Source of the DNA: an uncultured Chloroflexia bacterium
GTDB taxonomy: Bacteria; Chloroflexota; Limnocylindria; Limnocylindrales; CSP1-4
DNA: 64,000 nt
Direction of reading: 5' to 3'
Assembly (NCBI GenBank): GCA_963837215.1
Contig: CAWIML010000009.1
Span: forward strand, 295,058-359,057
The notes under the pieces are model-generated. The model was not told where the DNA came from. It saw only the letters and a program-made list of their open reading frames with translations, and made no database searches. The translations under genes and the position numbers were made by a program. How positions within the stretch are numbered: the first letter of the stretch is position 1; each line of letters opens with the position of its first letter. Positions 1 to 64,000 of the stretch are shown one piece after another.

Positions 1-231
1 CAGGGTCAGGGTCCAGGTGCCATCGTCGGTGCAACTCACGCTGGTGGTGGCGGCGGTCGGGCTGCCGAAGACGCAGCCGGCGCCGATGTCGGTGCCCACG
101 CCGAGGGCGCTCCAGAGGAGGCTGGGCGTGTCGTCGCTGTCCGTCACGCTGCCCGAGAGGGCGACCGAGGCGCCCTCGGCCCCGGTCGTGATGTCGGCGC
201 CGGCGTCGACGACCGGCGGATCGTTGGGCAC
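1..231. repeat. Copy 1 of a ~231-bp direct repeat inside the adhesin gene. Only one mismatch; the unit may extend upstream of the window.
   Basis: Positions 1..231 equal 568..798 except for a c/g difference at 152/719. It encodes one PKD-type protein repeat. Confidence 0.85.
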
Positions 232-3015
232 GGTGGTCACGGTGATCGTCAGCGTGTCGGCGCCGACACCCGTGTCGTCGTCGGTCACGGTCACGGTCAC
301 GGTGTACGTGCCGGGTGCGCCATAGCTGTGGCTGCCGGTCACGGTGCCGGCGACCACGGTGCCGGCCTCGATGGTCCCGTCGTCCCAGTCGATCTGGGCG
401 GTGTGGCTGTCGTTCGTGCCGGCGTCGCTGAAGGTGGCCGGGTCGAGGCTGACGGTGGCGCCCACGGCGGCCGCCTGGTCTGCCCCGGCGGCGACGACCG
501 GGTCGGCGTTGGTGAGGGTCAGGGTCAGGCTGTCGGCGACCGGCGGGTTGGTCCCGTCGTCGGCGGTCAGGGTCAGGGTCCAGGTGCCATCGTCGGTGCA
601 ACTCACGCTGGTGGTGGCGGCGGTCGGGCTGCCGAAGACGCAGCCGGCGCCGATGTCGGTGCCCACGCCGAGGGCGCTCCAGAGGAGGCTGGGCGTGTCG
701 TCGCTGTCGGTCACGCTGCCCGAGAGGGCGACCGAGGCGCCCTCGGCCCCGGTCGTGATGTCGGCGCCGGCGTCGACGACCGGCGGATCGTCGACTTCAA
801 TGACGGTGATGGTCACGGACGCGGTATCCGCTCCGCCCCGGCCGTCGGTGATGGTGTAGGTGAACGAGTCGGTGCCGCTGAAGTCCGGATCCGGCGTGTA
901 TGTCACGGTCCCGTCGATCTCGATCACGGCTGACCCATTGGCTGGATCGAGACGGCGATGACCGTCAGCGGATCGCCGTCAGCATCAGTGTCGTTGGCCA
1001 GGACGTCGATGTTGACGGGGACGTCCTCATTCGTCGTGATCCCATCGTCGTCGACAGCGACCGGCAACTGGCCGGCACCCTCCGAGCAGCCCGCGTCACC
1101 GGCTGCGTACGCTCGCAGATCGTCGATCAGCACGGCCGAATCGAGGATAGGGTCGCCGGCATCGAAGATCGACAAGTACAAGCTGTGAGCACCAGGCGTG
1201 ACCGGTGTCTGTGCCTGGAGCAACGCCGTTGCGCCGTCGTACTGCATCCCGTTATCGGTTTCGACCCGATCCGAATCGAAGAAGGAGCTGTTGACACTGA
1301 TGACGTCGCCTGCCAGGTCGAAGGCAAAGTTGTCCGGAGCCGTGATCGTGGAGCCGCTGACGGACCAGGTACTCGTGTCCAGTTCTGCCGCGAAGCCGTC
1401 GTTGAACGGCGATCCGACGAACTCGGGGTACTCCTCGCTTGCGAAGAGGACGCTGAAGGCAAGGCAGTCCGCCGCCTGCGGCACCGTCAGATCGAGGCGG
1501 AGGATCGAGACGTCGAAGGCGCCGCGGAGTTGCGTGCCGTTATCGCGGCCAGCTCCGGAGTCGTCGTTGGGACCATCGGCAAGGGCAGCGCTACCCGTCG
1601 TCATCAGGGCGAGCGTCGGGCCGACCGGAGTGAAGAGGGGTGTCAGGTTGGAACCACTGGCGGCATGGGCCGTCGTCGAACTGCAGGCGACCCATTCCTG
1701 GCCCGTAAGGAGTCCGGCGTCACCGAGTGCACCGGTGAGCACAGGGCACGGCTCGACCGTGACAGTAACGGTGGCCGAATCGGAGCCGCCGTCACCGTCA
1801 TCGATCGTGTAGGCGAAGGTGTCGATCCCGGTGAAGCCGAGCGCGGGCGCGTACAGGCACGACAGCCCGTCTGTGCAATCTACCGTCCCGCTCTGGGCGG
1901 ACGGGTACTGGCCCCCGGTGATCGTCAGCGTGTCGAAATTGGCATCCGTGTCGTTGGACGTAAGGCCGAGTTCGGTCTGGCTCGCTTCGGCCACGGTATA
2001 GGCATCGTCGGTCGCGACCGGCGGCGTATTCGGGGCTATGGTGATCGAGAAGGTGGCGACGTTGGAGTCGCTGGCCCCGTCATTGGCATACCAGGTGAAA
2101 CTATCGAGACCCTGGTAACCGGTCGCGGGTGTATAGATGCACGAACCGAAGGTGCAGTCGCCGAGGCTGCCGTGGCTCGGGCCGCTGTCGATGACGAACG
2201 TCAGCGCCTCGAACTCGGCGTCAGCCGCCTCGAGATCCACGTTCAGCGGCAAGTCGATCTTCGTCTGGCCGGCCTGATCGTCGGCCATCGGCGGCAGGTT
2301 CGTCGCGATCGTGATCGAGACCGTGCCGACGTTGGAGTCGGCGGTCCCGTCGTTGGCGTGCCAGGTGAACGCGTCTGCGCCCTGATACCCGGTCGCAGGG
2401 GTGTAGCTGCACGAGCCGAAGTTGCAGTCACCGAGGACGCCGTGGTCCGGGCCGTTGTCGATGACGAAGGTCAGGTCGTCGTCATTGGCGTCGGAGGCAG
2501 CGAGGTTGATGAAGAGCGGTTCATCCGTATGGGTCTGCTCCGCCTGGTCGGTGGCGACCGGTGGTGAGTTCGGCACGATGATGATCGAGAACGTCGCGAA
2601 GTTCGAGTCGTCCGTCGCGTCGCTGGCGTGCCAGGTGAATGAGTCCGGCCCGTCATAGTCGGTTTCTGGCGTATATGTGCGAGAAGCCGAACATGCAGTC
2701 GTCGAGCGTGCCATGGTCAGGGCCGCTATCGATGGTGAACGTCAGGACGTCGAAGTCGTCGTCAAGTGCATCGAGCACGAGGTCGAGCGGGACGTCGACC
2801 TTCGTTTGCGCGGCTTGGTCGCTCGCCACGGGCACAGCCGCGAAGACGGCTGCCGGGGCGATGGCGGCCAGGAACATGGCCAGGACGACGGCCGAGGGCA
2901 GACTCCGGCTATGTGCCCTGGATCGGCGGCGGTCGCTTTGTGGGGTGGGCTGGCGGCGAGTCGGAGCTGAGGTGACGGTCGTACGACCGCGAACGGACGA
3001 GAACCGATGACGCAT
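1..3015 (-). CDS. Giant secreted repeat protein (adhesin-like). It has an N-terminal signal peptide, tandem ~95-aa cadherin-like/Big-type repeats and PKD domains; the C-terminus runs past the window start. The reading frame is broken twice (~2690 and ~948), either a pseudogene or indel errors.
   Basis: Minus-strand pieces are the ORF 2653..3432 (its tail is MFLAAIAPAAVFAAVPVASDQ... signal peptide plus the first repeat), ORF 924..2714 (repeats of the form LTFVIDNGPDHGVLGDC-FGSC-YTPATGYQGADAFTWHANDG) and an unlisted frame 1..978. My own translation of that frame gives GSHSYGAPGTYTVTVTVTDDDTG (a PKD motif) and AVIEIDGTVTYTPDPDFSGTDSFTYTITDG (a cadherin-like motif). The repeat periodicity continues across both frame junctions. 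Confidence 0.7.
568..798. repeat. Copy 2 of the intragenic ~231-bp direct repeat.
   Basis: Read directly from the sequence; both copies end at ggcggatcgt, after which the sequences diverge. Confidence 0.85.
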
Positions 3016-3233
3016 CGAGTGGACCCCAGGCTGCGAGAGCGATAAGTGCATGGGTCGTGGTTCGGTCTCGCCACTGGCTCGACGCGGGGCTCGTTGGGCG
3101 ACCGTGTGTAGCCCCCGCGTGTCAGCGCCTCCCTCGACGTTGGCGGAGTATGCGCGCCGTGGCCCATGCGGCGTCATGCCATAAGGCAGAAGGCGGTGCC
3201 TAGGGCACCGGCCGCGCCGAGGGCGCGGGGCTG

Positions 3234-4175
3234 CTACGGCTCCGTGATGGCGGCCGCATAGCGCTCTGGCGTCACGTTGCGGCCGGTGACCAGGACGACC
3301 AGCTTCCGAACGGCCGGCACCTTGCCGGCCAGCACCGCGGCCACGCCGGCGGCACCGGCACCCTCGGCGATCAGCCCGTGATGGATCATCAGCCAGCGCA
3401 TGGCTGCTCGGATCTCGGCCTCGGTCGCGCACACGAACCGGGCATCGCCCAGGAGCGACGGCGTCACAGAGCCTGGTTCGATGTTGCCGGCCAGCCCGTC
3501 TGCGAGCGTGTCGCCGTAGATGATGGGCACGGTCTTGCCGGCCGCCACGGCCGTCGAGACGGCCAACGACGCGCAGGCCTCGACCCCGACCAGCTCCACG
3601 TCACGGCGTCGTCGCGCCCAGAGTGCGACACCTGCCAGCAGGCCGCCACCGCCGACCGGCACCACGATCGTCAACGGGCCCGAGGCCTGTGTCTCGAGCT
3701 CGCGGCCGACCGTGCTCGTACCGGCGATGACCATGGTGTCGTTGTACGGCGAGACGTAGGTCGATCCGGGCCCGACCAGTGTCGGAGCGTAGGCCTCGGC
3801 GGCATCTGCGGTGCCGTGCAGGATGAGCTCGATCGGCTGTGCGCGGAGTTTGGCGATCTTGGCCGGCGATGCCTGCTCGGAGACGACGACCGTCGCCTGG
3901 AGCCCGAAGAGGGAGGCCGCCCAGGCAACGGCGAGGCCATGGTTGCCGGCGCTGGCCGCGATGACGTGGTGGCCGGTCGGTAGACGCGACAGCGACGACA
4001 GCGCGCCGCGGACCTTGAACGACCCGGTCGGCTGCAACGTCTCCAGCTTCAACCAGGCGTCAGGTGCCAGCGGGCTGGCGACCAACGGCGTCGGCGCCAG
4101 GCGCGCCGATACCGTCGACCAGGCCGCGTCGAGGTCAGCTTGGGTCGGTACTGTGACGCGGCGGATGGTCGTCAT
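3234..4175 (-). CDS. PLP-dependent threonine/serine dehydratase (tryptophan-synthase-beta fold).
   Basis: GSFKVRGA PLP-lysine motif, a glycine-rich VPVGGGGL loop and a length of 313 aa. It is the last gene of the kinase / TolB-like / dehydratase operon. Confidence 0.85.
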   Translation of the reverse strand: MTTIRRVTVPTQADLDAAWSTVSARLAPTPLVASPLAPDAWLKLETLQPTGSFKVRGALSSLSRLPTGHHVIAASAGNHGLAVAWAASLFGLQATVVVSEQASPAKIAKLRAQPIELILHGTADAAEAYAPTLVGPGSTYVSPYNDTMVIAGTSTVGRELETQASGPLTIVVPVGGGGLLAGVALWARRRRDVELVGVEACASLAVSTAVAAGKTVPIIYGDTLADGLAGNIEPGSVTPSLLGDARFVCATEAEIRAAMRWLMIHHGLIAEGAGAAGVAAVLAGKVPAVRKLVVLVTGRNVTPERYAAAITEP

Positions 4176-4184
4176 TCGTGTGGA

Positions 4185-5543
4185 TCAACGAAGCTCCTGG
4201 GGATCGGGACCCCAGAATGCGATCTCGCCCTCGGCGATGGTGCGCGGCTCGCCGCCGTCAACCGGCACGATGCTGATCTGCGCCTGCCCGTCCGCCCCGA
4301 CGAGCGGCAGGACCAGCGCATCGCCCTGAGGTGACCATATCCGGTGGCTCAGCGCGTACTGGTCGAAGAATGGCAGGACCTGGCTGTTGAATGTGTTCGA
4401 GAGTCTTACGGCGCGGTCGACGAGCACGGTGCCGTCGTCCGCGGTCAGGACCACGAGCTGGAGTGTGTTCGCCTCGGCCGTCGGTCGGGCGTCGACGCTG
4501 GCTGGCAACCGGCCACGGCTTGCCACTTGGCGCGGCTCGTCGGAGGGCAGGGCGAGCGCCGCGATCGAGGCGCCCTCTGGTGACCAGAAGAATGCGATGA
4601 CATCGCTCTCGAGGAGGGTGCGTGGTTCGGTCGAGGTCGGGTCGAGGAGCTCGAGCGGACCGAGGGGCACCGGGCTGTCCTCCCGCGGCGCGATGAAGGC
4701 GAGGCTCTGGGAGCCCGTGCCCCAGCCGAGCGCCGTCGGCCCACGCACCGCGACCCGACGGATGCTGCCGTCGCGGCTGTCCTCGACGACGATGGCGGCT
4801 GAACGGATCTCCGGCTCCGGTTCCTCGGTCGAGATGACGTAGGCACGACTCAGCCCGTCACTCGAGACGCCCGGCGCCTGGAACCGGCCGGGCACGATGG
4901 CCGCCCGTCGCGCCTCGGAGCCGTCAAGGCCGAGCTCTCCGACATATGCGTCGGGTCCATCGCCGCCGGCGTGGACGAGGAGCCGATCTTCGGCCGTCCA
5001 GGCCCAGTACATCGGGGCACCTCGCCGAACGATGCCGCCGGGCGTGGAGCCGTCGGCCGGCGCCGCCCGCAACGCGAGGCCGTCGGACTCGCTGGTCAGG
5101 AACGTGACTTGACGGCCATCCGGCGACCAGTAGAGGTAGAACGGCGGCTCCTCACTGCTCCGGTAGATCGGGTTCGGGACCCGCTCCGGCGACGGTGCCT
5201 CCGCGCCGTCCTCGAGCACGAAAAGGCCAGCTCCCTGGTCACCGACCACCGCCAGCCGCGCGCCGTCCGGCGACCAGGCTGGGAACTGGGACGGGCCGCC
5301 CGTCAACGCATACGCGCGCTCCGAGCCGCCGGCTGCGTCCATCGTCCTGATCAACCCGGCCCCGTCGACGACGACGATCCGCCCGGCGACCGACGGCCCG
5401 GTCGTGCGTGGGCTCCCGGCGAGGCGGAGCAGCCCGACGGCCACGGCCAGAGTCACGACAACCAAGGCGACGACCAGCACGAGCAGGAGCGGACGCCCTC
5501 GCGGTGGCGTTGTGGTCGAAGAGCTACCCTGAGCGGCGGTCAT
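4185..5543 (-). CDS. Membrane-anchored TolB-like beta-propeller protein (PD40/WSPDG repeats).
   Basis: An N-terminal TM helix (LLLVLVVALVVVTLAVAVG) followed by four W-SP-D/E/Q-G repeats (AWSPDGARL, YWSPDGRQV, FWSPEGASI, IWSPQGDAL). Its ATG at 5543 overlaps the TGA of the upstream kinase (ATGA). Confidence 0.7.
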   Translation of the reverse strand: MTAAQGSSSTTTPPRGRPLLLVLVVALVVVTLAVAVGLLRLAGSPRTTGPSVAGRIVVVDGAGLIRTMDAAGGSERAYALTGGPSQFPAWSPDGARLAVVGDQGAGLFVLEDGAEAPSPERVPNPIYRSSEEPPFYLYWSPDGRQVTFLTSESDGLALRAAPADGSTPGGIVRRGAPMYWAWTAEDRLLVHAGGDGPDAYVGELGLDGSEARRAAIVPGRFQAPGVSSDGLSRAYVISTEEPEPEIRSAAIVVEDSRDGSIRRVAVRGPTALGWGTGSQSLAFIAPREDSPVPLGPLELLDPTSTEPRTLLESDVIAFFWSPEGASIAALALPSDEPRQVASRGRLPASVDARPTAEANTLQLVVLTADDGTVLVDRAVRLSNTFNSQVLPFFDQYALSHRIWSPQGDALVLPLVGADGQAQISIVPVDGGEPRTIAEGEIAFWGPDPQELR

Positions 5544-6523
5544 CGGATGACATCCGAGGTCATCGCGCTGGTCAGCGCCCGCTCCAGCTCCGAACGGTCC
5601 GGCAGGCCAGCCTGGTCGCCCACGACCGAGACGACCGCCGCGCCGCAGATCGCCCCGATCTCGATGGCCCATCCCAGGTCGCCGCCCTCGAGCCGCGCGG
5701 CGATGAAGCCGGCGCAGAAGGCATCGCCAGCACCGACCGGGTCGATCGCTCTGGCGACTGGCACGGCCGCACGATGAACGGGCGCCTCGCCCTGGCCCCA
5801 GGCGAGGGCACCCTCGGCGCCCAGCTTGATGACCGCGATCGTCGGTCCGAGTTCGAGCAGTGATGTGGCCAGTGCCGGCGTGTCGCCAGCGTCGACGCCC
5901 GTGATGGCGGCCGCCTCGTCGGGGCTCGCAAAGACGACAGATGCCCGTGTCGCGAGGTCGCGCAGGACCGGCGATGCTTCATCGTCGGACCAGAGCTTGC
6001 GACGGAGGTTGAGGTCGAGGCTGATCGTCATGCCGGCATTTCCGGCCAGCTCGACGGCCCGCTCCACCGCCGTCCGCGCCGTCTCGGACAGGGCCGGCGT
6101 GATGCCGGTCACATGCAGCCAGCGGGCGCCCCGCATGACCTTCGACGAGAAGGCCCCGACGACATCCTCGGGCCGCAGGCGGGAACCCGCCGACCCACTC
6201 CGCAGATACGTCACCTGGGCCGCACCGAACTCGCGACGCTCGCGAACCACCATGCCCGTCTGCGCGCCGGGATCGGTGATCAGCATCGAGACATCCACGC
6301 CCTCGCCGCGCAGGCGCCGCCGCACGGCAGTGCCGAAGCCGTCGTCCCCGACGCGTCCGATGAAAGCGCTCGCATGACCCAGTCGTGACAGTCCGACGGC
6401 GACATTGGCCTCGGCACCTGCCACATGCCGTTCGAACGTGTTGGCCTCAGCGAGCGGCCCCACTTCGCGGGCCACGAGCGCGATGAGCGCCTCGCCCAGC
6501 GTCACGACCTCGATCGCTGCCAC
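5540..6523 (-). CDS. PfkB-family carbohydrate kinase (ribokinase / 2-keto-3-deoxygluconate kinase-like).
   Basis: DPVGAGDAF nucleotide-binding motif and GG dipeptide. I place the start at the GTG at 6523, which is preceded by GAGGAGG with 8-nt spacing; the longer listed ORF has an N-terminus that does not look like protein. Confidence 0.8.
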   Translation of the reverse strand: MAAIEVVTLGEALIALVAREVGPLAEANTFERHVAGAEANVAVGLSRLGHASAFIGRVGDDGFGTAVRRRLRGEGVDVSMLITDPGAQTGMVVRERREFGAAQVTYLRSGSAGSRLRPEDVVGAFSSKVMRGARWLHVTGITPALSETARTAVERAVELAGNAGMTISLDLNLRRKLWSDDEASPVLRDLATRASVVFASPDEAAAITGVDAGDTPALATSLLELGPTIAVIKLGAEGALAWGQGEAPVHRAAVPVARAIDPVGAGDAFCAGFIAARLEGGDLGWAIEIGAICGAAVVSVVGDQAGLPDRSELERALTSAMTSDVIR

Positions 6524-6733
6524 TGGGCCTGCCTCCTCGCGTCCGTGAACCTTCGGTTGCCGGACGTTGGATCGGCCGGCTGCATGGCGTTCCGCGTCGG
6601 GCTCCGGGTCATCATGAACGATGAGCTGCGAGGACGTCTGCCATGAACGTGTAATGCATCTGCATGGTTGATGACGACGATGGCAGGTGCCCGTAGCGGA
6701 CGATACTGGCCCTGATCGCACCGAGGTTCCGAC

Positions 6734-7592
6734 ATGTCTTTCGACCCGAACGCACGGCTCGACCCGGACCAGCTCCAGGACCGCCGCGGTCGCGTCGGTG
6801 GCCGCGGCATCGCGGTCGGTGGTGGTGGCGTTGGCCTCGTCCTGGTCATCGCCTATCTCCTGCTCGGTGGCGACCCATCGCAGCTCGTCCTCGACGGGCG
6901 GCGCTGGCGCCGTATCCGGCCCGGATTCGACGACCCTCCAGGCCGAGTGCGAGACGGGCACCGATGCCAACACACGGGCTGATTGCCGGATCGTCGGCTA
7001 TGTCAACAGCATCCAGGCCTATTGGTCGGATGCCTTCGCCGCTTCAGGTGAGCGCTACACAGAGTCCGACACGATCCTCTTCACCGACCAGACGTCGACC
7101 GGCTGCGGGCTCGCGTCATCGGCGGTCGGTCCCTTCTATTGCCCGAACGACGCCAGCATCTATCTCGACCTCGGCTTCTTCGATGCGCTCCAGCAGCGCT
7201 TCGGGGCGCGCGGTGGCGACTTCGCCGAGGCCTACGTGGTGGCGCACGAGTACGGCCATCACGTCCAGGACCTCCTGGGCGTCCTGGCCACGGCGCGCGA
7301 CTCCGGAGCCGGGGGCGCGTCCGTGCGGATCGAGCTGATGGCCGACTGCCTGTCCGGGGTCTGGGCCAGCAATGCGACCGAGACCGGGTTCCTGGTGCCT
7401 TTGACGCAGGCGGATGTCGCCGAAGCGCTCGACGCTGCGGCCGCGGTCGGCGACGACCGCATCCAGGCGCGCACCGAGGGTCAGGTCAACCCCGAGAGCT
7501 GGACCCACGGGTCGTCCGAGGAGCGACAGGCGTGGTTCACGACTGGCTTCGACGCTGGGAACGCCGACGCCTGCGACACGTTCAGCGAGTAG
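6734..7592 (+). CDS. YpfJ-family neutral zinc metallopeptidase (HExxH); one frame change at ~6893.
   Basis: The N-terminus [19 protein letters not shown]...GGGG...LLLGGDP (ORF 6734..6982) matches the YpfJ N-terminus. The remainder (ORF 6687..7592) carries [14 protein letters not shown] and IGDDRIQ. The frame change falls in a G-run (gacgggcgg). Confidence 0.8.
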
Positions 7593-7617
7593 CCGGTCCG
7601 TCGACGCCGACGATGAA

Positions 7618-7653
7618 ACACCCGGCGTGGCTGGTGGCCACGCCGGGTGTTCG
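7618..7653. terminator. GC-rich hairpin between convergent genes (candidate bidirectional terminator).
   Basis: acacccggcgtgg / ccacgccgggtgt 13-bp inverted repeat immediately after the YpfJ stop. No strong U-tract follows. Confidence 0.4.
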
Positions 7654-7710
7654 ATGCGATCGACCGTCGGTCGGCTCGCCGACCGCGATCGGAGTGGGAG
7701 TGGCAGGGGC

Positions 7711-8184
7711 TTAGGGCTTGCGCTCGAAGGTCGGGTCCCTATCCTCGGTCCGGACCGTGACCCGGTCCTCGTCAGCACTCTCTTCGGTCTTGTCCCCAGC
7801 TCCGGCACCCGCGCCAGCACCGACGGCACCACCGACGACGGCGCCCGGAGGCCCCGCCACCAGTCCGCCGATGGCAGCACCGGCCACGGCTCCGCCCCCT
7901 GCGCCCAGGCCAGCTCCGGCTTCATCGTCGCCCTCGGTCGCTTCGCCGGCGACTGCGCCGACCACCGCGCCGGTGACGCCGCCGACGGCCGCGCCAACCG
8001 GCCCGCCGACGGCCATGCCGACCCCGGCACCTGCGAGGGCGCCGGCGCCAGCTCCGATAGCCTCGGCGCCGACCTCGTCGGTCGGCTTCTTGGTCACGAC
8101 CTCGGTCTCCTCGGCGGCGACCCGATCAGGGTGCCGAGTGCTTACCGTCTGTTCGACGGTCTCTCCCGCTTCGTTGCGACCCAT
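7711..8184 (-). CDS. Glycine-zipper (GxxxG-rich) small protein.
   Basis: Repeated GAGAGALAGAGVG / VGGAVGAGAGAG zippers with an acidic N-terminus. A purine-rich RBS lies upstream of the ATG at 8184. Confidence 0.55.
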   Translation of the reverse strand: MGRNEAGETVEQTVSTRHPDRVAAEETEVVTKKPTDEVGAEAIGAGAGALAGAGVGMAVGGPVGAAVGGVTGAVVGAVAGEATEGDDEAGAGLGAGGGAVAGAAIGGLVAGPPGAVVGGAVGAGAGAGAGDKTEESADEDRVTVRTEDRDPTFERKP

Positions 8185-8299
8185 GTCTGCGTTCCCTTTC
8201 CCATGGTCCCGACGTCATCTGCGTCGGCCCAGGTCAAGGGTCGGATGCTGGTTCATGCGCCCGAGTCACTGTCCGGGCTCAGGACCTTCCATCGGCGTA

Positions 8300-8551
8300 T
8301 CACCCCGCTGGGTGAGCCACCGCATCCTCGTCATCCATGGCGATGTCGTATCGCCGGGCCGCGGCGACGATCTTCCGGCGCGCCGTCTCCCGCGCCGACT
8401 TCGACGGGAAATCGGTCTGATTCCAACGGGAGATGGCGTTCTTCACATGGCTTTCGTCGTGGATCGGCAGGTGGCCGACGCCCTCGGCATCGACGAATGC
8501 GAACTGATTCCGCCGGAGCTTCCGACGGTCGGCAGCATCGAGCTCCGCCAT
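8300..8551 (-). CDS. Conserved hypothetical protein (83 aa); last gene of the hemerythrin operon.
   Basis: The ORF is protein-like. Its start follows 1 nt after the upstream stop (TGAgATG), indicating coupling. Confidence 0.5.
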   Translation of the reverse strand: MAELDAADRRKLRRNQFAFVDAEGVGHLPIHDESHVKNAISRWNQTDFPSKSARETARRKIVAAARRYDIAMDDEDAVAHPAG

Positions 8552-8552
8552 C

Positions 8553-8915
8553 TCAGTGCACCGGCGGCCGGAGCGGGTCGCGCGCCATCCATGTCCCTGC
8601 GACGACCAACGCCGGGGCGAAGGCCAGAAGCGTCAGCAGGCGAGGGGCGCCCGCCAGATAGAGCCCGGCACCGAAGCCGATCGAGAGCGTGGCCAACAAC
8701 CGCCGCGTCGGATCGGGCATCGAATCCACCGTCCGAGCCGCATCTCGTGCGCCATCTCGGACCGCTTCGACCGCTTCCGGCACTCGGTCGACGAGGCGGG
8801 CAGAGCCGTCCTCCACCTGGCCGGCCAGGTCGCGAGCGGAAGCGGCAAGCTCCTGCACGCGAGACTCGTAGGTGTCCTTGTCGGGCTTGCGCGTCTTGAC
8901 GTCGTTGGTGGTCAT
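8553..8915 (-). CDS. DUF883/ElaB-like protein with a C-terminal membrane anchor.
   Basis: Perfect AAGGAGGA RBS 6 nt before the ATG at 8915. A coiled N-terminus plus C-terminal TM (LLATLSIGFGAGLYLAG...LLTLLAFAPALVVAG). Confidence 0.55.
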   Translation of the reverse strand: MTTNDVKTRKPDKDTYESRVQELAASARDLAGQVEDGSARLVDRVPEAVEAVRDGARDAARTVDSMPDPTRRLLATLSIGFGAGLYLAGAPRLLTLLAFAPALVVAGTWMARDPLRPPVH

Positions 8916-8953
8916 CTCGTCCTCCTTGTGCGTTCTGCTTCGGCTCTCGGCCG

Positions 8954-9415
8954 TCATCGGACCTGGCTCGTCATCTGGCCTTCCATAGCCGCCTTCCGGT
9001 CCGCCATCCGCTCGCCGAGCTCCTTGAGCTCGCCGGCGTCAAAGACCTGACGCGCCTTCTCGAACATCTCGCCCTCTTCCTCTTCGATATGGTGCTCGAT
9101 GTTCTCTCTCATCACGGTCGCCTTCGCTCCCCACCGCTCGTCGGCCGGCGACAACGCCTCGAGCTCCCCCATGAGCGTGTCGACCACGTTGTGCTCCTCG
9201 AAGCCTTCAAGCACGATCTCGCGCGCCCGGGGATGCTGCTTCAGCGCCGGATAGAAGATCTCCTCCTCGATCGTTTCGTGGACCGAGAGCTCGGCCTTGA
9301 TTCGCGCGAACAGCTCGGTGCGCGTCTTGACCCCGCGCTCGGTGGTCGTCTCGAGCTCGGTGAGCAATCGTTTCACCTTGCGATGATCCTCGCGCAGCAG
9401 GGTCAGGGCGTCCAT
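8954..9415 (-). CDS. Hemerythrin-like (HHE cation-binding) domain protein.
   Basis: The start MDALTLLREDHRKVKRLL and H/E-rich motifs (HETIEEEIFYP, EEHNVVD, ENIEHHIEEEE). A GGAGGA RBS lies upstream of the ATG at 9415. Confidence 0.8.
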   Translation of the reverse strand: MDALTLLREDHRKVKRLLTELETTTERGVKTRTELFARIKAELSVHETIEEEIFYPALKQHPRAREIVLEGFEEHNVVDTLMGELEALSPADERWGAKATVMRENIEHHIEEEEGEMFEKARQVFDAGELKELGERMADRKAAMEGQMTSQVR

Positions 9416-9558
9416 GTCGATCCTCCGGTGTCGTGATGGGTGCGGTCCTCCACCTTCCGCCATGCACGCTTGCGCGCGCGGGCGCCAGCAGACGCCGCAG
9501 GGTTGCAGGTCTGTTGCGCTCTCGAGCGGTGGCCGGACGCGTCCAGACCTCGACGAGG

Positions 9559-10512
9559 TCAGATCCAGCGTTTGACGCGGGCCACGCTCAGGATGGCCAG
9601 CGCGACACCGACCATCACGCCGACGACGATCATGAAGGCGCGCCCATCGTCGAAGATCGGCAGGTCGAAGTTCATGCCCATGACACCCGCCAGGACCGCC
9701 GCCGGCAGGAACATGGCCGACAGGACGGTCAACGTCTGGATCGCCCGATTCGAGCGCTGACCGGTGCGGGCCATAAGGATGTCGAAGGAGCCGAGCAACA
9801 GCTCTCGGGCGTTCTCTGCGGCAGCCATGGTCTGGCGCAGCCGATCGATGAGGCCCGGCCATGGGCGACCGAGCTCCTCGTGGAGCTCGAAATCGGGTCG
9901 AGCGAGCGCCGCGAAGGCCGCCTCATGCGGGGCCAGTGCGCGACGCACGAATGCGATCCGGCGGCGGAGCCGGATGATCGGCTCCAGCAGCTCGTCGCCG
10001 GTCGCCCGCAGCGCACGGTCGTCGAGTTCATCGATCTCACGCACGACATCCTCGATCCAGGCACCGTAGCCCGTCAGCACCCGGTCGACGATGATGCCCA
10101 TGAATTGTCCGGCGGCGAGCTTGCCGAGGCGGGAGTCGCCAGGGTGCTCCTCGTCAAGACCGCTCAGCGCCGGGACCTCGTCTCGATGCACGGTCACGAC
10201 GAAGTCGCGACCGACGAGGAGGTCGATCTCAGCCACGCGCAGATCCTCGTCGCCGATGACCGCAGCCATGGTCAAGTGGACGTAGCTCGGATGGAGCCGG
10301 ATCCGCGCTCGTCCGAGGCGGCGGCTCAAGTCATGCATCGTCTCGGGTAGCCAGTCGAAGACGCCGGCGAGTCGCTCCATGTCGTGATCGTCGGGCGCCA
10401 GGACGTCGATCCACAGGATCTCGTCGTTAGCGAGCCCTGCGAGGGGGTGATCGTCGACGGCTACATCACGATCCTCCCCGGCCGCGTCGAAGAGGCGAGC
10501 CTCGATGGGCAC
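9559..10512 (-). CDS. corA: CorA-family Mg2+/Co2+ transporter.
   Basis: GMNF signature plus two C-terminal TM helices; 317 aa. Confidence 0.9.
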   Translation of the reverse strand: MPIEARLFDAAGEDRDVAVDDHPLAGLANDEILWIDVLAPDDHDMERLAGVFDWLPETMHDLSRRLGRARIRLHPSYVHLTMAAVIGDEDLRVAEIDLLVGRDFVVTVHRDEVPALSGLDEEHPGDSRLGKLAAGQFMGIIVDRVLTGYGAWIEDVVREIDELDDRALRATGDELLEPIIRLRRRIAFVRRALAPHEAAFAALARPDFELHEELGRPWPGLIDRLRQTMAAAENARELLLGSFDILMARTGQRSNRAIQTLTVLSAMFLPAAVLAGVMGMNFDLPIFDDGRAFMIVVGVMVGVALAILSVARVKRWI

Positions 10513-10795
10513 CGCTCAGCCGCGCGCCAGGGCCAGCAGGCAGGCAGCGATGAATGCCACGAGGGCGACGCCGTACTCGACGGCCTTCATGCTGGCGTCC
10601 TGCAGGAGCGGTCCAGGCCTGTGGCTCTCGGCGTAGGTTCATCGCTCGTCGGCCCGCCAGGAGCCGAGCCCGCAGAGCCTCGAGCAGGACATCGGCGTGG
10701 CGACGCTCATCCGCGAGCAACCCGGCAAGGAGCTCTTCTTGGCCGTCACGCGCGCGTCGCCGATAGTCGTCGATCGCTTCGAGCTCGGAGACCAA
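10466..10795 (-). CDS. Small ORF with a TTG start and a ferritin-like helix (ExxH); possibly a truncated or frame-shifted remnant.
   Basis: A strong AGGAGGAGG RBS precedes the TTG at 10795. Only ~45 aa look like protein (VSELEAIDDY...ADERRHADVLLEAL). The tail overlaps the corA start and looks non-coding. Confidence 0.25.
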   Translation of the reverse strand: MVSELEAIDDYRRRARDGQEELLAGLLADERRHADVLLEALRARLLAGRRAMNLRREPQAWTAPAGRQHEGRRVRRRPRGIHRCLPAGPGARLSGAHRGSPLRRGRGGS

Positions 10796-11059
10796 TGCGT
10801 GCCTCCTCCTGGTTTTGTGCGCGCGGGTGCGCGGTAGCCGATCGTGCGGCGCCGGCTATTCCGTGGCGACGACAACCGGGCGTGCAGGTCTTGCGGGCCC
10901 ATCGCAACTGCCTGACGGCGGTTCGCCGAGCTCATCCGCGGCTGCAAGCCAGATGCAATGCGACGCTTGATGGCGGTGGCACCGATGTCGCCACCGCCAC
11001 CACAACCTTGGTTCGTGGCCCATCCCGGGCCGTCCGATCGAGGGAAGTGGAGGAAACCC

Positions 11060-11341
11060 ATGAGCATCATCGCCTGGTTGGTCCTCGGCGCCATCGCCGG
11101 GTACCTGGCCGGGTTCCTCGTCAAGGGTGACGAGGGCCTCGGAGTCATCGGTCACGTCGTGCTGGGCATCGTCGGCGCGCTCGTCGGCGGGTTCCTGGCC
11201 GGGGTCCTGCTGGGGACGGATCCGATCGACGGTGCGCTCGACCTGAGCTCGATCGTCGCCGCCACCATCGGCGCCATCATCGTCGTCCTCGTGGCGTCGA
11301 TGGTCATGCGCACGACCCGAACGGGCAGCGGTCCGATCTGA
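11060..11341 (+). CDS. GlsB/YeaQ/YmgE-family stress-response membrane protein.
   Basis: MSIIAWLVLGAIAGYLAG...GHVVLGIVGALVGGFLAG. A GGAGGA RBS lies 5 nt upstream of the ATG at 11060. Confidence 0.85.
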   Translation: MSIIAWLVLGAIAGYLAGFLVKGDEGLGVIGHVVLGIVGALVGGFLAGVLLGTDPIDGALDLSSIVAATIGAIIVVLVASMVMRTTRTGSGPI

Positions 11342-11354
11342 CCCAGCATCACAG

Positions 11355-11387
11355 GGGCGCCCGTCGACTCTCTCGACGGGCGCCCTC
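11355..11387 (+). terminator. Stem-loop after the glsB-like gene.
   Basis: gggcgcccgtcga / tcgacgggcgccc 13-bp inverted repeat. Confidence 0.4.
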
Positions 11388-11406
11388 AGCCATGCTCGGA
11401 GGCAAG

Positions 11407-11889
11407 ATGTCCACCTTCAGCAAGACCATCCATGTCGAGGCGCCACTGCGCGCCGTCTACAACCAATGGACGCAGTTCGAGACGTTCCCCCTCTTCATGA
11501 AGGGGGTCGAACGCGTCGTACAGGTCGACGATCGGACGCTCGATTGGACGGCCTCGATCGCCGGCCAGTCCCGCACGTGGCGCGCTCGCATCACGGAGCA
11601 GCTGCCTGACCGCATCGTGGCCTGGGAGTCGATCGACGGCGCCCGCAACGCCGGGTCCGTCCGATTCCAGCAGGTCAGCGAGGACGTCACGATGGTGACG
11701 CTGGAGCTCGATGTCGAGCCGGACGGGCTGATCGAAGCGGCCGGCGATGCCCTCGGTCTCGTGCAGGGTCAGGTCGAGGCAGACCTGGACCAATTCAAGG
11801 CGTTCATCGAGGCCCGCGGTCAGGAAACCGGCGCGTGGCGCGGAGCCGTCGGCGGTGCGCCCGTTGCGACGACACGCAGGGACTCCTGA
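11407..11889 (+). CDS. SRPBCC-family protein (polyketide cyclase/dehydrase, START-like).
   Basis: A GGAGG RBS precedes the ATG at 11407. The sequence pattern (TIHVEAPLRAVYNQWTQFETFPLFMKGVERV...) is typical of the family. Confidence 0.75.
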   Translation: MSTFSKTIHVEAPLRAVYNQWTQFETFPLFMKGVERVVQVDDRTLDWTASIAGQSRTWRARITEQLPDRIVAWESIDGARNAGSVRFQQVSEDVTMVTLELDVEPDGLIEAAGDALGLVQGQVEADLDQFKAFIEARGQETGAWRGAVGGAPVATTRRDS

Positions 11890-12029
11890 TCGATCCCGGC
11901 GGGCGCGCGGCTCGGCTGTGAGCCTCCCGCAACCTCCCGCCCTCCGAACGGGAGTGGACCGAAACACCCAACGCCACACAGTGACCGCAGGCCGGCAGCC
12001 GCCGACCGAGAGGCAAAGGAGCGCATGGC

Positions 12030-12296
12030 ATGGACGAGGTCAAGAAGACCTATCGCGAGGCCGAGGAGACGGCCAAGGAGACGTGGCGCGGCATCGACGG
12101 CACGAGTCCTGAGGACAGCGTCAGGAACGCCGGCGACGACGTCGCCAAGCATGCCGGCAATGCCGCCGACAAGGTCGACGACGCTGCAGATGATCTCGGC
12201 GATCACGTCCGAAGCGGGATCGACGACCTGGGCGACAAGGTCGACGATGTCGCCGATGACGTCGGCGACGCCTTGGATCCCAAGCCCACCCGCTGA
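12030..12296 (+). CDS. Small acidic CsbD-like stress protein (88 aa).
   Basis: An AAGGAG RBS lies 8 nt upstream of the ATG at 12030. Repeated Asp-rich D-x-G-D-x-V and (K/D)VDD motifs. Confidence 0.55.
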   Translation: MDEVKKTYREAEETAKETWRGIDGTSPEDSVRNAGDDVAKHAGNAADKVDDAADDLGDHVRSGIDDLGDKVDDVADDVGDALDPKPTR

Positions 12297-12408
12297 CTCC
12301 TGATGTCGGTCGCCGGACGACCGTCATCGGCCCGAGATGCGCGATCAGTGACCGGCGCACGCGTGAGCGCCGGTCACCGCGTGAGTAGGACCAAGGTCAG
12401 GTGGGATC

Positions 12409-13599
12409 TTGGTCGACCGAGGTGCCACCATCAGCTCGATGATCGATAAGGTTCCCGCCACCCACCGGAGCGAGGCCGCCGTCTGGTCCGTGCGGGGCCT
12501 CGGGTTCGCGTTGGGAGCGACGCTCGTCGTCGGCGCTGTTGTCGGCATGATCCTCGCGATGCACGTCGCGATCGTCGTCTTCATCAGCGTCCTGCTGGGT
12601 TCTGCTATCGAGCCTCTCGTGGCACGGGGCCGGGACCGGCTTCCGATCCAACGGGGCGTGGTCATCCTGGGTATCTACGCCCTCGTCGTTACGACCGTGG
12701 TCATCGCCGTCCTTGTCTTCCTGCCGGGGGCCCTGGCCGAGGCCGAGGACGTCGCCGCGCGCCTCCCCGGCGCCCTTGCCGCGCTCGAGTCGTGGGCGAA
12801 GGAGCTGCGACCCGAGGTCATCGGCACGATGGTCCTGTCGCTCACGGACGCTGCCCAAGCAGCGCTCCTGCAGGCTCGGCCGCCGCGGGCCGATGAGGTC
12901 GTGGGCGTCGGCGTCACCGTGGCAGGGGCTGCCGTGACCATGGTCACCATCTTCGCGCTCGTCTACTTCTGGATCACCGAGCGCGCCAGGCTGCAGCGCT
13001 ATGCCACCGCGTTCCTGCCCTTCGATCGGCGCGCCGGTGCCCGGGAGGCATGGAACGAGATCGAACTCCGGCTCGGTGGTTGGGTCCGGGGCCAGCTGGT
13101 GCTCATGGGAACCGTCGCGGCCGCGACCGGTGCGGCCTACTGGTTGCTGGGCCTGCCCTCGGCCATCGTGCTGGGCATCATCGCCGGCCTGACCGAGCTG
13201 ATCCCCTTGATCGGGCCGGCGTTGGGCGTCATCCCGGCGCTCTTCGTGGCGGCCGCGATGCGGCCCGACCTGATCGTGCCCATCATCATCGTCTACCTCG
13301 TCATCCAGGTCGTCGAGGGCAATGTGCTGGTACCCGTGGTGATGCGCAACTCCGTCGGCATCTCCCCGTTCGTGATCATCGTCAGCCTGCTCATCGGCGG
13401 CGCCATCGGCGGACTCATCGGTGCCCTGATCGCGATCCCGGTGGCCGCTGTCGTGGTCGTCATCCTCGACCAACTCCAGGCGCGCGACGTGCCGGTGACC
13501 CTCGAAACGACCGCGGCAACGGCGGACGATGACGAGCTCGAGGCCGATGATCCCATCGATGGGTCGGGCCGCAGGCCGGTGGTGGTCCCGGGACGCTGA
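12409..13599 (+). CDS. AI-2E-family transporter (PerM/YhhT-like).
   Basis: A multi-TM protein with the characteristic topology of the family; 396 aa. The exact start is uncertain (12409 or 12439). Confidence 0.85.
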   Translation: MVDRGATISSMIDKVPATHRSEAAVWSVRGLGFALGATLVVGAVVGMILAMHVAIVVFISVLLGSAIEPLVARGRDRLPIQRGVVILGIYALVVTTVVIAVLVFLPGALAEAEDVAARLPGALAALESWAKELRPEVIGTMVLSLTDAAQAALLQARPPRADEVVGVGVTVAGAAVTMVTIFALVYFWITERARLQRYATAFLPFDRRAGAREAWNEIELRLGGWVRGQLVLMGTVAAATGAAYWLLGLPSAIVLGIIAGLTELIPLIGPALGVIPALFVAAAMRPDLIVPIIIVYLVIQVVEGNVLVPVVMRNSVGISPFVIIVSLLIGGAIGGLIGALIAIPVAAVVVVILDQLQARDVPVTLETTAATADDDELEADDPIDGSGRRPVVVPGR

Positions 13600-13647
13600 C
13601 CCCGTCCGCCTGACCCGATGCGGGCCGGCCGTCGCGTGGTCGGGCGA

Positions 13648-14838
13648 TCACGTGCGAGGCGAGAGCTCGCGTCGCAACCAGGCCAAGCCGAGGACGAACA
13701 TCGCGCCGGCCATGGTGGCCAGGATCGCGAGCTGACCTGGATCACGAACCGCCCCGCGGAGCAGCAAGTCCTGGACAAGGCCCGTCGCCTGTGTCGTCGG
13801 CAGGGTCGCCGACAGGGCTTGCACAAGGGGCGTGAAATGGCTGCGATCGATGGCCAGACCGCTGAAGAAGACGGAGGCCAGGAGGATGATCAGGCCCAGC
13901 TGGACGGCCTGTCGGTCCGAATCGGAGACCAGCGAGATGAGCAGGCCGATCCCCGTCGCCGCCAGGACGAGCAGTCCGAGGGCCAGGAAGACATGCTCGG
14001 GTGGTCCAAGCACTGGCACGCCGAAGCCGACCACGAGCAGGCCGAGCACGACGGCCGCGACGAGCATGCTGAGCGTCGCGAACGCCAGATACTTGCCGAC
14101 CAGCAACTCGGTCGCCCTGATCGGCGAGACCCGGAACAGATCCACGGCACCGCGCTGCCGGTCTTGCAGGATGGAGAGTGAGCTGACGGTCACCGCGACG
14201 TGTTGGACGATGAGGACGAGCACGGCCACGCCGTAGAACCAGAGGATGGTCGGCGGCGTCGGGGCGAGATCGCGGACCTCGGCCCGCGTCGGGGCCGAGA
14301 GGAGCTTGGGATCTGCGGCTCGCGGGAGCGGCTGTCCACCACGGCGAGCCTCAGCCGTGACCTCGGTCAGCACCGCCTCGATCAGCCGTCGATTGGCGGC
14401 CGCAGCCACCTGGTCGGCGGCTCCGTTGGCGACCGTTGCCCAGAATGGGCTGACGCTGTCGTATTCGACCGTCAGGACGGCCTGCTCCCCGCGCTCGAGC
14501 CGTTCGCGACCATCCGCGGGTGCGATGACGATGAGGTCGACCGTGCGCGCGAGTAGATGCGCCCGAGCGACCTCGGGGTCGTCGACGATGCCGCTGATGA
14601 CGATCTGCGGGCCTGCGTCCGGAAGGTAGCTGGCAGCGTCCGTCGGCAGGCCCGAGCCAGCCGGGATGACCAGCTCGGTCCTCAGCGGCGGTGGACCGGC
14701 GAAGCCGAGCCCGAAGATGACCAGCACGAGGAAGGGACCGAAGACGATGCTGAACATGGCCAGCGGTCGACGAACCACGTCCGCCAGCTCCTTGCCGGTC
14801 ACCGCCAGGACGCGGAGGATGGCCTTCACGAGTGTCAC
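13648..14838 (-). CDS. ABC-2 type transporter permease.
   Basis: An N-terminal TM helix, a large extracytoplasmic domain and six C-terminal TM helices. It overlaps the ATPase gene by 4 nt. Confidence 0.8.
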   Translation of the reverse strand: MTLVKAILRVLAVTGKELADVVRRPLAMFSIVFGPFLVLVIFGLGFAGPPPLRTELVIPAGSGLPTDAASYLPDAGPQIVISGIVDDPEVARAHLLARTVDLIVIAPADGRERLERGEQAVLTVEYDSVSPFWATVANGAADQVAAAANRRLIEAVLTEVTAEARRGGQPLPRAADPKLLSAPTRAEVRDLAPTPPTILWFYGVAVLVLIVQHVAVTVSSLSILQDRQRGAVDLFRVSPIRATELLVGKYLAFATLSMLVAAVVLGLLVVGFGVPVLGPPEHVFLALGLLVLAATGIGLLISLVSDSDRQAVQLGLIILLASVFFSGLAIDRSHFTPLVQALSATLPTTQATGLVQDLLLRGAVRDPGQLAILATMAGAMFVLGLAWLRRELSPRT

Positions 14839-15858
14839 GCTGCCGCCGCTTGCCCGGTATCGGAGGGCCCATCCTCTTTGGCCCGGGTGACCAGGTGAGC
14901 GAAGACGTCGTCGAAGGAGGGGCGGAACTCGCGGATGGCCGCCACGGAGCCGCCCGCCTGCTCGACGGTCGCGATGATGCTCGGCGTGGCGGTAGCCGCA
15001 TCGGAGGTCGTCAGGTGGACGGTGCGCGGCCCGACCTGCGTGACGTCGTGGACCTGGTCGTCATGAGCCAGGGCCGACGCATCGACGATGCCCTCGGTCT
15101 CGACCTCCACGACCTCGCCACCGAAGGCGGCGCGTCGCAGGTCGTCCGGCGATGCGAAGGCCAGGAGGCGCCCCTCCGCGATCAACGCGACGTCGTCGCA
15201 TCGCTCCGCCTCGCCGACATACTGGGTCGTCACGACCAGGGTGCGGCCGGTGTCGCGAATCCGCTCCAGCTCGGTCCAGATCGTCTGCCTCAGGAGCGGA
15301 TCGATGCCCTGCCGTCGGCTCGTCCAGAAAGACCAGGTCCGGCTCGTGGACCAGTGCACCAGCGAGCTGCACGCGACGCTGCATGCCGCCTGACAGATCG
15401 CCTACACGCCGGTGCCGCGCATCCCAGAGTTCGAGCGTCGTGAGCGTCTCCCGCATCCGACGCCGACGTCTCGGATACATGAGCCCGAACAGGCTGGCCA
15501 CGAAGTCCAGGTTCTCGAAGGCCGTCAGGTCCTCGTAGAGGGTCGAGTGTTGTGGCATGAGGCCGATGCGCTCGCGCACGCGGGAGGAGAGATCGGTCGG
15601 GTCGCCGCCCAGGATCCGTAACGTGCCCGCCGTCGGCCGAAGGACGCCGGTCAACAGTCTGAGGGCTGTGGTCTTGCCCGCCCCGCTCGGCCCGATGACA
15701 CCGACGATGTGGCCTGGCCGGACCGCCAGCGAGATGTCCTGCAGGGCGACGACATCGCCGAACCTGCGCGTCACGCCTGCCATCTCGATGGCCAGGTCCG
15801 CGTCACGGTCGATCAAGCCGCGGGCATCATCGGACGTGACGGCTGACGAAGGGCTCAC
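14835..15858 (-). CDS. ABC transporter ATP-binding protein; one frame change at ~15308.
   Basis: Walker A GPSGAGKTT, signature LSGGMQRR and Walker B LVFLDEPTAG are in ORF 15061..15858. The continuation GIDPLLRQTIWTELERIRDTGRTLVVTTQY is in ORF 14835..15359. Confidence 0.8.
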
Positions 15859-15938
15859 CGCGTGATGTTCGGTCCCGAGGTGTTGCGGCCCGTGGTGGCA
15901 TCGGCCCGTCCGCCTTGCGACGGGCTATCGGTCGGTGG

Positions 15939-16727
15939 TCACACCGGTGCGAGCCCATCGGGCGCCGCGATGGCCAATCTCGGACGCCAGCCGGCGACGC
16001 GTCCCGGCCGGATCATGGCATCGAGCGGCGTGAAGTCGATGATCGTTGCGGCATCGGTGACCTCGATCCGGTGCCCAGGGGGACCGGCCGGGCAGTAGTA
16101 GGCATCGCCGGCACTGATGATCTCCACCTCGGCCTCCCATTCGATGGCGATCGTGCCCTCGAGTACGGTGCCCCAGTGCGGCTGGTCGCACCAGGCCGTG
16201 GTGTAGCCGCTCACGCCGCCGAATCGGGCCGAGCACATCACCCATGGTCCCATCAACGATGCCTCGGCCTCGATCTGCCCGCGCCGCAGTGGCACGGCCA
16301 CAGACGTCTCCGCCACGGTGATGCCCAGCGATGGCGCCAGCGTCGGAGTGGCGCCGGTCTCGTCGACAAGCTCGAAGCCGGCCTGCTCGATGGCGCCGTC
16401 GTCGATGGCGGGCCCGTCGAGGGGCACGAAGCCGGCGGCCGCCAGACGGCCTGGTGCCCGGAACCGATGGGGAGGATCGCCAGCCGGCACGTAGAAGACC
16501 TGACCGGATGTGAGACGGATCGGCGCGAGATCGTCTCGTACGACCTCCATCTCGCCGCTCAGGATGAGGCCCCAATGCGGCTTCGTGCACGGCGCCTCGA
16601 GGGACGTCCCGCCGCTGCCTGTCTCCGCCAGCTCGACGACGGCATAGACGACCGGTCCCATGGGTGCGAAGCGAGCGACCAGGCCGCCGCGTCGGGCGAT
16701 CCGAAGGTCGGCTTGCGTGAGCCGCAT
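15939..16727 (-). CDS. Bicupin (two cupin_2 domains) protein.
   Basis: Two copies of PHWG...E...GxxxYxPAG (PHWGLILSGEMEV...GQVFYVPAG and PHWGTVLEGTIAIEWE...GDAYYCPAG). Confidence 0.7.
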   Translation of the reverse strand: MRLTQADLRIARRGGLVARFAPMGPVVYAVVELAETGSGGTSLEAPCTKPHWGLILSGEMEVVRDDLAPIRLTSGQVFYVPAGDPPHRFRAPGRLAAAGFVPLDGPAIDDGAIEQAGFELVDETGATPTLAPSLGITVAETSVAVPLRRGQIEAEASLMGPWVMCSARFGGVSGYTTAWCDQPHWGTVLEGTIAIEWEAEVEIISAGDAYYCPAGPPGHRIEVTDAATIIDFTPLDAMIRPGRVAGWRPRLAIAAPDGLAPV

Positions 16728-17039
16728 CAGCGTGCCGAAGTCACCAGCGGGTGGGCAGCGATCGCACGATCCAACATGGCCGATAGAATAGGTGCCAGAC
16801 GCGAGGCCCATCCACGAACGCCTGGTGACCCGTCGAGCGAGGTGCAGCGATGGCCGCTCGGAAGCGCCGTAGTCCACGGCCGAGGGGGATCAAGGGGACG
16901 CCCGCGCCCGAACCGCAGGAATCGCTGCCGACCGATGACGGCTCCGACGAGTCTCGGCCGCCGCGAGACGCCGCGGACGACGAACGATCGGCTGAGGAGA
17001 TCGCGGAGCGGGACCACCCGCTCGCCTGAGGACCGTCGA

Positions 17040-17558
17040 TCAACTCGGGGACGCCGGCCTGAACGTCTCGGTCATCAGCAGCTGGTTCGCGGCATCGATG
17101 AGATCTCGTGCCTCGTGATCGGCGCGGTCGGCGACTGATGTCGCCCGGCCGCCGACCTCGATGACCGTCAGTCCGGCGCGCCGGGCCGTCGCGATCGGCC
17201 AACCCGACTCGATCAGCCATCGCGCCTGATGGGCGTCGCGCAACGTGCGCCACCGTTCGACGGCCTCGGCGTCGTCGCCGTGGCGGTCGGATGCAGGGGG
17301 CTCGAACGGGACGACGACGACGTCCTCGTCGCCGAGGATGTGCCGGGTCCAAGCCACGCGCTCGTCGGCTCCAGCCGGCAGGCGTCGGCCGCCGACGACG
17401 GGACCGGCCAGGACGACGGGCCGTCCGACCCAGCCGAGGCGCTCTACCGCGCTGGCCGTCGTCTCGACGGCCCTTGGTCCGTCACCGGCCGGCTGCAGCA
17501 GGACGTCGAGCGAGACGAGGATGCCCATCTCGCGGACCGCGGGTTGGTCACTCGGCAT
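17040..17558 (-). CDS. Hypothetical protein (possibly a degenerate HAD-like fold).
   Basis: The ORF is protein-like and follows the response regulator with an 11-nt overlap. No confident family assignment. Confidence 0.35.
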   Translation of the reverse strand: MPSDQPAVREMGILVSLDVLLQPAGDGPRAVETTASAVERLGWVGRPVVLAGPVVGGRRLPAGADERVAWTRHILGDEDVVVVPFEPPASDRHGDDAEAVERWRTLRDAHQARWLIESGWPIATARRAGLTVIEVGGRATSVADRADHEARDLIDAANQLLMTETFRPASPS

Positions 17559-18327
17559 GACCCGCGACCTCGGTCAGGGTGACCTTCGGAGAACCCTCGT
17601 CCGGCAGGCCCATCGGCGGGGCGACCAGCGGTGGTTCCTCGTCCACGTTGAGCACATAGCCGATGCCCTGGAAGGTGGTGATGGGACCAGGTTCTCCGGG
17701 GCGGGCCCCAAGCTTTCGTCGGACACGGCTGATCCAGACGCGCAGGTATTGCAGGTCGTCTCGGTACTCCGGCCCCCAGACCTTCGTCAGCAGCTCGCTG
17801 TGGAGGACGACCTTGCCGGCATTGGCGGCCAGGTGCTGGAGGAGCAGCCACTCCGTCCGGCTCAACTGGACCAGCTCGCCATCGCGGGTCATCATCCTGC
17901 GCTCGAGGTCGATCTCGATGTCGCCGATGCGGACGATCCCGCCACCGGGCGTGACGCCAGACGCGCGTCGCATCACGGCCCGCACGCGCGCGGCCAGCTC
18001 ATCGGGGTGGAACGGCTTCGCGATGTAATCGTCGGCGCCAAGATCGAGGCCCTTCGCCTTGTCGGCCGTGGCCCCCTTCGCCGTCAGCAGGATGACCGGC
18101 ACGGGACGGTACTCACGGAGCTGGCGCATGACCTCGATGCCATCGAGGTCGGGCATGACGATGTCGAGCAGCACGATATCGGGGCGCATCTCCTCCGCCT
18201 TGCGAAGCGCCTCCTCGCCACCGCCAGCGGTGATGACCCGAAAGCCCTCGTCGGACAGGGTCACCGCGACCAGCTTCGTGATCCGCGGTTCGTCGTCGGC
18301 GACCAGCACCAGGGGTTGGTTGTTCAT
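17548..18327 (-). CDS. OmpR/PhoB-family response regulator.
   Basis: Receiver domain (LVADDEP...DIVLLDIVMPDLDG...LTAKG) plus a winged-helix output domain (LTRTEWLLLQHLA...RVWISRVRRKLG). Confidence 0.9.
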   Translation of the reverse strand: MNNQPLVLVADDEPRITKLVAVTLSDEGFRVITAGGGEEALRKAEEMRPDIVLLDIVMPDLDGIEVMRQLREYRPVPVILLTAKGATADKAKGLDLGADDYIAKPFHPDELAARVRAVMRRASGVTPGGGIVRIGDIEIDLERRMMTRDGELVQLSRTEWLLLQHLAANAGKVVLHSELLTKVWGPEYRDDLQYLRVWISRVRRKLGARPGEPGPITTFQGIGYVLNVDEEPPLVAPPMGLPDEGSPKVTLTEVAGHAE

Positions 18328-20163
18328 GCTCCCTCCTCGTCAAGGACGTCCAGCGCGAAGCCGAACTCGGCGCCACCACCTTCTCGGGGCAGAGCCCAGA
18401 TGTCTCCGCCCATGGCCCGGATCAAGCGGCGGCATACGAAGAGCCCGATGCCGGCGCCGGCGGCGATCCCGAGTGTCCTCGGCGAGCGGTAATAGAGGTC
18501 GAAGAGATGGTCCGCCTCCTCGGCTTCGAAGCCCGGCCCACGATCGAGGATGCGGACCCGGACCCGTTCCTCGAGGTCGTCGACGATGACCTCGATGGGT
18601 TCGTCGGCTGGGGTGTACTTGGCGCCGTTGCCGAGGATGTTGCGCACGACCTGATCCACGTACGTCCGATCGCCGAGCACCGTTGGCAGCCCGGTCGGGA
18701 CGCTCAAGGTGAAACGGCGGCCCGGCCAGCGGGCCTCCTCCGACGCCAGGAGCGTGGGCAGGATGCGTTGCAGCAGGAGCGGCTCGCTGGCCATGGCGTC
18801 GGGCCGATTCTCCTCGAACCGAGCCAGCACGAGGAGATCCTCGATCAGGCGGTAGAGTCGCTCCGCCTCGGACTCGATGTCCTCGATCAGCTCGTCGCGC
18901 GTCGATGCCGGGAGGTGCTGACGGCGGCCGAGCACCTTCGAGCCGGCGAGGATGGTCGTGACCGGCGTGCGCAACTCGTGCGAGAGGATGCCAAGAAACG
19001 CCTCACGCATGCGGCGTGTCTCTCGGGCGGCGCTGACGTCGCGAACGAGGAAGATCGTCCCGCCAGGGGCTGCGTCGGTGGGTCCGACGACGGGGAAGGC
19101 ACTCAACTCGAGCCATCGCTCGGTGGGCCCCCGTAGCATCAGCTCGACGGGCCCCTGGCGCTCCGCCGCCCCGAGGCGCGGAGCGCGACCCTCCGGATCG
19201 TCGAGGACCGCCAACAGATCGGTGTACGTTCGGATCTTGGCGTGGGCGAGGACCTCGTGCGTAGCTGGGTTGGCCAGGGCCACCTTGCCGTCGACGTCGC
19301 AGACCACGACGGCGTCGCCGATCGCGGCCAGTGTCGCCTCGAGCTCCGCTGTCCGTGCCCGCTCCTGCTGCACGAGGCGCTGAAGCTTGGCCTGCGATTC
19401 GACGCGTTCAGTGGCGTCGCGCACGACTGCCAGGATCTGAGAGGCCCCATGGTCGAGGTCGAGTGGCTGGAGCAGCACGTCGACCGGCCGCAGGTCGCCG
19501 TTCCGGGCACGGAGCACGGTCGGGATGGTCGACAGACTGGGCATCGCCGCGCCGTCGCCGTCGATCGCCTTTCGGATGGATCCGAGGTCGAGCAAGGGCA
19601 CCAGGTCGCCCAGGTTGCGGTCGACGAGTGCGTCGCGTGACCAGCCGCTCTGTCGCGCCGCCCCGTCGTTCGCGTACACGATGCGCAACGTATCCGGCTC
19701 CGCGAGATAGATCGCGTCCAGGGCGACGTCGGCCGTGCGCTTGTATCGGTGAGCAGCATCCTCGGCAGCGATGAGCGTGCTGAGATCGCGGATGAGGTAG
19801 ACATGCGCGCCGGCGCCGCCGGTCGGGGACGTCGAGATCCGGACCGAACGCGGTTCCTGGCGCCCAGAGGGCCGCAAGCGGGCTTCGATGCCGAGTGGAC
19901 GTGCAGACGCTCCATCCCGCAGCTCGTCACCCGTCATCGGTCGGCCGAATGGGTCAGCTCGGATTGGATCGATGGAGGACCTCGTCGATCGAACGACCGA
20001 TGGCCGAGGCCGCATCAGCCCATCCCAGCATCGCCGCGCCGGCTTCGTTGATCTCGGCCACGACCCCCGCAGCGTCGCTGACCACGATGCCGTCGTCCGT
20101 CAACGAGAGCACCGAGAGCAGCACATCATGGCTGTCCGTGGCGATGCCGGTCGTCGGTTCCAT
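18324..20163 (-). CDS. Multi-PAS sensor histidine kinase; one frame change at ~19970.
   Basis: H-box HELRTPVTTI, N/G boxes and GIGLFVCRRLIRAMGGDIW. The N-terminal PAS segment (VLLSVLSLTDDGIVVSDAAGVVAEINEAGAAMLGW) lies in ORF 19954..20319. It overlaps the response-regulator gene by 4 nt. Confidence 0.8.
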
Positions 20164-20315
20164 GGATGACGGATCCCTTCCTGCCGCACGCTCGATGACG
20201 GCCCGCGCGCCGGCTATTGTGGACCCACGGAGGTCCCGGTCGCGGTGACGCCGCGCTCGTGCGTCTTGCGGGCGCATCGCATCTTCGGTCCGGTTCTCCG
20301 GCGCGCCGAGCGGCT

Positions 20316-20747
20316 TCATCGTTGCCCGCCCCGCACTCGATGCAGGTTCGCGCGCGGCGATTCCCTTGGACCGACGGCCGTGTCTCGACGGGCACGCAGC
20401 CGGAGATAGCCACGCATCAGGTCGCGCACGTCGTTCGCTGCCAGGCTCGGGTCGGACCGTAGGGCGTGTTCGACGCGCATCGGCGGCGAGCTGGGATGTG
20501 CGTCCGTGGGGCGGGCGATCGGGGTCGTGCCCGTCGGATCCAGCACTTTGGCGAGCCGGACCGCGGTGTCGAACGACGGCGTGCGCCGATGTCGGACCAG
20601 GCGCGAGATCGTGGAGTGGTGGACACCCGATCGCATCGCAAGCTGGCGCTGCGACATCCGGGCGCTGCGCAGGCGTGCGTCCAGCCAGTCACTGAACGGG
20701 GTGGTCTCCCGTTCCGGCCATGTCGTTCGCGGTTGCGCTTCGATCAT
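20316..20747 (-). CDS. XRE-family helix-turn-helix transcriptional regulator.
   Basis: HTH MSQRQLAMRSGVHHSTISRLVRH. It sits immediately upstream of the histidine kinase on the same strand. Confidence 0.7.
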   Translation of the reverse strand: MIEAQPRTTWPERETTPFSDWLDARLRSARMSQRQLAMRSGVHHSTISRLVRHRRTPSFDTAVRLAKVLDPTGTTPIARPTDAHPSSPPMRVEHALRSDPSLAANDVRDLMRGYLRLRARRDTAVGPRESPRANLHRVRGGQR

Positions 20748-21014
20748 CTTGACGCTCTCGAATCTCACTCCGCAGAGCATCGCTCGACCGAAGATCAGTG
20801 ACCATCCCGTTGCCGTGCCCGACCATTGCATCGGCGTGACGACCCTTCGGGGTCGTTCGAGGGCGCTCAGAGCTCCGCGCTCGTAACGCAGTTGAAACGT
20901 GAGCGAGCGTCCCGCGAGAGCGCCCGCAGCCCGTGCCGACGATACTTGACGCACAGACCGAGATACTCGACGCGGGACCTACAGACCTGGGTTGCCGATG
21001 AATGGAGATGGACG

Positions 21015-21521
21015 ATGACGACGATGCAGGATGTCCGAGCCACGATCCCCGACCTCCGCGAGGTCATCCCCGACCTCCGCGAGGCCATGCCCGACTTCCG
21101 CGAGGTCATCCCCGACCTCCGTCGGTCGGTGCCTGATGCGCGTGCCGCCATCGCGGACATGCGCGCCGACCTCCCGCCCGGTCCGTGGCGCCGGGAGCGG
21201 CCCTCGCTCGTCAGCCGCATCGCCATCGTGGTGGTCGCCAGTCTCGCCCTCGCGGCCTTGGGCTGGCTCATCCTCGCCCTCGTCGAGCGGCGTCGCCTCG
21301 CCGCACAGGTCCAGGCGGTCGACGAAGAGGAGATGGCCATAACGCGTGCCGAGGACGAAGGCATGGGCACGGCGATCGCCGACCCGAGCGCAGACCGTTT
21401 CGAGCATCAGCCGTCCCGGTCCGGCAACGCGGACACCACCAGCGTTGCGCCGGATACGCTGCGGCCGATGGTCGGCGCCTCGTCCAGCCCGATCGATGGA
21501 GGCCAGGCCGATGGCCGATGA
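21015..21521 (+). CDS. Membrane protein with an N-terminal heptad repeat array (IPDLREV x ~6) and a single TM helix.
   Basis: Tandem 7-aa repeats (IPDLREV / IPDLREA / MPDFREV / IPDLRRS / VPDARAA / IADMRAD) followed by LVSRIAIVVVASLALAALGWLILALV. A GGAG lies upstream of the ATG. Confidence 0.5.
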   Translation: MTTMQDVRATIPDLREVIPDLREAMPDFREVIPDLRRSVPDARAAIADMRADLPPGPWRRERPSLVSRIAIVVVASLALAALGWLILALVERRRLAAQVQAVDEEEMAITRAEDEGMGTAIADPSADRFEHQPSRSGNADTTSVAPDTLRPMVGASSSPIDGGQADGR

Positions 21522-21921
21522 AGAGCGCGTCGTTGTCCAACGTGAGGTAGCAGACCCGCCCGCTAGTCAAAGTCAGCCGGCTGCCAGTCAAAGCGTCACC
21601 GAAGAGACGGTCAAGCGCCGACCGAGCGGCGCCGAGACCGCGCGACGAGTCGTCGTCTTCGTCTTCGGCATCGTCCAGGTGCTGATCCTGTTGCGGATCG
21701 TGCTGCTGCTCGTCGGTGCCAATGACGACAATGGCCTGGTGGCGACCATCTATGACGTCTCTGGGTTGTTCGTCGCGCCATTCGAAGGCGTCCTGGGCAG
21801 GGATTCCGTGCGCAATGCAGGGGCCGTCCTCGATATCGCCGCGGTGGTGGCCCTGATCGCCTGGACGCTGCTGGAGGCCCTCATCCTCGGCGCCATCAGC
21901 ATCATGCGTCGGGAGCCATAG
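21511..21921 (+). CDS. YggT-like small membrane protein.
   Basis: A GGAGG RBS lies 8 nt upstream of the ATG at 21511. Two TM segments flank an LFVAPFEG motif reminiscent of YGGT. It overlaps the upstream gene by 11 nt. Confidence 0.5.
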   Translation: MADEERVVVQREVADPPASQSQPAASQSVTEETVKRRPSGAETARRVVVFVFGIVQVLILLRIVLLLVGANDDNGLVATIYDVSGLFVAPFEGVLGRDSVRNAGAVLDIAAVVALIAWTLLEALILGAISIMRREP

Positions 21922-21979
21922 CGCCCCGAGTCGCCGCCCGAAGGCGCCGACCTAGGAGCGCCGCCGCGGAAGCGTCGAC

Positions 21980-23211
21980 CTAGGAGCCGGCCTGCCGGTC
22001 GAGGGCCTCGATCGAGGCGATGAACTCCTGGAGCCGCTCCTGGATGTCGGCCGCGATCGACCCCAGGCCTTCTCCGGTCGGGTCAGCCTGGCGCAGGGTG
22101 GCCTCTACGAGCAAGGCTTGCCGCAGCCCGTCAAGCCTGTCTGTCGACCGATCGAGCAGATCCGCCACGGTCGGCTCGGACCGACGCCTGGCATGAGCGC
22201 GTCAGACAGGAAGCGCTCGATCGCCAGGTCGAGGGCCCCGATCGATGTCTCCGGATCGCGCGCCTCGATCAGCGTCGCCAGCGCGCGACCATTCCGGACG
22301 AGCTGCGGTAGCGTGACATCAGGTTGTGCCAGCCGATCGGCGACCAGCCACGCCCCGGCGACCCACGGCGAGACGATCAGCGCTACCCACCAGCCGGGCT
22401 CGTCGGTGATCGACCGTTGGCGGTCAGCAGCACGCTGGGCGGCCGCCCCCACCGCGATGAGGTCCTGCTTGACGCGCGTATCACTTCCCTCGGTGCCGAC
22501 GATGGTGAGCGTCACCGTGTAGAGGCCATCCTCCCGGTACACGTGCGTGGGGTGGACGTCGAACGAGACGCGGCCGTCGCCGAACGTCCAGAGTTGCCCA
22601 CTGGGTGCTCCGCTCGAGAGGTTCGCGAAGGCGACCAGGAGGGGCGGGTCGCCTTCGATCGAGCTGGCATAGAAGCCCGCCTGCAGTCCTGCCGCCGGAC
22701 TCGGTGACGGCGACGGGCTGGGTGTCGGGCTCGGCGATGGCGATGGCGTCGGGGACGGGCTCGGCGTCGGGCTCGGCCTTGTCGTCGGCGTCGGTGTGGG
22801 GCGGCCGGTCGGCGCCGGGCTGGGCCTGGTCGTCGGCTCGGCGGTCGGCCCTTCGGTCGGTGCCGTGGTCGGGGCCGTCGTCGGTTCGGCGGTGGGCTCA
22901 GGCGTGGGCTCGGGCGTGGGCTCCGCCGTCGGTTCCGGTGTCGGCTCCGTCGTCGGCTCGGCGGTCGGCTCCTCAGTAGGTCGGTCAGGCTCGCAGGTCT
23001 TGAGCAGGTCGGAGATCTCCGACGGGAGCGGGATGCCGCCCGGGACGCACGAGGGCAGCGGTGGCAGTTCGGCCGGCAGGGAAGGCAGGTCGCCTGGCAG
23101 CGTGAAGTCGCTCGGCAGCGGCGGCAGGTCGGTGGGCAGGGCGTCGCATGCGGAGATGGTCAGCGCAAGGGCGAGAAGTGCGGCAGCGAAACGTCGTTGC
23201 TGGTTCGGCAT
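21980..23211 (-). CDS. Lipoprotein with a Pro/Thr/Glu-rich linker and a PKD domain; one frame change at ~22150.
   Basis: Lipobox LTISAC after MPNQQRRFAAALLALA, then (EPT/PSP) low-complexity repeats, then a PKD motif (QLWTFGDGRVSFDVHPTHVYREDGLYTVTLTIVG). The C-terminal ~60 aa continue in ORF 21980..22168. Confidence 0.65.
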
Positions 23212-23263
23212 GACGGCAAGCCTAGCGCGACTGGTGATACCCGGTCAGCGGGAGCCCGTGACG

Positions 23264-23292
23264 GTTGCGGTCGAGGCAGGACTGCGATAGCA
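23264..23292 (+). promoter_or_regulatory. Candidate sigma70-type promoter (TTGCGG, 17 nt, TAGCAT) driving the SAM riboswitch leader.
   Basis: Hexamers read directly from the sequence; the riboswitch P1 stem starts ~15 nt downstream. Confidence 0.35.
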
Positions 23293-23308
23293 TGAAGGCA
23301 ACCGAATA

Positions 23309-23416
23309 GCTCTTATCAAGAGTGGCGGAGGGACCGGCCCGTTGAAGCCACGACAACCTGCCAAGAGGACTTGGTAAGGTGCCAAATCCGGGCAGGTCCG
23401 CCTGCGAGATAAGGGA
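23309..23416 (+). promoter_or_regulatory. SAM-I (S-box) riboswitch aptamer.
   Basis: CUCUUAUCAAGAG-UGGCGGAGGGACCGGCCCGUUGAAGCC...CAACC...GGUGCCAAAUCC..GCAGG...GAGAUAAGGG matches the S-box consensus (P1 CUCUUAUCAAGAG/GAGAUAAG, kink-turn GGAGGGA, GGUGCUAAUUCC-like J3/4). Confidence 0.85.
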
Positions 23417-23427
23417 AACCCCCTGAG

Positions 23428-23462
23428 GCCCTTCCTCCGCAGGAAGGGTCTTCTCATTCCCG
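23428..23462 (+). terminator. Riboswitch expression-platform hairpin (transcription attenuator, OFF state).
   Basis: ccttcct-ccgc-aggaagg hairpin followed by gucuucucauucc (U-rich), ~45 nt before the ATG. Confidence 0.5.
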
Positions 23463-23506
23463 CCGGTCCTGCCGCGTTCCAGCCCCACCGCGCGAAGGAC
23501 CGACCG

Positions 23507-24862
23507 ATGACGACCGACCTGCTGGCCACCCCGACGATCCCATCGCCGCGGTCTGCCATGCCCGACGGCGCGTCGACCGAGACCCAGGGTGAGGGTGGCT
23601 CGGGGCCGGAGCGGATCCTCGGCATGCGCTGTCGGAACTGCGGCCGACCGGAGGCGCTCGGCGCGAACTACGTCTGTGCCGGCTGCTTCGGTCCCCTCGA
23701 GATCGCCTACGACCTCGAGGTCGCGGCACGGACGCTGGATCATGCCGCCCTCGCCTCCCGCCCGGCCGGCATCTGGCGCTACCTGGAGCTTCTGCCGGTG
23801 ACGGCGCCTCCGGTGCGGGGCCTCCAGGTCGGCTCGACCCCACTGGTGCCCGCCGAACGGCTGGGCGAAGTGATCGGCATCGAGCGTCTCTGGCTCAAGG
23901 ACGATACCCGGAATCCGACCCTCTCCTTCAAGGATCGTGCCGTTGCCGTGGCCGCCGCTCAGGCCTCGACCTTCGGCCTCGAAGCACTGGCCTGCGCCTC
24001 GACCGGCAACCTCGCCGGCGCCACGGCTGCCGCCGCGGCCGCCCTCGGCCTGCCGGCGTACGTCTTCATCCCCGCCGACCTGGAGCCGGCCAAAGTCGCC
24101 CACGCCCTGGCCTACGGCGCGACCGTGGTGCCCGTGGATGGCACCTACGACGACGTCAATCGGCTTTGCCTGGAGGTCGCCGACGAGCTCGGCTGGGGTT
24201 TCGTCAACGTCAACCTGCGGCCGTTCTACGCCGAAGGCAGCAAGACCCTCGCCTTCGAGGTCGCCGAGCAGCTCGGCTGGCGGCTGCCGGACGTGATCGT
24301 CTCTCCCATCGCCTCGGGGGCGCTCTTCACCAAGCTCGCCAAGGGGTTCGACGAGCTGGCCGCGGTCGGGCTCATCGAGCGAACCGCGGTGCGCTTCGTG
24401 GGTGGCCAGGCGGCCGGCTGCGCTCCGGTGGCGCATGCCTTCGAGTCCGGCAGCGATGTCATCGAGCCGGTGCGGGTTCCCGACACGATCGTCCGCTCAT
24501 TGGCCATCGGCAGCCCGGCTGACGGACGCTATGCGGTCGAGCTGGCACGGGCGAGCGGCGGCTCCGTCGAGGCCATCCCCGACAGCACGACCGCACAGGC
24601 GCTCCGTCGTGTGGCCGCCCTCGAAGGGCTCCATCCCGAGACCGCCGGCGGCGTGACCATCGCGGCCGCCGAGGCGGCCCGGGCACGAGGCGTCATCCGC
24701 GACGGCGACGAGGTCGTGGTGCTGCTCACCGGAAACGGCCTCAAGACACCGGACGCGGCGATGTTCGACATCGAGTCGCAACCGGCCGAGCGCGGCCGGC
24801 CCGGCCTGGCGCCGGTCCTTGCTGCACGCTTCTCGGCCTTCGAAGCCTGGTACCAGGCATGA
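23507..24862 (+). CDS. Threonine-synthase-like PLP enzyme with an N-terminal zinc ribbon; candidate MetM-type homocysteine synthase given the SAM riboswitch.
   Basis: C-x2-C-x13-C-x2-C (CRNCGRPEALGANYVCAGC). PLP-lysine motif SFKDRA. Thr-synthase / Trp-synthase-beta fold throughout; 451 aa. Confidence 0.85.
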   Translation: MTTDLLATPTIPSPRSAMPDGASTETQGEGGSGPERILGMRCRNCGRPEALGANYVCAGCFGPLEIAYDLEVAARTLDHAALASRPAGIWRYLELLPVTAPPVRGLQVGSTPLVPAERLGEVIGIERLWLKDDTRNPTLSFKDRAVAVAAAQASTFGLEALACASTGNLAGATAAAAAALGLPAYVFIPADLEPAKVAHALAYGATVVPVDGTYDDVNRLCLEVADELGWGFVNVNLRPFYAEGSKTLAFEVAEQLGWRLPDVIVSPIASGALFTKLAKGFDELAAVGLIERTAVRFVGGQAAGCAPVAHAFESGSDVIEPVRVPDTIVRSLAIGSPADGRYAVELARASGGSVEAIPDSTTAQALRRVAALEGLHPETAGGVTIAAAEAARARGVIRDGDEVVVLLTGNGLKTPDAAMFDIESQPAERGRPGLAPVLAARFSAFEAWYQA

Positions 24863-24867
24863 CCGGA

Positions 24868-24906
24868 CGGCGCCGCCGGATCGGCACACGCGGCGGCTTT
24901 TGCTCC
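24868..24906 (+). terminator. Intrinsic terminator after the thrC-like gene.
   Basis: gcgccgccg ... cggcggc stem followed by TTTTGCTCC. Confidence 0.45.
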
Positions 24907-25032
24907 TGTCCGAGGCGGGTCGCCACCCGCTGACGCCACCGACCGGCAGGTGCCGGTCCAGGGTCACGAAGCCGCGACTCGCGTTCCTCGCGATCACCCG
25001 TCCCTTTATTCCACCTCGTTCAGGAGCTTTCG

Positions 25033-25521
25033 ATGTCGTCCGTCCCTCGTCCCGGTCCGCGTCTCATCGACCCGCGCGGCCAGCGCTTCGGCGCCGGCTT
25101 CTCGGCGATCGTGTTGGCGCTCGCCGTCCTCCTCCAGTCGCCGCTGCTGGTATCGCTGGTCGCCGTCGCCCTTGGCGTCAGCTCGCTCTTCGGTCTGAGC
25201 ACCTTCGTCTTCGGGCGGCCGTGGCCGACCGTCCGGCGGCTGCTCCGGCTTGGCCCACCCGCCTATCAGGAGCCCGAATTCGGGCCTCGCTTCGCCCAGG
25301 CGCTCGGGTTCGTCTTCCTGGCTCTCGGGGTCGCGCTCGTCGCGGCCGGCGTCTCGCCCCTCGGGTGGCTGCCGATCGTGGCCGTGGTCGGGCTGCAGGC
25401 CACGCTGGCGCTGACGGGCTACTGCCTGGGCTGCAAGCTGTACGGCCTGAGTTGGTGGCTGCCGGCGCAGTTCGACCGATTCGTGTTGCGTCGGCAGGAG
25501 GAGGGCGAGCCGGCCGCCTGA
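25033..25521 (+). CDS. DUF4395-family integral membrane protein.
   Basis: Four TM segments (FSAIVLALAVLLQSPLLVSLVAVALGV; QALGFVFLALGVALVAAGV; LPIVAVVGLQATLALTGYCLGCKLYGL). Confidence 0.6.
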   Translation: MSSVPRPGPRLIDPRGQRFGAGFSAIVLALAVLLQSPLLVSLVAVALGVSSLFGLSTFVFGRPWPTVRRLLRLGPPAYQEPEFGPRFAQALGFVFLALGVALVAAGVSPLGWLPIVAVVGLQATLALTGYCLGCKLYGLSWWLPAQFDRFVLRRQEEGEPAA

Positions 25522-25567
25522 TCTGGCGCCGCTCTGCCCGCCGGCGATCCGGGCAGCCTGAGCGTCC

Positions 25568-26765
25568 TCAGTCGCGGGAGGCGCGCCACGCGTCGCGGAG
25601 CCTCATCCGGCCGGTGGTCTGGAGGATCGCCCCGGCATAGATACGAGCTCCGATGACGAACAGGATCCAGATGGCGATGAGCGTGACGACGATGGCGCCA
25701 AGGATCTCGGCCGGCGAGATGGCGTCGAGCGCGGCCCGGAGGGGGACGACGAACGGCGCCGCAGGCGGCACGAAGGTCAGGATCGTCGCCAGCGTGCCGT
25801 CGGGGTCGCCCAGGGCGACGGTGATCGAGGCGACGTAGCTGATGACGGCCACGACCGTCACGGGTGACGATGCGTTCGACGCCTCCTCCATGCGCGAGGC
25901 GAGCGCGCCCAGGAACCCGAGCGCCGTGGAATAGAGCAGGTAGCCGAGGATGAACCAGATCGAGATCATGGCCACGGCTGCGGGCGTCGTGGCAGGCAGG
26001 CTGAACTCACCGGTGAGGCTGACCGCGAGGACCCCGGCGACCACGAAGGCCGCCAGCTGGACGAGGCCAAGGACGCCGATGCCCAGGACCTTGCCCATCA
26101 GCAGGTCCCGTGGACGGACCGTCGACAGCACGACCTCGACCACGCGGCTCTGCTTCTCCTCGACGACACCCGTCAGGACCGTGAAGCCGAAGGAGAAGAT
26201 ACCCACGAGGATGAGTACGGAGCCGATGTTGGCGACGAAGACTGCGGCTTCGTCGTCCGGCCCGACGGGCTCGACGGCGGTGACGACCGGCGGCTCCCCG
26301 ATCGTGGCAAGGACACCGGGATCGACGCCCTGCTCGGCCAGGGTCGACGTCAAGCGGAGCTGGCTGACCGCGGCGCCGACCATGCGCACGATGCGTCTCG
26401 TCCGGCTGCTCGTGGAAGCGCACCTCGCCCGGGCCCGAGAGGTCGGCCGGCACGATGATCAGCGCCTTGATCGATTCGTCAGCCAGGGCCGCGTCTCCGG
26501 CCGCCCGATCGGGCACATCCGTCAGGACGACCACCGACTCCAGCGATGCGGCGACGGCGGCAAGCGACGCCTCCAGGCCTGCCGGCACGGGCGCCAGGGC
26601 GCCGATGGCCGTAGCCTCGTCGTCGCGGAGCAGGACCGCCGGGATGACGAACGAACCGATGACGATGGCGGTCGTGAACAGGACCGAGAAGATGAAGCCA
26701 CGGCTCCGGCCGCGCTCGATGATCTCGCGACGCGCGACGAGCCAGACCGATCGCAGGTGCCTCAT
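25568..26765 (-). CDS. ABC-2 family permease (NatB-like); one frame change at ~26395.
   Basis: The N-terminus MRHLRSVWLVARREIIERGRSRGFIFSVLFTTAIVIGSFVIP is in ORF 26007..26765. The multi-TM C-terminal half is in ORF 25568..26389. Confidence 0.75.
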
Positions 26766-27718
26766 GTCGTCGGCCCTGCCGACCCCGCCTCGGTGGTGCG
26801 GCCTGGCTCTGTGGGTGCCTCGGGCGCCTCGGCCACGACCTCCATGAAGAGGTCGGAGAGCGTCGGCGGCTGGTAGGCGAAGCGGCGCACCTCCCCGCCC
26901 CGACTGGCGGCCGCCAGCAGCTCGTCGAGCGCGACGGCCTCGTCCACGACCAGCTTGACCCGGCCGTCCGAACGTTCGACGACCTCGACCTGCGCCGGGA
27001 GCGCGGCCAGCCAGTCGTCATCGGCGCCGGCGATCTCGATCTCGAGGTGGCGGCGGCCGGACGCCGCGCGCAACTCGCCGATCGGACCCTGAGCGACGAT
27101 GCGGCCGCGGGCGATGATCACGACGTCCTCGCAGATGTCCTCGACGAGGTCGAGCTGGTGGCTGCTGAAGACGACCCCGACTCCGGCAGTCGCGCGCTCG
27201 CGAAGGACCTCGGTCATCGTCGCCATGCCCAGCGGGTCGAGCCCCGAGAAGGGCTCGTCGAGGACCAGCAGCTCCGGCTCGTGGACCAATGCGGCCGCGA
27301 GCTGGACGCGCTGCTGGTTGCCGTGCGAGAGGTCCTCCAGCTTGCCCTTGGCCCGGTCGGCGAGGCCGAAGCGTTCCAGCCAGCGGTCCGAGGCGGCGTC
27401 GGCCAGCCGGCCCGAGAGGCCGTGCTGTTGAGCGAAGTAGCTGAGCTGCTCGCGCACGCGCATGCGCGGGTAGAGGCCGCGTTGCTCGGGCATGTATCCG
27501 AACCGCAGCCGAGCGTCGGCATCGATCGGGCGACCATCCCAGCGCGTCTCGCCTGCGTCTGGCCGGACGAGGCCGAAGACGCAGCGCATGGTCGTCGTCT
27601 TGCCCGAGCCGTTGGGCCCGAGGAAGCCGGTCAGGCGTCCGCGGCGGGCCGAGAACGAGGCGCCGTCAAGGGCCGTGACCGGGCCGTAGCGCTTGGAAAG
27701 GGCATCGATCTCAAGCAT
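26762..27718 (-). CDS. ABC transporter ATP-binding protein (NatA-like).
   Basis: Walker A GPNGSGKTT, signature LSHGNQQRV and Walker B LLVLDEPFSGLD. Start at MLEIDALSKRYG. ATGA overlap with the permease gene. Confidence 0.85.
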   Translation of the reverse strand: MLEIDALSKRYGPVTALDGASFSARRGRLTGFLGPNGSGKTTTMRCVFGLVRPDAGETRWDGRPIDADARLRFGYMPEQRGLYPRMRVREQLSYFAQQHGLSGRLADAASDRWLERFGLADRAKGKLEDLSHGNQQRVQLAAALVHEPELLVLDEPFSGLDPLGMATMTEVLRERATAGVGVVFSSHQLDLVEDICEDVVIIARGRIVAQGPIGELRAASGRRHLEIEIAGADDDWLAALPAQVEVVERSDGRVKLVVDEAVALDELLAAASRGGEVRRFAYQPPTLSDLFMEVVAEAPEAPTEPGRTTEAGSAGPTT

Positions 27719-27867
27719 GCCGGTGCATCGTTCCCATGATGAGCTCGGGTGCAGAATGCCCGCCGGCGCAGAGGGGGGATCCGCGCCAGCGGACAGACCC
27801 AGTTTCTGCGAACTGACCAAAACGTGCCCGGACCGCACACGCGGGCGGCGCTGGATACCCTTGTGTC

Positions 27868-28260
27868 GTGGATCGCCAGCTCATCTCATCGGGCTCACCC
27901 TACGAGCGAACCGTGGGCTTCAGCCGCGCGGTCCGGATCGGCGGCCGCGTGCTCGTGTCCGGGACGGCCCCGATCTGGTCGGACGGCTCATGCGATCCCG
28001 ATCCCGGTGTCCAGGCCGGACGTTGCCTGGAGATCATCCTGGCGGCGCTGGCCGAAGCCGGGGCCGGGCCGGAGCACGTCGTCAGGACGCGGAGCTACCT
28101 CGTGGATCGCGGCGACGAAGCGGCCGTCTCGCGTGCCCACGGGCGCGTCTTCGGCGAGATCCGGCCGGCGAGCACGATGGTCGTGGTGGCCGGCCTGCTG
28201 GATCCCCGCTGGAAGGTCGAGATGGAGGCCGAGGCGATCCTCGACCCTGTCGATCGATAG
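27868..28260 (+). CDS. RidA/YjgF-family enamine/imine deaminase-like protein.
   Basis: GTG start. The RidA-like core lies between the N-terminal SPYERTVGFSRAVRIGGRVLVSG and C-terminal EMEAEAIL signature ends. Confidence 0.75.
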   Translation: MDRQLISSGSPYERTVGFSRAVRIGGRVLVSGTAPIWSDGSCDPDPGVQAGRCLEIILAALAEAGAGPEHVVRTRSYLVDRGDEAAVSRAHGRVFGEIRPASTMVVVAGLLDPRWKVEMEAEAILDPVDR

Positions 28261-28270
28261 GCGTCGATCC

Positions 28271-28915
28271 CTAGGGGGCCGCGCTCGCGCTTGGCGCCGG
28301 GCTGGCGGTGGGTGCCTGGGTCGCGCCAGGTGCCTGGGTGGCGTCAGGCTCCAGCGTGGGTCCAGGGAGTTGGTAGGGCAGTTGCCAGCCGCCGCCCGGC
28401 ATCCCGCCGCGTGGGAACAGTCGATCACCCGGAAGCAGCCCGCCTCGACGACCCTGCCAGGACCCGTCCCGTGATCCGGGCCCCTGATGGAAGCCGCCGC
28501 GGCCATCGCCTCGGCCAGGGAACCCTCCGCGGCCTGGGAGCTGCTCGTAGCCCGGGATGCGGCCGTTCTGGTCGCCCGCGTCGATCCGATGGGACCGAAT
28601 GCCGCGCTCGTTCCCATCGTCGATCGTGCGACCGGCGGCGAAGCCGATGCCGCCGACGAGCACGAAGGCCCCGACAAGGACCGCCACTTCGACCCACCGG
28701 CGCCGGCTCGTCGGTGCCTCGGGCGGCGGGGCGGTGGCCGCCGACACCGTGCCAGGCTCGCCACTCGGCGCGGCAGGCTCCTGGACGGTCGCCTCGTTCG
28801 GGAGGGAATCTGGTGTCGTTCCCGGGCTCGGGGGCGCGTCGGTCGCCGGCGTGCCCGGCACCGCGACGGGAGTCGGCCCAGTCGTCGGATCTGGCGGGGT
28901 GGTCTGGTCGGTCAC
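28271..28915 (-). CDS. Proline-rich single-pass membrane protein.
   Basis: A Pro/Thr-rich N-terminus, one TM helix (WVEVAVLVGAFVLVGGIGFAAG) and a Gly/Arg-rich C-terminus. Moderate confidence only. Confidence 0.45.
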   Translation of the reverse strand: MTDQTTPPDPTTGPTPVAVPGTPATDAPPSPGTTPDSLPNEATVQEPAAPSGEPGTVSAATAPPPEAPTSRRRWVEVAVLVGAFVLVGGIGFAAGRTIDDGNERGIRSHRIDAGDQNGRIPGYEQLPGRGGFPGRGDGRGGFHQGPGSRDGSWQGRRGGLLPGDRLFPRGGMPGGGWQLPYQLPGPTLEPDATQAPGATQAPTASPAPSASAAP

Positions 28916-29083
28916 GCGTGGACTCCTTGTCGTCGTGCTGGTCGTATCGATCGCGTCCGTCGCCCGAAGGTCGGGCAGGCAGACGCCTGACTCAGCGCGA
29001 GGGTCGTCTCGTCACCTGACGGAGTCCTGAATCGAACGGATCTCCTGGTGCCCACGTCAGTGGACGCGGACGACCGAGGCCGG

Positions 29084-32000
29084 TCAGGCCTCGACGGGGG
29101 TCGACGTCGTCGAGCCGCTTCGGGCCCTGGCGGTCGACGGACGGGCGAGCTCCGCATCGAGGCGCCCGAGGTACGGCTTGGCGCCGACCGACTCGAAGAT
29201 GGCCCGAGCGTCCTCGCCGGCGGCGCGAGCCTCGGACACCTGCGGTCCGACCGCATGGATGAAGGTCAGCCCGCACATGGCCTGCTCGAAACCGGCGCCG
29301 ACCTCCGCAAATCCGCGAAGCGCTGCGACGTAGCCGTTGTTCGCTTCGGCGATGTCGCCTTCGAGTGCGCTCAGGCTGGCGTGCGCCTCGAGTCGGCTGG
29401 CCTTCGCGAAGAGCGTGACGTCGGGGTCGGCATCCAGCCGCTCCATCGCTGTCCGTAACGCCGACCGAGTCGCCCAGCCAGGTCGCCGAGCGCACCGCCA
29501 GCGCAAGGAGGTAGGACGCGAGCGTGGGTGACGCCGCGACGCTGCGAAGGTAGGCGTCGTACGCCTCCGCGTAGGCACCGAGGCTGAAGGCGAGGTCGCC
29601 GCGCAGCCAGTCCATGACCGCCTGATAGAACGGGTCGGCCAGATCGGCGAGCAATGACTCGAGCCGATGCAGCTGGTCGTCGATCGGTTCGCCCCGGGCG
29701 ATGCGGAAGAGCAGAGCGATGCTCAAGGCGCGATGCTCGTCGGCCGGTTCGGACGTCTCGTCGATGATCGCCTGCACCCGACCCAGCGCGAGGTCCCATT
29801 CGATGCCAGCCGAGTACCGGTAGTAGGCGGAGGAGCCGATCAGCCAGGTCGTCATCGGACGATTGCCGGACCGCTGGCCGAGCTCGATGCCGGCCTCGGC
29901 CTCGGCGAGGCCGCGCATCAGGTCATCGCCGGTGAGTGAACTCGCAAGGTTGTTGCGGGCGCGAAGCTCGGCGGCCAGGAAGCCGCCCTGTTGGGCCGTC
30001 CGGACGGCGGCTTCATGGATCGCCACGGCTTCGCGGCGCCGGCCGACATAGCTGAGCGCCGAGGCCTTGTTGTTGAAGGCTTCCGCGATGAGCTCCTCGA
30101 GGTCGAGCCGCTCGGCGATGGGGAGGGCCTGGTCGGCGACTTCGATCGCACGCGCCGGCTGGTCGTTGCGGAAGAGGGCCCGCGAAAGGTTGGTCAGGAT
30201 CGTGGCTCGGACGTCCTCATGGCCGCCAGCGGGCAGAGCCTTCAGGCCGGCCTCGAGTACGGGCACTGCGTCGCCGACTCGGCCGGCATCGATGAGCGTC
30301 TGCCCGAGTTGCGCGCTCGCGCGTCCTGCACCCGCGGCGTCTCCAGATCCGTCGTACCGCTCGAGCGCCTGCCGCGCGAACGCCTCCGACCGCTCGTAGT
30401 GCCCGGCGAAGTCCGCCGAGCGCGCGCTCTGGAGCAGCAACTCCGCCTGCTCCATCGGGTCCGTGGTGACCTGCAGCGCTTGCTGGGCGAAGGCGACAGC
30501 CTGGTCATGGGCACCAAGGCCTTCAGAGCGTTCGGCGGCGCCACGAAGGGCGAGCCGCGCCTGGGCGGCGACCGTGTCGGCCTCTTCGCCCGGCGTCGAG
30601 GCCTCGAAGGCGGCCAGGTAGTGGCCCGCCTGCACGCCCGCCAGCTCGTCCTCGCCGATCGACTCGATGAAACGTGCCGCGGCGATGTGGCGTGCGCGGC
30701 GGTCGCGGCGACCGAGCGTGCCGTAGGCGACCTCGCGGATGAGCGACTGGACGAACCCGTACTGGCCACGCTCCGGCGATCGGGGGTCGGATTCGACCTC
30801 GAGCAACTCCCGACGGACAAGGGCGCGCAGTCGCGGCTCGAGCTCCTCAGGGCCGGCGCCGTTGACGGCTGTCAGACCGGCCAGCGTGAAGACCTGCCCG
30901 AGCACCGACGCGTCCTGCAGGATGGTGCGATCGACGGGCTCGAGCGCGTCGAGGCGGGAGGCGATCAGCGACCGCAGCGTCTCGGGAATGGCCAGGGTCC
31001 CCAGGTCGCCGACCGGCCGGTAGCGGTCGTCGACACGCTCCAGGCGTCCGTCTGAGACGAGGGCGCGGACCGTCTCGACGGCGTACAGGGGCATGCCGTC
31101 AGCCCGCGCCAGGATCGCCTTGACGGCGCTCTCCGGGAGGCCGGGAACAAAACCCGCCAGGAGCTCGCGCATCGCCTGCGTCGGAGAGCGGCTCGAGGGC
31201 CAGCGACGTGAAGTGGCGCGTGCCCGATCCCCAGTCCGGCCGCCTGTCGAAGAGCTCGGGCCGGGCAAGGGTGACCACCAGGATCGGCACGCCCTTGGAC
31301 CATTCGAGCAGCTTGTCGATGAAGTCGAGCAGGCCGCTGTCGGCCCACTGGAGGTCCTCGAAGAGGAGGATGGTCGGCCCCCGCTCGGCGATGCGCTCGA
31401 AGAAGATGCGCCAGGCGGCGAACAGCATGTCCCGACCGCCTGGCGGGGGCGGTTCGAGGCCCAGGAGGGTCAGCAGCGCAGGCTCGACCCAGCGCTGGTC
31501 GTCGGCCCCCGGAACGTACTCGGCCACGGTGGCGGCGATGCGCTGGCGGGTCGTGGCCTCGTCGTCGGTCTCCGCCAGGCCCGCCCGCCGGCGGACCATC
31601 TCGCCCAGCGCCCAGAAGGTGATGCCCTCGCCGTATGCGGGTGAGCGCCCGCGGTGCCAGTAGACGTTCTCGAGGATGCCGTCGATGTACTTCTCGAGCT
31701 CCCAGGCCAGCCGGCTCTTGCCGATGCCGCCCGGCCCACTGATCGAGACGAGCCTGGCTCTGCGCTCGCGACCGACGGCGGCGAGGGCGTCCTTGAGCAG
31801 ACGGAACTCCTCGTCACGGCCGACGAACGGCGGTTCTGGCATGTCCGATCGCCCGTGGCCGCCGCGCTGGGCGACGACCCGTAACGCTCGCCATGCCTGG
31901 ACCGGGCTGGCCTTGCCCTTGAGGAGCTGGTCGCCGGCCTCTTCGAAGGCGATGGCCGACGAAGCAGCCCGCTGGGTCGCCTCGCCGACCAGGACGGTCC

Positions 32001-32685
32001 CGACCGGGGCCATCGATTGCAGGCGGGCTGCGGTGTTGACGAGGTCGCCTGCGACCATGCCCTCGCTCGTCGCGCCGAGTGTCACCGCAGCCTCGCCGGT
32101 CAGCACGCCGGCCCGCGCCTGGATGCCGGGCCCGAGCGCCTGGACCGCATCGACAAGATCGAGTGCGGCGCGGACGGCCCGCTCGGCGTCATCCTCCCGG
32201 GCCACGGGCGCGCCCCAGACGGCCATGACCGCGTCGCCGATGAACTTCTCGACGGTACCGCCGTATCGCCCGATGACGTCGCGCCCCAGATCGAAGTAGG
32301 CCGAGAGTGTCTCGCGGACCTCCTCCGCGTCGCGACCCTCGGCGAACGGTGTGAAGCCCACGAGGTCGGCGAAGAGGACGCTGACCAAACGCCGCTCCGC
32401 GACGGCAGGGCTCAGGCCCGCAGGTGCGCCTCTCGAAACACCCGGCGGAGCCGCACCGGCGCCGGGACCCGATGACCCGGTCAGCGGCGTGGCGCATTCG
32501 CTGCAGAACTTGGCGGTCGCGCCGTTGACCGTCCCGCACGCTGGACAGGCGACCGCGAGTCGTGTCGCGCACTCGGAACAGAACTTCGCCCCGACCGTGT
32601 TCTCCGTGCCGCAGTTCGAGCAGATCACCGATGACCTCGCAGCGTCCCCCAGACAACGGGGACGTGGATCGCGAGCGTACCCGAC
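29084..32685 (-). CDS. Giant signalling protein, paralogue 1 (~1200 aa): double zinc ribbon, class-III adenylyl/guanylyl cyclase domain, STAND/AAA ATPase (P-loop), TPR array. No LuxR HTH is visible. Two frame changes (~31180, ~29465).
   Basis: CSNCGTEN...CSEC...CPACG...CSEC ribbons. Cyclase motifs LVSVLFADLVGFT and GDAVMAVWGAP. P-loop ISGPGGIGKSRLA, Walker B ILLFEDLQWAD, then TPR-like helical repeats to the C-terminus. The pieces lie in ORFs 31099..33273, 28992..31268 and 29084..29578. Confidence 0.8.
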
Positions 32686-32761
32686 GTCGCCATGCGATGC
32701 GAGTGGTTCAGGCTCGCCCGAGGTGCACGGGCTGGCGCCAGCCCGTACCGGCACGATCGGC

Positions 32762-33685
32762 TCAGCCGACGAGCGACGTCGCCAGCCCCTTCCGTGCCAG
32801 GCGCTCCTCGAACCGCTGAGCGGCGACCTCGAGCGCGTCGAGGTGCTCGGCGAGACGCCGTCGTGCATCCTCGGCCGCGGCATCGAGACCTTCGAGCTCG
32901 AAGATCCGCCAGTGCCGGAGGATGGGCATGAGCACTTCGTCGCGGTGGACCCGGAGGTTGTAGATGCCGGCGGTCGCCATCTGCGCCGCCTTGCGCATGA
33001 AGCCCGGGATGCCGGCGCCCGGCATCTGGAACCGAAGGACCTCGTCGACGATGGCTCGCACCGTAGCCGACGGCTGCAGCTTGATGGCGGCCGAGAGCAC
33101 ATCGCGGTAGAAGACCATATGCAGGTTCTCGTCGGCCGCGATGCGGACCATGATCCTGTCCGCCACGGGGTCATTCGAGTAGCGGCCCGTGTTGCGGTGC
33201 GAGATCCGCGTCGCCAGCTCCTGGAACGCCACGTAGGCCAGCCCGTGAAGCGTGTCCGGCGCGCCGAGGTCATAGCCCTGTTGGAGCTGCGTCATGCGGC
33301 CACGCTCGAGCATCACGGGGTCGATGTTGCGGGTCACCGTCAGGTAATCGCGGAGGACGATGGCATGGCGACCCTCCTCTGCCGTCCAGCGCCCGACCCA
33401 GGTGATCCAGGCGCCGTCGCCGCGCCCGAACATGCCGTGGATCAGACGGTGGTAGCTGGGCAGGTTGTCCTCGGTCAGCAGGTTGACCTCGAAGGCAGTC
33501 TGGGCGACGCCGGTCAGGCGCGCCTGATCGGGCGTCCAAGGCTCGGTATCGAAGTCGCGACCCATGCGGTAGGGGATGAAGTCGTGCGGGAACCACTCGA
33601 CGGCGACGCCGAGGTGGCGATCCAGCAGCCGTCCAGCTTCGGGCTCGAGCTCGATCAGCAGGGCGGCCTCGTCGTAGTCGGGCAT
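32762..33685 (-). CDS. Acyl-ACP desaturase (DesA-like soluble di-iron fatty-acid desaturase, ferritin-like).
   Basis: The 307-aa C-terminal part of ORF 32762..35197, starting at MPDYDEAALLIELEP. Di-iron motifs EENRH-like (TEDNLPSYHRL, TAEEGRHAIVL, AADENLHMVFY). Confidence 0.85.
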   Translation of the reverse strand: MPDYDEAALLIELEPEAGRLLDRHLGVAVEWFPHDFIPYRMGRDFDTEPWTPDQARLTGVAQTAFEVNLLTEDNLPSYHRLIHGMFGRGDGAWITWVGRWTAEEGRHAIVLRDYLTVTRNIDPVMLERGRMTQLQQGYDLGAPDTLHGLAYVAFQELATRISHRNTGRYSNDPVADRIMVRIAADENLHMVFYRDVLSAAIKLQPSATVRAIVDEVLRFQMPGAGIPGFMRKAAQMATAGIYNLRVHRDEVLMPILRHWRIFELEGLDAAAEDARRRLAEHLDALEVAAQRFEERLARKGLATSLVG

Positions 33686-33848
33686 AACAGCCTCATGGGA
33701 TGTCCGGATGACCACGTCGGCGTTCGACGAGCGGCCGGACCGACCAAATGTACGCCTGAACGGGCCCGAGCGCCTCTGAGCGTGTGCAAGCCTGCATCGA
33801 GCGACCCGATCGGCGACCGGCAGGTCAGGCTCGCGCCGAGTCGCCCGG

Positions 33849-36800
33849 TCAGGTGCGCTCGCCGGCCTCGGCGATCGGTGCTGTCGATCTGCGGGGCGAG
33901 GTCGATCTCGTCGGAGACCCGGCGACCGCCGCGTCCAGCCAGGCCAGGTACGGGGCGGCGTCGACGCGCTCGAAGATCGAGCGTGCCTCGGCGACGAGAG
34001 CGGCGCCGACCACCTTCGCGCCCAGGATCCGGACCGTGTCGAGGATGGTCCGCGCGACATTGAAGTCGTGGCCGAACGTCCGGTACGTTGCGAGCACGTC
34101 GTGGAGCGCTGCCATCGCCTCCTCGACGCGGTCCTCGAGGGCCGCCAGCCAACCGCGGGCCCGCAGCCGCTCGATCCGCTGGGTGGGCGAGTCGGCAGTC
34201 GGCAGCGCATCGAGTTCGTCGACCAGGCGCCGGAGCTCATCGACATCTCGCAGTCGGACGGCGCTCGCCGACGCGTCCGCCAGTCCCCACGGGGCGTGGC
34301 CACTGAACCCGGCCGCCGTGCGGCGTTGCTCCGCCAGAGCCGTTCGGTCGTCCCCGGCCAGGATGGCGCGGTCGGCGAGCAACACGTGCACCTGGTTCGC
34401 CACCTGCGGATCACCGAGCTGCCTGGCGGCCAGCTTGACGCGCTCGAGCGTCTCGTCGCATGGATCGCCCCTCGCCATCTGTATCGCCGCCATGGCCGTG
34501 CGAATACCCACCTCGTCGCCCAGGCCACGTGCGTCGGCGATGGCGTCTGCCCCTTGCGCCAGCGCGGCATCCCAGTCGTCGGCGCCTGCCCAGCTCGCGG
34601 TGATGACGAACTGCAGCTGCCAGTTAGCCATCTGGCGATTGCCGTAGCGGCGCGCGATCTCGAGCGTCTCTCGGAACATCGACGTGGCGCGTTGGGGCTC
34701 GCGGTCCCAGAGCGTCGCGGCAAGGTTTGCCCGAGCCCGGAGCTCGGACGCGACGAAGCCACCGCGGGCAGCGATCTCGACCGCGGCCTGCTGCAGGGCG
34801 AGCCCTTCCTGGATGCGCCCGAGGTCGGCGAGTGAGGAGCCCTTGTTATTGAAGGCGTCAGCGATGAGCTGGTCGAGGCCGAGTCGTTCCGCGATCGGCA
34901 GACCCTGGTCGGCGGCGGCGACGGACTTGATCGGGTCGTCCATGCGCATGTAGCCTCGAGACAAGATGATCGCCAGGCGCGCGCGGGCCTCGTCGGGCGC
35001 CTCGGCCGGCAGTTCTGCGAAGGCGGGCTCGAGGATCTCGACGGCCGCCTCCGTCCTCGCCCCGTTGAGGAGCACTTCGCCCAGCCGGGCGGTCGCCCGC
35101 GCAACGTCGACGGCGTCGCCACCCTCGCGGAAGGCTTCGATGGCGTCCCGCGCCATGGCCTCTGCGAGCGAGTGGTCGCCGGCGTCCGAGGCGGCACTCG
35201 CCGCCATCTCGAGGAGCTGCCCGCGCTCGGCTGGCAGGCTGACGACGGTGAGGGCCTGCGTCAAGTAGGTCACGCCTTGGTCATTGGCGCCCAGGTCGAT
35301 AGCGCGTTCGGCGGCCGCCCGGAGTGCGATGCGCGCCTGCGCGCCGACCGCCTCGGCTTCCTCACCGGCGCTCGAGGCCTCATGGGCGGCGAGGTAGTGG
35401 CCGGCCAGCGCGCCGGCCAGCTCGTCGTCACCGAGCGCCTCGAAGTAGCGCGCTGCGGCAAGGTGCCGGGCTCGCCGGTCAGGACGGGCGAGGGTGCCGT
35501 AAGCGACTTCGCGGATGAGCGACTGGACGAAGCGGTACTGTCCCCGCTCCGGCGAACGAGGATCCGCCTCGACCTCGAGCAGCTCCCGACGTACCAGGCC
35601 GCGAAGGTGCGGCTCCAGGTCGTCGACAGACAGGTCCGCCGCCGGCCCGGTCGCGACGGCCGTCAGCCCGGCCACGGTGAACGCCCGGCCGAGCACCGAC
35701 GCGTCCTGGAGGAGAGCCCGGTCGACGCGTCTCGAGCGCGTCGAGGCGCGAGGCGATGAGCGACCGGAGCGTCTCCGGGATGGCCAGGGTGCCCAGCTCG
35801 CCGACTGGCCGATACGCGTCACCGACGCGCTCCAGGCGCCCGTCGGCGACGAGCGAGCGGACGGTTTCCACGGCGTAGAGCGGGACGCCATCGGCCCTGG
35901 CGAGGATCGTCGCGACCGCTGGCTCCGGCAACTCGGGAACGAAGCCGGCAAGCAGCTCGCGCATGGCCTCGGCCGAGAGCGGATCGAGGGCCATCGAGGT
36001 CGCGTGGCGGGTGCCCGTCCCCCAGTCCGGTCGGCGGTCGAAGAGCTCCGGCCGTGCCAGGGTCACGACCAGGATGGGCACGCCCTTGGACCACTCGAGG
36101 AGCTGCTCGATGAAGTCGAGCAGGCCGCTGTCGGCCCACTGGAGGTCCTCGAAGAGGAGGATGGTCGGCCCGCGCTCCGCGATGCGCTCGAAGAAGATGC
36201 GCCAGGCGGCGAAGAGGACGTCCCGGCCACCGGGCGGCGGCGGCTCGAGGCCCAGGAGGGTCAACATCGCGGGTTCGATCCAACGCTGGTCCTCGGCGTC
36301 GGGTACGAACTCGGCCACGGTCGACGAGATGCGCAGACGCGTCGACGCTTCGTCGTCGCCCTCTGCCAGGCCGGCCCGTCGTCGGACCATCTCGCCCAGC
36401 GCCCAGAAGGTGATGCCCTCGCCGTAGGACGGCGACCGCCCGCGGTGCCAGTAGATGTCCGCTGACACGCCGTCGATGTACTTCTCGAGCTCCCAGGCGA
36501 GGCGGCTCTTGCCGATGCCGCCTGGACCCGAGATGGACACCAGCCGCGGCCGTCGATCCCGGCCGATGGCGCTCACGGCGTCGCGGAGGATGCGGAAATC
36601 GTCCTCCCGCCCGACGAATGGCGGCTCCGGCATGTCCGAGCGCCCATACCCGCCCCGCTGGGCTACCACGCGCAGCGCCCGCCAGGCCGGGACCGGGCTC
36701 GTCTTGCCCTTGAGAAGCTGATCGCCGGCGGGCTCGAAGGCGATGGCGGCGGCGGCCGCGCGCTGGGTCGCCTCGCCGACGAGGACGCTGCCCGGCGGCG

Positions 36801-37472
36801 CGATCGACTGGAGGCGGCTGGCCGTATTGACCAGATCACCGGCGACCATGCCCTGATTGGTGGCACCGAGGGTGACCGCGGCTTCGCCGGTCAGGACACC
36901 GGCCCGCGCCTGGATACCGGGGCCGAGCGACCGGACGGCGTCGACGAGCTCGAGGGCCGGCGCGGACAGCGCGTTCCGCGTCGTCCTCGCGCGCGACCGG
37001 TGTGCCCCAGACGGCCATGACGGCGTCGCCGATGAACTTCTCCACCGTGCCGCCGTAGCGGCCGATGACGTCAGAGGCCAACTCGAAGTAGCGCGACAGC
37101 GTCTCGCGTACGTCCTCCGCGTCGCGCTCCTGGGCGAACGTCGTGAAGCCGATCAGATCGGCAAAGAGGACACTGACCAGACGGCGCTCCGCCACTGGGG
37201 TGGCCGACCCGGTGGGCGGTGCAGCGCCTCGACCGATGGCGGCCACGGACGGTTCGCTGCCGGCTACGTCGGCGTCGATGGGCGTGCCGCATTCGCTGCA
37301 GTACTTCGCAGTCGGCGCGTTCGCGGTGCCACAGGACGGACACAGCAGCGCGCATCTGCACGCCGCACTCGGAGCAGAACTTGGCACCGAGTGCGTTCTC
37401 CGTCCCGCAGTTGGCGCAATTCACCGACGGCCCTCCAGCAGTTGCCCGGATCGGATCGCGAGCGTACCCGAC
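33849..37472 (-). CDS. Giant signalling protein, paralogue 2 (zinc ribbons, adenylyl cyclase, STAND ATPase, TPR); at least three frame changes (~37345, ~36958, ~35737).
   Basis: Same architecture and roughly 70-80% protein identity to paralogue 1 (LVSVLFADLIGFT, GDAVMAVWGTP, ISGPGGIGKSRLA, ILLFEDLQWADSGLLDFIEQLLEWSKGVPILVVTLARPELFDRRPDWG). The pieces lie in ORFs 37071..37643, 36836..37387, 35479..36849 and 33849..35951. Confidence 0.8.
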
Positions 37473-37497
37473 GGCGGAGCTGGAGGGTAGGGCCGTG

Positions 37498-39021
37498 TCA
37501 TGCCTCGGCGTTGATCTCCCGGGTGCGCCGTGCCACGTACGCGTCGAGCGCTTCGCCCACGGCCGGGTCCATAGGTGGCGGCCGCGCCTCGGCCAGGAGC
37601 TGCTTCCAGATCCGATTGGCGCGCTGCGTCGCCGTCTGGGCACCGTCCTCCTGCCAGGTCTCGAAGTTGCGCCAGTCCGAGAGGAGCGGGCGGTAGAAGG
37701 CGGTCTCGTAGCGCGCCATCGTGTGGGCGGTCCCGAAGTGGTGCCCGCCTGGCCCGACCTCGGCCATCGCCTCGAGCCCGAGCGTGCCCTCGTCGACGAC
37801 CATCGGCTGCAGCACCTCGGCCATCATCTGCAGGATCTCGGCGTCGAGGATGAGCTTCTCGTAGGAGGCCGTCAGGCCGCCCTCCAACCAGCCGGCACCC
37901 TGATACAGGAGGTTGACGCCACCGAGGATGGCGCCCCAGACGGCCATCTCCGACTCGTAGGCTGCCTGGGCGTCGACGACGTTGGAGGCGGTCACGTTCG
38001 AGGAGCGCCAAGGGAGACCGTATCGGCGTGCCAGCTGTCCCGTTGCGAAGGCGGCCTTGACGTACTCGGGCGTGCCGAAGGCCGGGGCGCCGGAGCGCAT
38101 GTCCACGTTGGAGGTGAAGCCGCCATAGACGACCGGCGCACCCGGTCGGGCGAGCTGGGTCAGGGCGACCATGAAGAGCGCCTCGGCGTTCTGCTGGGCA
38201 AGGGCGCCGGCGAGGGTGGCCGGGGTCATGGCGCCCGCCAGCGTGAATGGCGTGGCGACCACAGCCTGGCCGTGGATGGCCATCTCGATGAGCCCGTCTG
38301 ACATCGGGCCGTCGAGGCGCAGCGGGGTATTGGAGTTGATGATCGTCATCAGGCTCGGCCGCTCGAGGAGCCCGTCGCGATCGACGCCCAAGGCGAGACA
38401 ACTCATCTCGATGGCGTCGTCGACCACGACGCGCCCGGAGCCCAGGCACTGCCACGACTTGTCGAGCTCGGCGATGAGGATGCGGTACATCTCGAGGTGC
38501 CGAGTGGACACCGGCAAGTCGGTCGGCTCGAGGGGACCGCCGCCCTCCTGGTGCACGATGTCAAGGGCGCCGATGAGCCGCACGTAGTCGCGGAAGTCGG
38601 CGGCGTTGCCGGCCCGACGCCCGCGGTCGAGGTCGGTCACGAAGGCCGGCCCCCCGACGGCCCCGAAGACGACGTCGGCACCGCCGAACGTCAAGGCGCG
38701 CGCCGGGTTGCGAGCGTGGAGCGTGAAGGTCGAAGGCGCGCGCGCGACCAGCGCCTCGACCTGCGCGCCCTCGAGTCGCACGCGCCGTACGGCCCGGTCC
38801 ACGCTGGCTCCCGTCGATGCCAGGAGGTCGAGGGCGCGGTCGCCCATGACCTCGAAGCCGATCTCCTCGAGGATCCGGAGGCTGGCCCGATGGATGGTCT
38901 CGACCTGTTCGGGATCGAGGATCTCCACCGGGCGAAATGGATTGACGAGTCGGCGCCATGGCGGTCGGGCGAGGCCCCCGGCCTCGCGCCGGCCGCGCCG
39001 GCGGGCGCCCTCAGCCGTCAC
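37498..39021 (-). CDS. MttB-superfamily methyltransferase (trimethylamine / glycine-betaine:corrinoid methyltransferase-like); non-pyrrolysine type.
   Basis: 507-aa TIM-barrel methyltransferase recognised along its full length (...GGGPLEPTDLPVSTRHLEMY..., ...FGTPEYVKAAFATGQLARRYGLPWRSSNV...). No in-frame amber codon. Confidence 0.85.
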   Translation of the reverse strand: MTAEGARRRGRREAGGLARPPWRRLVNPFRPVEILDPEQVETIHRASLRILEEIGFEVMGDRALDLLASTGASVDRAVRRVRLEGAQVEALVARAPSTFTLHARNPARALTFGGADVVFGAVGGPAFVTDLDRGRRAGNAADFRDYVRLIGALDIVHQEGGGPLEPTDLPVSTRHLEMYRILIAELDKSWQCLGSGRVVVDDAIEMSCLALGVDRDGLLERPSLMTIINSNTPLRLDGPMSDGLIEMAIHGQAVVATPFTLAGAMTPATLAGALAQQNAEALFMVALTQLARPGAPVVYGGFTSNVDMRSGAPAFGTPEYVKAAFATGQLARRYGLPWRSSNVTASNVVDAQAAYESEMAVWGAILGGVNLLYQGAGWLEGGLTASYEKLILDAEILQMMAEVLQPMVVDEGTLGLEAMAEVGPGGHHFGTAHTMARYETAFYRPLLSDWRNFETWQEDGAQTATQRANRIWKQLLAEARPPPMDPAVGEALDAYVARRTREINAEA

Positions 39022-40705
39022 GGTCGCGTGCCAGGTAGGCCTCAGCGATGCGGTCGGCCGTCACGCGCGCGTCATAGGTGCCGGTGATGGCCAGCAGGAA
39101 GGCGTCGCGGTCGAGCGCCTGCAGCTCGACGTCGGTCAACGCCGTGACGGTCGCCGTACGCGGCACCGCGCGCATCAGCGCGATCTCCCCGAAGGCGTCG
39201 CCGCGCTCCAACTGGCGCAGCTGGCGCCCGTCCTGGCTGACGGCCAGCCGACCCCGTTCGACGACATAGAAGCGGTCGCCGACATCCCCCTGCCTGATGA
39301 CATCGCTGCCGCCTGCGTGGAGGATCGGTACCAGCGCGCGGGCGGCCGCTTCCAACGCCGGCGCCGGCACCGGGGCGAAGAGCGGCAGGCTCCGAAGCAG
39401 TCGGATCTCGAGCGTCGGTACACGGATGCGCCCCTCGGCGCGGCCCAGTCGGAACCAGGCGACGACCGCCCCGATCGGCAGCACAGCCGCGATCACGGCA
39501 AAGGTCGCCGGGAGGCCGATCCGTTGGACGAGGATGGCGGGCAGGATGGAGCCGACGGCGAGACCGGCCATGGCGAAGCCCTCGACGAGCCCGAAGACGC
39601 CAGCCAGGACATCATCAGGCACGATGCGTTGGAGGAGGGTCCGGCCGGCGACGTCGACGAGAGCAAGGCTGACGCCGCAGACCACCATCAGGCCCGCCGC
39701 CGCAGTCGCCGACTGGGCGAGTGGGGCCGCCAGCAGACCGAGTCCGAAGACGACGGCACCCAGCGCGAGCCACGGCGAGAGTCGGCCTCGACCAACCAGG
39801 ACGAGGGTCAGCGCGCCGCCGACCACGCCGCCGAGCCCGACGGCAGCCGTCAGGTAGCCGGCCCCGGCGCCTCCGATCTCGAGGACCTCGATGGCCAGCA
39901 GCACGAGCAGGACGTCGATGGCACCGATCATGACGTAGCGGGCGCCGAGCATGATGACCAGCAGCCGCTGGTCGGCATCGCGGCTGACCTGTCGGATGCC
40001 CTCGAAGAAGGAAGGCTGAGGCGCCGGGCGCGATCCGACCCGCGGGACATCGGGCGTGGCCGGGTCGCTGGCCGTTCGTTCGGGAGCGACGTCGGCCGCG
40101 CGGTGCGGTCGGAGCCGAAACGCCAGGAGCGTGGACAGGCTCACGAGGACGGCGCACACGATGAAGACCTGGCCCGGCTGTCCCGCGACCAGCATCAGCC
40201 CGGCCAGGATGGGCCCGATGAGCACGCCGAGCCCGTCGATGATGGTCGAGACGGCGTTGCCGGCCGTGACCTCCTGGGCGGTGTCGGCATAGGCGGGCAC
40301 GAGTGCCGCCTGGAGCGGCCGGGCGATGGTCAGGCTGCAGGAGTAGGCGACGGCGATCAGATAGACGAGCGCCGCGGGCAAGCCGATCAGCATCGCCGCC
40401 CCGACGGCCAGCGTCGTCAGTGCCAGCGCACCGTAGCCGGCCACGAGCAGGCGATCCCGACGATATCGATCACCGAGGCTGTTGACGAGCGGCGCGAAGA
40501 AGGCGGCCGGCACCAGCTGGCCGAACGCCACCAACCCGACCGAGGCTGGACCGGTCGCGTCGTAGGCGTAGACCAGGAGCGCGACCCAGGTTCCGTATTC
40601 GAGGATCGAAAAGCCCAGATACGCGAGAGCCATCCGGCGGAGGTCGTGGTTGCGGAGCACCGCGACGAAGGCACGCAGGGACGCACGGAGGCGGCTGGCG
40701 GGCAT
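39011..40705 (-). CDS. MFS transporter fused to a C-terminal cyclic-nucleotide-binding (cNMP/CAP-type) domain.
   Basis: Twelve TM MFS body followed by LRSLPLFAPVP...GDRFYVVERGRLAV...GDAFGEIAL...RTATVTALTDVELQALDRDAF. Confidence 0.8.
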   Translation of the reverse strand: MPASRLRASLRAFVAVLRNHDLRRMALAYLGFSILEYGTWVALLVYAYDATGPASVGLVAFGQLVPAAFFAPLVNSLGDRYRRDRLLVAGYGALALTTLAVGAAMLIGLPAALVYLIAVAYSCSLTIARPLQAALVPAYADTAQEVTAGNAVSTIIDGLGVLIGPILAGLMLVAGQPGQVFIVCAVLVSLSTLLAFRLRPHRAADVAPERTASDPATPDVPRVGSRPAPQPSFFEGIRQVSRDADQRLLVIMLGARYVMIGAIDVLLVLLAIEVLEIGGAGAGYLTAAVGLGGVVGGALTLVLVGRGRLSPWLALGAVVFGLGLLAAPLAQSATAAAGLMVVCGVSLALVDVAGRTLLQRIVPDDVLAGVFGLVEGFAMAGLAVGSILPAILVQRIGLPATFAVIAAVLPIGAVVAWFRLGRAEGRIRVPTLEIRLLRSLPLFAPVPAPALEAAARALVPILHAGGSDVIRQGDVGDRFYVVERGRLAVSQDGRQLRQLERGDAFGEIALMRAVPRTATVTALTDVELQALDRDAFLLAITGTYDARVTADRIAEAYLARDRDG

Positions 40706-40764
40706 GCCGTAAGCATCGCGTATCCGGCCACGGCTGCACACCTCCTGGCGGTACCCTCTTCGGC

Positions 40765-41223
40765 GTGACGATCCAGAAGGACCACGTCTCGTGGGACGGT
40801 CTGGCCGAGATGGTCGGGCGCCTCGCCGAGCAGGTCGGTGGCGGGTACGACGTGATGCTGGTCATCACCCGCGGTGGTCTCGTTCCGGGCGGCATGCTGG
40901 CCTACCGGCTGGGCATCCGGAACATCCTCGTGGCGGCCGTCGAGTACTACGACGAACATGGCCGACCGGGGCCGCACCCGACCTTCCTGCAGTTCCCGGC
41001 GGACCCGTTGCTGCGCGGTCAGCGCGTCCTCGTCGTGGACGAGGTCTGGGACAGCGGCACCACCATCCACGCCGTGACCGAGCGCGTCCGCCAGGCGGGC
41101 GGCGAGCCGACGACCGCGGTCCTGCACTACAAGCCCGTCAGATCGGTCGTGTCGGGCGAGCCTGACCATCACGTGGTCGAGACCGCGAACTGGGTGGTCT
41201 ACCCGTTCAAGGTCGGCGATTGA
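40765..41223 (+). CDS. Type-I purine phosphoribosyltransferase (xanthine/hypoxanthine-guanine PRT-like).
   Basis: PRPP-binding motif VLVVDEVWDSGTT; 152 aa. Confidence 0.8.
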   Translation: MTIQKDHVSWDGLAEMVGRLAEQVGGGYDVMLVITRGGLVPGGMLAYRLGIRNILVAAVEYYDEHGRPGPHPTFLQFPADPLLRGQRVLVVDEVWDSGTTIHAVTERVRQAGGEPTTAVLHYKPVRSVVSGEPDHHVVETANWVVYPFKVGD

Positions 41224-41266
41224 CCGCTCGAGGACGCACCGCGATTGGTACCATGCGCGGCCAGCG

Positions 41267-42238
41267 ATGAAATCGAGCACCGACCTCTTCACGCGCTCGC
41301 CGCACAACCCGATCATCACCGCCGCCGCGCTCCCGTACCCGGCCAACAGCGTCTTCAACCCGGGAGCTGCTCAGGTCGACGGCCAGACGGTCCTCCTCCT
41401 GCGGGTCGAGGATCGGCGCGGCATCTCGCACCTCACGGTCGCGCGCAGCGCGGACGGCTACACCGACTGGACCTTCGACCCCGAGCCCAGCCTGCGCTCG
41501 GCACCCGAGCGCCACCCCGAAGAACTCTGGGGCCTCGAGGATCCACGCGTCACGTGGCTGCCGGATGAAGGCCACTTCGCCATCGCCTACACGGCCTACA
41601 GCCGGCGCGGGCCTCTGGTCTCGCTGGCGACCACGACCGACTTCCGGAGCTTCCGCCGACTGGGTCCGGTGATGCCGCCAGAGGATAAGGACGCGGCGCT
41701 CTTCCCACGCCGCTTCGACGGTCGCTGGCTGCTCGTTCATCGGCCAAGCCCATTGCACGGCAGCGCCAATATCTGGACCTCGGCCTCGCCCGACATGCGT
41801 CACTGGGGCGACCATCGGCTGCTCCTGGAGGCGCGCGACGGCGCCTGGTGGGATGCATCCAAGATCGGCCTCGGGCCGCCACCCCTCGAGACAGCGGAGG
41901 GCTGGCTGATGATGTACCACGGCGTCCACGTCACCGCGGCAGGCGCGCTCTACCGCAGCGGCCTGGTGCTGCTCGACCTGGACGACCCCAGCGTCATCCT
42001 CCATCGGAGCGATGACTGGGTGCTCAGCCCGACGGCACCGTACGAGCGCGCCGGGGACGTGGCCGACGTCGTCTTCCCGTGCGGTTGGTTGCTGGACCCC
42101 GAGGGCGATCTACTGCGCGTCTACTACGGCGCCGCGGACACGTCGATCGCGGTCGCGTCGGCCAGCCTCAGCGAAGTGCTGGACTACCTGCGGGCATGCC
42201 CCGCTCCCGCTCGCCGGGCGCAACTGGATCAGCCGTAG
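41267..42238 (+). CDS. GH130-family glycoside phosphorylase/hydrolase (5-bladed beta-propeller).
   Basis: Typical GH130 sequence (FNPGAAQVDGQTVLLLRVED, WGLEDPRVTWL, GWLMMYHGV, VFPCG). The C-terminus overlaps the convergent glycosidase gene by ~70 nt. Confidence 0.8.
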   Translation: MKSSTDLFTRSPHNPIITAAALPYPANSVFNPGAAQVDGQTVLLLRVEDRRGISHLTVARSADGYTDWTFDPEPSLRSAPERHPEELWGLEDPRVTWLPDEGHFAIAYTAYSRRGPLVSLATTTDFRSFRRLGPVMPPEDKDAALFPRRFDGRWLLVHRPSPLHGSANIWTSASPDMRHWGDHRLLLEARDGAWWDASKIGLGPPPLETAEGWLMMYHGVHVTAAGALYRSGLVLLDLDDPSVILHRSDDWVLSPTAPYERAGDVADVVFPCGWLLDPEGDLLRVYYGAADTSIAVASASLSEVLDYLRACPAPARRAQLDQP

Positions 42239-43277
42239 GCTGCGCCGGACGGCGGGCGCGCATGCGCTCCACCGCGACCAGCCAGGCGAGGGTCGACTCA
42301 GCGCCCTGGTTGGGGTTCAGGCCGCCTGATCCGAGGCCGTCATGGCAGGCGCCCTGCTCCGCATCGGCCACTGGCAGGCTGAGGTCGTTGGCGCCGGTGA
42401 ACCAGGCATAGGCGCGATCGGCCAGGCGGCCGAAGGCGACATCACCGGTGGCCATCTCCGCGGCCAGCGCGGCCTCGAGCATGGAGAGCGCCTCGATCGG
42501 CTGCTGGTCCCACTGCGCCGGTCGTCCGCCATGAGGCCACCAGCCGCGGTTGCCGATGGGCCTGAAATGCCCCGCCGGCGCGGTCTGGGCGCGGGCCAGC
42601 CAGCGCAAGACCTCGGCACCCCGCTCGACCCAGGCAGGGCGATCGAGCCGCCGACCGGCCTCGATCAGCGCCCGCGGCAGGACGGCGTTGTCGTAGGTGA
42701 CCAGGTCGTCCGGCCACGGCCAGGCGTCATCGTCGCCGGGCTTCGGCGTGAAGGCGGCCGCCAGTCGCTCGCCCAGCTCGACCAGGATCCGGCGGGCATC
42801 ACGTGATGCCGACCCTGCAGAGATCATGGCGTCGCATCCGAGCACGCTATACGCCCATGGGCGGAGGTGCCGAAGGTCGAGGCAGGCGGGCAGCGCCGCG
42901 GCGACGATGTCACTGGCCAGGCCCCGGACGGCATGGTCGGTCGTTCGCAGAGCGGTCTCGCCGAGCGCCGCGACCGCCCGGCCGTGGCTGTCCTCGGAGC
43001 CGATCTCCTCGAGCCACCGACCATCCGCTGCTCGGAAGTTGCGGAAGCGCCCGTGACGCGGCTCGAAGGCCTCGTCCAGGAAGGCGAGGTGTCGGCGGAT
43101 CGATCGCGCCACTGTCTGGCTGTCTTCCCGTTCGGCATGCAGGATGTCGGCCACCAACGCGCGCGCCACATCGTCCGTGCAGTAGCCGTGGTCGAGGTCG
43201 GGGGTGGCTCCGACCGCGTGCTGGGCGACACCGAGGTCGTCGCTGAGGCGGCCGAGATGGCGTCGCACCGGCGGCAT
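42168..43277 (-). CDS. Six-hairpin (alpha/alpha)6 glycosidase (GH63 / mannosylglycerate-hydrolase-like or GDE_C-like).
   Basis: The ORF is protein-like with helical-repeat character and sits between a GT4 and a GH130 gene. The family assignment is tentative. Confidence 0.55.
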   Translation of the reverse strand: MPPVRRHLGRLSDDLGVAQHAVGATPDLDHGYCTDDVARALVADILHAEREDSQTVARSIRRHLAFLDEAFEPRHGRFRNFRAADGRWLEEIGSEDSHGRAVAALGETALRTTDHAVRGLASDIVAAALPACLDLRHLRPWAYSVLGCDAMISAGSASRDARRILVELGERLAAAFTPKPGDDDAWPWPDDLVTYDNAVLPRALIEAGRRLDRPAWVERGAEVLRWLARAQTAPAGHFRPIGNRGWWPHGGRPAQWDQQPIEALSMLEAALAAEMATGDVAFGRLADRAYAWFTGANDLSLPVADAEQGACHDGLGSGGLNPNQGAESTLAWLVAVERMRARRPAQPTADPVAPGERERGMPAGSPALR

Positions 43278-43289
43278 GTCCTGGGCGAC

Positions 43290-44626
43290 CTCGCCGGGGA
43301 TCGTGGACGGCTAGGACGAGCGATGGGGATCGTCATCCACGACCGCCTGTCGTCGACGGCACCGTGCGCAGCGGCCGCGGCGAGCATCGCCAGATGCTGT
43401 GCGCCGACCTCCCGCCAGACCATGGCACGGGCGTGCTCCCAGGCCCGCCGTCGCATCCCGTCTCGTACCGCGCGGTCGCCCAGGAGCAGCCCGAGTGCGT
43501 CCGTCAGCGAGCCGACGTCGTCGAACGGGGTCAGCATCCCGCGGCCGTCAGCCAGCAGCTCCTGCGCGTACTCATACGGCGTGGAGACGATCGCCTTCCC
43601 CGCCGCCAAGGCGTAGGCCAGGGTGCCAGAGACGGCCTGCTGGGCGGATCCGTACGGTGTCACGAAGATGTCGCTGGCCAGCAACCAGTCCATCAGATCG
43701 GCCTGGTCGACATAGGCATCGACGAATCGGACGTGGTCCTCGAGGTCGAGCTGTCGGATGCGCTCCTGCAGCATCGTCCGGTAGGTCTCGCCATGCCGCC
43801 GGCGAACCTCGGGGTGCGTGGCGCCGACGATGACGAAGGTCGCCTCCGGCACGGTCGGGACGATCCGGGCCATGGCCTCGATGACCAGCTCGAAGCGCTT
43901 GTTCGGGCTGAGCAGCCCGAAGCCGAGGACCACGGTCCGTCCGGTCAGGTCGAACCGGTCCTTGACCCGAGCCGGGTCGATGAAGGGCAGGTCGGGCACG
44001 CCGTGCGGCATGACCGCGATGCTCGCCATGGGGATGCCGTATCGCTCGACCATCACTTGCCGACTGCGCTCCGAGAGCACCACGAGGGCGGATGATCGTC
44101 GAGCCAGTTCTTCGACGACCATGCGCTGGCCGGCGGTGGGCTGCGGCAGGACGGTATGGAAGGTGGTCACCAGGGGAGCGTCGAGCGCCCGAACAAGGGT
44201 CAGGACATGCCGGCCGTCTTCGCCGCCGAAGATCCCGAACTCGTGTTGCAGCGAGACGACCGAAGCGTGGGCGTCGAGCACCTGCGCCGCGTCGCGGTAG
44301 GCCGCAGGGTCATCGGCGTCGACGACGACGCGGACCTCTGGCGGGTAGGCCAGGTCGGCTTCGTCCACGTGGAGCGCCGCCACGTGGGCCGTGATGCCGC
44401 GTCGCGTGTCGCCTTCGAAGCTTGTGTCGCCGGCTGCCTCGCGCATGCCGGCCAGCAGGTCGCGCGTGAACGTGGCGATGCCACAGTGGCGCGGCACATA
44501 TGTCGATACGAAGCCGGCCTGCAGGGTCCTGTCGCCGAGGGCGGTGTTCCCGAGAAGGCCGACGACCCGGTCGAAACCGGGTAGCAGTGGTTGTCCCACC
44601 GCATCACCACCTTTCGGCAGCGGCAA
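43290..44626 (-). CDS. GT4-family glycosyltransferase.
   Basis: N-terminal VSTYVPRHCGIATFTRDL and C-terminal GT-B motifs (TFVIVGATHPE, DIFVTPY, E-x7-E region). The real C-terminus is near 43300; the ORF tail beyond it is GC-driven read-through. Confidence 0.75.
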
Positions 44627-44807
44627 CCCCGGCCATGCGTCTCCCGCGCCAGGATCTGTCGGCTGAGCCGTGATTGTAGCCTGCGTTCGGGATCCAGGCT
44701 TGTGACGAGTCGCCGTTCGATGGTGTCAGGTGTGTGTCAACGGTGTTCGGAGTCAACGGCCTGCAAGCCATACGTCGGCTTGTACGCCCCGCGATCGTGC
44801 GGCGGCG

Positions 44808-46148
44808 TCAGGTGGGCGCGCCCTCCAGGGTCGCGGTCGGCTCGGCCGTCAGGCGCACGCCGCGGGTGATGAGCCAGAAGGCCACGGTGGCGGCGATGAC
44901 GATGAACGCGAAGAAGACGAAGGGGTAGCGTTCGTCGATCGAGAAGAGCCAGCCGGCGGCCAGCGAAGAGGCGATGAAGGCGACCGTGCCGGCCGATCCA
45001 TAGATGCCTTGCGCCGTCGAGGCCAGGCCGATGGGCGTGCCGATGGCCACGACCGCATAGAGGGCGGGGCCGAGGAACGCCTCGGCGGCGCCCTCGATGA
45101 CGATGACCCCGCCCGGCAGGAAGGGTTCCCAGGCGAGAGCGTAGAGGAAGCCGCAGGTCGCAACCGCCAGACCGCCGACGACGACGTACGGTGTGGCACC
45201 GTGGCGGTCGACGAGCCGGCCGCCAAGCGGCGCCAGCAGGACGACCGGTAGCGCGAAGAGCACGTAGGTCAGACCGATCCATTCGACCGACCCGCCGAGG
45301 TCTTGCAGATAGAGGGCCCAGACCACTTCGTAGACGCCGATCGCGAAGTAGATGCCGAAGTTCATGATCAGCGCGGCCACGAAGGGGCGGTTCCAGAGCT
45401 CGCGCAGCGGCGCACGCGTCGGCGGCTCGAGCCGGCTGGCCTCGATCACGCGTTGGGCGACCTCGGGCGAGTCCGGGCCGAGCTGGGCGTAGGAGCCTTC
45501 GGTCAGCGGAGCCCGACGAGATGTGGGGCGCGGACCGGCGGTCGGGTGGGCAGCCTGGACCCGTGGGTGGAACGCGACGAAGAGGTAGACGACCGCGACC
45601 ATACAGCTGACGCCGGCAGCCACGAACGCGAAGGCGAAGGATCCGACGGCCGCCGCACCGACGGCGCCGATGACTGGCCCGAAGATGAAGCCGCCCATCT
45701 GGGCCGCCGAGTAGAGTCCGAAGGCCTCGCCGCGCTCGTCATCCTCGGTCTCGTCGACGATCGTGCCGCGCGCCGCCGGGTCGTACATGCTGACCGCGAG
45801 CCCGGAGATGAAACGAAGGATGAAGAGCTCGAGCGGCGCGTGGAAGGCGAGCGGCAGGAGCGTGCTGAAGGTCAACACCACGAGCCCGCCGAGCATCAGC
45901 GCTCGGCGCGAGGTCCGGTCGGCCAACCAGCCGAAGATCGGTTCGAAGATGAGCCGGGCGGCCGGCCAGGCGGCCAGGATGACGCCCAGCGTGGTCGTGT
46001 CCACGCCCTGCTCGACCACGTAGAGCGGCAGGACCGGGAGCAGCGCGCCGAAGCCGACGACCGCCACGAACTCGGCCACGAAGATGGGCACGATCGGGCG
46101 CCAGCGGTCGTTCCATCGCCGGGCACGGCCGATGGGATCGAAGGTCAT
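44808..46148 (-). CDS. MFS transporter.
   Basis: Twelve TM helices with an MFS loop motif (GWLADRTSRR); start at MTFDPIGR. Confidence 0.8.
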   Translation of the reverse strand: MTFDPIGRARRWNDRWRPIVPIFVAEFVAVVGFGALLPVLPLYVVEQGVDTTTLGVILAAWPAARLIFEPIFGWLADRTSRRALMLGGLVVLTFSTLLPLAFHAPLELFILRFISGLAVSMYDPAARGTIVDETEDDERGEAFGLYSAAQMGGFIFGPVIGAVGAAAVGSFAFAFVAAGVSCMVAVVYLFVAFHPRVQAAHPTAGPRPTSRRAPLTEGSYAQLGPDSPEVAQRVIEASRLEPPTRAPLRELWNRPFVAALIMNFGIYFAIGVYEVVWALYLQDLGGSVEWIGLTYVLFALPVVLLAPLGGRLVDRHGATPYVVVGGLAVATCGFLYALAWEPFLPGGVIVIEGAAEAFLGPALYAVVAIGTPIGLASTAQGIYGSAGTVAFIASSLAAGWLFSIDERYPFVFFAFIVIAATVAFWLITRGVRLTAEPTATLEGAPT

Positions 46149-46261
46149 GCAGGTCAGCTCGCACCGGCGGGTGCCCACTCCCCGCTTGCCGGATCCGTCG
46201 GGGAAGGTCCTCCGCCGGACGGCCTCGGCGGAGGGTCGCCCTCCATGGTACCGGCGGCGGT

Positions 46262-46889
46262 ATGGTGGACGGCATGGCACCGACCTCCCAGCCTCATCGC
46301 GACGTCCGCGTCGTGCTCGCCCACGGCGCCTCGGGCGATGCTGCCTCGATGCGCCCGCACGTCGACGGCCTCCGTGACCGGGGCATCGACGCTCACGCTA
46401 TCGACCTGCCGAAACGCAAGGCAGAGGACGCCGTGCCCGCCTACGTGGCTGCACTCGCCGCCCTGCCGCCGATGCCGGCCGGTCGGGGTCTCGTCGTCGG
46501 CGGCCACTCCTACGGCGGGCGGGTGGCCTCCCTCCTGGTCGCGGGCGTCAATGTGCCCGCCGATGTCGGAGCCGGTGAGGCCGCAGCAGCCGCCCCGCCC
46601 GTCGATCGTCGGCGGGCTCGTGTGCTTCTCCTACCCACTCCACCTGCCCGGCCGGCCGGAGCGCGGACTGCGTACCGAGCATTGGCCGGCGATCACCGTC
46701 CCGACGCTCATCCTGGAAGGGGAGTCAGACCCGTTCGCCCGCATCGAGCTCCTCCGCGGCGCGATGTCGCTGCTGGCGCAGGGGCGGCTGGTGACCTATC
46801 CCCGCCTCGGGCATGGGCTCGTGCCGGTCCTCGATCAGGCGCTCGATGCCCTCGTGAGCTGGCTCGACGATGTGGTGTCGCCCGGATGA
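46262..46889 (+). CDS. Alpha/beta hydrolase (KANL3/Tex30, dienelactone-hydrolase-like); one frame change at ~46600.
   Basis: VVLAHGASGD...GGHSYGGRVASLL in ORF 46262..47179. The C-terminal ILEGESDPF...YPRLGHGL is in the tail of ORF 45303..46889. Confidence 0.7.
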
Positions 46890-47179
46890 GCCTCGTGATC
46901 GCCGACGCGCCGGCGGCAGGTCGCTACGAGGCACATCTCGATGACCAGCTGGCCGGAGTGCTCGAGTACGTGGTCGAGGAAGGGCAGATCGACCTCGTGC
47001 ACACCGAGGTCGCACCAAGCCACGAAGGGCAGGGGATCGGCGCGGCGCTGGCCCGTTTCGCGCTCGACGATGCGCGACGGCGCAGGCTTCGGGTCATCGC
47101 AAGCTGCCCCTACGTGCGGGCCTACCTGGCCAAGCACCCCGAGGATCACGATATCGTCGTCGCGATGGACGCCGGCTGA
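46886..47179 (+). CDS. Small GNAT-family N-acetyltransferase (YjdJ-type, 97 aa).
   Basis: ATGA overlap with the hydrolase. The motif-A region EGQGIGAALARFALDDARRRRLRVIASCPYV. Confidence 0.7.
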   Translation: MSLVIADAPAAGRYEAHLDDQLAGVLEYVVEEGQIDLVHTEVAPSHEGQGIGAALARFALDDARRRRLRVIASCPYVRAYLAKHPEDHDIVVAMDAG

Positions 47180-47198
47180 CGCGGCTCGGCCGCCCGCG

Positions 47199-47615
47199 TC
47201 AGCGCGGCAGACGCTCCCATTCGACCCAGCGGCTGCCATCCCACCAACGGTGCCAGGTCAGGCCATCGAGGCCGCGGGCGAAGACGTCCAACCGGTCGGG
47301 TCCCCAGCTCGAGGCGGCCACGTCGCCCGTCAGCTCGCCGCCGAGCGACTCCCAGGGATGCCAGCTGATGCCGTCCCAGTAGCGATCCCAGAGCTGGCCG
47401 TCTTCCAGGACGGCGAAGGCCTCCATCTGATCCACGGCCCAGGCGGTCACCGCTGGCGGGGAGGCCAGCTGGCCGCCGAGCGACTCGGGCTCGGACCAGT
47501 CGACGCCATCGCCCACCTGGTGCCAGAGGGCGCCGTCGGCGCCTCGCCAGAACCGGTCGATGCGACCGGGTCCCCAGGAGACCGCGACCTGCCCGTCCAT
47601 CCCCTCGACCTCCAC
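47199..47615 (-). CDS. Trp-rich tandem-repeat mini-protein (3 x ~45 aa; propeller-blade/lectin-like repeats).
   Basis: Repeating W..W.G.DG.LWH...G..WS..ESLGG.L unit (SWGPGRIDRFWRGADGALWH / SWGPDRLDVFARGLDGLTWH). Confidence 0.5.
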   Translation of the reverse strand: MEVEGMDGQVAVSWGPGRIDRFWRGADGALWHQVGDGVDWSEPESLGGQLASPPAVTAWAVDQMEAFAVLEDGQLWDRYWDGISWHPWESLGGELTGDVAASSWGPDRLDVFARGLDGLTWHRWWDGSRWVEWERLPR

Positions 47616-47627
47616 GTTCGTCGATGG

Positions 47628-48194
47628 TCAGCGTACGCCGACCAGCGCTGAACGGAACGGCGCCAGCGTCGCGTCACGGAGGACGAAGGTGATCTCGCGC
47701 AGCGTGGCGGTGGTGTGGAGCTCGACCTGCGTCGTGGCGACAGCGATGCGCGCGGCGTCGGCCAGCGGATAGCCGTAGATGCCGGCGCTGATGGCGGGCA
47801 GGGTCAGGGACCTCGCCCCGAGCTCGTCCGCCAGACGAACGCAACTCCGATAGGCAGAAGCCAGGAGCTCAGCCTCATGGCTCCGACCCCCACCCCAGAC
47901 GGGGCCCACGGCGTGGATGACCCACCGCGCAGGCAGGCGACCCGCAGTCGTGGCGACGGCGGTACCCGTCGGCGTTCCGTCGGGAAAGCGGTTGCGCAGC
48001 TCGGCCATGATGGCCGTCCCACCGGCCGCATGGATAGCGCCATCGACGCCGCCTCCGCCCATCAACGAGCTGTTGGCCGCGTTCCCGATCGCGTCGGCCG
48101 GGATGGCGGTGATGTCGCCGACCACGATGGCGAGCCGCGCGGTGCCGATAGCCAGGACGTCCGATGAGGTACCCAAGCCGTCATCTTGGACCAT
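47628..48194 (-). CDS. Macro-domain protein (ADP-ribose / O-acetyl-ADP-ribose binding and hydrolase, MacroD/YmdB-like).
   Basis: GDITAIPADAIGNAANSSLMGGGGVDGAIHAAGG...GRLPARWVIHAVGPVW...AISAGIYGYP. Confidence 0.85.
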   Translation of the reverse strand: MVQDDGLGTSSDVLAIGTARLAIVVGDITAIPADAIGNAANSSLMGGGGVDGAIHAAGGTAIMAELRNRFPDGTPTGTAVATTAGRLPARWVIHAVGPVWGGGRSHEAELLASAYRSCVRLADELGARSLTLPAISAGIYGYPLADAARIAVATTQVELHTTATLREITFVLRDATLAPFRSALVGVR

Positions 48195-48262
48195 CCGTCC
48201 TCGGATCGGTCACGTCGCCCAGCGCCAGCCCACCGGATCGCCCTTCGCGGTATCGTCAGCGC

Positions 48263-49339
48263 ATGACGAAACGCATGCTGATCCTGGTCGGAACCAAGAA
48301 GGGCGGCTTCATCCTCGATGGTGACGAGGGCCGGCGCGATTGGTCGACACGAGGGCCGCTCAACGAAGGCTGGCCGATCCGACATCTCTCTGCGGATGCG
48401 CGGAACGCAACCCTCTACGCCGGCGGCGGCAGCGAGTGGTATGGGCCGGCAGTCTGGCGCAGCGACGACCTGGGGGCCAGCTGGACCCACTCGAGCCAGG
48501 GTCTGACCTATGGCGATGGTGGGCCGGCCATCGAGACGGTCTGGAACGTGACCACGGCCGGTGACACCCTCTATGCCGGCGTGGCCCCGGCCGGCCTCTT
48601 CCGGAGCGTCGACGGCGGCCGGACGTGGGAGCACGTCAAGGGCCTGACCGATCACCCCTCTCGTCCGACATGGCAGCCCGGCGCTGGTGGGTTGTGCCTC
48701 CACTCGATCGTGCCCCATCCGAGCGATCCGTCGAAGATGTGGATCGCCATCTCAGCCGTCGGCACGTTCGCAACGGAGGATGGCGGCGTGACCTGGGAAG
48801 CGCGCAACAGCGGCGTCCGCGCCGACTTCCTGCCCGACCCGTATCCCGTCACCGGTCAGTGCGTCCACAAGCTGGTCATGGCTTCCGGTCGGCCGGACCG
48901 CCTCTACCAGGAGAACCACTGCGGGACCTACCGCTCCGATGACGAGGGCCGGACGTGGGTCTCGCTCGAGGATGGGCTGCCCTCGACCTTCGGCTTCCCG
49001 ATGGTCACCCACCCGCGCGACGCTGAGACGGCCTACACCATCCCGCTCAACGGCGACAGCACCGGCCGCTATATGCCGGAGGGTCAGGCCGCGGTCTGGA
49101 AGACGACCGACGCTGGGGCGTCGTGGACCGACCTGCGCGCCGGCCTGCCACAGGAAGGCGCCTTCCTGACCGTCCTCCGCGAGGCGATGGCGGTCGACCC
49201 GCTGACGCCCCACGGCGTCTACTTCGGGACGACGAGCGGCGAGCTCTTCGGCAGCGACGACGAGGGTGGCACGTGGCGGACCATCGCCGAGCACCTGCCC
49301 TCGATCTCCTCGGTCGAGACGCTCGTCATCGACGCCTGA
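48263..49339 (+). CDS. BNR/Asp-box repeat protein (sialidase-fold beta-propeller).
   Basis: Five or more SxDxGxTW repeats (SDDLGASW, SVDGGRTW, TEDGGVTW, SDDEGRTW, TTDAGASW, SDDEGGTW). Confidence 0.75.
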   Translation: MTKRMLILVGTKKGGFILDGDEGRRDWSTRGPLNEGWPIRHLSADARNATLYAGGGSEWYGPAVWRSDDLGASWTHSSQGLTYGDGGPAIETVWNVTTAGDTLYAGVAPAGLFRSVDGGRTWEHVKGLTDHPSRPTWQPGAGGLCLHSIVPHPSDPSKMWIAISAVGTFATEDGGVTWEARNSGVRADFLPDPYPVTGQCVHKLVMASGRPDRLYQENHCGTYRSDDEGRTWVSLEDGLPSTFGFPMVTHPRDAETAYTIPLNGDSTGRYMPEGQAAVWKTTDAGASWTDLRAGLPQEGAFLTVLREAMAVDPLTPHGVYFGTTSGELFGSDDEGGTWRTIAEHLPSISSVETLVIDA

Positions 49340-49378
49340 CCGCTCGCCGAGCCGAGGCGGAGTGGTGCGCGTCGCACG

Positions 49379-49654
49379 ATGATCGAGGTCCGACTTCCGA
49401 GCTCGCTCGTGGCGCTCTTTCCCGGCACGGCGCGGCGTATGACGCGTCCGGATGCGTCCACCTTATTCGGCCTCATCGAAGCCCTGGACACCGACCACCC
49501 AGGCATGCGCGATCGCCTCTGCGAGCCGGGTCCGGTCCTCCGGGCGTACATCAACCTCTACGTCGACGGCGAGCCGGCCGAGCTGGACAGTCAGCTCCAC
49601 CCCGGCGCCACCGTCCACATCCTGCCGGCGGTCGCGGGCGGCTGGGGAGCCTAG
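49379..49654 (+). CDS. MoaD/ThiS-family ubiquitin-like sulfur-carrier protein with a Gly-Gly followed by a 3-aa extension (..AVAGG-WGA).
   Basis: The beta-grasp pattern and the conserved ...HILPAVAGG C-terminus; 91 aa. Confidence 0.7.
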   Translation: MIEVRLPSSLVALFPGTARRMTRPDASTLFGLIEALDTDHPGMRDRLCEPGPVLRAYINLYVDGEPAELDSQLHPGATVHILPAVAGGWGA

Positions 49655-50500
49655 CAACCCTCCTCGCCAGGGAGCAGTGGCCGGAACTTGAGCGCGTACG
49701 TGGCGCCACCGCTCGACCACTGGGTCGCCTGGTTGGCGCTGCTTGCGAGCGGTTCGAGGGTCGTCCAGTCCTCGCCGTCCACGACCGCACAACGCAGGCT
49801 CTCGACGCCCCCGATCGGCTCGCCGATGGTGGCCAGGTCGGCCAGCGGCCACTCGACGACGGTCGGCTCGCCCGTCGAGGGCTCAGCGTCCGCCGCGGAT
49901 GAGACCAGCACGCCAACCGCCGTCGGGGCGTAGACCGCGTCCTCGCCCACGATGTTGCTGGCCAGCGACGAGGCCGGGTCAGTGAGCATCGCCACGACTG
50001 CCTTCATGGCTGCACGCTCTTCCTGACTCTTGGGCGGGAAACGAGGATCGTCGTCGGCGATCTCGTCCAGCGACTCCACGATCGTCCGTCGTCGCTGCCC
50101 GTCGAGGAAGATGTCGAAGGCCGTGATCGTCGGGTCTGCCTCGGTCGGCATGCGAAGCTCTCGATCGGCGCCGACGAGGCCGGCGGCGGCCGCCTTTGCG
50201 AGGACGGCATCGACGCCGGCGCTGTCGAGGGTCGTGACCTGGAGGGAGGGGAGGGCTGGTGCTGGCTCGACGGTGATCTGCGGGGCCGGGCCGGATCACG
50301 CGGCCATCACCGTAGATGGTGCCGACCGGCAGCGCCGCCAATCGGACGCTGGCGTCGTCGCTCGTCTTGAGGCGCGAGATCCTGATGACCGGCTCGTCCG
50401 CTTCGGTCGGTCGTCCGCTCAGGTCCGGTGCCGAATCGCAGCCGACGACGACGAGCGTGGCCAACAGGGCCGCGGCCAGGGGGCTGAGCATCCGCCGCAT
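49651..50500 (-). CDS. Lipoprotein; one frame change at ~50275.
   Basis: MRRMLSPLAAALLATLVVVGC lipobox in ORF 49979..50518. The continuation APQITVEPAPALPSLQVTTLDSAGVDAVLAKAAAAGLVGADRELRMPTEADPTITAFDIF... is my own translation leading into ORF 49651..50151. Confidence 0.55.
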
Positions 50501-50558
50501 GCGGGGTTGATGACGCACGTGTTCCTCCGGTTAGGGTCAGTCGATCGGTCGGGTCATG

Positions 50559-51038
50559 TCAGGCCTGTTCAGTCGGGCTCGACGCCGCGGTATCGAGGTC
50601 GACGACGACATCAGGCGCGTCGTCGACGGCACCCGACTCGATGAGCGTAGCGGAGTCGATCGTCGCCGCGGACGGATCCACCTCGAGGTCATGGATGCGG
50701 TGGATGCCGAAGCTGACCTGCGGCGGGATGGTGGCGGTGACCACGATCTCTCCGATCCGATACGCCGATGATTTGCTCCGGAGCGAGACATTGGCCCTCT
50801 CCTGGAGTGCCGTCGCCTTGATGACGACGTCAGCCAGGATGCCCGGATCGATCCTCTCGATGGCGGTCACGAGTTGCCGTCGCGCCTGACCAGCCATCTC
50901 CTTGGCGCCCACTTGCGCCGAATCTGCCAAGACCTTGGCACGTTCCTTGGCGCCCGGCGCCTCGGCCTTGGCGCGCTCGGTCAGCTCGCGGCTGGCCTCC
51001 TCTGCAGCCTGCCGGGCTTTGTCGAAGAACGAGGTCAT
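50559..51038 (-). CDS. Hypothetical protein (Lys/Ala-rich helical N-terminus plus a conserved C-terminal domain).
   Basis: A GGAGGG RBS lies 6 nt upstream of the ATG at 51038 (MTSFFDKARQAAEE...); the upstream part of the listed ORF is not protein-like. Confidence 0.5.
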   Translation of the reverse strand: MTSFFDKARQAAEEASRELTERAKAEAPGAKERAKVLADSAQVGAKEMAGQARRQLVTAIERIDPGILADVVIKATALQERANVSLRSKSSAYRIGEIVVTATIPPQVSFGIHRIHDLEVDPSAATIDSATLIESGAVDDAPDVVVDLDTAASSPTEQA

Positions 51039-51153
51039 CGAGGCCCTCCGCTGCGTCGATCCCGCATCCGCTCGGGTCGGCATCCTAGCATCGGCGCGTG
51101 CCTTGTCGCCTGGGCGCGAAGCCGCGCTGCGCACGCATGGCACCATACCGGGC

Positions 51154-53217
51154 GTGACCTCCCGGTATCCCGTGGCCGTCGATGCCCATGTCCGCATCCG
51201 GATGGCCGACGGCGTCCAGCTCGCGGCGACCATCCACCGACCGGATGGACCGGCTGCCTTCCCGGCGCTCCTGGAGTCGGTCCCGTACCGCAAGGACGAC
51301 TGGCTCATCCCGGGCCATCTCCCGATGCACGCCGAGTTCGCGGCCCGAGGCTACGCCTCCGTCCTCGTGGACGTGCGCGGCACGGGCTCGTCGGAGGGGG
51401 TGGCCGAGGACGAATACACCGAGGCCGAGATCACGGACAACCTGGCCGTGCTGGCCTGGCTTCGCGAGCAGCCCTGGTGCGACGGCTCGCTGGGCATGTT
51501 CGGCATCAGCTGGGGCGGATTCGCTGCGCTGCAGGCCGCGATGCGCCGTCCGCCCGGGCTCAGGGCCATCATCCCGGTCGGCGCCACCCACGATCGCTAC
51601 GCACTGGATGTCCACTACATCGGCGGCACGCTGCACGTCAACGAATCGGTCACCTGGCCGGTCGAGATGGTGGCCGAGAACGCGCTGCCACCCGATCCCG
51701 AGCGATTCGGACCCGGCTGGCGCGACGAATGGCTGCGGCGGCTCGAGGCGACTCCGCAATGGACCCAGGCCTGGCTCCGACACCAACGCCGCGACGGATA
51801 CTGGCGCCACGGGTCCCCATTCGTGGATTACGCGGCGATCGAGGCGCCCGTCCTGGCCATCAACGGATTCAACGACGGCTACCGCGACTTCGTGCTCGAG
51901 CTGCTCGAGCACCTGGACGTGCCTCGGCGCGGGGTGCTTGGGCCGTGGGGCCACAGTTGGGCGCATGCCGGCTGGCCGGATCCTTCGATCGATGGCCTGG
52001 GCCTCATGGCTCGCTGGTGGGACCGGTGGCTGCGAGGCATCGACAACGGGGTCGATCGAGAGCCGATGCTGGCCGCCTACCTGGCCGAGCCGACGCCGGC
52101 GGTCGAGTACCCCGCGCGGATGCCCGGCAGATGGTGGTTCGCGAATGTCTGGCCGCCCGCGCCGGATCGGTCGTCGGACGCGGCAAGGACATGGCGGCTC
52201 GGGGGTGGCGAGGTCCTCGAGGCTCCGGCAACAAGCATCGACGGGCCCGCCTCGCCGCCGCGGCACGCGCGAGCCCCCGGCGATGACGGTCGCTCCAGCA
52301 CCTGGGCCGGCCCGCCATGGGTCGGGGTGACCGCGCCATTCTGGGCGGGGAGCGGTCCGCCCGAAGGGCTGCCGGTGGACCAGCGCCCGGATGAAGCCGT
52401 CTCGCTGTGCTGGACGTCCGAGCCGCTCGACGAGGATCTGGCGCTCCTCGGGGGGCCGGTCGCCGAGCTCTGGTTGAGTGCATCGGAGACCGTCGCGCAG
52501 GCCGCGGTCAAGGTCGCCGACGTGGCGCCGGACGGCACGTCGGCGCTCATCGCGCGCGGCGTCCTCAATCTGACTCGACGTGGCGGCCTCTCGACCGCTG
52601 AACCGATGCAGCCCGGCCGGGTCGAGCGGGTCGAGGTTCCGCTCCAGGTCTGCGGGACCATCGTGCCGGCCGGTCATCGGCTGCGGGTGGCGATCGCCGG
52701 CGCCGATTGGCCGCTGGCCTGGCCGCCGCCGCGGCCGACGACGCTGACGCTCCTCCATGACGACGCGCACCCCTCTGCGATCCGCCTGCCCGTCCAGCGC
52801 GACCTGTCCGTCGACGGCCCGGACCTCGGCGCGCCCGGGCCCCTATCGGCCTTGAGCGAGGCGCTTGCCGCCGCTGCCCCGACCTCGAGCGTCGTTCGTC
52901 AGCCAGAGGGCGGCTGGCGCCTGTCCCTCGACGCGGAGGATGCCTGGCAACTGCCCGGACGAGGCCTGACCTGGCGTTCGGATGAGCACCTGCGGATCAC
53001 GATCGGCGAAGAGGATCCGGCCTCCTGCCGCGCCGAAGGGCGCGCCGGCATCAGCCTGACGTACCGCGACGGCTCCCGCTTCACGACCGCGGGCCGCATC
53101 GTCCAGTCGTGCGACCCGGAGCGGATCCACCTGCACATCGAGCTGTCGGTCAAGGAGGGCGACGCCGTCGTGCACGAGCAGGCCTGGGACGAGTCGTTCG
53201 AGCGGGACCTCCTGTGA
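51154..53217 (+). CDS. CocE/NonD-family hydrolase (S15 X-Pro dipeptidyl-peptidase fold).
   Basis: An alpha/beta-hydrolase core with GISWGG nucleophile elbow and a C-terminal jelly-roll domain. The start is probably the GTG near 51154 (or the ATG at 51202). Confidence 0.8.
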   Translation: MTSRYPVAVDAHVRIRMADGVQLAATIHRPDGPAAFPALLESVPYRKDDWLIPGHLPMHAEFAARGYASVLVDVRGTGSSEGVAEDEYTEAEITDNLAVLAWLREQPWCDGSLGMFGISWGGFAALQAAMRRPPGLRAIIPVGATHDRYALDVHYIGGTLHVNESVTWPVEMVAENALPPDPERFGPGWRDEWLRRLEATPQWTQAWLRHQRRDGYWRHGSPFVDYAAIEAPVLAINGFNDGYRDFVLELLEHLDVPRRGVLGPWGHSWAHAGWPDPSIDGLGLMARWWDRWLRGIDNGVDREPMLAAYLAEPTPAVEYPARMPGRWWFANVWPPAPDRSSDAARTWRLGGGEVLEAPATSIDGPASPPRHARAPGDDGRSSTWAGPPWVGVTAPFWAGSGPPEGLPVDQRPDEAVSLCWTSEPLDEDLALLGGPVAELWLSASETVAQAAVKVADVAPDGTSALIARGVLNLTRRGGLSTAEPMQPGRVERVEVPLQVCGTIVPAGHRLRVAIAGADWPLAWPPPRPTTLTLLHDDAHPSAIRLPVQRDLSVDGPDLGAPGPLSALSEALAAAAPTSSVVRQPEGGWRLSLDAEDAWQLPGRGLTWRSDEHLRITIGEEDPASCRAEGRAGISLTYRDGSRFTTAGRIVQSCDPERIHLHIELSVKEGDAVVHEQAWDESFERDLL

Positions 53218-54410
53218 GCGGATCGACCAGGCCAAGCCCCACCCGCGACGAGTACGAGGCCATCGTCGTCGGCCTCGGGGGCATCGGCTCCGGGGCGGCC
53301 TACTGGCTGGCGCGTCGGTTCGGGGATCGAGTCCTGGGGCTCGAGCAGTTCGCCTTCGGCCACGTCAACGGCGCATCACAGGACCACAGCCGCATCATCC
53401 GGCTCTCCTACCACCGACCCCATTACGTCCGCCTGGCCGCCCAGGCCTACGAGGCCTGGGCGGCCGTCGAAGCGGAGTGGGGCAGGCCGCTCATCGTGCG
53501 CACCGGCGGACTCGATCTCTGGCCGGTCACGGCGACGGAGATCCCGATGGCCGACTACACCGGCGCCATGGAGGCCTGCGACGTGCCCTATGAGCGGCTC
53601 GACGCGGACGAGGTCATGCGTCGCTGGCCACAGTGGCGCCTCGATCCGGACACGGTCGCGCTCTATCAGGAAGCCGCCGGCATCGCGCCGCCGATGCTGG
53701 CAAACGACGCGCACCGGACGCTGGCGCGACGTCGTGGTGCCACGCTCCTCGACGAGATGCCGGTCACCGCGATGCGCTCGACCGGCGCGGGGGTGGAGGT
53801 CGATGCCGGTGGTCAGACGTTTCGGGGCCGCAAGGTCTTCGTCTGCGCCGATGCCTGGACGAACGACCTGATCGCCCCGCTGGGCACGACGCTGCCGCTG
53901 ACCATCACCAAGGAACAGGTCACCTACTGGGCATCGCCGCACCTGGCCGAATTCGCCCCCGAGCGTTTCCCGGTCTGGATCTGGATGGACGTGCCCAGCT
54001 TCTATGGCTTCCCAGCCTTCGGCGAGCCTGGACCCAAGGGCGCCCAGGACGTAGGCGGGCGACCGACCACGCCCGGCACTCGCGACTTCGCGCCTGACCC
54101 GGACGCCTTCGCCCGCCTGAGCGCCTTCATGGGCGAGCACCTGCCACACGCCCTCGGCCCGGTCCTCTACACCAAGACCTGTCTCTACACCATGCCCCCG
54201 GACCGGGACTTCGTGCTCGACGCCCTGCCGGGGCACCCGGACATCCACGTCGCGCTGGGGGCGGCGCACGGCTTCAAATTCGCCTCGCTCTTCGGGCGCA
54301 TCTTCAGCGAGCTCGCCGTCGAGGGTTCCACGAGCTCGGACCTCGAGCCGTTCCGGATCGACCGGCCGATCCTCCGCGAGCCGCATCCGCCCACCAGCTT
54401 CATGATCTAA
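53214..54410 (+). CDS. FAD-dependent N-methyl amino acid oxidase (monomeric sarcosine oxidase / N-methyltryptophan oxidase, SolA-like).
   Basis: GTG start overlapping the CocE stop (GTGA). Dinucleotide fold YEAIVVGLGGIGSGAAYWLARR and a DAO-family C-terminus with HGFKFA. Confidence 0.8.
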   Translation: MSGSTRPSPTRDEYEAIVVGLGGIGSGAAYWLARRFGDRVLGLEQFAFGHVNGASQDHSRIIRLSYHRPHYVRLAAQAYEAWAAVEAEWGRPLIVRTGGLDLWPVTATEIPMADYTGAMEACDVPYERLDADEVMRRWPQWRLDPDTVALYQEAAGIAPPMLANDAHRTLARRRGATLLDEMPVTAMRSTGAGVEVDAGGQTFRGRKVFVCADAWTNDLIAPLGTTLPLTITKEQVTYWASPHLAEFAPERFPVWIWMDVPSFYGFPAFGEPGPKGAQDVGGRPTTPGTRDFAPDPDAFARLSAFMGEHLPHALGPVLYTKTCLYTMPPDRDFVLDALPGHPDIHVALGAAHGFKFASLFGRIFSELAVEGSTSSDLEPFRIDRPILREPHPPTSFMI

Positions 54411-54510
54411 CGCAGCGCGTCCGGTGGACTCGGGCTACCTCGTTGCAAGGAACCCTGTAACGCTGCGGTTCGCGTGAGAATTCGCCACCGTTTCTTACGA
54501 ATCTCGCAGG

Positions 54511-54539
54511 TTGACCCATCCACGCCCGATGGGGATACT
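54511..54539 (+). promoter_or_regulatory. Candidate sigma70-type promoter (TTGACC, 17 nt, GATACT) with a ~100-nt leader before the peptide ABC operon.
   Basis: Hexamers read directly from the sequence; the surrounding ~120 nt are noticeably less GC-rich than the flanks. Confidence 0.3.
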
Positions 54540-54647
54540 GGACCGCGATAGAGATACCGAAAGGCGCTGCCGCCGCGGGTGAGCGGGCCGCGACCTGAGC
54601 GGAGCCGACGTGCCGCGCGCGGGCCGGCTGCTGTACGAGGAGGAACG

Positions 54648-56542
54648 ATGCTCACGTCCGCACGCGCCCGTCGCTGGCGTCCGGTCCTGATCCTGGCGTC
54701 GCTGGCCGCGATGCTGCTGCCGTCGGCGATCCCTGTCGCCGCCGCGGACCCGGTCATCCTCAAGATCGGGACCGTCCAGGATCTCGACTCGATGAACGCC
54801 TACGAGACCGAGTTCTTCATCGGCTATGAGATCTTCGGCCTCAACTACGACCTGCTCGTGGGCTACGGCCCGAACGCCGAGCCCGCCGCCGGCTTCACCG
54901 AGTCATGGATGCAGGACGGAACGAAGTGGACATTCAAGATCAACCCCGACCTCAAGTGGTCGGACGGCACGCCCGCAACGTCCGAGGACGCGCGCTGGAC
55001 GATCCAGAAGCTGCTCGACGGTCAGGCCGCGGATGGTTACGTGGGGGCCGGTTACCTCGACCCCTACCTGACGTACGCCGGCGTCACGGCCGTCTCCGCA
55101 CCAGACCCGCAGACGCTGGTCATCGAAACCGCGACACCGAATACGCAGATCCTGACCTCATACCTGCCCATCCTGCCCAAGCATGTCTGGGAGACCCGCG
55201 ACATCGGGACCGACGCGAACAAATCCCCGGTCGTCGGCTCCGGCGCCTACCAGACGGCGGAGTGGAAGCCCGGCGAGTACGTCCGTATGGTCCGCAACCC
55301 CCACTACTGGGGTCCGAAGGGATTCGCCGACGAGATCTTCTTCCAGTTCTTCAAAGACGAAGGCGCGATGGTCGAGGCCTTCAAGAACGGCGAGATCGAC
55401 TACGCCCGCAACGTGACCGCGGACCAGTACGAGCAGCTCAAGGGCCTGCCAGACATGGTGACCGTCGAGTCCGCGCTGGCGGCCGAGGCGAACGCCTTCA
55501 CGATGCTCAACTTCAACGGCTACAGCAAGCCCATCGAAGGTGGTGGCGCCTCGACGCTGGCGGTCCAGGATCCTGCCTTCCGCGATGCCCTTGGGTACGC
55601 CATCGACAAGCCGGCACTCGTTGACAAGGTCCTCGGCGGCCACGGGCTCGTCGGCACGACGCACATCCCGCCGGCCATGGCCGGAGGTTTCTGGCACTAC
55701 GAGCCCCAGAACCAGCGGACCTTCGACATCGAGGTCGCCAAGCAAAAGCTCACGGACGCCGGCTACAAGCTCGACGCGAATGGCAAGCGCCTCGACAAGG
55801 AGGGCAAGCCGATCGACCTCAAGATGGTCGTGCCGGACAGCTCCACGAGCTATGCGCAGAGCGCCGAGTTCATCGCCGGCTGGTGGAGTGAACTGGGCAT
55901 CGATGTCACGACCCGGCCTACGACGGGGACACGGTGACCGCCATCGAGTCGCCACCCGAAGCCGACCCGCCCGGCAAGGCCGACTTCGACGTCGGCGTCT
56001 GGAACTGGGGCGGCGACGTCGACCCGAACTCGCTGCTCAACATCCTGACCACCGACTACATCCCCGCCGGCAGCGACACGTTCTTCTCCAACCCGCGCTA
56101 CGACGAGCTGATGATGCTTCAGGGAGCCGAGCCCGATCCGGCCAAGCGCAAGGTCCTGACTGACGAGATGCAGCAGATCATGTACGACGAGGCGCCGTAC
56201 CACGTGCTCTTCTATGACGCGGCCTTGCATGCCTATCGGACGGACAAATTCGGTGGCTGGACCTTGCAACCCGAGGAAGGGGGGCTCCCCTTCTTCGGCT
56301 TCGGTAACCGCAACTACAACTTGTTGACCGCACCCGAACCGGAGGCCACGCCCGCCCCGTCCGACGCCGCTGTTTCGCCGGGTGCCTCGGCGGCGCCGTC
56401 GCCAGGGACAGACGCCGGCACCGGAAGCAGCGACAACACCCCCCTCGTCCTTGGTGGCGCCGCGATCCTGATCTTGATCGGGATCGTCGCCGTGGTGCTC
56501 ATGCGCCGACGCGGCGCGAAGGGCGACGAAGAAGAGGCGTGA
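54648..56542 (+). CDS. ABC transporter substrate-binding protein, family 5 (peptide/nickel, DppA/OppA-like) with a C-terminal TM anchor; one frame change at ~55930.
   Basis: A GAGGAGGAA RBS precedes the ATG at 54648. Signal peptide, SBP_bac_5 body, then ORF 55934..56542 carries the tail ending in LVLGGAAILILIGIVAVVLMRRRG. Confidence 0.8.
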
Positions 56543-56590
56543 TCCAGGCCTGGCTCCGGCGGGTCGACCCGACGGCCTCAGGCTGACGAC

Positions 56591-57563
56591 ATGCGCTCCG
56601 GCTACCTCGGTCGCCGAGTCCTGCAGGCGATCGCCACGATCGTGGCGATCGTGCTGCTCAACTTCGTCCTCTTCCGGATGATGCCCGGGCTCGCCCGACC
56701 GCATGTCGCGCAACCCGAACGCGAGTCCGGAGGCCCAGGCCGCCATCCGGGAGCGCTTCGGACTCGACAAACCACTCTTCCCCGACCAGTTCGTGGACTA
56801 CGTGGCGGCGACGGTGCAGGGCGATTTCGGCGAGTCGTTCAAGTATCGCAACCAGCCCGTCGCGGAGGTCATCGGTGGGCGGATCCTGCCCACGCTCGTC
56901 CTCTTCGGCCTCGGCGAGCTGATCGCCATCGCGGTCGGCTTCACCCTCGGCGCATACAGCGGATGGCGACGTGGTGGGCCGGTCGACTATGCCGGCAACG
57001 GCATCTCGCTGGTCCTCTACTCGGTGCCTTACTTCCTGCTGGGCATGATCCTGCTCATCATCTTCGCCACGAACCTGGGCTGGTTCCCGACGTCGGGCAT
57101 GACCACCCTGGGGGCTACCTACGACTCCTGGGTCGAGCAGGCCGGCGACTTCCTGAGCCACCTCGTCCTGCCGCTGGCGGCCGTCAGCCTGGGGTTGATC
57201 GGGCAGTACTCGATCCTCATGCGCTCATCGATCATCGACACCCGCGGCGAGGACTACGTCCAGACCGCGAAGGCCAAGGGGCTCAAGGAGTCGAAGGTCC
57301 TGCGGTCGCACGCGGTTCCCAATGCGCTCCTCCCGACGATCTCGCTGGTGGGCATCAACATCGGTTTCATCGTCGCCGGCGCCATCACCGTCGAGGTCGT
57401 CTTCAATTGGCCCGGGCTCGGCACACTCACGCAGGAGGCGCTACAGGCACGTGACTACCCGGTCCTGCAGGGCATCTTCCTGATCCTGGCCGTCTCGGTC
57501 GTCGCCGCCAACCTCCTGGCCGACTTCGCCTACGGCTTCCTCGATCCGCGGGTCAAGTTGTGA
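56591..57563 (+). CDS. ABC transporter permease (DppB/OppB-like); one frame change at ~56695.
   Basis: The N-terminus MRSGYLGRRVLQAIATIVAIVLLNFVLFRMMPG is in ORF 56591..57454. The remainder, including the EAA-like loop (KAKGLKESKVLRSHAVPNALLPTISLVG), is in ORF 56703..57563. Confidence 0.8.
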
Positions 57564-58510
57564 CCGTCGGCCAGGCAGTGGTCACAGCCCGGCGCCGTAG
57601 CCGATGGTCGCTTCGGGTGGCTGGCTGGAAGTCATTCGGTCGTCGTTTCCTGGGCCGGCCGGAGGGCGTCATCGGCCTTGTCATCATCGGCTTCTTCGCC
57701 ATCCTGGCCATCGCGCCGGCGCTCTTCGTGGGTCCGCTCGAGACGGCCACCACGGCCACCGGAGGGCGCCTCGAGCCCCCGAGTGCGGAGCACATCCTGG
57801 GCACCGACACGCTCGGGCGCGACGTCCTCAACCAGACCGTCCACGGCGCCCGGATCTCGATGCTCATCGGGCTCCTGGCGACGCTCGTGACGGTCGTCGT
57901 CGGCGTCCTGCTGGGGATCGTCTCGGGCTTCGTCGGTGGCCGGACCGATACCGCGATCATGCGCGTGACCGACTTCTTCCTCGTCCTGCCGACCTTCGTC
58001 CTGGCCCTCATCCTGGCGCCCATCGTGCTCGACGTGATCGGTGACAACACCGAGATCGCAGGCATCCGCACGACGCTCCTGGTCATCGTCATCGTCATCG
58101 GCATCACGAGCTGGGCGACGACGGCGCGCATCATCCGGTCACAGACGCTCTCGGTCAAAGAGCGCGCGTTCATCGATCGGGCACGGGTCATCGGGGCCAG
58201 TGGCTGGCACACCATGCGCGTGCACATCCTGCCCAACGTGATGGGCCTCATCGTGGCCAATGCCGTGCTCATCTTCGCGGGCGCCATCCTGACCGAGACG
58301 ACCCTCGCATTCATCGGCCTCGGCGACCCGTTCGCGCCGTCCTGGGGGCAGATCCTGGGAGGGGCCCAGGAAGCAGGCGCGCCCGGCCTCGGCGCCTGGT
58401 GGTGGTACATGTCGCCTGGCGTCTGCATCGTGCTCGTCGTCCTGGCCTTCACGCTCATCGGCGGGGCACTCGATGACCTGCTCAACCCGAAGGCTCGCGG
58501 TCGGCGATGA
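57560..58510 (+). CDS. ABC transporter permease (DppC/OppC-like).
   Basis: GTGA overlap with the upstream gene. Six TM helices and an EAA loop (RARVIGASGWHTMRVHILPNVMGLIV). Confidence 0.85.
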   Translation: MTVGQAVVTARRRSRWSLRVAGWKSFGRRFLGRPEGVIGLVIIGFFAILAIAPALFVGPLETATTATGGRLEPPSAEHILGTDTLGRDVLNQTVHGARISMLIGLLATLVTVVVGVLLGIVSGFVGGRTDTAIMRVTDFFLVLPTFVLALILAPIVLDVIGDNTEIAGIRTTLLVIVIVIGITSWATTARIIRSQTLSVKERAFIDRARVIGASGWHTMRVHILPNVMGLIVANAVLIFAGAILTETTLAFIGLGDPFAPSWGQILGGAQEAGAPGLGAWWWYMSPGVCIVLVVLAFTLIGGALDDLLNPKARGRR

Positions 58511-59745
58511 GCTTGATGCCACCGTCGGCCGACGCGCGACCGCCCGACGAGCCGACCGAGCCTACCCACACGGAGCCGATCGATCCGCTGCCTCCCCTCG
58601 ACCCGGCAGCCGCCATCGAGCTCGACCAGGCGGCCGGCCTGACGCGGCGCGTCGGCCGCCGGCAGTGGCCGCTGCCCAAGGGCGCCGACCCGGACGCGCC
58701 ACTCCTCGTGGTCGAGAACCTGACCACGGAGTTCGCGCTCGAGAAGACCACCGTGCACGCCGTGGACGGCGTCTCCTTCACGCTCCGTGACGGCGAGGCG
58801 CTGGGCATCGCCGGCGAGTCAGGCTGTGGCAAGACGACGACGGCGCTCTCCCTGGTCCGGCTGCTGCCGAGCAACGGCCGCATCGCATCGGGCAGCGTTC
58901 GGATGTATGGCGTGGACCTCATCCCCAAGTCGGAGGCCGGCCTGAGGCGCTACCGGTGGCGCGAGATCTCGATCGTCTTCCAGGGCGCCATGAACGCGCT
59001 CAACCCGGTCGTCCGCGTCGGCGACCAGATCGCGGAGCCCATGGAGGAACGCCTCGGCCTCTCGCCGACCGAGGCCCGCAAGCGGGCGCGCGACCTGCTC
59101 GAGCGGGTGGGCATCCCGCGTGCGCGGGCCAAGGCCTATCCGCATGAGCTCTCGGGTGGCATGCGGCAGCGGGCCATGATCGCCATGGCCCTCGCCTGCG
59201 ATCCGGCCATCGTCATCGGCGACGAACCGACGACCGCCCTCGACGTGATGGTCCAGGCCCAGGTGCTGCAGCTGCTCGAGGAGCTGCGCGAGGAGCTGGG
59301 CCTCTCGCTCATCCTCATCACCCACGACCTGTCAGTCATCGCCGAGACGTGCGATCGGGTCATGGTCATGTACGCGGGACGGGTGGCGGAGGAGGGCCCG
59401 GTGCGGCGCATCTTCGCCCAGCCGCGGCATCCCTACACGCAGATGCTCATGCGGGCCTTCCCGAACATCCACTCCGACCGGCGGACCCTCGGCGTCATCC
59501 ACGGCTCGCCGCCGGATCTGCGCGACCCACCGCCCGGCTGCCGGTTCCATCCGCGTTGCCCGATGGCCATGGACGTGTGTCGCGTCGAGCGTCCGCCCGA
59601 GTTGACCTTCGACGACGGCGTCCGCGTCGCCTGTCATCTCTACGCACCGGACACGGTGGGCGAGCAGGTCCCGGTCCCGATCGAGGAGGTCGTCGCGGCG
59701 GCGGGCGAGGCAGGCACCGTGGCGGTCGAGGAGGCCATCGCATGA
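58507..59745 (+). CDS. ABC transporter ATP-binding protein (DppD/OppD-like) with the oligopeptide C-terminal domain.
   Basis: Walker A GESGCGKTT, signature LSGGMRQR, Walker B IVIGDEPTTALD. ATGA overlap on both sides. Confidence 0.9.
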   Translation: MSLMPPSADARPPDEPTEPTHTEPIDPLPPLDPAAAIELDQAAGLTRRVGRRQWPLPKGADPDAPLLVVENLTTEFALEKTTVHAVDGVSFTLRDGEALGIAGESGCGKTTTALSLVRLLPSNGRIASGSVRMYGVDLIPKSEAGLRRYRWREISIVFQGAMNALNPVVRVGDQIAEPMEERLGLSPTEARKRARDLLERVGIPRARAKAYPHELSGGMRQRAMIAMALACDPAIVIGDEPTTALDVMVQAQVLQLLEELREELGLSLILITHDLSVIAETCDRVMVMYAGRVAEEGPVRRIFAQPRHPYTQMLMRAFPNIHSDRRTLGVIHGSPPDLRDPPPGCRFHPRCPMAMDVCRVERPPELTFDDGVRVACHLYAPDTVGEQVPVPIEEVVAAAGEAGTVAVEEAIA

Positions 59746-60885
59746 GCGACCCTCTGGTGCGACCCGACCAGCTCGGTACCGCGAGAGAGCTCCGGTGACC
59801 CGCTCGTTCGGCTCGAAGGCCTGCAGGTCTGGTTCCCCGTCCGCGGCGGCATCCTCGACCAGATCCGGCGGCGTCCGGTCGGCTACGTCCATGCCGTCGA
59901 CGGCATCGACCTCGACATCCGGCGAGGGGAGGTCCTGGCGCTCGTCGGCGAGTCGGGTTCGGGCAAGACGACCACCGGCCGCGTCGTCGTCCGGCTGACC
60001 AGGCCGACCGGTGGCGAGATGCGCTTCGAGGGCAAGGACTCGATCGAGCTCAAGGGCGCCGCGGCCAAGGCCTACCGGCTGCAGGTGCAGCTCATCTTCC
60101 AGGACCCCTACGAGACGCTCGACCCGAAGCAGACCATCCGCGACTTCGTGGCCGAGCCGCTCGAGGTCAACGGCATCGCGAAGGACCCGGCCGAGCGCGA
60201 AGCCCGGGTGGCCGATGCGCTCGAGGCGGCCGGCCTGCGCCCAGCCTCCGACTTCCTGTTCCGCTTCCCGCATGAGCTCTCCGGCGGCCAGCGCCAGCGC
60301 GTCGTCATCGCCGGTGCCCTGGTCCTCGGTCCCACCCTCGTCGTGGCCGACGAACCGGTCTCCATGCTCGACGTCTCCATCCGCACCGAGCTGCTATCGC
60401 TGATGCTCGACCTGCGCAAGGAACGCGGCCTGACGTACCTGTTCATCACTCACGACCTCTCGCTGGCCTGGGTCATCGCCGACCGCATCGCGGTCATGTA
60501 CCTGGGCAAGATCCTCGAGATCGGGCCGGCCCAGACGGTCATCCACGACCCGCGCAACCCCTATACGCGGGCGCTCGTGAGCGTGCTGCCGACGCCGGAG
60601 CCGCCGCAGGTCACGGAGGGCACCCGCCGCTCCCGGACGATCCTCCAGGGCGAGACGCCTGACGCCGCCGTCATCCCAGACGGTTGCCGCTTCCACCCCC
60701 GCTGCCCGCTGGCCTTCGACCGCTGCCGCGTCGAGGAGCCACCGCTCTTCGACCTCGGCGACGGCCATGCCTCGGCCTGCTGGCTGGTCGAGGGCGGCAA
60801 GCGCCTGCCACCGCTCGGCGACGGCGCTCCCGAGCCCGTCGTCAGTGATCCGGCATCGCCTCCGCGATCGTCCGCAGCGACCTGA
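59742..60885 (+). CDS. ABC transporter ATP-binding protein (DppF/OppF-like); one frame change at ~59790.
   Basis: ATG at 59742 (MSDPLVR...). The Walker A region [11 protein letters not shown] lies in a frame with no start codon upstream, and the rest is ORF 60019..60885 ([20 protein letters not shown]). Confidence 0.8.
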
Positions 60886-62128
60886 CCGGCGAGAGGAGCA
60901 CGAACAGGAAGGCGAACGTCTCACCGATGGCGGCCACGAAGAGCGTCTCGCGCAGGCCGATGGCGCCACCCAGGATGCCGCCGATGAGCGCGCCGGCGGG
61001 CATCGTGCCCCAGACCACGAAGCGCATCGTGGCGTTCATGCGGCCGAGCATCGCGTCGGGCGTGATGGCCTGGCGCAGGCTGACCTGGCTGACGTTGTAG
61101 ACGACCTGGCCCATGCCGACCAGGACCTGGGAGGCGAACAGGAAGGGCAGCGGCGCGGTCTGCGGCGCGAGCGGCACAAGGAGCAGCGCGATGCCGGCGA
61201 CGAAGGCGGAGCTGACGATGGCAGGCCCGAGGCCGATGCGCCGCTGGATCCGGTCGGGCAGCAGGGCGCCGACCAGGAAGCCGATGCTGCCGACGCCGAA
61301 GACGATCCCGATGGTGCCCGGCGAGAGGCCCAGCACCTGGACGGCATAGAGCACGAGGACCGACCAGCCGATGGCGCCGAAGAGGTTGGCGGTGCCGGTG
61401 CAGGCGGCGATGCTCCGGAGCAGTCGGTGCCGGCCGACGTACGCCAGGCCTTCGCGGATCGAGCGCAGCATGCCCACTCGTTCACCGGCCTCGTCGAGAT
61501 GTGGCTCGGGCGCCGGCTCGGGCTTGCGGATGGCGACCATGAAGACGGCCGAGGCGAGGAAGCTGATGGCGTCGAGCGCGATGGCGATGGGCGCTCCAAG
61601 GAGGCCGACGAGGCCGCCGCCGACCGGTGGCCCGGCCACGGCCGCCGCCGAGCGGCTGATCTCCAGCTTGGCGTTGCCGTCCACGAGGCGGTCGCGATCG
61701 ACGAGCGCGGGCAGATACGACTGGTAGGCGACGTCGAAGAAGACCGTCAGCATGCCGACCGACAGGCCGACCACGTAGAGCTGGGGCATCGAGAGCACCC
61801 CGAGCACGAAGGCAACGGGGATCGAGGCCAGGAGTGCCGCCCGACCAAGGTCGGCGACGATGAGGATCGGCCGCCGACGCAGGCGATCGACCCACACCCC
61901 GGCCGGCAGCCCGACGAGCAGGAAGGGCAGCGTGTCCATGGCATTGAGCAGTCCGACCTCGAAGGGTGTCGCGGCGAGCACGAGGATGGCCGCCAGGGGC
62001 ATCGCGAGGCCGGTGATCTGGCTTCCGAACTGGCTGACGGTCTCAGCCGTCCAGAGCTTGAGGAAGTCCGCGTGGCGCCAGAGGCTTGGCTGGCCGCCGG
62101 GCGGCGGGGTCGGGTCGGCGCCGTTCAG
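60842..62128 (-). CDS. MFS transporter (EntS/YbdA-like).
   Basis: Twelve TM helices. The exact start is uncertain (no good ATG; the upstream part of the ORF is Arg-rich and not protein-like). Confidence 0.7.
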   Translation of the reverse strand: MNGADPTPPPGGQPSLWRHADFLKLWTAETVSQFGSQITGLAMPLAAILVLAATPFEVGLLNAMDTLPFLLVGLPAGVWVDRLRRRPILIVADLGRAALLASIPVAFVLGVLSMPQLYVVGLSVGMLTVFFDVAYQSYLPALVDRDRLVDGNAKLEISRSAAAVAGPPVGGGLVGLLGAPIAIALDAISFLASAVFMVAIRKPEPAPEPHLDEAGERVGMLRSIREGLAYVGRHRLLRSIAACTGTANLFGAIGWSVLVLYAVQVLGLSPGTIGIVFGVGSIGFLVGALLPDRIQRRIGLGPAIVSSAFVAGIALLLVPLAPQTAPLPFLFASQVLVGMGQVVYNVSQVSLRQAITPDAMLGRMNATMRFVVWGTMPAGALIGGILGGAIGLRETLFVAAIGETFAFLFVLLSPVRSLRTIAEAMPDH

Positions 62129-62775
62129 CGGAGCACCGCCGCGAGCAGGCCGTCGCCGACGGGCAGGATGGTCGCGGAGAAGGCCGGGTCGGCCAGCACG
62201 GCGGTGTTGAAGTCGCGAAGCGCCTGGGTGTTGCGGTCCCGGCCACCGGGCCGCGCCGTAGCGCCGCCCCACAGGACGTTGTCCGCGACGACCATGGCGC
62301 CGGGAGCCAGGCGCGGACGAAGGGCGGCCAGGTAGTCCGCGTACTCGTGCTTGAGCGCGTCGATGAAGGCCAGGTCGAAGGGCCCGTCGAGCGCCGGATC
62401 GCGGTCCGCGAATGCCTCAAGTGCCGGTCGGCTGACGACCGTGATGCGCTCGTCAGCGATGCCGGCCTGTCGCCACCATCCACGCGCCAGGCTCGTTCGC
62501 TCGGTGTCGGGATCGATGGTCGCGATGTGCCCCTCGGCCGGCTGACCGAGCGCCATCCAGAGCGTCGAGTAGCCGTAGGCGGTGCCGACCTCGACGATCC
62601 GACGCCGGCTCGACGCCAGGATCGCGAGGACCCGGCCGCTGGCGCGATCGACGATGGGCACGCCGAGGGGCTCTGCCGCCGCTTCGATGGCCAGCAGGGC
62701 CGCGGCTGGTGGTGTCGAGATGCGTTCGATGTACTCGAGATCGTCCTGGTCTGGGACATAGCCGCGAGGCTTCAT
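62125..62775 (-). CDS. Class-I SAM-dependent O-methyltransferase (family 3, caffeoyl-CoA OMT-like).
   Basis: An AAGGAG RBS lies 9 nt upstream of the ATG at 62775. Motif I VEVGTAYGYSTLWMA and a post-I acidic residue (IATID). Confidence 0.8.
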   Translation of the reverse strand: MKPRGYVPDQDDLEYIERISTPPAAALLAIEAAAEPLGVPIVDRASGRVLAILASSRRRIVEVGTAYGYSTLWMALGQPAEGHIATIDPDTERTSLARGWWRQAGIADERITVVSRPALEAFADRDPALDGPFDLAFIDALKHEYADYLAALRPRLAPGAMVVADNVLWGGATARPGGRDRNTQALRDFNTAVLADPAFSATILPVGDGLLAAVLR

Positions 62776-62842
62776 GTGACGCTGGCTCCTTCGTTCGGTG
62801 GGACTCCGGCGGTAAGCGAGGTGGGTGCTGCTCGGGGCCGGC

Positions 62843-64000
62843 TCAATGACGACCCAGGAATCGCGCCAGGCTGAGTCCGCTCGGGGCCTTGCCGGTCCGG
62901 TCGGCCCTGGCATCGATGCCTGCGAATGCCTGCTGGGTGTAGCGGACGCCGATGAAACGGAGCGGCTCCGGCTCCCAGTCCGGCGAGCGGTGGTTGGCCA
63001 TCGGCAGCTCGGTCAGCGGCGATGGCGTCTCGAGGATGAGATCCACGAGCGTCCGCGCGGCGAGGTTGGAGAGGGCCACGCCGTGGCCGACATAGCCGCG
63101 CGCCGAGGCGACGCCGGTCGCCGGGTCGTGGCTGAACGTCGGCATCCAGTCGCGGGCCATGCCGATCGGCCCGCCCCAGGCGTGCGTGAAGTTGATCGTC
63201 TCGAGCGACGGGAACCAGGCGCGGACCATGCCGCGGAGCATCTCGTGGGTGGCCGGATGCTCGTCGTATCCAGGGCGGATCTTCGAGCCGAAGTGGTACG
63301 GCGCGCCCCGCCCACCGAAGAGGATGCGGCCGTCCGGCGTTCGCGCCAGGTAGTCGATGCTGGCTCGGAAGGAATGGACGCTCTCGCGGTCCGCCCAGCC
63401 GATGGTCTCCCACTGCGCGTCCGTGAGCGGTTCCGTCAGCACGATCAGGGAGTAGACCGGGATGAGCTGGCGGTGGAGTCGCTGGAGCTGCGTCAGCCAG
63501 GCCTCCCCCGCCAGGACCACGGTCCGCGCCCGGACGTCGCCCAGCTCGGTGTGCAGGATGGGACGTGAGCCGACGACACCACGGGCCAGATCGGCAGGCG
63601 TGCCGGGCGTGAAGCCGGTCACGTTCGTTCCCTCGTGGAGCGTGGCGCCGCGACGCTCCACCGCGCGAGCCAACCCGCGGACGAGCTTGGCTGGCTGGAT
63701 CGACGCGTTGTCGCGGGAGAAGAGCCCGCCGAGCGCCCCGGCGACGCGCAGTCGCGAGGCCAGCTGCGCCACACCGAGCCGCTCATGGCGATCGCCGAAA
63801 CCGAACTGCTCGTAGACGCGCAGGGTCTCCTCCAGGGCTGGTAGCTGGTTCGGACCGCGCGCCACGGCGATCCGTCCGCCCTTGTGCCAGTCGATGGCGA
63901 TGCTCTCCTCGCCGGCCGCCCGTCCGACCTCGTCCACCGCGTCGATCGTCGCCAGCACGGTCTCTCTGGCAAGGGCGGTGCCGTGGCGCCGGGCGAGCTC
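62843..64000 (-). CDS. FAD-dependent oxidoreductase (DAO / glycine-oxidase-like); the N-terminus lies beyond the window end.
   Basis: DAO-family C-terminal two-thirds (HGVALSNLAARTLVDLI). The reading frame is still open at position 64000. Confidence 0.75.
   Translation of the reverse strand, partial: ELARRHGTALARETVLATIDAVDEVGRAAGEESIAIDWHKGGRIAVARGPNQLPALEETLRVYEQFGFGDRHERLGVAQLASRLRVAGALGGLFSRDNASIQPAKLVRGLARAVERRGATLHEGTNVTGFTPGTPADLARGVVGSRPILHTELGDVRARTVVLAGEAWLTQLQRLHRQLIPVYSLIVLTEPLTDAQWETIGWADRESVHSFRASIDYLARTPDGRILFGGRGAPYHFGSKIRPGYDEHPATHEMLRGMVRAWFPSLETINFTHAWGGPIGMARDWMPTFSHDPATGVASARGYVGHGVALSNLAARTLVDLILETPSPLTELPMANHRSPDWEPEPLRFIGVRYTQQAFAGIDARADRTGKAPSGLSLARFLGRH

Follow-up and report, generated by a model that had tools for sequence, protein, structure and literature searches.

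Which reaction is catalysed by an enzyme whose relatives are uniformly annotated as "threonine synthase" in public databases, when its gene lies behind a SAM-I riboswitch, and from where would such an enzyme draw its sulfur? These questions are raised by a locus of a Limnocylindria-like member of the Chloroflexota, which we analysed within a stretch of 64,000 nucleotides (the window; all coordinates refer to it). The MetM/MetO route became known as recently as 2024, and almost all annotations continue to call its enzymes threonine synthase. According to papers citing Hasebe et al. (2024), MetM and MetO of Streptomyces albulus convert O-phosphohomoserine to homocysteine, and MetM is commonly misannotated as threonine synthase; a SAM riboswitch upstream of S. 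albulus metM is reported in PMC12172450. The 2026 revision of GapMind includes this thiocarboxylate route from O-phosphohomoserine to homocysteine.

Our data indicate, with good confidence, that the locus is a methionine-regulon unit of Limnocylindria-like Chloroflexota in which a SAM-I riboswitch shuts off a MetM-type enzyme, and that metO has been lost from it, with sulfur arriving from elsewhere. In the proposed mechanism, MetM, a paralogue of threonine synthase (ThrC), would eliminate phosphate from O-phospho-L-homoserine on PLP and add sulfur at C-gamma to yield homocysteine; in the characterised system the small carrier MetO donates the sulfur from its thiocarboxylated C-terminal glycine, and plentiful SAM would cause the riboswitch to turn the metM-type gene off.

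The metM-type gene and its relatives

23507..24862, + strand: metM-type gene encoding a 451-aa ThrC-fold PLP enzyme, a putative O-phosphohomoserine-dependent homocysteine synthase (HMMs, fold and signature residues)

The 451-aa product matches PF00291 (E=5.9e-68), and its fold compares with ThrC structures at TM 0.82 and 35-37% identity. The PLP Schiff-base lysine of the SFKDR motif is K142 (nt 23930-23932). Behind a disordered stretch (residues 1-33) lies a C4 zinc ribbon at about residues 39-68 (nt 23621-23710), for which the AlphaFold model gives confident beta strands at residues 37-68; none of its cysteines (C42, C45, C57 and C60) varies among 29 close relatives, and across 77 relatives each is conserved to at least 93%. 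The start codon is backed by a conserved N-terminus, MTT(D/E)LL. The protein is thus the ThrC-fold PLP enzyme with an N-terminal C4 ribbon that the earlier note had described. Cysteate synthase (TIGR03844) was ruled out as an identity, at 46 bits against a cut-off of 325. The score for TIGR00260 thrC, an NCBIfam equivalog, is 245.3 bits against a cut-off of 167.1; this model does not discriminate MetM from ThrC, because the MetM-type protein of Nonomuraea also passes it, at 270 bits.

The genomic surroundings of the clade were surveyed in 80 species-level genomes, in which 78 loci were testable for the downstream gene. A SAM-I aptamer lies 5' of the gene in at least 51 of the 80 (43 with strong nhmmer matches and 8 more with Rfam), and possibly in up to 64, in line with the earlier claim that MetM-like enzymes are of the kind encoded under SAM riboswitches. 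Directly 3' of the gene, about 60 of the 78 testable loci carry an ORF for a GG-ended MoaD/ThiS-like protein, while about 15, from other lineages, have no adjacent metO. Two close relatives have retained the carrier gene: L002 (82% identical) has the riboswitch, the gene and an overlapping ThiS gene, and L040 (88% identical) has an adjacent metO. In a more distant relative, Nonomuraea gerenzanensis, the locus comprises an aptamer scoring 68.7 bits with RF00162, followed by the gene and by a metO whose product ends in AGG. Neighbours at other loci include an aspartate kinase and a Cys/Met-metabolism PLP enzyme, both identified by N-terminal sequences only. The riboswitch-metM-metO clade therefore extends well beyond Streptomyces, to Chloroflexota, several actinobacterial classes, Aquificaceae and Nitrospirota; the Aquificaceae and Nitrospirota loci that were tested had no riboswitch.

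25033..25521, + strand: DUF4395 membrane-protein gene, a syntenic neighbour (PF14340, E=4e-23)

This neighbour adjoins metM or metM-metO only in the window and in L001, L002/L003, L011, L040 and L084, and at none of the other loci. It was rejected as a conserved partner, its adjacency being limited to the closest sub-clade, and it is probably not a functional one.

Deletion of metO and selection on metM

24848..24853, + strand: deletion junction, where after W448 the frame enters the former post-metO sequence and YQA-stop replaces LE(A/R)-stop (alignment)
24864..24905, + strand: probable 3' terminator of the transcription unit, with a stem GCCGCCGG...CGGCGGC followed by UUUUGCUCC (fold and conservation)

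The absence of an adjacent MetO-like gene, remarked on from the outset, has a precise cause. Alignment with L002 and L040 shows that about 280 bp are missing from the window locus and that they correspond exactly to the whole of metO. The identical junction occurs in L001, L083, L084, L085 and L086, which derive from several different samples. The interval 24863-25032 was checked for remnants of a metO pseudogene and holds none, just the former post-metO tail and the terminator. The absence of metO is therefore a lineage-specific deletion and not a general property of the family. The fold energy of the element at 24864..24905 is not significant against shuffled sequences on this GC-rich background; the element is conserved 3' of metO in L002 and, within the metO-less clade, 3' of metM, and L085 shows compensatory changes in it, which together give moderate support to its role as the 3' terminator of the unit.

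Within the metO-less clade the proteins are 85-94% identical and metM is intact, with dN/dS of 0.10-0.18 at dS of 0.37-0.60; metM is under purifying selection after the loss of metO. A search for adaptive change in MetM after the loss, made at about 125 conserved positions, found none, the only differences being V66I, L113M and L123I. A clean loss of metO with metM still under selection amounts to a natural experiment on whether such an enzyme strictly needs its own carrier.

The sulfur donor

With metO deleted from the operon, the sulfur donor must come from elsewhere. The 64-kb window contains no metO, no moeZ/thiF-like gene, no JAMM/mec gene, no thrB, no hom and no second thrC. It does encode one protein of the carrier type.

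49379..49654, + strand: MoaD/ThiS-like carrier gene, whose product ends ...LPAVAGG-WGA (PF02597)

As had been claimed, this is the sole ThiS/MoaD-like gene in the window, 24.5 kb from metM. Its product is 27% identical to the MetO of L002 and reaches 148.7 bits with an HMM for BNR-linked ThiS proteins versus 50.3 with one for MetO, and the gene forms a conserved pair in relatives with a BNR/sortilin-like gene at 48164..49339. Relocation of metO to this site was accordingly rejected, since the gene is a member of a different family, which invariably occurs as a pair with a BNR/sortilin-like gene. Another candidate, the PALP gene at 3234..4175, was considered as a CysM-type user of a thiocarboxylate and rejected as a member of the Ser/Thr dehydratase family.

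In the window lineage the donor is most likely a carrier encoded in trans; the lack of adaptive change at the conserved positions of MetM fits an unchanged co-substrate supplied in this way. A different reading, which we entertain only tentatively, is that the enzyme is MetM-like but independent of MetO, and takes sulfur from sulfide directly or from another ubiquitin-like carrier, for instance the ThiS-like product of the BNR-linked gene at 49379..49654, a CysO or a MoaD. The precision of the deletion and the subsequent divergence of a clade that kept metM intact would suit this reading, as would the loci of other lineages without an adjacent metO, and the window does encode another GG-bearing MoaD/SAMP-like protein, whose family is related to MetO at a median identity of 33%. 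However, the conserved positions of MetM show no adaptation following the loss, the BNR-ThiS pair forms a conserved unit in itself that is not associated with genes for sulfur or methionine, and our view covers 64 kb of the genome, elsewhere in which a metO may lie. It is therefore conceivable, though we lean against it, that MetM of this Limnocylindria sub-clade has long worked (dS of about 0.4-0.6) without a dedicated MetO, via sulfide or a recruited, unrelated ubiquitin-like carrier; if true, this would be a natural case in which amino-acid synthesis that depends on a protein thiocarboxylate has become independent of its carrier or has exchanged it for another.

The SAM-I leader and its candidate expression platform

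23265..23293, + strand: candidate sigma-70-like promoter, -35 TTGCGG (23265-23270), 17-nt spacer, -10 TAGCAT (23288-23293) (alignment)
23310..23415, + strand: SAM-I (S-box) riboswitch aptamer, P1-P4 (RF00162 score and RNAalifold)
23404..23440, + strand: candidate antiterminator, P1 3' strand GCGAGAUAAGGG (23404-23415) with the terminator 5' arm and loop CCCUUCCUCCGC (23429-23440) (predicted duplex)
23425..23461, + strand: terminator-like hairpin, stem 23425-23436 with 23441-23452, loop CCGC, then the U-rich tail UUCUCAUUCC (fold and conservation)
23463..23470, + strand: element CCGGUCCU, candidate anti-Shine-Dalgarno, complementary to the SD region and to the P2 segment GGGACCGG (23330-23337)
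23494..23503, + strand: Shine-Dalgarno (SD) region, GAAGGA at 23494-23499, with AGGACCG at 23496-23502 pairing with the anti-SD (read from the sequence)

The S-box aptamer proposed in the earlier note passed the covariance check: RF00162 matches 23310..23415 on the + strand with 79.1 bits (E=6e-17; full length, model positions 1-108) against a gathering score of 44.4 bits. All of its motifs were found, namely CUCUUAUCAAGAG, GGAGGGA, GGUGCCAAAUCC and the P1 3' strand GAGAUAAGGG, and RNAalifold with 19 relatives recovered P1-P4, with compensatory changes in P3 and, from UA to CG in 3 sequences, in P1. The hairpin that the same note placed 3' of the aptamer, 45 nt before the ORF, and read as a terminator was likewise found: the core GGCCCUUCCU-CCGC-AGGAAGGGUC (23425..23452) folds with -19.3 kcal/mol (z=-3.23, with none of 200 shuffles as stable), and the ATG of the metM-type gene lies about 45 nt past the hairpin tail and 91 nt past the aptamer. 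In 19 relatives both the stem and a tail of the UUCUCGUUU type are kept; the only pair changes are from UA to UG, and double compensatory changes are absent. The tract UUCUCAUUCC is U-rich but weak. A simple promoter and terminator scan of 23100-25100 called neither this site nor a promoter, and both the hairpin and the promoter-like boxes are supported by folding and conservation, not by that scan. In an alignment of nine relatives the boxes correspond to a conserved TTGAC(G) at -35 and TA(G/C)CAT at -10, which suggests a sigma-70-like promoter at 23265..23293.

In the proposed mechanism of the switch, bound SAM would stabilise the formation of P1, the hairpin 23425-23452 would be left free and transcription would terminate. 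Both SAM binding by the leader and SAM-dependent termination are predicted here from sequence and folding. The alternative pairing at 23404..23440 may act as the antiterminator; its duplex is predicted at -12.5 kcal/mol versus -18.8 for the terminator, the part conserved in relatives is the AAGGG/CCCUU core only (5 bp), and the unconstrained minimum free energy (MFE) fold retains the hairpin whether or not P1 is present.

A second conserved helix, CCGGUCCU/AGGACCG, could additionally hide the ribosome-binding site. CGGUC occurs 41-52 nt 3' of the aptamer in 38 of 44 Limnocylindria-type leaders, and the MFE fold pairs 23464-23470 with 23496-23502. The predicted duplexes of CCGGUCCU have -13.7 kcal/mol with the SD region and -14.4 with aptamer P2, and forcing the P2 pairing costs just 3.4 kcal/mol relative to the MFE and frees the SD. 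Against shuffled sequences the anti-SD/SD duplex is weak and not significant on average (mean z=-0.84), and we retain SD sequestration by CCGGUCCU as a working hypothesis. A CCGGUCC element that is complementary to P2 and able to sequester the ribosome-binding site suggests dual or translational control. At its extreme this would mean a mainly translational riboswitch, in which SAM binding releases CCGGUCC to sequester the SD, and in which the hairpin 23425-23452 is structural or auxiliary rather than a SAM-dependent terminator. We consider this rather unlikely. Many relatives (e.g. L004, L005, L008 and L009) lack the hairpin and have the CCGGUCC-SD pairing, the two competing duplexes and the small cost of the alternative fold would permit such a switch, and the U-tract and antiterminator of the window are weak; nevertheless, 19 relatives strongly conserve the hairpin and its U-rich tail against a genomic GC content of 70%, distant actinobacterial members (L053, L055, L069 and L076) have textbook terminators with U6-7 tracts at the equivalent site, the SD-duplex statistics do not reach significance on average, and termination and SD sequestration can coexist. 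With termination kept as the proposed primary step, the leader is a candidate for combined transcriptional and translational SAM-I control in a high-GC organism.

Separation from canonical threonine synthases

Canonical ThrC (PDB 2ZSJ, 6CGQ, 2D1F and 1UIM) and the window protein have in common the fold, the SFKDR PLP lysine, the STGN loop and, presumably, the substrate O-phosphohomoserine. However, the window protein is 45-57% identical to members of a cross-phylum clade versus 36-37% to the ThrC structures from Aquifex and Bacillus, a pair with 60.6% mutual identity, and it has the zinc ribbon as an N-terminal extra. About 40 clade-specific substitutions fall in the shared region, and the signature of the clade is present in full: STGN-LA for STGN-TS, RPFY-AEGS-KT for NPYR-xEGQ-KT, IASGA for VGNAGN, and the four cysteines. 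L169/A170 and R238..Y241 stand where ThrC has T/S and N..R, a change at least 93% conserved in the 77-member clade; in the literature on Thermus thermophilus ThrC, the Thr and Arg at the positions of L169 and Y241 are described as binding the substrate phosphate. The proposal that the protein is no canonical ThrC is thus upheld, as it lies outside the solved ThrCs and within a zinc-ribbon clade with its own active-site signature, and the MetM-type identity gains support from clade identity, signature residues and the riboswitch and carrier-gene associations; homocysteine synthesis would be the corresponding activity.

That the gene is a genuine threonine synthase incidentally repressed by SAM is very unlikely. 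The TIGR00260 score above cut-off and the label "threonine synthase" in all public annotations speak for it, as does a cyanobacterial clade member for which one study reported (weak) threonine synthase and deaminase activities and no clear MetM function. The clade is nevertheless separate from every solved ThrC, carries L169 and Y241 at the Thr and Arg positions, and is found systematically together with SAM riboswitches and a gene for a sulfur carrier, and a genome with an equivalent locus, the complete genome of the actinomycete N. gerenzanensis, also encodes a canonical ThrC at a separate site, 56% identical to that of B. subtilis. The window gene itself appears to be SAM-regulated. Least credible is a decaying relic made useless by the loss of its partner gene, given that contigs from several different samples preserve an intact ORF, riboswitch, SD and set of promoter-like elements, dN/dS is 0.10-0.18, and all catalytic and clade-specific residues are kept. 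A short residue signature separates the MetM-type clade from true ThrC, and its use would improve the calling of methionine and threonine pathways in uncultured soil and freshwater Chloroflexota.

Comparison with known systems

The window leader resembles the SAM-I/S-box riboswitches of Bacillota and Actinomycetota in its full-length P1-P4 aptamer, in the hairpin 3' of the aptamer (a candidate OFF-type platform) and in its position upstream of a gene assigned to methionine biosynthesis. It differs from them in the weak U-tract of its terminator-like hairpin and in the second conserved element, CCGGUCC, which is complementary to P2 and could sequester the ribosome-binding site.

The CysO/CysM/Mec/MoeZ system of cysteine synthesis in Mycobacterium tuberculosis follows the same logic, in that a PLP enzyme of fold type II uses an O-phospho amino acid together with a ubiquitin-like carrier in thiocarboxylated form. 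The enzyme family and the product are different, however, as CysM makes cysteine from O-phosphoserine, and the window holds no CysM.

The closest counterpart is MetM/MetO of S. albulus (Hasebe et al. 2024, Appl Environ Microbiol 90:e01247-24), here represented by the Nonomuraea protein (48-52% identical), whose locus has a similar layout; the link to S. albulus rests on locus architecture and citing papers. When S. albulus MetM was sought from the Nonomuraea protein, the best 120 matches were all from Nonomuraea/Streptosporangiaceae, and a search of a plasmid collection returned no Streptomyces MetM. As far as those citing papers describe it, the S. albulus system has in common with the window a ThrC-family PLP enzyme with an upstream SAM riboswitch and the customary label "threonine synthase"; it also shares, with most of the window gene's relatives, a GG-ended carrier gene of the MoaD/ThiS type immediately 3'. 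In contrast, the host of the window is a Limnocylindria-like member of the Chloroflexota, its 64 kb contain no moeZ or mec, and metO has been deleted from the operon in its sub-clade. The locus is most likely an ordinary member of the MetM family apart from the clean deletion of metO, and it is this deletion that is new.

The enzyme and its clade

The metM-type gene and its leader comprise the following features.

23265-23293 (+): promoter-like pair TTGCGG-17-TAGCAT, aligned with the conserved TTGAC box of relatives
23310..23415 (+): SAM-I aptamer, end-to-end match to Rfam RF00162 (79.1 bits, gathering score 44.4, E=6e-17)
23425..23452 (+): hairpin with core GGCCCUUCCU-CCGC-AGGAAGGGUC, 10 nt past P1 (-19.3 kcal/mol)
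23507..24862 (+): metM-type ORF of 451 aa, with the Shine-Dalgarno (SD) sequence GAAGGA 7 nt upstream

The aptamer claimed in the earlier note thus passed the Rfam covariance check, and all the motifs quoted there were found in the sequence. The description of the product as a ThrC-fold PLP enzyme with an SFKDR lysine and an N-terminal C4 zinc ribbon also held: the protein matches PF00291 (E=5.9e-68), K142 sits within SFKDR, and C42, C45, C57 and C60 show no variation among 29 close relatives and are conserved to at least 93% across 77 relatives. It scores 245 bits with TIGR00260 (thrC; cut-off 167) and 291.5 with NF006050, just under the cut-off of 303. In the AlphaFold model (pLDDT 81.6), residues 1-33 are disordered, strands at 37-68 are confident, and the remainder can be overlaid at TM 0.82 on threonine synthases of known structure (35-37% identity); the PDB has no closer structure.

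The nearest proteins in the databases carry the names Chloroflexota or Candidatus Limnocylindrales. A scan with one genome per species yielded 80 loci (denoted, with further contigs, by L numbers), in which Limnocylindria-like Chloroflexota proteins are 64-88% identical to the window protein, and those of Actinomycetota, Dormibacterota, Aquificaceae, Nitrospirota and others ~50-57%. Identity to clade members of other phyla is 45-57%, whereas identity to the Aquifex (2ZSJ) and Bacillus (6CGQ) ThrC proteins is only 36-37%, these two being 60.6% identical to each other; an Aquificaceae clade member is 50% identical to the window protein versus 40% to Aquifex ThrC. Judged by these identities, the protein groups with a cross-phylum clade and not with canonical ThrC. 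The clade conserves some 125 positions at 93% or more; 51 of these differ from both ThrC structures, ~12 of the 51 lying in the zinc ribbon or in other parts for which ThrC has no counterpart. The window protein carries every clade signature residue, including those in the following segments.

ThrC STGN-TS: clade STGN-LA (L169, A170)
ThrC NPYR-xEGQ-KT: clade R238-PF-Y241-AEG-S245-KT
ThrC VGNAGN: clade IASGA
ThrC IGNPxSW: clade IGxPADG
ThrC EPA: clade ETAGG

From the Thermus ThrC literature, we take the substrate phosphate, which in ThrC later assists hydration at C-beta, to be held by Thr in STGNT and Arg in NPxR; with these presumed roles, their replacement would fit a gamma-replacement enzyme.

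Linkage to the riboswitch and the sulfur carrier

Strong nhmmer matches place a SAM-I aptamer directly upstream of the gene in 43 of the 80 loci, with weaker matches in 13 besides, and Rfam confirmed it in 8 of 12 further loci; it was not found upstream in the Aquificaceae, Nitrospirota and Thermodesulfobacteriota members. A MoaD/ThiS-like ORF directly follows in ~60 of 78 testable loci, commonly with stop codon overlap; in 46 of these 60, GG is the exact C-terminus of the carrier, and in 7 one more residue follows. The MetO ORFs of the Limnocylindria relatives L002 (11326..11685), L040 (~7261..7776) and L007 extend 20-29 residues beyond GG, into conserved terminator-like sequence, and would need C-terminal processing. 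Riboswitch, metM-type gene, ThiS and DUF4395 occur together in L002 (82% identical). The complete genome of Nonomuraea gerenzanensis combines an RF00162 match of 68.7 bits, a ThrC-like gene with a zinc ribbon and a carrier of 91 aa that ends in AGG, and has a separate canonical thrC as well (56% identical to B. subtilis ThrC). In some relatives without adjacent metO, the neighbours are an apparent Cys/Met-metabolism PLP enzyme and aspartate kinases (L006 7674..8819 (-), L055 8293..9531 (+), L060 9122..10552 (+)), called from N-terminal sequence.

As summarized in papers citing the characterized S. albulus system (Hasebe 2024), MetM converts O-phosphohomoserine to homocysteine with MetO-thiocarboxylate, a SAM riboswitch precedes its gene, the enzyme is 'often misannotated' as threonine synthase, and B. 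subtilis ThrC is ~33% identical to it. Because the clade architecture matches this description, we assign the window gene to the MetM-type homocysteine synthases and infer its chemistry.

Deletion of metO

The earlier note had reported no MetO-like gene adjacent to the metM-type gene, and alignment with L002 confirmed this: the last metM codons run straight into the post-metO sequence of L002, so that ~280 bp, the whole of metO, is gone, and the C-terminus reads FEAW-YQA* versus FEAW-LD(R)*. The identical junction occurs in five more contigs, L001 (99%), L083 (94%), L084, and the pair L085 and L086 (85-88%); an additional 91% relative has no ThiS gene beside metM either. Since the junction is shared across several different samples, and metO is kept in L040 (88%) and L002, the deletion is real and ancestral to a small clade. 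Beyond the junction, a hairpin followed by UUUUGCU (24864..24905 (+)), with compensatory changes in L085, is probably the terminator of the metM unit.

In the metO-less clade, metM shows a dN/dS of 0.10-0.18 at a dS of 0.37-0.60, and its product matches the family consensus everywhere except at V66I, L113M and L123I; by these sequence measures, the gene is maintained, with no sign of retooling. Apparent frameshifts splitting metM and neighbouring ORFs in long-read MAG contigs (L001, ena:ERZ25039591:contig_160941; L084; L038-L040; L048; L050) are probably assembly errors and not pseudogenes, and these contigs were left out of the rate and signature analyses.

The metO-less sub-clade is the most interesting residue of our analysis. 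As the enzyme is unchanged, its sulfur donor is most likely a MetO encoded elsewhere in the genome; another carrier, or sulfide, could also serve. One carrier-like gene lies in the window.

49379..49654 (+): gene for a MoaD/SAMP-like protein with the end LPAVAGG-WGA, 27% identical to L002 MetO

This product is conceivable as a substitute carrier. A relocated metO is ruled out by its scores (148.7 bits on its own-family HMM versus 50.3 on the MetO HMM) and by its relatives, which are always second in a pair with a BNR/sortilin-like gene and vary in the tail after GG. The pair forms a two-gene unit conserved in Limnocylindria (window 48164..49654 (+); also L087, L088 and L089), in which a BNR/sortilin-like repeat protein of ~358-391 aa precedes, often with overlap, a ThiS-like protein ending in conserved LPAVAGG plus a tail that varies from 0 to 25 residues. 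Elsewhere in the 64-kb window, Pfam scans found no MoeZ/ThiF, JAMM/Mec, thrB, hom, metX/Y or second thrC, and the PALP gene 3234..4175 was excluded as a CysM-type thiocarboxylate user because it belongs to the Ser/Thr dehydratase family.

A proposed model for the switch

As for the OFF-state terminator proposed earlier, a stable hairpin does follow the aptamer (z-score -3.23; 0 of 200 shuffles equally stable), but its tail UUCUCAUUCC, U-rich given a 70% GC genome, is poor as a U-tract, and a simple terminator scan made no call at the site. For 19 relatives that share this leader type, RNAalifold recovered both P1-P4 and the terminator stem, whose sequence is conserved with only UA-to-UG changes, which fits a strand obliged to pair with two partners. 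At the equivalent position, distant actinobacterial members show clear terminators that carry U6-7 tracts, and in some of these the GGAGG of the 3' arm and the start codon come directly after. In five Actinomycetota leaders (L053, L062, L069, L076 and L082), a textbook terminator (GGCGGAGG then U6) follows the aptamer, its 3' arm holds the SD sequence, and the start codon lies a few bases past the U-tract; one element could gate transcription and translation together there.

A plausible, weak candidate antiterminator is the duplex of the P1 3' strand (23404-23415) with the terminator 5' arm, predicted at -12.5 kcal/mol versus -18.8 for the terminator. In addition, a CCGGUC(C/U) element occurs in 38 of 44 leaders, 41-52 nt past the aptamer, including relatives without the hairpin. 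The copy in the window can pair over the SD sequence with AGGACCG (predicted -13.7 kcal/mol) and is equally complementary to the aptamer P2 segment GGGACCGG (predicted -14.4 kcal/mol); forcing the P2 pairing in folding freed the SD sequence at a cost of 3.4 kcal/mol. Because shuffle statistics for the anti-SD/SD duplex are weak (mean z=-0.84), we keep SD sequestration by this element as a hypothesis. In the model, SAM would stabilize P1, P2 and the pseudoknot, which would permit termination and, in addition, free the anti-SD element to block translation; the terminator/antiterminator logic builds on prediction and conservation, not covariation. Seven Limnocylindria leaders (L004, L005, L008, L009, L018, L032 and L035) have no terminator hairpin and retain the CCCGGUCCCGAGGC...GCCUCCCGGGAG pairing over the ribosome-binding site; thus, expression platforms vary among close relatives with a common aptamer and gene.

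Other features of the window

924..2714 (-): gene for a protein of 596 aa that contains Big_9 and cadherin-like repeats and is probably an adhesin under c-di-GMP control
3051..3141 (-): c-di-GMP-II-GAG riboswitch upstream of that gene (RF03169, 64.2 bits, gathering score 40)
28992..36849 (-): cluster of large regulator-like genes combining double zinc-ribbon, adenylate/guanylate cyclase, AAA_16 and TPR domains
33309..33376 (+): hit to the mycobacterial sRNA family ASdes of Rfam (52.3 bits, gathering score 40), between two large (-) regulator genes, close upstream of the start of the one with cyclase and AAA_16 domains (31099..33273), the other carrying TPR repeats; in DNA this GC-rich, the hit may be due to chance or to coding sequence
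37498..40741 (-): MttB-family methyltransferase gene (PF06253, E=1.8e-190) adjoining a gene for an MFS transporter/cyclic-nucleotide-binding-domain fusion; the pair also lies near metM in a 91% relative

Comparison with the S. albulus system

In line with the earlier proposal of a MetM-type enzyme under a SAM riboswitch, the locus would work like S. albulus metM; the likeness extends to the protein fold, the clade, the upstream riboswitch and, among relatives, the link to a carrier gene. Unlike S. albulus metM/metO, the window locus lacks an adjacent metO, a difference that we trace to deletion.

Follow-up and report, generated by a model that had tools for sequence, protein, structure and literature searches.

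Two questions are raised by a pair of large nucleotidyl cyclase genes that flank a desaturase gene in a 64,000-nucleotide stretch of DNA (the window) from an uncultured, high-GC Chloroflexia bacterium of soil. Are the two genes intact, and do the three genes work as a unit? ORF and Pfam analyses placed gene A at 29084 to 32628 on the minus strand (GTG start at 32628, stop at 29084 to 29086). Its paralogue, gene B, occupies 33849 to 37424 on the same strand (GTG start at 37424, stop at 33849 to 33851). With one base dropped at each of two frame breaks, A encodes 1180 aa and is collinear with P0241, an intact homologue of 1180 aa. With one base dropped at each of three breaks, B encodes 1190 aa. 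Between them lies an intact gene for a 307-aa desA-type soluble acyl-ACP desaturase (32762 to 33685, minus strand; FA_desaturase_2, Pfam 1.8e-62) with the di-iron motifs EEGRH and DENLH. An MFS_1 protein fused to a C-terminal cNMP_binding domain is encoded 1.6 kb upstream of B (39011 to 40741, minus strand; Pfam 2e-28 and 1.3e-17). An MTTB-family methyltransferase gene (37498 to 39021, minus strand; Pfam 1.9e-190) is the neighbour between this fusion gene and B. The MFS-cNMP and MTTB pair is also present in a related ENA assembly, L001. The original prediction of two genes in the same orientation around a single desaturase gene, with an MFS-cNMP fusion nearby, is therefore borne out.

A and B have the same domain order, as predicted for paralogues. 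Pfam searches of the separate ORF pieces and of the rebuilt proteins found DZR/Zn_Ribbon_1 at aa 3 to 49, Guanylate_cyc at aa 81 to 241 (E of 5e-17 in A and 4e-18 in B), AAA_16 at aa 267 to 451 (4e-19 and 1e-18), and TPR_12, TPR_8 and TPR_10 at about aa 770 to 1035. The double zinc ribbon of A (32482 to 32622, minus strand; DZR 4e-10, Zn_Ribbon_1 1e-10) has four CxxC pairs, and the cysteines are invariant in alignment A1. The class III cyclase domain of A (31906 to 32388, minus strand) matched the PDB entries 2w01 (4e-21) and 3r5g (4e-16) by phmmer. The P-loop domain of the STAND module (31276 to 31830, minus strand) contains the Walker A motif GPGGIGKS and the Walker B motif ILLFEDLQWAD; the G..GxGKS and D-x4-D columns are invariant in homologue alignments. 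The fast-evolving TPR-like sensor solenoid follows (aa ~771 to 1180; 29087 to 30317, minus strand). In Foldseek searches with an AlphaFold2 model of A residues 1 to 802, the cyclase matched known cyclases with TMt of 0.83 to 0.92, among them CyaB (3r5g, 0.83) and Rv1900c (0.92). The remainder matched the STAND-TPR structures 6mfv (E of 6.9e-12 over 570 columns) and Avs3 (2e-10 over about 600 columns). The model of the C-terminal 625 residues of B (aa 566 to 1190) is an all-helical TPR-like solenoid with a pLDDT of 89.9.

Five frame breaks interrupt the two genes, two in A and three in B, which is exactly the number of indels predicted. Each is one extra base, and none is in a long homopolymer. 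Break A-1 (31172 to 31185, about 31178, minus strand) falls in the STAND module near aa 482, between LEPLSD and EAMRELL. It was located by a frame change in tblastn, a 1-nt gap in B on DNA alignment, and a deletion-position scan; the public record P0001 is a truncated 509-aa product, the same as results from this break. Break A-2 (29445 to 29475, minus strand; about aa 1056, in the C-terminal TPR region) was located by three-frame translation and a deletion scan, and GC3 switches frame at 29445/29446. On the minus strand of B, break B-1 (37340 to 37364) is between the two zinc ribbons, B-2 (36954 to 36962) is in the cyclase domain, where B reads GCCGGCCC and A reads GCC-GCAC, and B-3 (35724 to 35732) is near aa 566, between DALE and TVDRALLQD. 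Dropping one base per site gave gap-free alignment to intact homologues at those sites. Insertions alone, every one of them outside homopolymers, do not fit the classic pattern of Nanopore errors.

Unrelated genes of the window contain at least eight more frame breaks, and three of them split Pfam domains (an ABC ATPase near 15313, an ABC-2 permease near 26392, and SBP_bac_5 near 55907). The main homologue is in one unbroken frame at 74 of 79 GTDB-representative loci and is broken in the ENA relatives L001 and L002. The contigs of these two assemblies are named in the Flye style, as are those of the Nanopore-only MAGs of Microflora Danica, for which polishing consisted of a single Medaka round (PMC12313526). 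A PALP gene is broken in L001 and intact in the window. Because of the further breaks in unrelated genes and the intact state of nearly all homologues, the breaks are probably long-read assembly errors. Most likely, each of the five is a single extra base introduced in error in a metagenome assembly made from long reads only, and we infer a Nanopore-only origin for the window. The organism itself then most likely has A and B as unbroken genes, with 1180 and 1190 codons.

It is unlikely, but deserves weighing, that the insertions exist in the organism's DNA and that A and B are true pseudogenes, inactivated only recently. Five breaks in the 7.1 kb of A and B against about eight in the other 56.9 kb is a roughly 5-fold higher density (Poisson P of 0.004; 0.01 to 0.02 under other counts). 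This unexplained excess gives real inactivation some probability. The position of every insertion outside homopolymer runs and the truncated product of the public record also fit inactivation, as does the broken L001 homologue, one of whose breaks is about 10 nt from the break of A at 31178. However, the breaks of L001 and of the window are at different nucleotides, the other broken genes in 57 kb include parts of ABC transporters, and many of the intact homologues come from the same kind of long-read MAGs. A and B also have no in-frame stops and no larger deletions, and their GC3 coding signal has not decayed. Comparison of A with B gave dN/dS values of 0.09 (cyclase) and 0.16 (NTPase), with dS between 0.6 and 0.9. 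Therefore, purifying selection has acted on both copies through most of their history.

Turning to the enzyme that the intact genes would encode, A and B retain five of the six catalytic residues that are canonical for class III cyclases (the two metal Asp, the Lys, and the transition-state Asn and Arg), and the predicted signalling role is thus not refuted. The same five are kept in 118 to 119 of 120 homologues. The sixth, the purine-specifying Asp/Thr, is Met in A and B and in 111 of 118 homologues; it aligns with the Thr of CyaB and the engineered Asp of 5oyh. The best structural and sequence matches are class IIIb cyclases (Pseudomonas aeruginosa CyaB, 3r5g; S. platensis CyaC, 1wc0), with which A and B share the conserved five. 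They differ from these enzymes in their regulatory modules and in having Met where Thr (IIIb) or Asp (IIIa/c) reads adenine N6. Product specificity is uncertain because of this Lys-Met pair, and the enzyme might make a different product from cAMP or have low activity.

The predicted resemblance to Rv0386, Rv1358 and Rv2488c of Mycobacterium tuberculosis holds for the domain order. Compared by description, both groups have an N-terminal class III cyclase, a P-loop STAND/MalT-type ATPase and TPR-like repeats in about 1,100 aa, and both have a non-canonical substrate-specifying pair. However, the pair is Lys-Met in A and B and Gln-Asn in the mycobacterial enzyme; Castro et al. reportedly assigned Gln-Asn to Rv0386 in 2005. 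A and B also have the N-terminal double zinc ribbon, and they lack the LuxR HTH found at the C terminus of the mycobacterial type. Rv0386 combines its class III cyclase, MalT-type ATPase and TPRs in 1085 aa, and the Gln-Asn pair of the mycobacterial enzyme has been reported (bioRxiv 10.1101/2024.03.06.583649). The best curated full-length match was TIGR03903, the NCBIfam model for the TOMM system kinase/cyclase fusion protein (E of 4.4e-61, aa 54 to 719), over model positions 261 to 919, which are its cyclase and ATPase part. We rejected membership, since the match scored 207 bits where the cut-off is 705.75, A and B lack the N-terminal Ser/Thr kinase domain, and the neighbouring genes showed no TOMM cluster. 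From about aa 260 to 800, the predicted fold is that of STAND-TPR proteins (PH0952, 6mfv; Avs3, 8dgc; MalT/AfsR type), in which an AAA_16 domain with Walker A and B motifs precedes a helical repeat sensor. In those proteins the effector is a nuclease, a protease or an HTH, whereas here it is a cyclase. No sequence-level match to solved STAND proteins was found, even with a family profile. Whole-model TM-scores against STAND-TPR structures are low (0.20 to 0.26) because the domains are arranged differently.

A and B are ordinary members of a very large and very common bacterial signalling family without a DNA-binding domain. At E≤1e-30 the family has 11,866 cluster representatives at 50% identity. 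Its typical length is 1,140 to 1,200 aa (median of 1156 aa in the top 150 homologues, 107 of which have 1100 to 1220 aa), and tandem arrays of 2 to 4 copies are common at loci with cyclase homologues. With more than 10,000 such clusters of the same length and layout, the terms giant and not previously described were overstated. Protein identity between A and B is 62% overall, below the predicted 70 to 80%; the first 760 aa reach 76% and the C-terminal TPR part 35%, and at the DNA level the 78% identity is confined to the first 2.2 kb. The C-terminal part of A is 40% identical to that of the L001 gene and 35% identical to that of B; the remaining parts are 72 to 83% identical. Tandem copies at two other loci (L071 and L072) are 66 to 71% identical in the first 750 aa and 32 to 37% C-terminally. 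Sensor divergence between tandem copies is family-wide. The dN/dS values are 0.5 to 0.96 in the sensor regions and 0.09 to 0.24 elsewhere, the high C-terminal value being soft because dS is near saturation.

We consider it quite improbable that A and B are NLR-like immune or conflict sensors, in which the TPRs would recognise an invader protein, the STAND module would oligomerise, and the cyclase would raise an alarm read by cNMP-binding effectors, a Pycsar-like logic with a built-in sensor. The Avs3-like STAND-TPR fold, the faster sensor evolution, the arrays of up to four copies, the conserved non-canonical Lys-Met pair and the recurrence of cNMP-binding neighbours at some loci are consistent with such a role. 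The cyclase fold is also homologous to that of Pycsar PycC (best PADLOC domain-level match, PDLC00734, 3.2e-17). However, the PADLOC matches are limited to the generic cyclase domain, with no system-level match, and A and B are about three times larger than PycC and carry the STAND-TPR module. Neither a TIR or TM-pore effector next to the genes nor a defence-island setting was found; the window neighbours are transport and metabolism genes. The neighbouring cNMP domains belong to MFS transporters or small stand-alone proteins and are not fused to a TIR, nuclease or pore effector. Ordinary environmental signalling would also account for the expansion of paralogues and for fast sensor evolution, itself measured near dS saturation.

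The original prediction further joined the cyclase, desA and cyclase genes into a cAMP-centred unit that controls or answers membrane-lipid desaturation. We find this very unlikely. In the window, L001 and L027, a cyclase-STAND gene directly follows desA and points the same way; since the other neighbours in L027 are unrelated, the pair has persisted there through a change of context. However, L001 and L027, both close relatives (desA 89% identical in L001 and 81% in L027), are the only ones of 81 loci with cyclase homologues that have desA beside the cyclase gene, and desA is absent at the other 79. We also surveyed 80 loci with close desA homologues (76 to 87% identity). A cyclase-STAND gene started within 600 nt downstream of desA at none of the 56 loci with at least 600 nt of downstream sequence, and none lay upstream at 53 loci. 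Within 1.5 kb downstream there was one in 34 loci, 1 kb away on the opposite strand (L087). The triad occurs in the window and at none of the 81 cyclase-homologue or 80 desA loci, which by the prediction's own criterion marks a lineage-specific arrangement. In L001, a MacAB-like ABC/MFP block stands in place of B.

The upstream regions point the same way. Identical copies of a 20-nt motif, GTCGGGTACGCTCGCGATCC, lie on the minus strand, one about 40 to 55 nt upstream of the A start (32666 to 32685) and one upstream of the B start (37453 to 37472), and a copy with 2 mismatches precedes the L001 homologue. This motif is probably a promoter element, as its TACGCT fits a -10-like TANNNT; a consensus sigma-70 scan gave no match. 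Together with a GC-rich hairpin after desA, the separate motifs of A and B weakly suggest separate transcripts.

Proteins that bind cNMP, MFS-cNMP fusions included, are more reproducible neighbours than desA. Genes with cNMP_binding domains occur within 10 kb at 8 of 82 loci, and they directly adjoin the cyclase-STAND gene at four (MFS-cNMP fusions in L006 and L076; also L059 and L061). This enrichment, a count over these 82 loci, is only suggestive. The L006 and L076 parallels lend some support to the MFS-cNMP part of the proposed cAMP module, whereas the desA part is unsupported, and the MFS-cNMP protein is a candidate receiver of the cyclase product. It is extremely improbable that A and B are instead ordinary LuxR/LAL-type transcription regulators with an overlooked C-terminal HTH: they share the N-terminal domain order of Rv0386, but Pfam found no GerE/LuxR HTH in rebuilt A or B even at E≤0.1, GerE is absent from all 120 C-terminal homologues listed, and the modelled helical repeats reach to within 23 residues of the end and match only TPR proteins in Foldseek, which refutes that reading, as far as sequence and fold prediction reach, in line with the original prediction.

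Taken as a whole, we think it likely that A and B are old tandem paralogues of the common cyclase-STAND-TPR type, that they are intact genes with breaks due to assembly error and a cyclic nucleotide output, and that the desaturase is a separate gene, which lies there through an accident of local gene order within a small clade. The active sites of class III cyclases are formed at the dimer interface. Taking MalT/APAF-1-type STAND switches and the dimers of class III cyclases as analogues, we suggest that the STAND module keeps the protein an inactive monomer at rest. A ligand or partner protein that binds the TPR solenoid may then trigger nucleotide exchange and oligomerisation of the STAND module, which would bring two N-terminal cyclase domains together as a dimer. 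The dimer would make a cyclic nucleotide, probably cAMP, although the specificity is uncertain. Instead of binding DNA directly, the proteins would in this scenario release a diffusible second messenger, which cNMP-binding proteins such as the MFS-cNMP transporter would read. With a conserved enzyme and switch part and very different sensors, A and B probably answer different signals.

The window has a G+C content of ~70%, and raw ORF lists were full of spurious frames. Third-position GC revealed real minus-strand coding over 29.1-40.7 kb, with abrupt frame switches within the two long genes. By translation and Pfam, this minus-strand stretch holds a transporter with MFS_1 and cNMP_binding domains (39011-40741), an MTTB-family methyltransferase (37498-39021), gene B (37424→33849), a 307-aa FA_desaturase_2 gene (desA; 33685→32762) with both ExxH di-iron motifs, and gene A (32628→29084). 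Both A and B combine a double zinc ribbon with a Guanylate_cyc domain, an AAA_16 P-loop domain, and TPR repeats. The gene order therefore bears out the original prediction of two genes of the same architecture flanking a desaturase. Elsewhere, the minus strand of 1-3600 encodes a very large, repetitive secreted-type protein built of 'DxDxDGD...TYTP..GF.G.DSFTY' units, with two frame breaks; it has a PT-rich neighbour at 22105-23244.

The cyclase domains of A and B scored over the Pfam gathering threshold (5e-17 and 4e-18). In phmmer searches of the PDB, the domain matched Cya2 (2w01, 4e-21) and CyaB (3r5g, 4e-16). Its predicted fold had Foldseek TM-scores of 0.83 to CyaB and 0.92 to Rv1900c, with rmsd values of 1.7-2.5 Å. 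Sequence and predicted fold thus both place it among the class III cyclases. The metal-binding Asp pair is present in both proteins (FADLVGFT and IGDAVMA); of 120 homologues, 113 have the F-x-D motif and 119 have the GD motif. The transition-state Asn and Arg (VNxAxR) appear as GDLVNTAAR in A and GDLVNTASR in B, and in 118/120 homologues. The substrate Lys is also there (EKFIGD). Loss of catalytic residues had been named as evidence against a signalling role; the alignment shows instead that both metal Asp residues, the Lys, the Asn, and the Arg are kept, and they are nearly invariant in the 120 homologues.

The purine-specifying pair departs from the canonical ones, which are Lys with Asp or Thr for ATP and Glu with Cys or Gly for GTP. 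The second position is a Met (aa ~191 in A and ~192 in B, within GMVAGDLVN), at the place where CyaB has Thr and 5oyh an engineered Asp in the alignment. Of 118 homologues, 111 have Met at this residue, 5 have Leu, and 2 have Ile. To our knowledge, no characterised class III cyclase has a Lys-Met pair. From these residues, we suggest that the enzyme is probably active; with Met in place of the purine-reading Asp or Thr, its product may be cAMP or another cyclic nucleotide.

The AAA_16 domain was detected at Pfam E-values of 4e-19 in A and 1e-18 in B. Both P-loop motifs of STAND proteins (Walker A GxxxxGK[ST] and Walker B hhhhD[DE]) were found, as GPGGIGKS and ILLFEDLQWAD, and their columns are invariant in alignments of 38 and 54 sequences. 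The NTPase part gave no sequence-level match to any solved STAND protein, even with a profile of 38 sequences. Its predicted fold matched the STAND-TPR protein PH0952 (6mfv, E 6.9e-12, 570 columns) and Avs3 (8dgc, E 2e-10) by Foldseek. The model thus has the predicted layout of a STAND protein: a NOD, then a helical/winged-helix arm, then a repeat sensor. Modelling of the C-terminal 625 aa of B (pLDDT 89.9) gave helical hairpins that run to within 23 residues of the end, and Foldseek matched this model to TPR proteins only. Pfam found no GerE/LuxR domain in A or B at E≤0.1, and there was none in the precomputed domains of 120 listed C-terminal homologues. These searches and the predicted TPR fold confirm that a C-terminal LuxR helix-turn-helix (HTH) is missing, as the original prediction held, and on the same grounds we rejected a LuxR/LAL regulator of the Rv0386 or MalT type.

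The closest described proteins, Rv0386, Rv1358, and Rv2488c, combine a cyclase, a MalT-type ATPase, TPRs, and a LuxR HTH, and Rv0386 is 1085 aa long (bioRxiv 10.1101/2024.03.06.583649). In contrast, A and B lack the HTH, and they carry zinc ribbons and the Lys-Met pair. The best curated family was the TOMM kinase/cyclase fusion TIGR03903, but the score of 207 bits lies well under the cut-off of 705.75. That alignment begins at model position 261, past the kinase part, and A and B lack this kinase. PADLOC returned only domain-level matches to the generic PycC cyclase domain, and we rejected assignment to a defence system. Pycsar consists of a stand-alone PycC beside a cNMP-binding effector fused to TIR or TM killing domains, whereas the cNMP-binding neighbour in the window is an MFS transporter two genes off, and a TIR domain was not found.

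Both genes are interrupted. Five indels had been predicted, and tblastn with homologues places exactly five frame changes, all on the minus strand: at ~31178 and ~29445-29475 in A, and at ~37340-37364, ~36954-36962, and ~35724-35732 in B. All are of the '+1, one extra base' kind and lie in ordinary GC-rich sequence, outside long homopolymers. In the A/B DNA alignment, the alignable sites appear as single-base gaps. After deletion of one base per site, A encodes 1180 aa and B encodes 1190 aa. The repaired proteins align without gaps at these sites to intact homologues such as P0241, which also has 1180 aa.

We attribute these breaks, with good confidence, to assembly errors. This reading is favoured by the other breaks in the window, the intact homologues, the low dN/dS, the Flye-style contig names of the closest relatives, and the breaks that one relative has of its own. 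At least eight more frame breaks fall in unrelated genes of the window. Three of them split Pfam domains. The break at ~15313 puts the ABC_tran and DrrA1-3_C domains of an ABC ATPase in successive frames, that at ~26392 leaves only model positions 156-346 of an ABC-2 permease in frame, and that at ~55907 limits the match of an SBP_bac_5 protein to model positions 7-325 of 368. The rest, at ~929, ~2662, ~43309, ~46567, and ~56540-56690, came from reading translations. Besides those three genes, the breaks hit the large repeat protein (twice), a glycosyltransferase, an alpha/beta hydrolase, and an ABC permease. Such a spread suggests single-base indels throughout the assembly, about one every 5-7 kb. 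The main homologue is a single unbroken frame of ~1,150-1,180 codons in 74 of 79 loci fetched from GTDB representative genomes, many of them long-read metagenome-assembled genomes (MAGs). The A/B comparison gives a dN/dS of 0.09 for the cyclase and 0.16 for the NTPase (dS 0.6-0.9), and neither gene has in-frame stops or larger deletions. L001 and L002, the loci of the closest relatives, belong to ENA assemblies whose contig names follow the Flye pattern, as do those of the Microflora Danica MAGs. Those MAGs are Nanopore-only with one Medaka polishing round, and their authors inspected them for Nanopore-associated errors (PMC12313526). We infer that the window is likewise from a Nanopore-only assembly. 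In L001, the cyclase homologue has breaks of its own, and a PALP gene whose window counterpart is intact is broken as well.

The alternative is that A and B were recently inactivated. Assembly error leaves two observations unaccounted for. The breaks in A and B are about five times as dense as in the rest of the window (5 in 7.1 kb versus ~8 in 56.9 kb; Poisson P ~0.004-0.02), possibly through paralogue mis-polishing, local low coverage, or real mutations. In addition, a break in L001 (~11410) lies ~10 nt from the A break at ~31178, in the same 'LEPLS-D-AMRELL' stretch and at a different base, which could be chance or locally error-prone sequence. However, the breaks in unrelated genes, the intact homologues, the low dN/dS, and the lack of in-frame stops make recent inactivation unlikely. 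Programmed frameshifting or a family-specific break was considered because one homologue list held only proteins under 900 aa and because L001 and L002 are split; it was ruled out, since break positions vary by genome, 74/79 loci are unbroken, and typical lengths are 1,140-1,200 aa. Family-wide truncation, hinted at by word-indexed searches in which the longest listed homologues had 897 aa and 1092 aa (apparently a limitation of the search, not biology), is countered by abundant intact homologues of 1,150-1,200 aa. Frame breaks in long-read-only MAGs of this kind should not, without reads, be taken as pseudogenes.

The middle gene is a soluble acyl-ACP desaturase of the DesA1/DesA2 type. It matched FA_desaturase_2 at 1.8e-62 over model positions 5-312 of 325, and both ExxH motifs are read in the translation as EEGRH and DENLH. 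The cyclase, desA, and cyclase genes had been proposed to form a unit tied to lipid remodelling. This proposal did not hold up, as no other such triad was found among the loci examined. Apart from the window, a desA lies directly upstream of a cyclase-STAND gene only in L001 (desA 89% identical) and in L027 (81%), a short-read Limnocylindrales MAG in which the cyclase gene is intact and the remaining neighbours bear no relation to the window's. L001 has a membrane-fusion/ABC/FtsX block in place of B. In the reverse direction, we searched 80 metagenome loci with desA homologues of 76-87% identity. A cyclase-STAND gene started within 600 nt downstream of desA in 0 of the 56 loci with that much sequence, and within 1.5 kb in 1 of 34 (L087, on the opposite strand). 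None lay upstream of desA in these loci. We read the position of desA as a matter of local gene order within a small clade; the arrangement is lineage-specific.

A and B share an identical 20-nt motif, GTCGGGTACGCTCGCGATCC, ~40-55 nt ahead of their start codons (32666-32685 and 37453-37472, minus strand), and a copy with two mismatches is found in L001 (9944-9963). The TACGCT within it is -10-like and suggests a separate putative promoter for each gene. The motif may be a promoter or operator common to the paralogues. A consensus promoter and terminator scan of 28800-37800 returned nothing, and the hairpin after desA is no more stable than shuffled sequence (z = -1.2). No riboswitch or other known RNA was found upstream of A or B. 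The only Rfam match, RF01781 ('ASdes TB sRNA'; 33309-33376, plus strand; 52.3 bits against a gathering score of 40; E 4.6e-10), is antisense to desA and overlies the EGRHAIVLRDYL di-iron motif region. The match is probably due to conservation of the desaturase coding sequence and not of an antisense RNA.

The cNMP-binding proteins are better-supported neighbours of cyclase-STAND genes than desA. In 8 of 82 loci, a gene with a cNMP_binding domain is found no more than 10 kb from a cyclase-STAND gene. An MFS-cNMP fusion adjoins the cyclase gene, divergently transcribed, in L006 (Chloroflexia; 8124-9710) and L076 (Solirubrobacterales; 3718-5256). The fusion is two genes upstream in the window (39011-40741) and in L001 (1594-3327), so that it recurs in distant lineages: Chloroflexia, Solirubrobacterales, and the clade of the window. 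Small stand-alone cNMP-binding proteins occur in four further loci (L047, L059, L061, and L075). Counted over these 82 loci, the recurrence is suggestive only, and it fits a diffusible cyclic-nucleotide output.

A and B are additional members of a known, very common kind. We compared the N-terminal 509 aa with 1.84 billion cluster representatives and found 11,866 matches at E≤1e-30 and 53,651 at E≤1e-10. The best matches are mostly collinear from residue 1 and 1,140-1,200 aa long, with a median of 1156 aa for the top 150. A genome scan for cyclase-STAND genes matched at least 600 stretches. The loci kept come from Chloroflexota (many from Limnocylindria/Limnocylindrales), Actinomycetota (Gaiellales, Solirubrobacterales, and Acidimicrobiia), Dormibacterota, and others. 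The architecture, long familiar from mycobacteria, is widely annotated, as 'adenylate/guanylate cyclase domain-containing protein' or 'AAA family ATPase'. The literature searches made found no description of an HTH-less member of this zinc-ribbon/cyclase/STAND/TPR family.

Tandem arrays are frequent, with two copies in L028, L043, and L060, three in L071, and four in L052 and L072. Within L071 and L072, identity between copies is 66-71% over the first 750 aa and falls to 32-37% in the C-terminal part. The contrast is the same between A and B, at 76% versus 35%. The single L001 gene is about equally distant from both; its sensor part, the C-terminal TPR solenoid, is 40-48% identical to theirs, whereas its flanking genes reach 81-92% identity to their window counterparts. 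From these sequence contrasts, a conserved enzyme and switch (cyclase and STAND NTPase) with a fast-changing sensor is a property of the whole family. The divergent sensors of tandem copies suggest that the input repertoire has been widened by duplicating one cyclic-nucleotide switch.

The active sites of class III cyclases are formed across a dimer. By analogy with STAND switches and with this dimeric site, we propose that a ligand or partner would bind the TPR solenoid, and the STAND NTPase would then exchange nucleotide and oligomerise. The N-terminal cyclase domains would thereby pair and make a cyclic nucleotide, which nearby or distant cNMP-binding proteins would read. A much bolder reading, which we consider improbable, is that the family is a huge NLR-like receptor class of soil Chloroflexota and Actinomycetota. 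Its fast-diversifying tandem TPR sensors would each recognise a different macromolecule, possibly an invader's, and an unusual cNMP made with the Lys-Met pair would be read by cNMP partners that include cNMP-gated MFS transporters. If this were true, A and B would be two receptors with one common output. The significance of this particular locus is small. The family as a whole would repay biochemical study, and the conserved Lys-Met pair and the recurrent cNMP-binding and MFS-cNMP neighbours are handles for a first one.

Follow-up and report, generated by a model that had tools for sequence, protein, structure and literature searches.

Gene organization of the MttB locus

The window, i.e. the whole 64-kb stretch of DNA analysed here, contains a methyltransferase gene of the MttB superfamily, whose start overlaps with the end of a transporter gene on the same strand. 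The features at this position are as follows:

37498..39021, minus strand: gene of a non-pyrrolysine (non-Pyl) MttB-superfamily methyltransferase, 507 aa, GTG start and TGA stop
39011..40741, minus strand: gene of an MFS transporter with a C-terminal cNMP-binding domain (Pfam MFS_1 and cNMP_binding), upstream of the MttB gene and co-directional with it
39011..39021, minus strand: 11 nt (GTGACGGCTGA) shared by the MFS gene end (stop codon) and the GTG start of MttB, from sequence reading

Reading of the ORF gave no internal stop codon over the 507 aa, and the GC content at the three codon positions (0.72/0.51/0.90) is typical of a real gene in a 70% GC genome. When 42 homologues were aligned with the MttB protein, the N-terminal residues R8, R9, R12, P21 and W22 turned out to be conserved, which supports the 507-aa start; the public gene call for the identical protein (P0002) has 476 aa and starts 31 residues further in. 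The dN/dS of the gene is 0.12-0.23, and the gene is under purifying selection, in line with a retained function. No cobalamin riboswitch was found in the 64-kb window. Neighbouring genes of this long-read assembly show frame breaks that may be sequencing errors.

The first-pass annotation had read the abutting transporter as a clue to the function of the methyltransferase. The two genes are probably co-transcribed, and the overlap on the same strand, the adjacency kept in the three closest relatives and the adenylate-cyclase-domain genes directly downstream would all fit a dedicated uptake-and-demethylation operon under cyclic nucleotide control. However, 80 of the 84 species lack the adjacency, and the 4 that have it are all the closest relatives. 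Besides, the MFS protein is most like H+-antiporter/EntS-type exporters and not betaine importers (NCBIfam), so that from its sequence it looks like an exporter, and the scan for promoters and terminators around the MttB gene gave no assignable site. Such an operon is therefore very improbable, and the adjacency, which is lineage-specific and probably not functionally tied to MttB, loses its value as a clue.

Family assignment and the pyrrolysine position

The window protein matches PF06253 (MTTB) over profile positions 6-499 of 500 (Pfam; E 1.8e-190, 633.7 bits, with a gathering cut-off of 25 bits). Its best solved relatives are 4YYC, an MtgB-type protein of Sinorhizobium meliloti, and 9YCE and 2QNE, both MtgB of Desulfitobacterium hafniense. 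Over the full length it is 39% identical to MtgB and 40.6% to 4YYC, while these two are closer to each other (45%) than to the window protein. The AlphaFold2 model (pTM 0.85) shows the TIM barrel and the helical extension at the C-terminus that MtgB and MttB also have. In Foldseek comparisons over about 485-500 columns, its TM score is 0.85-0.91 to 9YCE, 2QNE and 4YYC (0.86-0.91 for MtgB) and 0.83 to 7XCL, the pyrrolysine-dependent MttB of Methanosarcina barkeri. Model confidence is low for the loops around the pocket, where residues 160-163 and 376-383 have a pLDDT below 50. With 4YYC, the window protein also shares an Arg-rich N-terminal extension and a GWLEGG motif.

The pyrrolysine position was located by HMMER alignment to 7XCL, in which pyrrolysine is written as 'X':

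37993..37995, minus strand: codon GTG (Val343), at the position where M. barkeri MttB has pyrrolysine (UAG)

With the end-to-end PF06253 match and Val343 at this position, the earlier assignment as a full-length non-Pyl member of the superfamily is upheld. Automated sources give the protein the generic label 'trimethylamine--corrinoid protein Co-methyltransferase', and only this label would suit a true pyrrolysine-dependent trimethylamine (TMA) methyltransferase with a misread UAG, a reading of practically negligible probability. An internal TAG was looked for in the window reading and none was found; codon 343 is read as Val, and 120 of 120 clade homologues are uninterrupted at about 507 aa. 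With TIGR02369, the equivalog of Pyl-type TMA methyltransferases, the window protein scores 302 bits, below the cut-off of 525. M. barkeri MttB, which has the superfamily and the TIM-barrel fold in common with it, is only 23% identical in the structural alignment and carries Pyl instead of Val, and a Pfam search of the GC3-supported ORFs found no pyl genes in the window. The Pyl-MttB identity is already refuted by the sequence.

Substrate pocket

To describe the substrate pocket, two further features within the gene are needed:

38005..38007, minus strand: codon for Arg339, the equivalent of MtgB R312 and, from the alignment, the predicted carboxylate anchor
37876..38655, minus strand: substituted pocket region with Gly123 (for Y97), Gln374 (for H348) and Gly382 (for F356), which also encodes the subfamily-invariant Glu159, Trp190 and Trp378

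The first-pass annotation had counted glycine betaine among the possible substrates and pointed to the active-site residues of MtgB. It turned out that the site is not degenerate, and neither is it the glycine betaine site of MtgB: among the four glycine-betaine-binding residues of MtgB (Y97/R312/H348/F356), only R312 is kept, which gives a G-R-Q-G pattern against Y-R-H-F in MtgB. In the carboxylate pair, R312 corresponds to Arg339 and H348 is replaced by Gln374, while the aromatic pair (Y97 and F356) is missing, with glycine at both positions. Within the clade, the G/R/Q/G pattern occurs in 119-120 of 120 members: Arg339 is invariant (120 of 120, and in a further alignment as well), position 123 is Gly in 119 and position 382 is Gly in all 120. 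R312 is common to all characterised members acting on acidic quaternary amines, and the aromatic pair is specific to glycine betaine; in MtgB mutants the Km rises 300-fold for Y97A, 800-fold for F356L and 26-45-fold for H348N/A, with weak activity left in H348N (PMC13080624).

From these residues we infer that the substrate class would be an acidic quaternary amine or another N-methylated amine. Since the pocket of the subfamily differs from those of both known glycine-betaine-linked enzymes, another betaine, or a wider set of substrates, seems more likely than glycine betaine. 4YYC keeps Y, R and H, so the window protein does not appear to be an orthologue of the core-cluster MtgB of the 4YYC type with its Y-R-H pocket.

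A G-R-(H/Q)-G subfamily in Limnocylindrales and Proteobacteria

We defined a subfamily by its pocket, with glycine in place of both Y97 and F356, arginine as in R312 and histidine or glutamine where MtgB has H348, together with the invariant residues E159, W190 and W378. The window protein (pocket GRQG) has these residues and, judged by sequence, is a member of this uncharacterised MttB subfamily of Limnocylindrales and Proteobacteria. Orthologues with 72-85% identity are present in 80 species-level Limnocylindrales/Chloroflexota genomes; the clade thus extends over 80 or more species of Limnocylindrales from soil and freshwater, and in the soil ones it is nearly universal. For 120 proteobacterial relatives, the pocket types are GRHG (105), GRQG (12) and SRHG (3), with W190 and W378 in 120 of 120 and E159 in 119. 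The closest cultured relatives (loci L007-L009) share 52-56% identity with the window protein, against 40.6% for 4YYC. For instance, WP_127751438 (Parasedimentitalea marina pW43C) and WP_140761866 (Mesorhizobium sp. B2-1-8), both named 'trimethylamine methyltransferase family protein', have the same pocket pattern and the same E159, W190 and W378 as the window protein, and like the window locus they have no adjacent corrinoid genes.

What differs is the context. The proteobacterial members are flanked by an OYE-type flavoprotein demethylase, DMGDH-like enzymes, sarcosine oxidase, S15 or M24 hydrolases and ABC importers, from which the Limnocylindria orthologues are mostly free. The Oxidored_FMN+Pyr_redox_2 flavoprotein adjoins subfamily members in 5 loci. 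Such neighbours are genes of the N-methyl-amine oxidative demethylase type, which points to a catabolic role in these relatives. We found no report in the literature of an MttB gene paired with DgcA/StcD. Tentatively, the subfamily may be a widespread specificity class for a betaine or N-methylated acid new to the MttB family, and with it a new aerobic route of N-methyl catabolism, or a non-canonical partner if the genomes are without MtgC-type corrinoid proteins.

Neighbours in the window and at orthologue loci

To place the gene in its context, we searched 84 orthologue neighbourhoods with a total of 1.44 Mb, in which the Limnocylindria loci reach +/-10 kb. Generally, the Limnocylindria loci contain mostly syntenic genes with no apparent relation to MttB (MacAB efflux, a two-component system, pentose-phosphate genes), and therefore give little information on the substrate. 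Two further features of the window have to be considered:

50890..60885, plus strand: candidate catabolic module with a CocE/NonD S15 hydrolase, an MTOX/MSOX-type N-methyl amino acid oxidase and an Opp-type ABC transporter (Pfam, NCBIfam)
62843..64000, minus strand: DAO-family FAD oxidoreductase, cut by the window end, 58% identical to the DAO behind the KamD-like gene upstream of MttB orthologues

The module at 50890..60885 lies 12 kb from the MttB gene, and a functional relation between them is possible but hypothetical. A comparable set of S15 and Opp genes flanks subfamily members in Mesorhizobium and Aestuariivirga; we rejected the module in the window as an orthologue of that set, the likeness being at family level only (S15 36% and binding protein 21% identical). 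A link between the DAO gene and MttB is likewise hypothetical.

Of the 84 loci, 30 have a KamD-like gene (PF09043, 100 bits) upstream of MttB and co-directional with it; in nine of them the distance is at most 81 nt. The gene recurs in this place in soil Limnocylindrales. Its product, a TIM-barrel protein, is only distantly homologous to lysine 5,6-aminomutase alpha, with 69 bits to PDB. As a candidate for the missing B12 partner it was rejected: it has no B12-binding motif, it usually comes with M55 and DAO genes, and it is absent from the plasmids of cultured bacteria. Together with the M55 D-aminopeptidase and the DAO oxidase, it seems to form a D-amino-acid module of its own.

In 8 of 84 species, all of them Limnocylindria, a choline dehydrogenase gene (BetA) is located downstream of MttB on the same strand, 16-164 nt away in three, and the BetA protein passes the TIGR01810 equivalog cut-off (805.7 vs 732.1). 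This gene pair raises the question of whether the enzyme is specifically a glycine betaine methyltransferase of the aerobic MtgB type, which would convert glycine betaine made by BetA to dimethylglycine, with a cage of W190 and W378 replacing Y97/F356. R339 is kept, and 4YYC, which lies inside a glycine betaine/methionine cluster and has the GWLEGG motif in common, is also without F356. In addition, the Parasedimentitalea homologue with the identical G-R-Q-G pocket adjoins soxBDAG and a DMGDH-like enzyme, that is, the next two steps of glycine betaine catabolism. However, of the four binding residues validated by experiment, three are exchanged, at positions where the MtgB mutants show large Km rises (PMC13080624), and both glycine-betaine-linked enzymes stand at the 39-41% identity given above. 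In S. meliloti, a separate subfamily copy on pSymA belongs to another betaine-type cluster, which hints at a specificity of its own. MtgB1 and MtgB2 of Ruegeria pomeroyi are absent from the best 120 matches (at least 62% identity) of a Rhodobacteraceae subfamily member. As proof of a glycine betaine substrate the BetA operon is weakened, for the block is limited to one sub-lineage and runs on into pentose-phosphate genes (6PGD, G6PD) and luciferase-like genes. Glycine betaine is possible but not favoured as substrate, and we regard this specific assignment as rather unlikely.

Corrinoid partner genes and proposed function

As the first-pass annotation had claimed, no corrinoid partner lies nearby, and three independent tests agree on this over the whole 64-kb window. 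Pfam searches of all GC3-supported ORFs in the window found no genes for a corrinoid protein, a pterin methyltransferase or RamA. Neither tblastn with the E. coli MetH modules nor tblastn with MtgC, MtgD, RamA, DUF1638, MetF2 and MtgE of S. meliloti had a match in the window or in the 84 orthologue neighbourhoods, and a scan of the same sequences for the B12 motif DxHxxG..SxL..GG, with MetH as positive control, gave a single, spurious match.

This stand-alone position, which had been taken as a peculiarity of the gene, turned out to be shared: a partner is found in 0 of 84 orthologue neighbourhoods. For its MtgB, D. hafniense encodes the cognate corrinoid protein DSY3155 and, as methylcorrinoid:THF methyltransferase, MtgA. 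Genes of these types are found neither in the window nor at the 84 loci, and the host here belongs to a soil lineage of Chloroflexota, with neighbours of the aerobic type. The aerobic MtgBCD(E) system of R. pomeroyi and S. meliloti is similar in layout, as a pfam06253 module in an aerobe whose partners can be unlinked and common to paralogues. In R. pomeroyi, mtgC, mtgD and ramA lie apart from the genes of both MtgB1 and MtgB2, and one MtgC is assumed to serve as many as seven pfam06253 paralogues (PMC12478193, PNAS 2025). In S. meliloti, 4YYC is encoded within a complete core cluster, together with a cobalamin-binding protein, DUF1638, a MeTHF:cobalamin methyltransferase, MTHFR, a RamA-like protein and bmt, in contrast to the window with no partner in 64 kb. 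This species also has satellite MttB copies, including a subfamily copy (L008) with no partner genes nearby. With these two examples, the stand-alone arrangement is not unusual.

We favour, with modest confidence, the reading that the gene encodes a working substrate-specific methyltransferase (MT1) of a cobalamin-dependent three-component system, the corrinoid protein of which would be encoded elsewhere. This keeps the betaine-type demethylase with a distant corrinoid protein, as suggested earlier, as the most likely explanation, in view of a full-length non-Pyl MttB member, no local partner and the precedent of unlinked partners; that the enzyme depends on a corrinoid, that remote partners exist and what class the substrate belongs to are all inferred. 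In the proposed mechanism, the TIM-barrel enzyme would bind a quaternary (or other N-methylated) amine with an acidic group, which Arg339 would anchor at the bottom of the barrel, so that one N-methyl group is presented to Co(I) of the corrinoid protein. The methyl group would then pass to tetrahydrofolate via a pterin-binding methyltransferase. The corrinoid protein, this second methyltransferase and the reductive activase would be encoded elsewhere and would probably be common to several MttB paralogues, a layout of satellite module plus shared core as in aerobic Proteobacteria.

The lack of partners in the window and in the 1.44 Mb of neighbourhoods counts against a remote corrinoid protein, and so does a survey of freshwater Chloroflexi MAGs proposing the class Limnocylindria, in which corrin-ring biosynthesis genes and known cobalamin transporters were found in none of its MAGs (PMC6169038). 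The same observations would suit a divergent or orphan enzyme without a corrinoid protein, which uses free cobalamin or another partner, e.g. the KamD-like protein with its same-strand upstream gene, or catalyses a different reaction; MtgB does methylate free cob(I)alamin in vitro. However, all characterised superfamily members are corrinoid-dependent (PMC13080624), unlinked partners are the documented norm in aerobes (PMC12478193), and the KamD-like gene, besides the objections given above, is absent from the loci of the proteobacterial members. An orphan enzyme is thus improbable, and the MT1 with a remote corrinoid protein remains the reading we prefer.

Implications for annotation

To our knowledge, non-pyrrolysine MttB homologues number in the thousands, while the substrates known for them are few: glycine betaine, proline betaine, carnitine, gamma-butyrobetaine and (phospho)choline. 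In automated annotation, all of these homologues receive the name 'trimethylamine methyltransferase', which inflates estimates of anaerobic methylotrophy in soils from metagenomes. The gene in the window is a routine addition to an already known enzyme family in an ordinary arrangement, and its product probably takes a methyl group off a betaine-like compound. The Limnocylindrales clade, without the glycine betaine pocket and apart from corrinoid genes, cautions against the use of such genes as markers of TMA or glycine betaine. The subfamily is conserved and easily expressed, and the assignment of its substrate would extend aerobic, cobalamin-dependent turnover of methyl amines.

The MttB gene is intact and lacks pyrrolysine

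At a GC content of about 70%, the window contains many long ORFs that are spurious. The ORF at 37498-39021 (-), with a GTG start, a TGA stop and no internal stop in 507 aa, shows a codon-position GC of 0.72/0.51/0.90, the pattern of a real gene. The protein matches positions 6-499 of the 500 in the Pfam MTTB profile (PF06253, E 1.8e-190) and scores 302 bits with TIGR02369, the NCBIfam equivalog for the Pyl-dependent TMA methyltransferase, which is under the cut-off of 525 bits. In the HMMER alignment, Val343 (codon GTG) takes the place of the pyrrolysine 'X' of M. barkeri MttB (7XCL), so the gene is indeed the full-length non-Pyl member without in-frame TAG described by the first-pass annotation. 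The 507-aa start is supported because R8, R9, R12, P21 and W22 are near-invariant in 42 homologues and the alignment with 4YYC (an S. meliloti MttB-family structure) begins at residue 6; in one public gene call (P0002) the start lies 31 residues further downstream.

The AlphaFold2 model (pTM 0.85, mean pLDDT 80.8) superposes well on D. hafniense MtgB (9YCE/2QNE) and 4YYC (TM 0.85-0.91) and also on M. barkeri MttB (TM 0.83). The dN/dS against seven orthologues is 0.12-0.23, indicating that the gene is kept by selection. The gene is thus real and intact, and as a member of a very large family, most of it unassayed, it is ordinary. The MAGs with an identical or near-identical protein carry the labels Candidatus Limnocylindrales or Chloroflexota, and among species-representative genomes 80 such MAGs have an orthologue (72-85% identity); many of these are long-read 'MFD' soil assemblies. 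Frequent mttB-type annotations have already been reported for Ca. Limnocylindria MAGs (PMC11264602).

Active site and subfamily

Mutagenesis and a crystal structure with bound ligand have mapped the glycine betaine site of MtgB: the cation-pi contacts come from Y97 and F356, and the carboxylate is bound by R312 and H348. The enzymes for carnitine, proline betaine, gamma-butyrobetaine and phosphocholine share R312, while the aromatic pair Y97/F356 is specific to glycine betaine (PMC13080624). In the MAFFT alignment, the window protein keeps R312 as R339 and has G123, Q374 and G382 in place of Y97, H348 and F356. This pocket is matched by 119-120 of 120 clade homologues, and that of 4YYC is Y-R-H-G. 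Glycine betaine is a possible substrate of the window protein, but the pocket argues against it.

The window protein groups with proteobacterial 'trimethylamine methyltransferase family proteins' of Parasedimentitalea, Sinorhizobium pSymA and Mesorhizobium (52-56% identity); it is only 39-41% identical to the two glycine-betaine-linked enzymes, which share 45% with each other. A further 120 relatives have GRHG (105), GRQG (12) or SRHG (3) in the pocket, with E159 (119 of 120), W190 and W378 invariant. Glycine betaine enzymes have Ser at 159 and Phe at 190, where this subfamily has Glu and Trp. No R. pomeroyi protein appeared among relatives of at least 62% identity, and no characterised subfamily member was found in the searchable literature.

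Corrinoid partners are probably encoded elsewhere

Pfam annotation of every GC3-supported ORF in the window found no B12-binding, B12-cap, pterin-binding, URO-D, RamA or DUF1638 domain, and the window has no cobalamin riboswitch. Over the window plus a total of 1.44 Mb around the orthologues at 84 loci, tblastn with four E. coli MetH modules and with S. meliloti MtgC, MtgD, RamA-like protein, DUF1638, MetF2 and MtgE gave no match, and a DxHxxG..SxL..GG motif scan (positive controls MetH and S. meliloti MtgC) was negative. The earlier claim of no corrinoid partner nearby is thus borne out, and the absence extends to the whole clade. The earlier freshwater Chloroflexi MAG survey that proposed the class Limnocylindria detected no corrin-ring biosynthesis genes and no known B12 transporters in any of its MAGs (PMC6169038).

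In the aerobe Ruegeria pomeroyi, the genes of the glycine-betaine-induced pfam06253 proteins SPO2108 and SPO2134 are not linked to those of MtgC (SPO2160, cobalamin-binding), MtgD (SPO1863, pterin-binding) and RamA (SPO2041), and one MtgC was proposed to be common to up to seven pfam06253 paralogues (PMC12478193). S. meliloti has the same layout, here as a core cluster plus a satellite copy. The 4YYC sequence matches, at 100% identity, a gene inside a complete core cluster, with a cobalamin-binding protein, DUF1638, methyl-THF:cobalamin methyltransferase, MTHFR, a RamA-like ASKHA protein, ferredoxin, bmt and a betaine ABC transporter, while a second MttB-family copy, on a symbiotic plasmid, has no core-cluster genes within 12 kb. 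This second copy is the one to which the window protein is related, a paralogue pattern which also argues against glycine betaine. With this layout in both aerobes, the stand-alone position of the window gene is not unusual.

4YYC was deposited by structural genomics as 'trimethylamine methyltransferase ... unknown ligand'. As its gene lies in an mtgBCDE-type cluster (S. meliloti locus L091, CP090106.1, 4992-23151; a 3.7 Mb record labelled 'plasmid pSymB'), it is probably the aerobic glycine betaine methyltransferase. In the pSymA records of many S. meliloti strains, 1021 included (e.g. NC_003037.1 812267-813721), tblastn matches the subfamily copy without an annotated protein, and the copy may be flagged there as a pseudogene; strain LMB1 has it annotated.

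Gene neighbourhoods

In Proteobacteria, the subfamily adjoins oxidative N-demethylation genes. An orthologous flavoprotein (680-715 aa, 50-68% mutual identity) with Oxidored_FMN and Pyr_redox_2 domains, the architecture of TMADH, DgcA and StcD, lies beside the MttB gene in five alphaproteobacterial loci:

L009 9866-11947
L092 9669-11789
L093 5971-8004
L094 4995-7142
L095 5238-7319

This pairing is consistent in Alphaproteobacteria, often with a TetR regulator, and is joined by an S15 hydrolase and an Opp ABC transporter in two genomes; our literature search found no paper on it. Other proteobacterial neighbours are DMGDH-like enzymes (~800 aa), sarcosine oxidase subunits, S15 (CocE/NonD) or M24 hydrolases and betaine-type or Opp-type ABC importers. 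These neighbours fit a quaternary to tertiary to secondary amine route, in which the context does not name the compound; the sox/DMGDH context of a GRQG homologue speaks for glycine betaine.

The substrate signal is weaker in Limnocylindria. A genuine BetA choline dehydrogenase (805.7 bits, cut-off 732.1) follows the MttB orthologue downstream, in the same orientation, in 8 of 84 species (gap 16-164 nt in three), which also keeps glycine betaine a candidate, but the BetA block runs on into pentose-phosphate genes. The window neighbours are:

39011-40741 (-): MFS gene, overlapping the MttB start by 11 nt
50890-60885 (+): CocE/NonD S15 hydrolase, MTOX/MSOX-type oxidase and five-gene Opp-type ABC transporter, operon-like, 12 kb from MttB

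The overlap confirms that MttB abuts the MFS-cNMP transporter and suggests that the two genes may be co-transcribed. This adjacency is limited to the window and its three closest relatives (4 of 84 species), and we read it as lineage-specific synteny; most other species have a divergent operon for MacAB-type efflux upstream (27 of 84). The MFS protein most resembles H+ antiporter/EntS-type exporters. In the second set, the flavoenzyme is of N-methyl-L-tryptophan/sarcosine oxidase type (288.8 bits, cut-off 257) and the hydrolase shares only 36% identity with those adjoining MttB in Proteobacteria; the gene content suggests that an N-methylated peptide or ester is taken up and oxidatively N-demethylated.

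Taken together, the window protein is most likely the first methyltransferase of a cobalamin-dependent system, acting on an acidic quaternary amine, with partners encoded elsewhere.

Other observations

A KamD-like TIM-barrel gene (L006 290-1873; PF09043, 100 bits), remotely homologous to lysine 5,6-aminomutase alpha in PDB (69 bits) and with no B12-binding subunit or motif, precedes the MttB orthologue, with the same orientation, in 30 of 84 species (at most 81 nt away in nine), and stands directly upstream in L017, L020, L044, L031, L051, L057, L059 and L073. M55 D-aminopeptidase and DAO oxidase are its frequent companions. Since the window DAO, cut by the edge (62843-64000), is 58% identical to the companion DAO, the window's own KamD-like copy may lie just past 64000. 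In 25 of 84 species a second, very divergent MttB-family paralogue (~26% identical; e.g. L004 13952-15484 (-) and L006 3595-5118 (-)) is found downstream in the opposite orientation, with an S-Q-S-L pocket lacking even the carboxylate-anchoring Arg, and is often adjoined by a TPP-dependent enzyme and a DUF6855 gene.

Directly downstream of MttB, two tandem paralogous genes (28992-37387 (-); zinc-ribbon, adenylate-cyclase, AAA_16 and TPR domains) are both broken by frame changes, e.g. the cyclase domain split near 36850, as is the Opp-type binding protein (54552-56542). Gene calls are similarly fragmented in close relatives, and long-read assembly was used for many related MAGs, which makes indel errors no less likely an explanation than pseudogenes. 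An Rfam ASdes sRNA match (52 bits; 33309-33376 (+)) between the cyclase genes, where relatives have a fatty-acid desaturase gene (FA_desaturase_2; L002 15656-16579), may be a desaturase remnant or a chance match in GC-rich sequence. Two riboswitches were also found:

3051-3141 (-): c-di-GMP-II-GAG riboswitch (RF03169, 64 bits), upstream of a large surface-protein gene with Big_9/cadherin repeats (924-2741 (-))
23310-23415 (+): SAM riboswitch (RF00162, 79 bits), directly 5' of a PALP gene (23378-24862 (+))

The PALP gene, threonine-synthase-like with a Cys-rich N-terminal segment and followed by a DUF4395 gene, may be a SAM-regulated, ThrC-like gene of homocysteine or methionine biosynthesis.

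Follow-up and report, generated by a model that had tools for sequence, protein, structure and literature searches.

The gene analysed here encodes a 12-TM MFS permease that continues into a C-terminal cNMP-binding (CNB) domain, and its product, MFS-CNB, is a further member of a common, already catalogued but uncharacterised fusion class. It lies in a window of 64,000 nucleotides from an uncultured Limnocylindrales bacterium (Chloroflexota), whose features are collected in Table 1. Direct gating of transport by cAMP or cGMP, which the initial annotation read from the domain architecture, is a plausible prediction from that architecture. As a complete account, we give somewhat better than an even chance to a stand-alone MFS secondary transporter of the drug:H+-antiporter (DHA/EntS-like) branch that would be gated by a cyclic nucleotide through its CNB domain.

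One intact gene for the permease and the CNB domain

The minus-strand ORF 39011..40741 is unbroken, both in the ORF list and in translation. As the start, ATG 40705 was preferred to GTG 40741 in view of the N-termini of the homologues, and the resulting 564 aa compare with 564-566 aa for the closest homologues. A plus-strand ORF that overlaps the gene (38606-40768, 720 aa) was set aside as non-coding on its low-complexity Arg/Asp/Gly translation. A protein identical to MFS-CNB (P0001) is recorded in NCBI/ENA on a 683-kb contig.

Table 1 Features of the window around the MFS-CNB gene (window coordinates).
Feature	Coordinates	Strand	Basis
MFS-CNB gene, complete, 564 aa (ATG 40705, TGA 39011-39013)	39011..40705	minus	ORF list, translation, Pfam
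MFS core, residues ~20-426, 12 TM helices as two six-helix bundles	39428..40648	minus	Hydropathy, AlphaFold2 helices, Foldseek, motifs
Short linker, residues 427-436, between the TM12 extension into the cytoplasm and the CNB domain	39398..39427	minus	AlphaFold2 helix to residue 426; homologue alignment
CAP/PKA-type CNB domain, residues ~437-550	39056..39397	minus	Pfam, phmmer, AlphaFold2, Foldseek
Phosphate-binding cassette, G502-D-A-F-G506-E507-I-A-L...P-R516-T517-A518-T-V-T-A522	39140..39202	minus	Alignment of 76 homologues
MttB-family methyltransferase gene, non-pyrrolysine	37498..39021	minus	Pfam MTTB, E 1.8e-190
Cyclase A: double Zn-ribbon, class III cyclase, AAA_16, TPR	33849..37427	minus	Pfam on pieces, tblastn
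Cyclase B, paralogue of cyclase A with the same architecture	28992..32673	minus	Pfam
Phosphoribosyltransferase gene, divergent, 59 bp from the MFS-CNB start	40765..41223	plus	Pfam Pribosyltran, E 3e-15

The initial annotation had described a single gene for an MFS permease with a C-terminal cNMP-binding domain, and the HMM search bears this out for one intact ORF: both MFS_1 (E 1.2e-28, 100.4 bits against a cut-off of 33.4, in two stretches) and cNMP_binding (E 1.1e-17, 64.1 bits against 27.5, residues 466-537) score above the Pfam gathering thresholds. The motifs that it quoted, GDAFGEIAL and RTATVTA, are present at residues 502-510 and 516-522, and hydropathy and the AlphaFold2 model agree on its 12 TM helices. 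No Pfam domain was found beyond these two, the protein stopping at residue 564 right after the alpha-C helix of the CNB domain. The HTH domain that follows the CNB domain in Crp/Fnr transcription factors was not found with Pfam or NCBIfam, and the NCBIfam CRP equivalog reaches 16 bits against a cut-off of 266, over the CNB part only.

Error-prone long-read assembly can join two separate genes through an indel and would then also yield such an ORF, and probable single-base indels are present elsewhere in the window, in both cyclase genes. This explanation, whose probability we put at next to nothing, is refuted by over 120 proteins with the same continuous architecture, obtained from independent samples by independent sequencing centres, and by a fused homologue in the finished genome of the cultured Miltoncostaea oceani SCSIO 61214 (WP_217924937.1, which has both domains and is annotated only "MFS transporter"). 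Moreover, TM12 passes straight into the N-terminal helices of the CNB domain, with no space for a stop and restart.

PF07690 and PF00027 occur together in one protein in all of the 120 best database matches, and of the 150 best representatives of 50%-identity clusters about 83 contain the MFS/CNB junction, i.e. TM11-12 and the CNB domain in one aligned stretch. That the fusion is kept over such divergence argues for a functional coupling of its two halves. An unfused MFS gene near the homologue in locus L032 was rejected as a paralogue, the identity being only 24% over 130 residues.

As a sequence finding, MFS-CNB is thus one more example of an architecture recorded in databases and in one survey. 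That survey, a bioinformatic work (Willson, Dalzell, Chapman & Thomas 2019, Microbiology 165:419), is cited in a 2023 review that lists MFS-CNBD fusions as presumed regulatory fusions (PMC10710835). According to this review, the surveyed proteins are, like MFS-CNB, MFS permeases with a C-terminal CNBD, proposed to be 'plug-and-play' regulatory fusions (PMC10710835); MFS-CNB differs from them in its source, an uncultured member of the Limnocylindrales. A literature search for experimental work on any MFS-CNBD protein turned up only this review.

Two proteins of Mycobacterium tuberculosis, Rv3239c and Rv3728, reportedly carry a cNMP-binding domain C-terminal to a permease, and are said to reach about 1050 aa and to contain an extra NTE/patatin-like esterase domain. 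MFS-CNB, which ends at residue 564, has no esterase domain of this type; its likeness to them is one of domain architecture. Both mycobacterial proteins are listed as MFS efflux pumps (PMC6300501).

The transporter half

In the AlphaFold2 model (pLDDT 91, pTM 0.87), the scores suggest a defined arrangement of the MFS and CNB domains relative to each other. The two six-helix bundles are joined by a loop, residues 199-243, predicted to be cytoplasmic and disordered. Since there are 12 TM helices with the N- and C-termini inside, the CNB domain would be cytoplasmic as well.

Conservation was assessed in an alignment of 76 homologues with 44-92% identity to MFS-CNB. Motif A (G-x3-D-[RK]-x-G-R-[RK]) is found in the TM2-TM3 loop as G78-D79-R80-Y-R-R83-D-R85, with R80 invariant, D/E79 in 74 and R85 in 72 of the 76 sequences, and motif B is represented by R129-P-x-Q132. 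The antiporter motif C of TM5 (G-x8-G-x3-G-P-x2-G-G) reads A151-x8-G160-x3-G164-P165-x2-A168-G169, its first and penultimate glycines being replaced by alanine; P165 is invariant, and G164 and G160 are kept in 74/76 and 72/76 homologues, respectively. Four acidic residues embedded in the membrane, E36, D/E157, D264 and E375, are also conserved.

The Foldseek comparison of the MFS half gave VMAT1/2, VAChT, NorA and SPNS2 at target TM-scores of 0.75-0.81, the nearest folds being VMAT1/2, VAChT and NorA. The family matches are to TIGR00900 (DHA3), EntS and MFS_3. TIGR00900 scores 89.4 bits against a curated cut-off of 319.6 and EntS 38 bits against 324, so that MFS-CNB is a member of neither by that criterion; there is no NCBIfam transporter family whose curated cut-off it reaches, these two being the nearest. 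A PDB sequence search with the MFS half alone returned no meaningful match to any solved MFS structure. Because motifs A, B and C occur together with four intramembrane acidic residues and a fold nearest to those of VMAT, NorA and VAChT, the MFS half looks like an exporter or antiporter, its putative subfamily, substrate and direction being read from motifs and likeness of fold.

The DHA-type H+ antiporters (EntS, DHA3/TIGR00900, NorA, VMAT1/2 and VAChT) share with MFS-CNB the 12-TM fold, motifs A, B and C and the acidic residues in the membrane, but have no CNB domain. Conversely, the bacterial cyclic-nucleotide-gated K+ channels SthK and MloK1 consist of a membrane transport module that ends, like MFS-CNB, in a CNB domain of this type (CNB match E 1e-9 to 1e-11), whereas their membrane part is a tetrameric six-TM pore with a C-linker and not an MFS fold; Foldseek aligned MFS-CNB with such channels over the CNB part only, with a query TM-score of 0.20-0.21 and an rmsd above 22 A. 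SLC9C1, the sperm Na+/H+ exchanger, is, like MFS-CNB, a secondary-active carrier with a fused cytoplasmic CNBD (PMC10620091), and this fusion makes it a precedent for a carrier, as opposed to a channel, being modulated by cNMPs. Unlike MFS-CNB, it is eukaryotic, has an unrelated fold of the CPA/NhaA type and contains an added voltage-sensing domain.

The CNB domain and a possible gating mechanism

In the model, the C-terminal domain is a canonical CNB fold. Helices at residues 431-438 and 448-457 precede a beta-roll (459-532), which is followed by helices 533-541 and 544-563, i.e. the order N-terminal helices, beta-roll and alpha-B/alpha-C, with alpha-C continuing to residue 563. Within the beta region DSSP resolves seven strands of at least 3 residues, the canonical fold being eight-stranded. 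The domain matches the CNB domain of PKG I with a target TM-score of 0.72, and phmmer aligned it with the CNB domains of PKG, PKA, M. tuberculosis Pat, SthK and M. tuberculosis CRP.

The phosphate-binding cassette is intact. G506, A509, L510, R516 and A518 are invariant in the 76 homologues, E507 is present in 69 (the remainder having Q) and T517 in 75, so that the Glu and Arg whose conservation the initial annotation asked to check, E507 and R516, are both present and conserved. The stretch F505-G506-E507-I-A-L...P515-R516-T517-A518 aligns with the FGE..PR[TS]A of PKG domains. Since the cassette is kept at 44-92% identity, selection on nucleotide binding is suggested.

The ligand is predicted to be cAMP or cGMP, and the sequence fits either. 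The phmmer alignment places a Thr after the cassette Arg in cGMP-selective PKG domains as well, and Thr at the position of T517 occurs alike in cGMP-selective PKG and in cAMP-preferring HCN2 cassettes. The adjacent class III cyclases in the window have an adenine-specifying Lys at the position where Glu stands in the guanylate cyclase Cya2 (2w01), and this residue points to cAMP as the local messenger.

A CNB fold may also serve without binding a 3',5'-cyclic nucleotide, through another ligand or in oligomerisation or localisation only, and CNB-fold domains with other ligands do exist in the Crp/Fnr superfamily. CooA, NtcA and CprK are such ligand-divergent relatives, and they have no canonical cassette. 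In the MFS-CNB homologues, on the contrary, G-E-x-A-L...R-T-A is complete and nearly invariant, and the best sequence matches of the domain are bona fide cAMP- or cGMP-binding domains, which makes this explanation quite unlikely.

For the cyclic-nucleotide-gated carrier, we propose that a cytoplasmic cNMP, probably cAMP, would bind the conserved cassette, and that the alpha-B/alpha-C 'lid' and the N-terminal helices of the CNB domain would move on binding. This movement would reach the C-terminal six-helix bundle via the short rigid linker of about ten residues from TM12, in which P430 is invariant among the homologues, and would probably also be passed on by contacts of the CNB domain with conserved cytoplasmic loops, candidates being those at TM4-5, with R129-P-x-Q132, at TM8-9 and at TM10-11, with G-R355-T-L-L-Q-R360; the path through linker and loops is a conjecture. 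The rocker-switch cycle would thereby be biased, turning on or off the proton-coupled export of a small solute, possibly cationic or an amine.

Genomic neighbourhood and alternative roles

Downstream on the same strand lies the MttB gene, whose conserved GTG start reaches back over the MFS-CNB stop with an overlap of 11 nt. The MttB product, whose N-terminus VTAEGxRRRGRR is kept in L002 and L003, scores below the NCBIfam trimethylamine equivalog cut-off. Upstream, the phosphoribosyltransferase has weak NCBIfam matches to xanthine/hypoxanthine PRTases. Between 32000 and 42000, neither promoters nor terminators were detected in a scan.

The overlap raises the question of whether the two genes form an operon for uptake and demethylation, in which a cAMP-gated importer of a quaternary or methylated amine would feed MttB. 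The order MFS then MttB is retained in L002 and L003, the conserved intramembrane acidic residues suit a cationic substrate, a clade of about 50% identity adjoins aldehyde dehydrogenase and class III aminotransferase genes, and a dimethylglycine-oxidase-like gene lies 2.5 kb away in L034. We nevertheless regard this role as unlikely. Only relatives with 76% identity or more have the adjacency; L001, the closest at 92%, has a small unrelated ORF between the genes, and in L003 they are separated by a gap of 440 nt with a called ORF, so that the 11-nt overlap seen in the window is derived. Among the 132 neighbours at 18 distant loci there is no recurrent family, MttB included, no corrinoid-protein partner was found among the window genes scanned, and the motifs and nearest families of the MFS half are those of exporters and antiporters.

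The initial annotation also placed two adenylyl-cyclase genes 2 kb away. This is roughly correct: cyclase A starts 1.6 kb downstream (~37427) and cyclase B 6.3 kb downstream (~32673). Both are frameshifted. Cyclase A is broken into at least 4 frame pieces, tblastn placing them in different frames, with single-base insertions relative to cyclase B, and its catalytic residues are intact. Cyclase B has one frameshift near 31134-31175, a 1-nt insertion in comparison with the single-frame orthologue of L003, and contains the metal-binding Asp and the substrate-specifying Lys (EKFIGD).

The same-strand array of MFS-CNB, MttB, cyclase, desaturase and cyclase occurs only in close Limnocylindrales relatives. 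Cyclases adjoin MFS-CNB only in the close relatives L002 and L003 (76-82% identity), an adjacency attributable to shared ancestry, and among the 18 distant loci only two (L005 and L008) have a cyclase within 10 kb of the homologue. In the Pfam census of 132 neighbouring ORFs at these 18 loci no family was found in more than 3 ORFs, Guanylate_cyc was not among the 25 commonest families, and all-against-all clustering of 485 ORFs around homologues gave no conserved neighbour. The clustering and the census rule out a conserved cyclase or MttB module with MFS-CNB. The local cAMP regulatory theme that the initial annotation had drawn from the cyclases is thus weak, their linkage being absent as a family-wide trait and both genes in the window being frameshifted. 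Because the genomic context of the homologues varies, it gives no independent handle on the substrate.

The cyclases also bear on a self-regulated exporter of the cyclic nucleotide itself, in which the CNB domain would sense cytoplasmic cAMP and the MFS half would extrude it in a homeostatic loop with the neighbouring cyclases. The exporter type of the MFS half and the same-strand array with two adenylate-type cyclases in the Limnocylindrales lineage are consistent with it. The M. oceani homologue, moreover, is translationally coupled to an MBL-fold hydrolase gene, lies downstream of a gene for a GAF-domain protein and has a metallophosphoesterase gene nearby, folds that include cNMP phosphodiesterases and sensors. 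Four acidic residues in the translocation pathway, however, suit anionic cAMP poorly, and the cyclase linkage is not family-wide; this role is highly improbable. In our estimate very unlikely, too, is the broader idea that the whole MFS-CNB family is a self-sensing efflux valve, the CNB domain measuring cytoplasmic cAMP and opening the antiporter-type MFS half for the extrusion of cAMP or a cAMP-controlled signalling amine. If true, the valve would be a post-translational cAMP homeostat in soil Chloroflexota and Actinomycetota, wired in the Limnocylindrales lineage to adjacent STAND-type adenylate cyclases.

Returning to the gated carrier, one second messenger, c-di-AMP, has been documented to control bacterial secondary transporters post-translationally through CBS or RCK domains, and we know of no demonstration so far of cAMP control of an MFS carrier. 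MFS-CNB is a candidate for the first demonstrated second-messenger-gated MFS carrier, with about an even chance of proving so. The MFS-CNBD family, with several hundred members, is plentiful in soil Chloroflexota and Actinomycetota, and its abundance, clean two-domain layout, confident model and homologue in a cultured strain make it a convenient system in which to test how a CNB domain may bias a rocker-switch transporter.

The MFS-CNB gene and its nucleotide-binding domain

In the ORF list, a minus-strand ORF 39011..40741 (counted from its first GTG) spans 39011-40705, and its translation has the look of a hydrophobic membrane protein to which a soluble domain is joined at the C-terminus. 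This is the MFS-CNB gene, encoding an MFS permease with a C-terminal cyclic-nucleotide-binding (CNB) domain. Codon-position GC favours the minus strand (GC3 0.84), and a start at ATG 40705 gives a protein of 564 aa, in agreement with the closest homologues (564-566 aa) and with the consensus N-terminus of the family alignment. Both Pfam domains exceeded their cut-offs, MFS_1 with 100 bits against 33.4 (E 1.2e-28) and cNMP_binding, at residues 466-537, with 64 bits against 27.5 (E 1.1e-17). The motifs noticed in the initial annotation were located at residues 502-510 and 516-522. The MFS-cNMP fusion that it had proposed is thus borne out at its exact coordinates, with firm statistical support for what was seen in the sequence.

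A plus-strand ORF of 720 aa overlapping the gene was rejected, being Arg/Asp/Gly-rich and without protein character. The start of MFS-CNB and that of the divergent phosphoribosyltransferase gene are only 59 bp apart (40706-40764). An AGGAGG at 40742-40747 directly abuts GTG 40741 and is too distant from ATG 40705, so the mRNA may be leaderless or without a Shine-Dalgarno site.

The AlphaFold2 model of MFS-CNB (76 homologues; mean pLDDT 91, pTM 0.87), with low confidence in the central loop only, presents an N-terminal amphipathic helix and 12 TM helices, of which TM12 stays helical to residue 426. A linker of about 10 residues, in which P430 is invariant, leads to a CNB domain made of two N-terminal helices, a beta-roll (459-532) and the alpha-B/alpha-C helices (533-563). 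Given the usual N-in/C-in MFS topology, this domain is predicted to be cytoplasmic.

The CNB sequence matches the CNB domains of PKG, PKA, Mtb Pat, SthK and Mtb CRP (E 7e-37 to 1e-10), and its cassette F-G-E-I-A-L...P-R-T-A aligns with FGE..PR[TS]A of the PKG domains. The phosphate-binding Arg and Glu, whose conservation was to be verified, were examined in an alignment of 76 family sequences (44-92% identity). Residues G506, A509, L510, R516 and A518 are invariant, T517 is kept in 75 sequences, and E507 in 69, the other seven having Gln. Therefore, the cassette Arg and Glu are present and under selection. A CNB fold binding a different ligand is an alternative, against which the intact cassette argues.

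Transporter type and proposed regulation

Kyte-Doolittle analysis gave 12 hydrophobic segments, six on either side of a hydrophilic loop (199-246). The best NCBIfam matches were TIGR00900 (DHA3 H+ antiporter, E 3e-25), EntS, a ryptide exporter and Tet(V), and Pfam MFS_3 was also matched. All NCBIfam transporter-family scores are far below the curated cut-offs, which places MFS-CNB in no named transporter family. Family conservation revealed motif A (G78-D79-R80..R83.R85), motif B (R129-P-x-Q132) and motif C, the TM5 antiporter motif (G160xxxG164-P165xxA168-G169), and four membrane-embedded acidic residues are nearly invariant, E36 (TM1), D/E157 (TM5), D264 (TM7) and E375 (TM11). In Foldseek, the membrane half was nearest to VMAT1/2, VAChT, NorA and SPNS2 (target TM-scores 0.75-0.81), and no solved chain matched the two halves together; with CNG and SthK channels, only the CNB domain could be aligned (query TM-score 0.2). 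From these motifs and this fold, MFS-CNB is read as a putative proton-coupled antiporter or exporter-type MFS, the solute being possibly cationic. A self-sensing cAMP exporter is an unlikely alternative, since the acidic translocation pathway speaks against it.

Taken together, the data best support an MFS antiporter of DHA-like type regulated by a cNMP, for which we infer nucleotide binding, the sign of regulation, direction and substrate alike. Judging from sequence and model, gating of transport by a cyclic nucleotide is plausible. Nucleotide bound to the conserved cassette would move the CNB lid and the N-terminal helices, and this movement would bias the C-terminal bundle and with it the alternating-access cycle, since the ten-residue linker ties the CNB domain to the helical TM12 extension. 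SLC9C1, likewise a carrier to which a CNBD is fused, provides a precedent (PMC10620091).

Genomic neighbourhood and the two cyclases

Features of the MFS-CNB region, in window coordinates
Feature	Position	Strand	Remarks
MFS-CNB	40705 to 39011	-	first in minus-strand order
Non-pyrrolysine MttB-family methyltransferase	39021 to 37498	-	Pfam E 1.8e-190
Cyclase A	~37427 to 33849	-	double Zn-ribbon, class III cyclase, AAA_16, TPR
Acyl-ACP-desaturase-like gene (soluble type)	~33700 to 32762	-	FA_desaturase_2, E 1.7e-61
Cyclase B	32673 to 28992	-	double Zn-ribbon, class III cyclase, AAA_16, TPR
Phosphoribosyltransferase gene, then GH130 phosphorylase gene	59 bp upstream of MFS-CNB	divergent	
SBP_bac_5 solute-binding protein gene region	54552-56542	+	Pfam

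In both cyclases, the metal-binding Asp is retained, as is the Lys that specifies adenine (EKFIGD), a position occupied by Glu in the guanylate cyclase Cya2 (2w01); the second specificity position is an atypical Met. As the neighbouring cyclases are of the adenylate type and cGMP signalling is rare in bacteria, cAMP is favoured over cGMP as the ligand of MFS-CNB. Thr517 does not discriminate between them, the same Thr being present in both the PKG and HCN2 cassettes.

Single-base insertions break both cyclases, relative to each other and to the single-frame orthologue of locus L003 (at least three in cyclase A, one in cyclase B), with all catalytic residues retained. Consensus indel error of a long-read MAG seems a more likely cause than decay into pseudogenes. 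Elsewhere in the window, the SBP_bac_5 gene ends prematurely, its Pfam match stopping at model position 325/368 with the last residues of the ORF, and an overlapping 216-aa ORF without Pfam match follows; this break may be another frameshift in the assembly.

The GTG start of the MttB gene overlaps the MFS-CNB stop by 11 nt. This start and the N-terminus VTAEGxRRRGRR are conserved, the protein scores below the trimethylamine equivalog cut-off, and the window genes scanned included no corrinoid-protein partner. The order MFS, MttB, cyclase recurs in loci L002 and L003, whose transporters are 82% and 76% identical to MFS-CNB, and at that distance the synteny reflects shared ancestry. A desaturase-type gene, which in the window separates the two cyclases, lies ahead of the cyclase in L002 as well. 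Nor is the arrangement tightly kept. The transporter of L001 (92%) is separated from the conserved MttB start by a small unrelated ORF, and at that place L003 contains a called ORF (11734-12141) within a gap of 440 nt; in the window, no ORF intervenes and the flanking genes overlap instead. The overlap is therefore derived. The L001 ORF (~3870-4180, ~105 aa), which begins MPKYLLRASYTQAGAQGL, may be GYD-like. An importer feeding MttB would be an alternative to the antiporter, and its sole support is this lineage-specific adjacency.

Beyond these relatives, the surroundings differ. In L031-L033 (~6100-7800, 9600-10660), a clade at ~50% identity, the transporter always has an aldehyde dehydrogenase of 526 aa on one side, divergent, and a HAD-type hydrolase on the other, convergent, and a class III aminotransferase lies nearby in L031 and L032; these genes may hint at an amine-related substrate. 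Other homologues adjoin transketolase, a PAS kinase with an EAL regulator, or unrelated genes. Clustering of 485 ORFs from 36 loci gave no neighbour common beyond sub-clades. A Pfam census covered the 132 nearest ORFs of 18 distant loci: each family was counted three times at most, and the 25 commonest did not include Guanylate_cyc; a similar cyclase lay within 10 kb in two distant loci only, L005 and L008. The transporter gene thus behaves as a unit of its own. The local cAMP theme of the initial annotation is lineage-specific at best. Of the interpretation given there, part is supported, namely the domains and the cassette; the cyclase link is not conserved.

Occurrence of the fusion

A protein identical to MFS-CNB (P0001) is already present in NCBI/ENA, on a 683-kb contig. 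Among 8000 candidates scored, 1743 proteins matched at E <= 1e-5, and the best 120 of these all carry both PF07690 and PF00027. A junction query of 205 aa (TM11-TM12, linker and CNB) against 1.84 billion 50%-identity representatives gave 460 matches at E <= 1e-30. About 83 of the 150 matches listed could be aligned without a break over the full query, which falls on positions ~340-550 in proteins of ~540-590 aa, i.e. at the same MFS/CNB junction; the remaining high scorers are multi-CNB repeat proteins. Six members of 657-695 aa (P0137, P0138, P0154, P0183, P0238 and P0248) showed two matched stretches each, which suggests MFS-CNB-CNB variants with a second, tandem CNB domain.

The closest carriers among species-representative genomes are Candidatus Limnocylindrales (Chloroflexota) MAGs (76-92% identity), followed by Gaiellales, other Actinomycetota and Micrococcales (33-45%). 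A Limnocylindrales MAG is therefore the most likely source of the window. One Actinomycetota MAG contig (L017) bears two paralogues ~8 kb apart (581-2308 and 10527-12266). A cultured carrier is Miltoncostaea oceani SCSIO 61214, whose megaplasmid encodes WP_217924937.1, with MFS_1 and cNMP_binding, named only "MFS transporter" in RefSeq. An assembly artefact is refuted by this homologue, by the joint presence of both domains in the best matches and by those spanning the junction. At the M. oceani locus (L037, NZ_CP064357.1; 4085-7620, 11722-12327), the transporter gene overlaps by 4 nt an upstream MBL-fold hydrolase gene, itself preceded by a GAF-domain protein, with a metallophosphoesterase 4 kb downstream; since cNMP phosphodiesterases and sensors occur among these folds, the locus may represent another kind of local cNMP module.

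The M. tuberculosis proteins Rv3239c and Rv3728 were reportedly described by McCue et al. in 2000 as MFS, cNMP-binding and esterase proteins. Both are listed as MFS efflux pumps (PMC6300501). A 2023 review, citing Willson et al. 2019, states that MFS transporters occur fused to CNBDs, PAS and UspA domains, and implies that no such fusion has been characterised (PMC10710835). No experimental study of an MFS-CNBD protein was found in the literature searched. Databases and a published survey already contain this architecture, which soil Chloroflexota and Actinomycetota commonly carry, and MFS-CNB therefore adds a member to a known, uncharacterised kind. With a homologue in culture and a confident model at hand, the family is a good experimental entry point.
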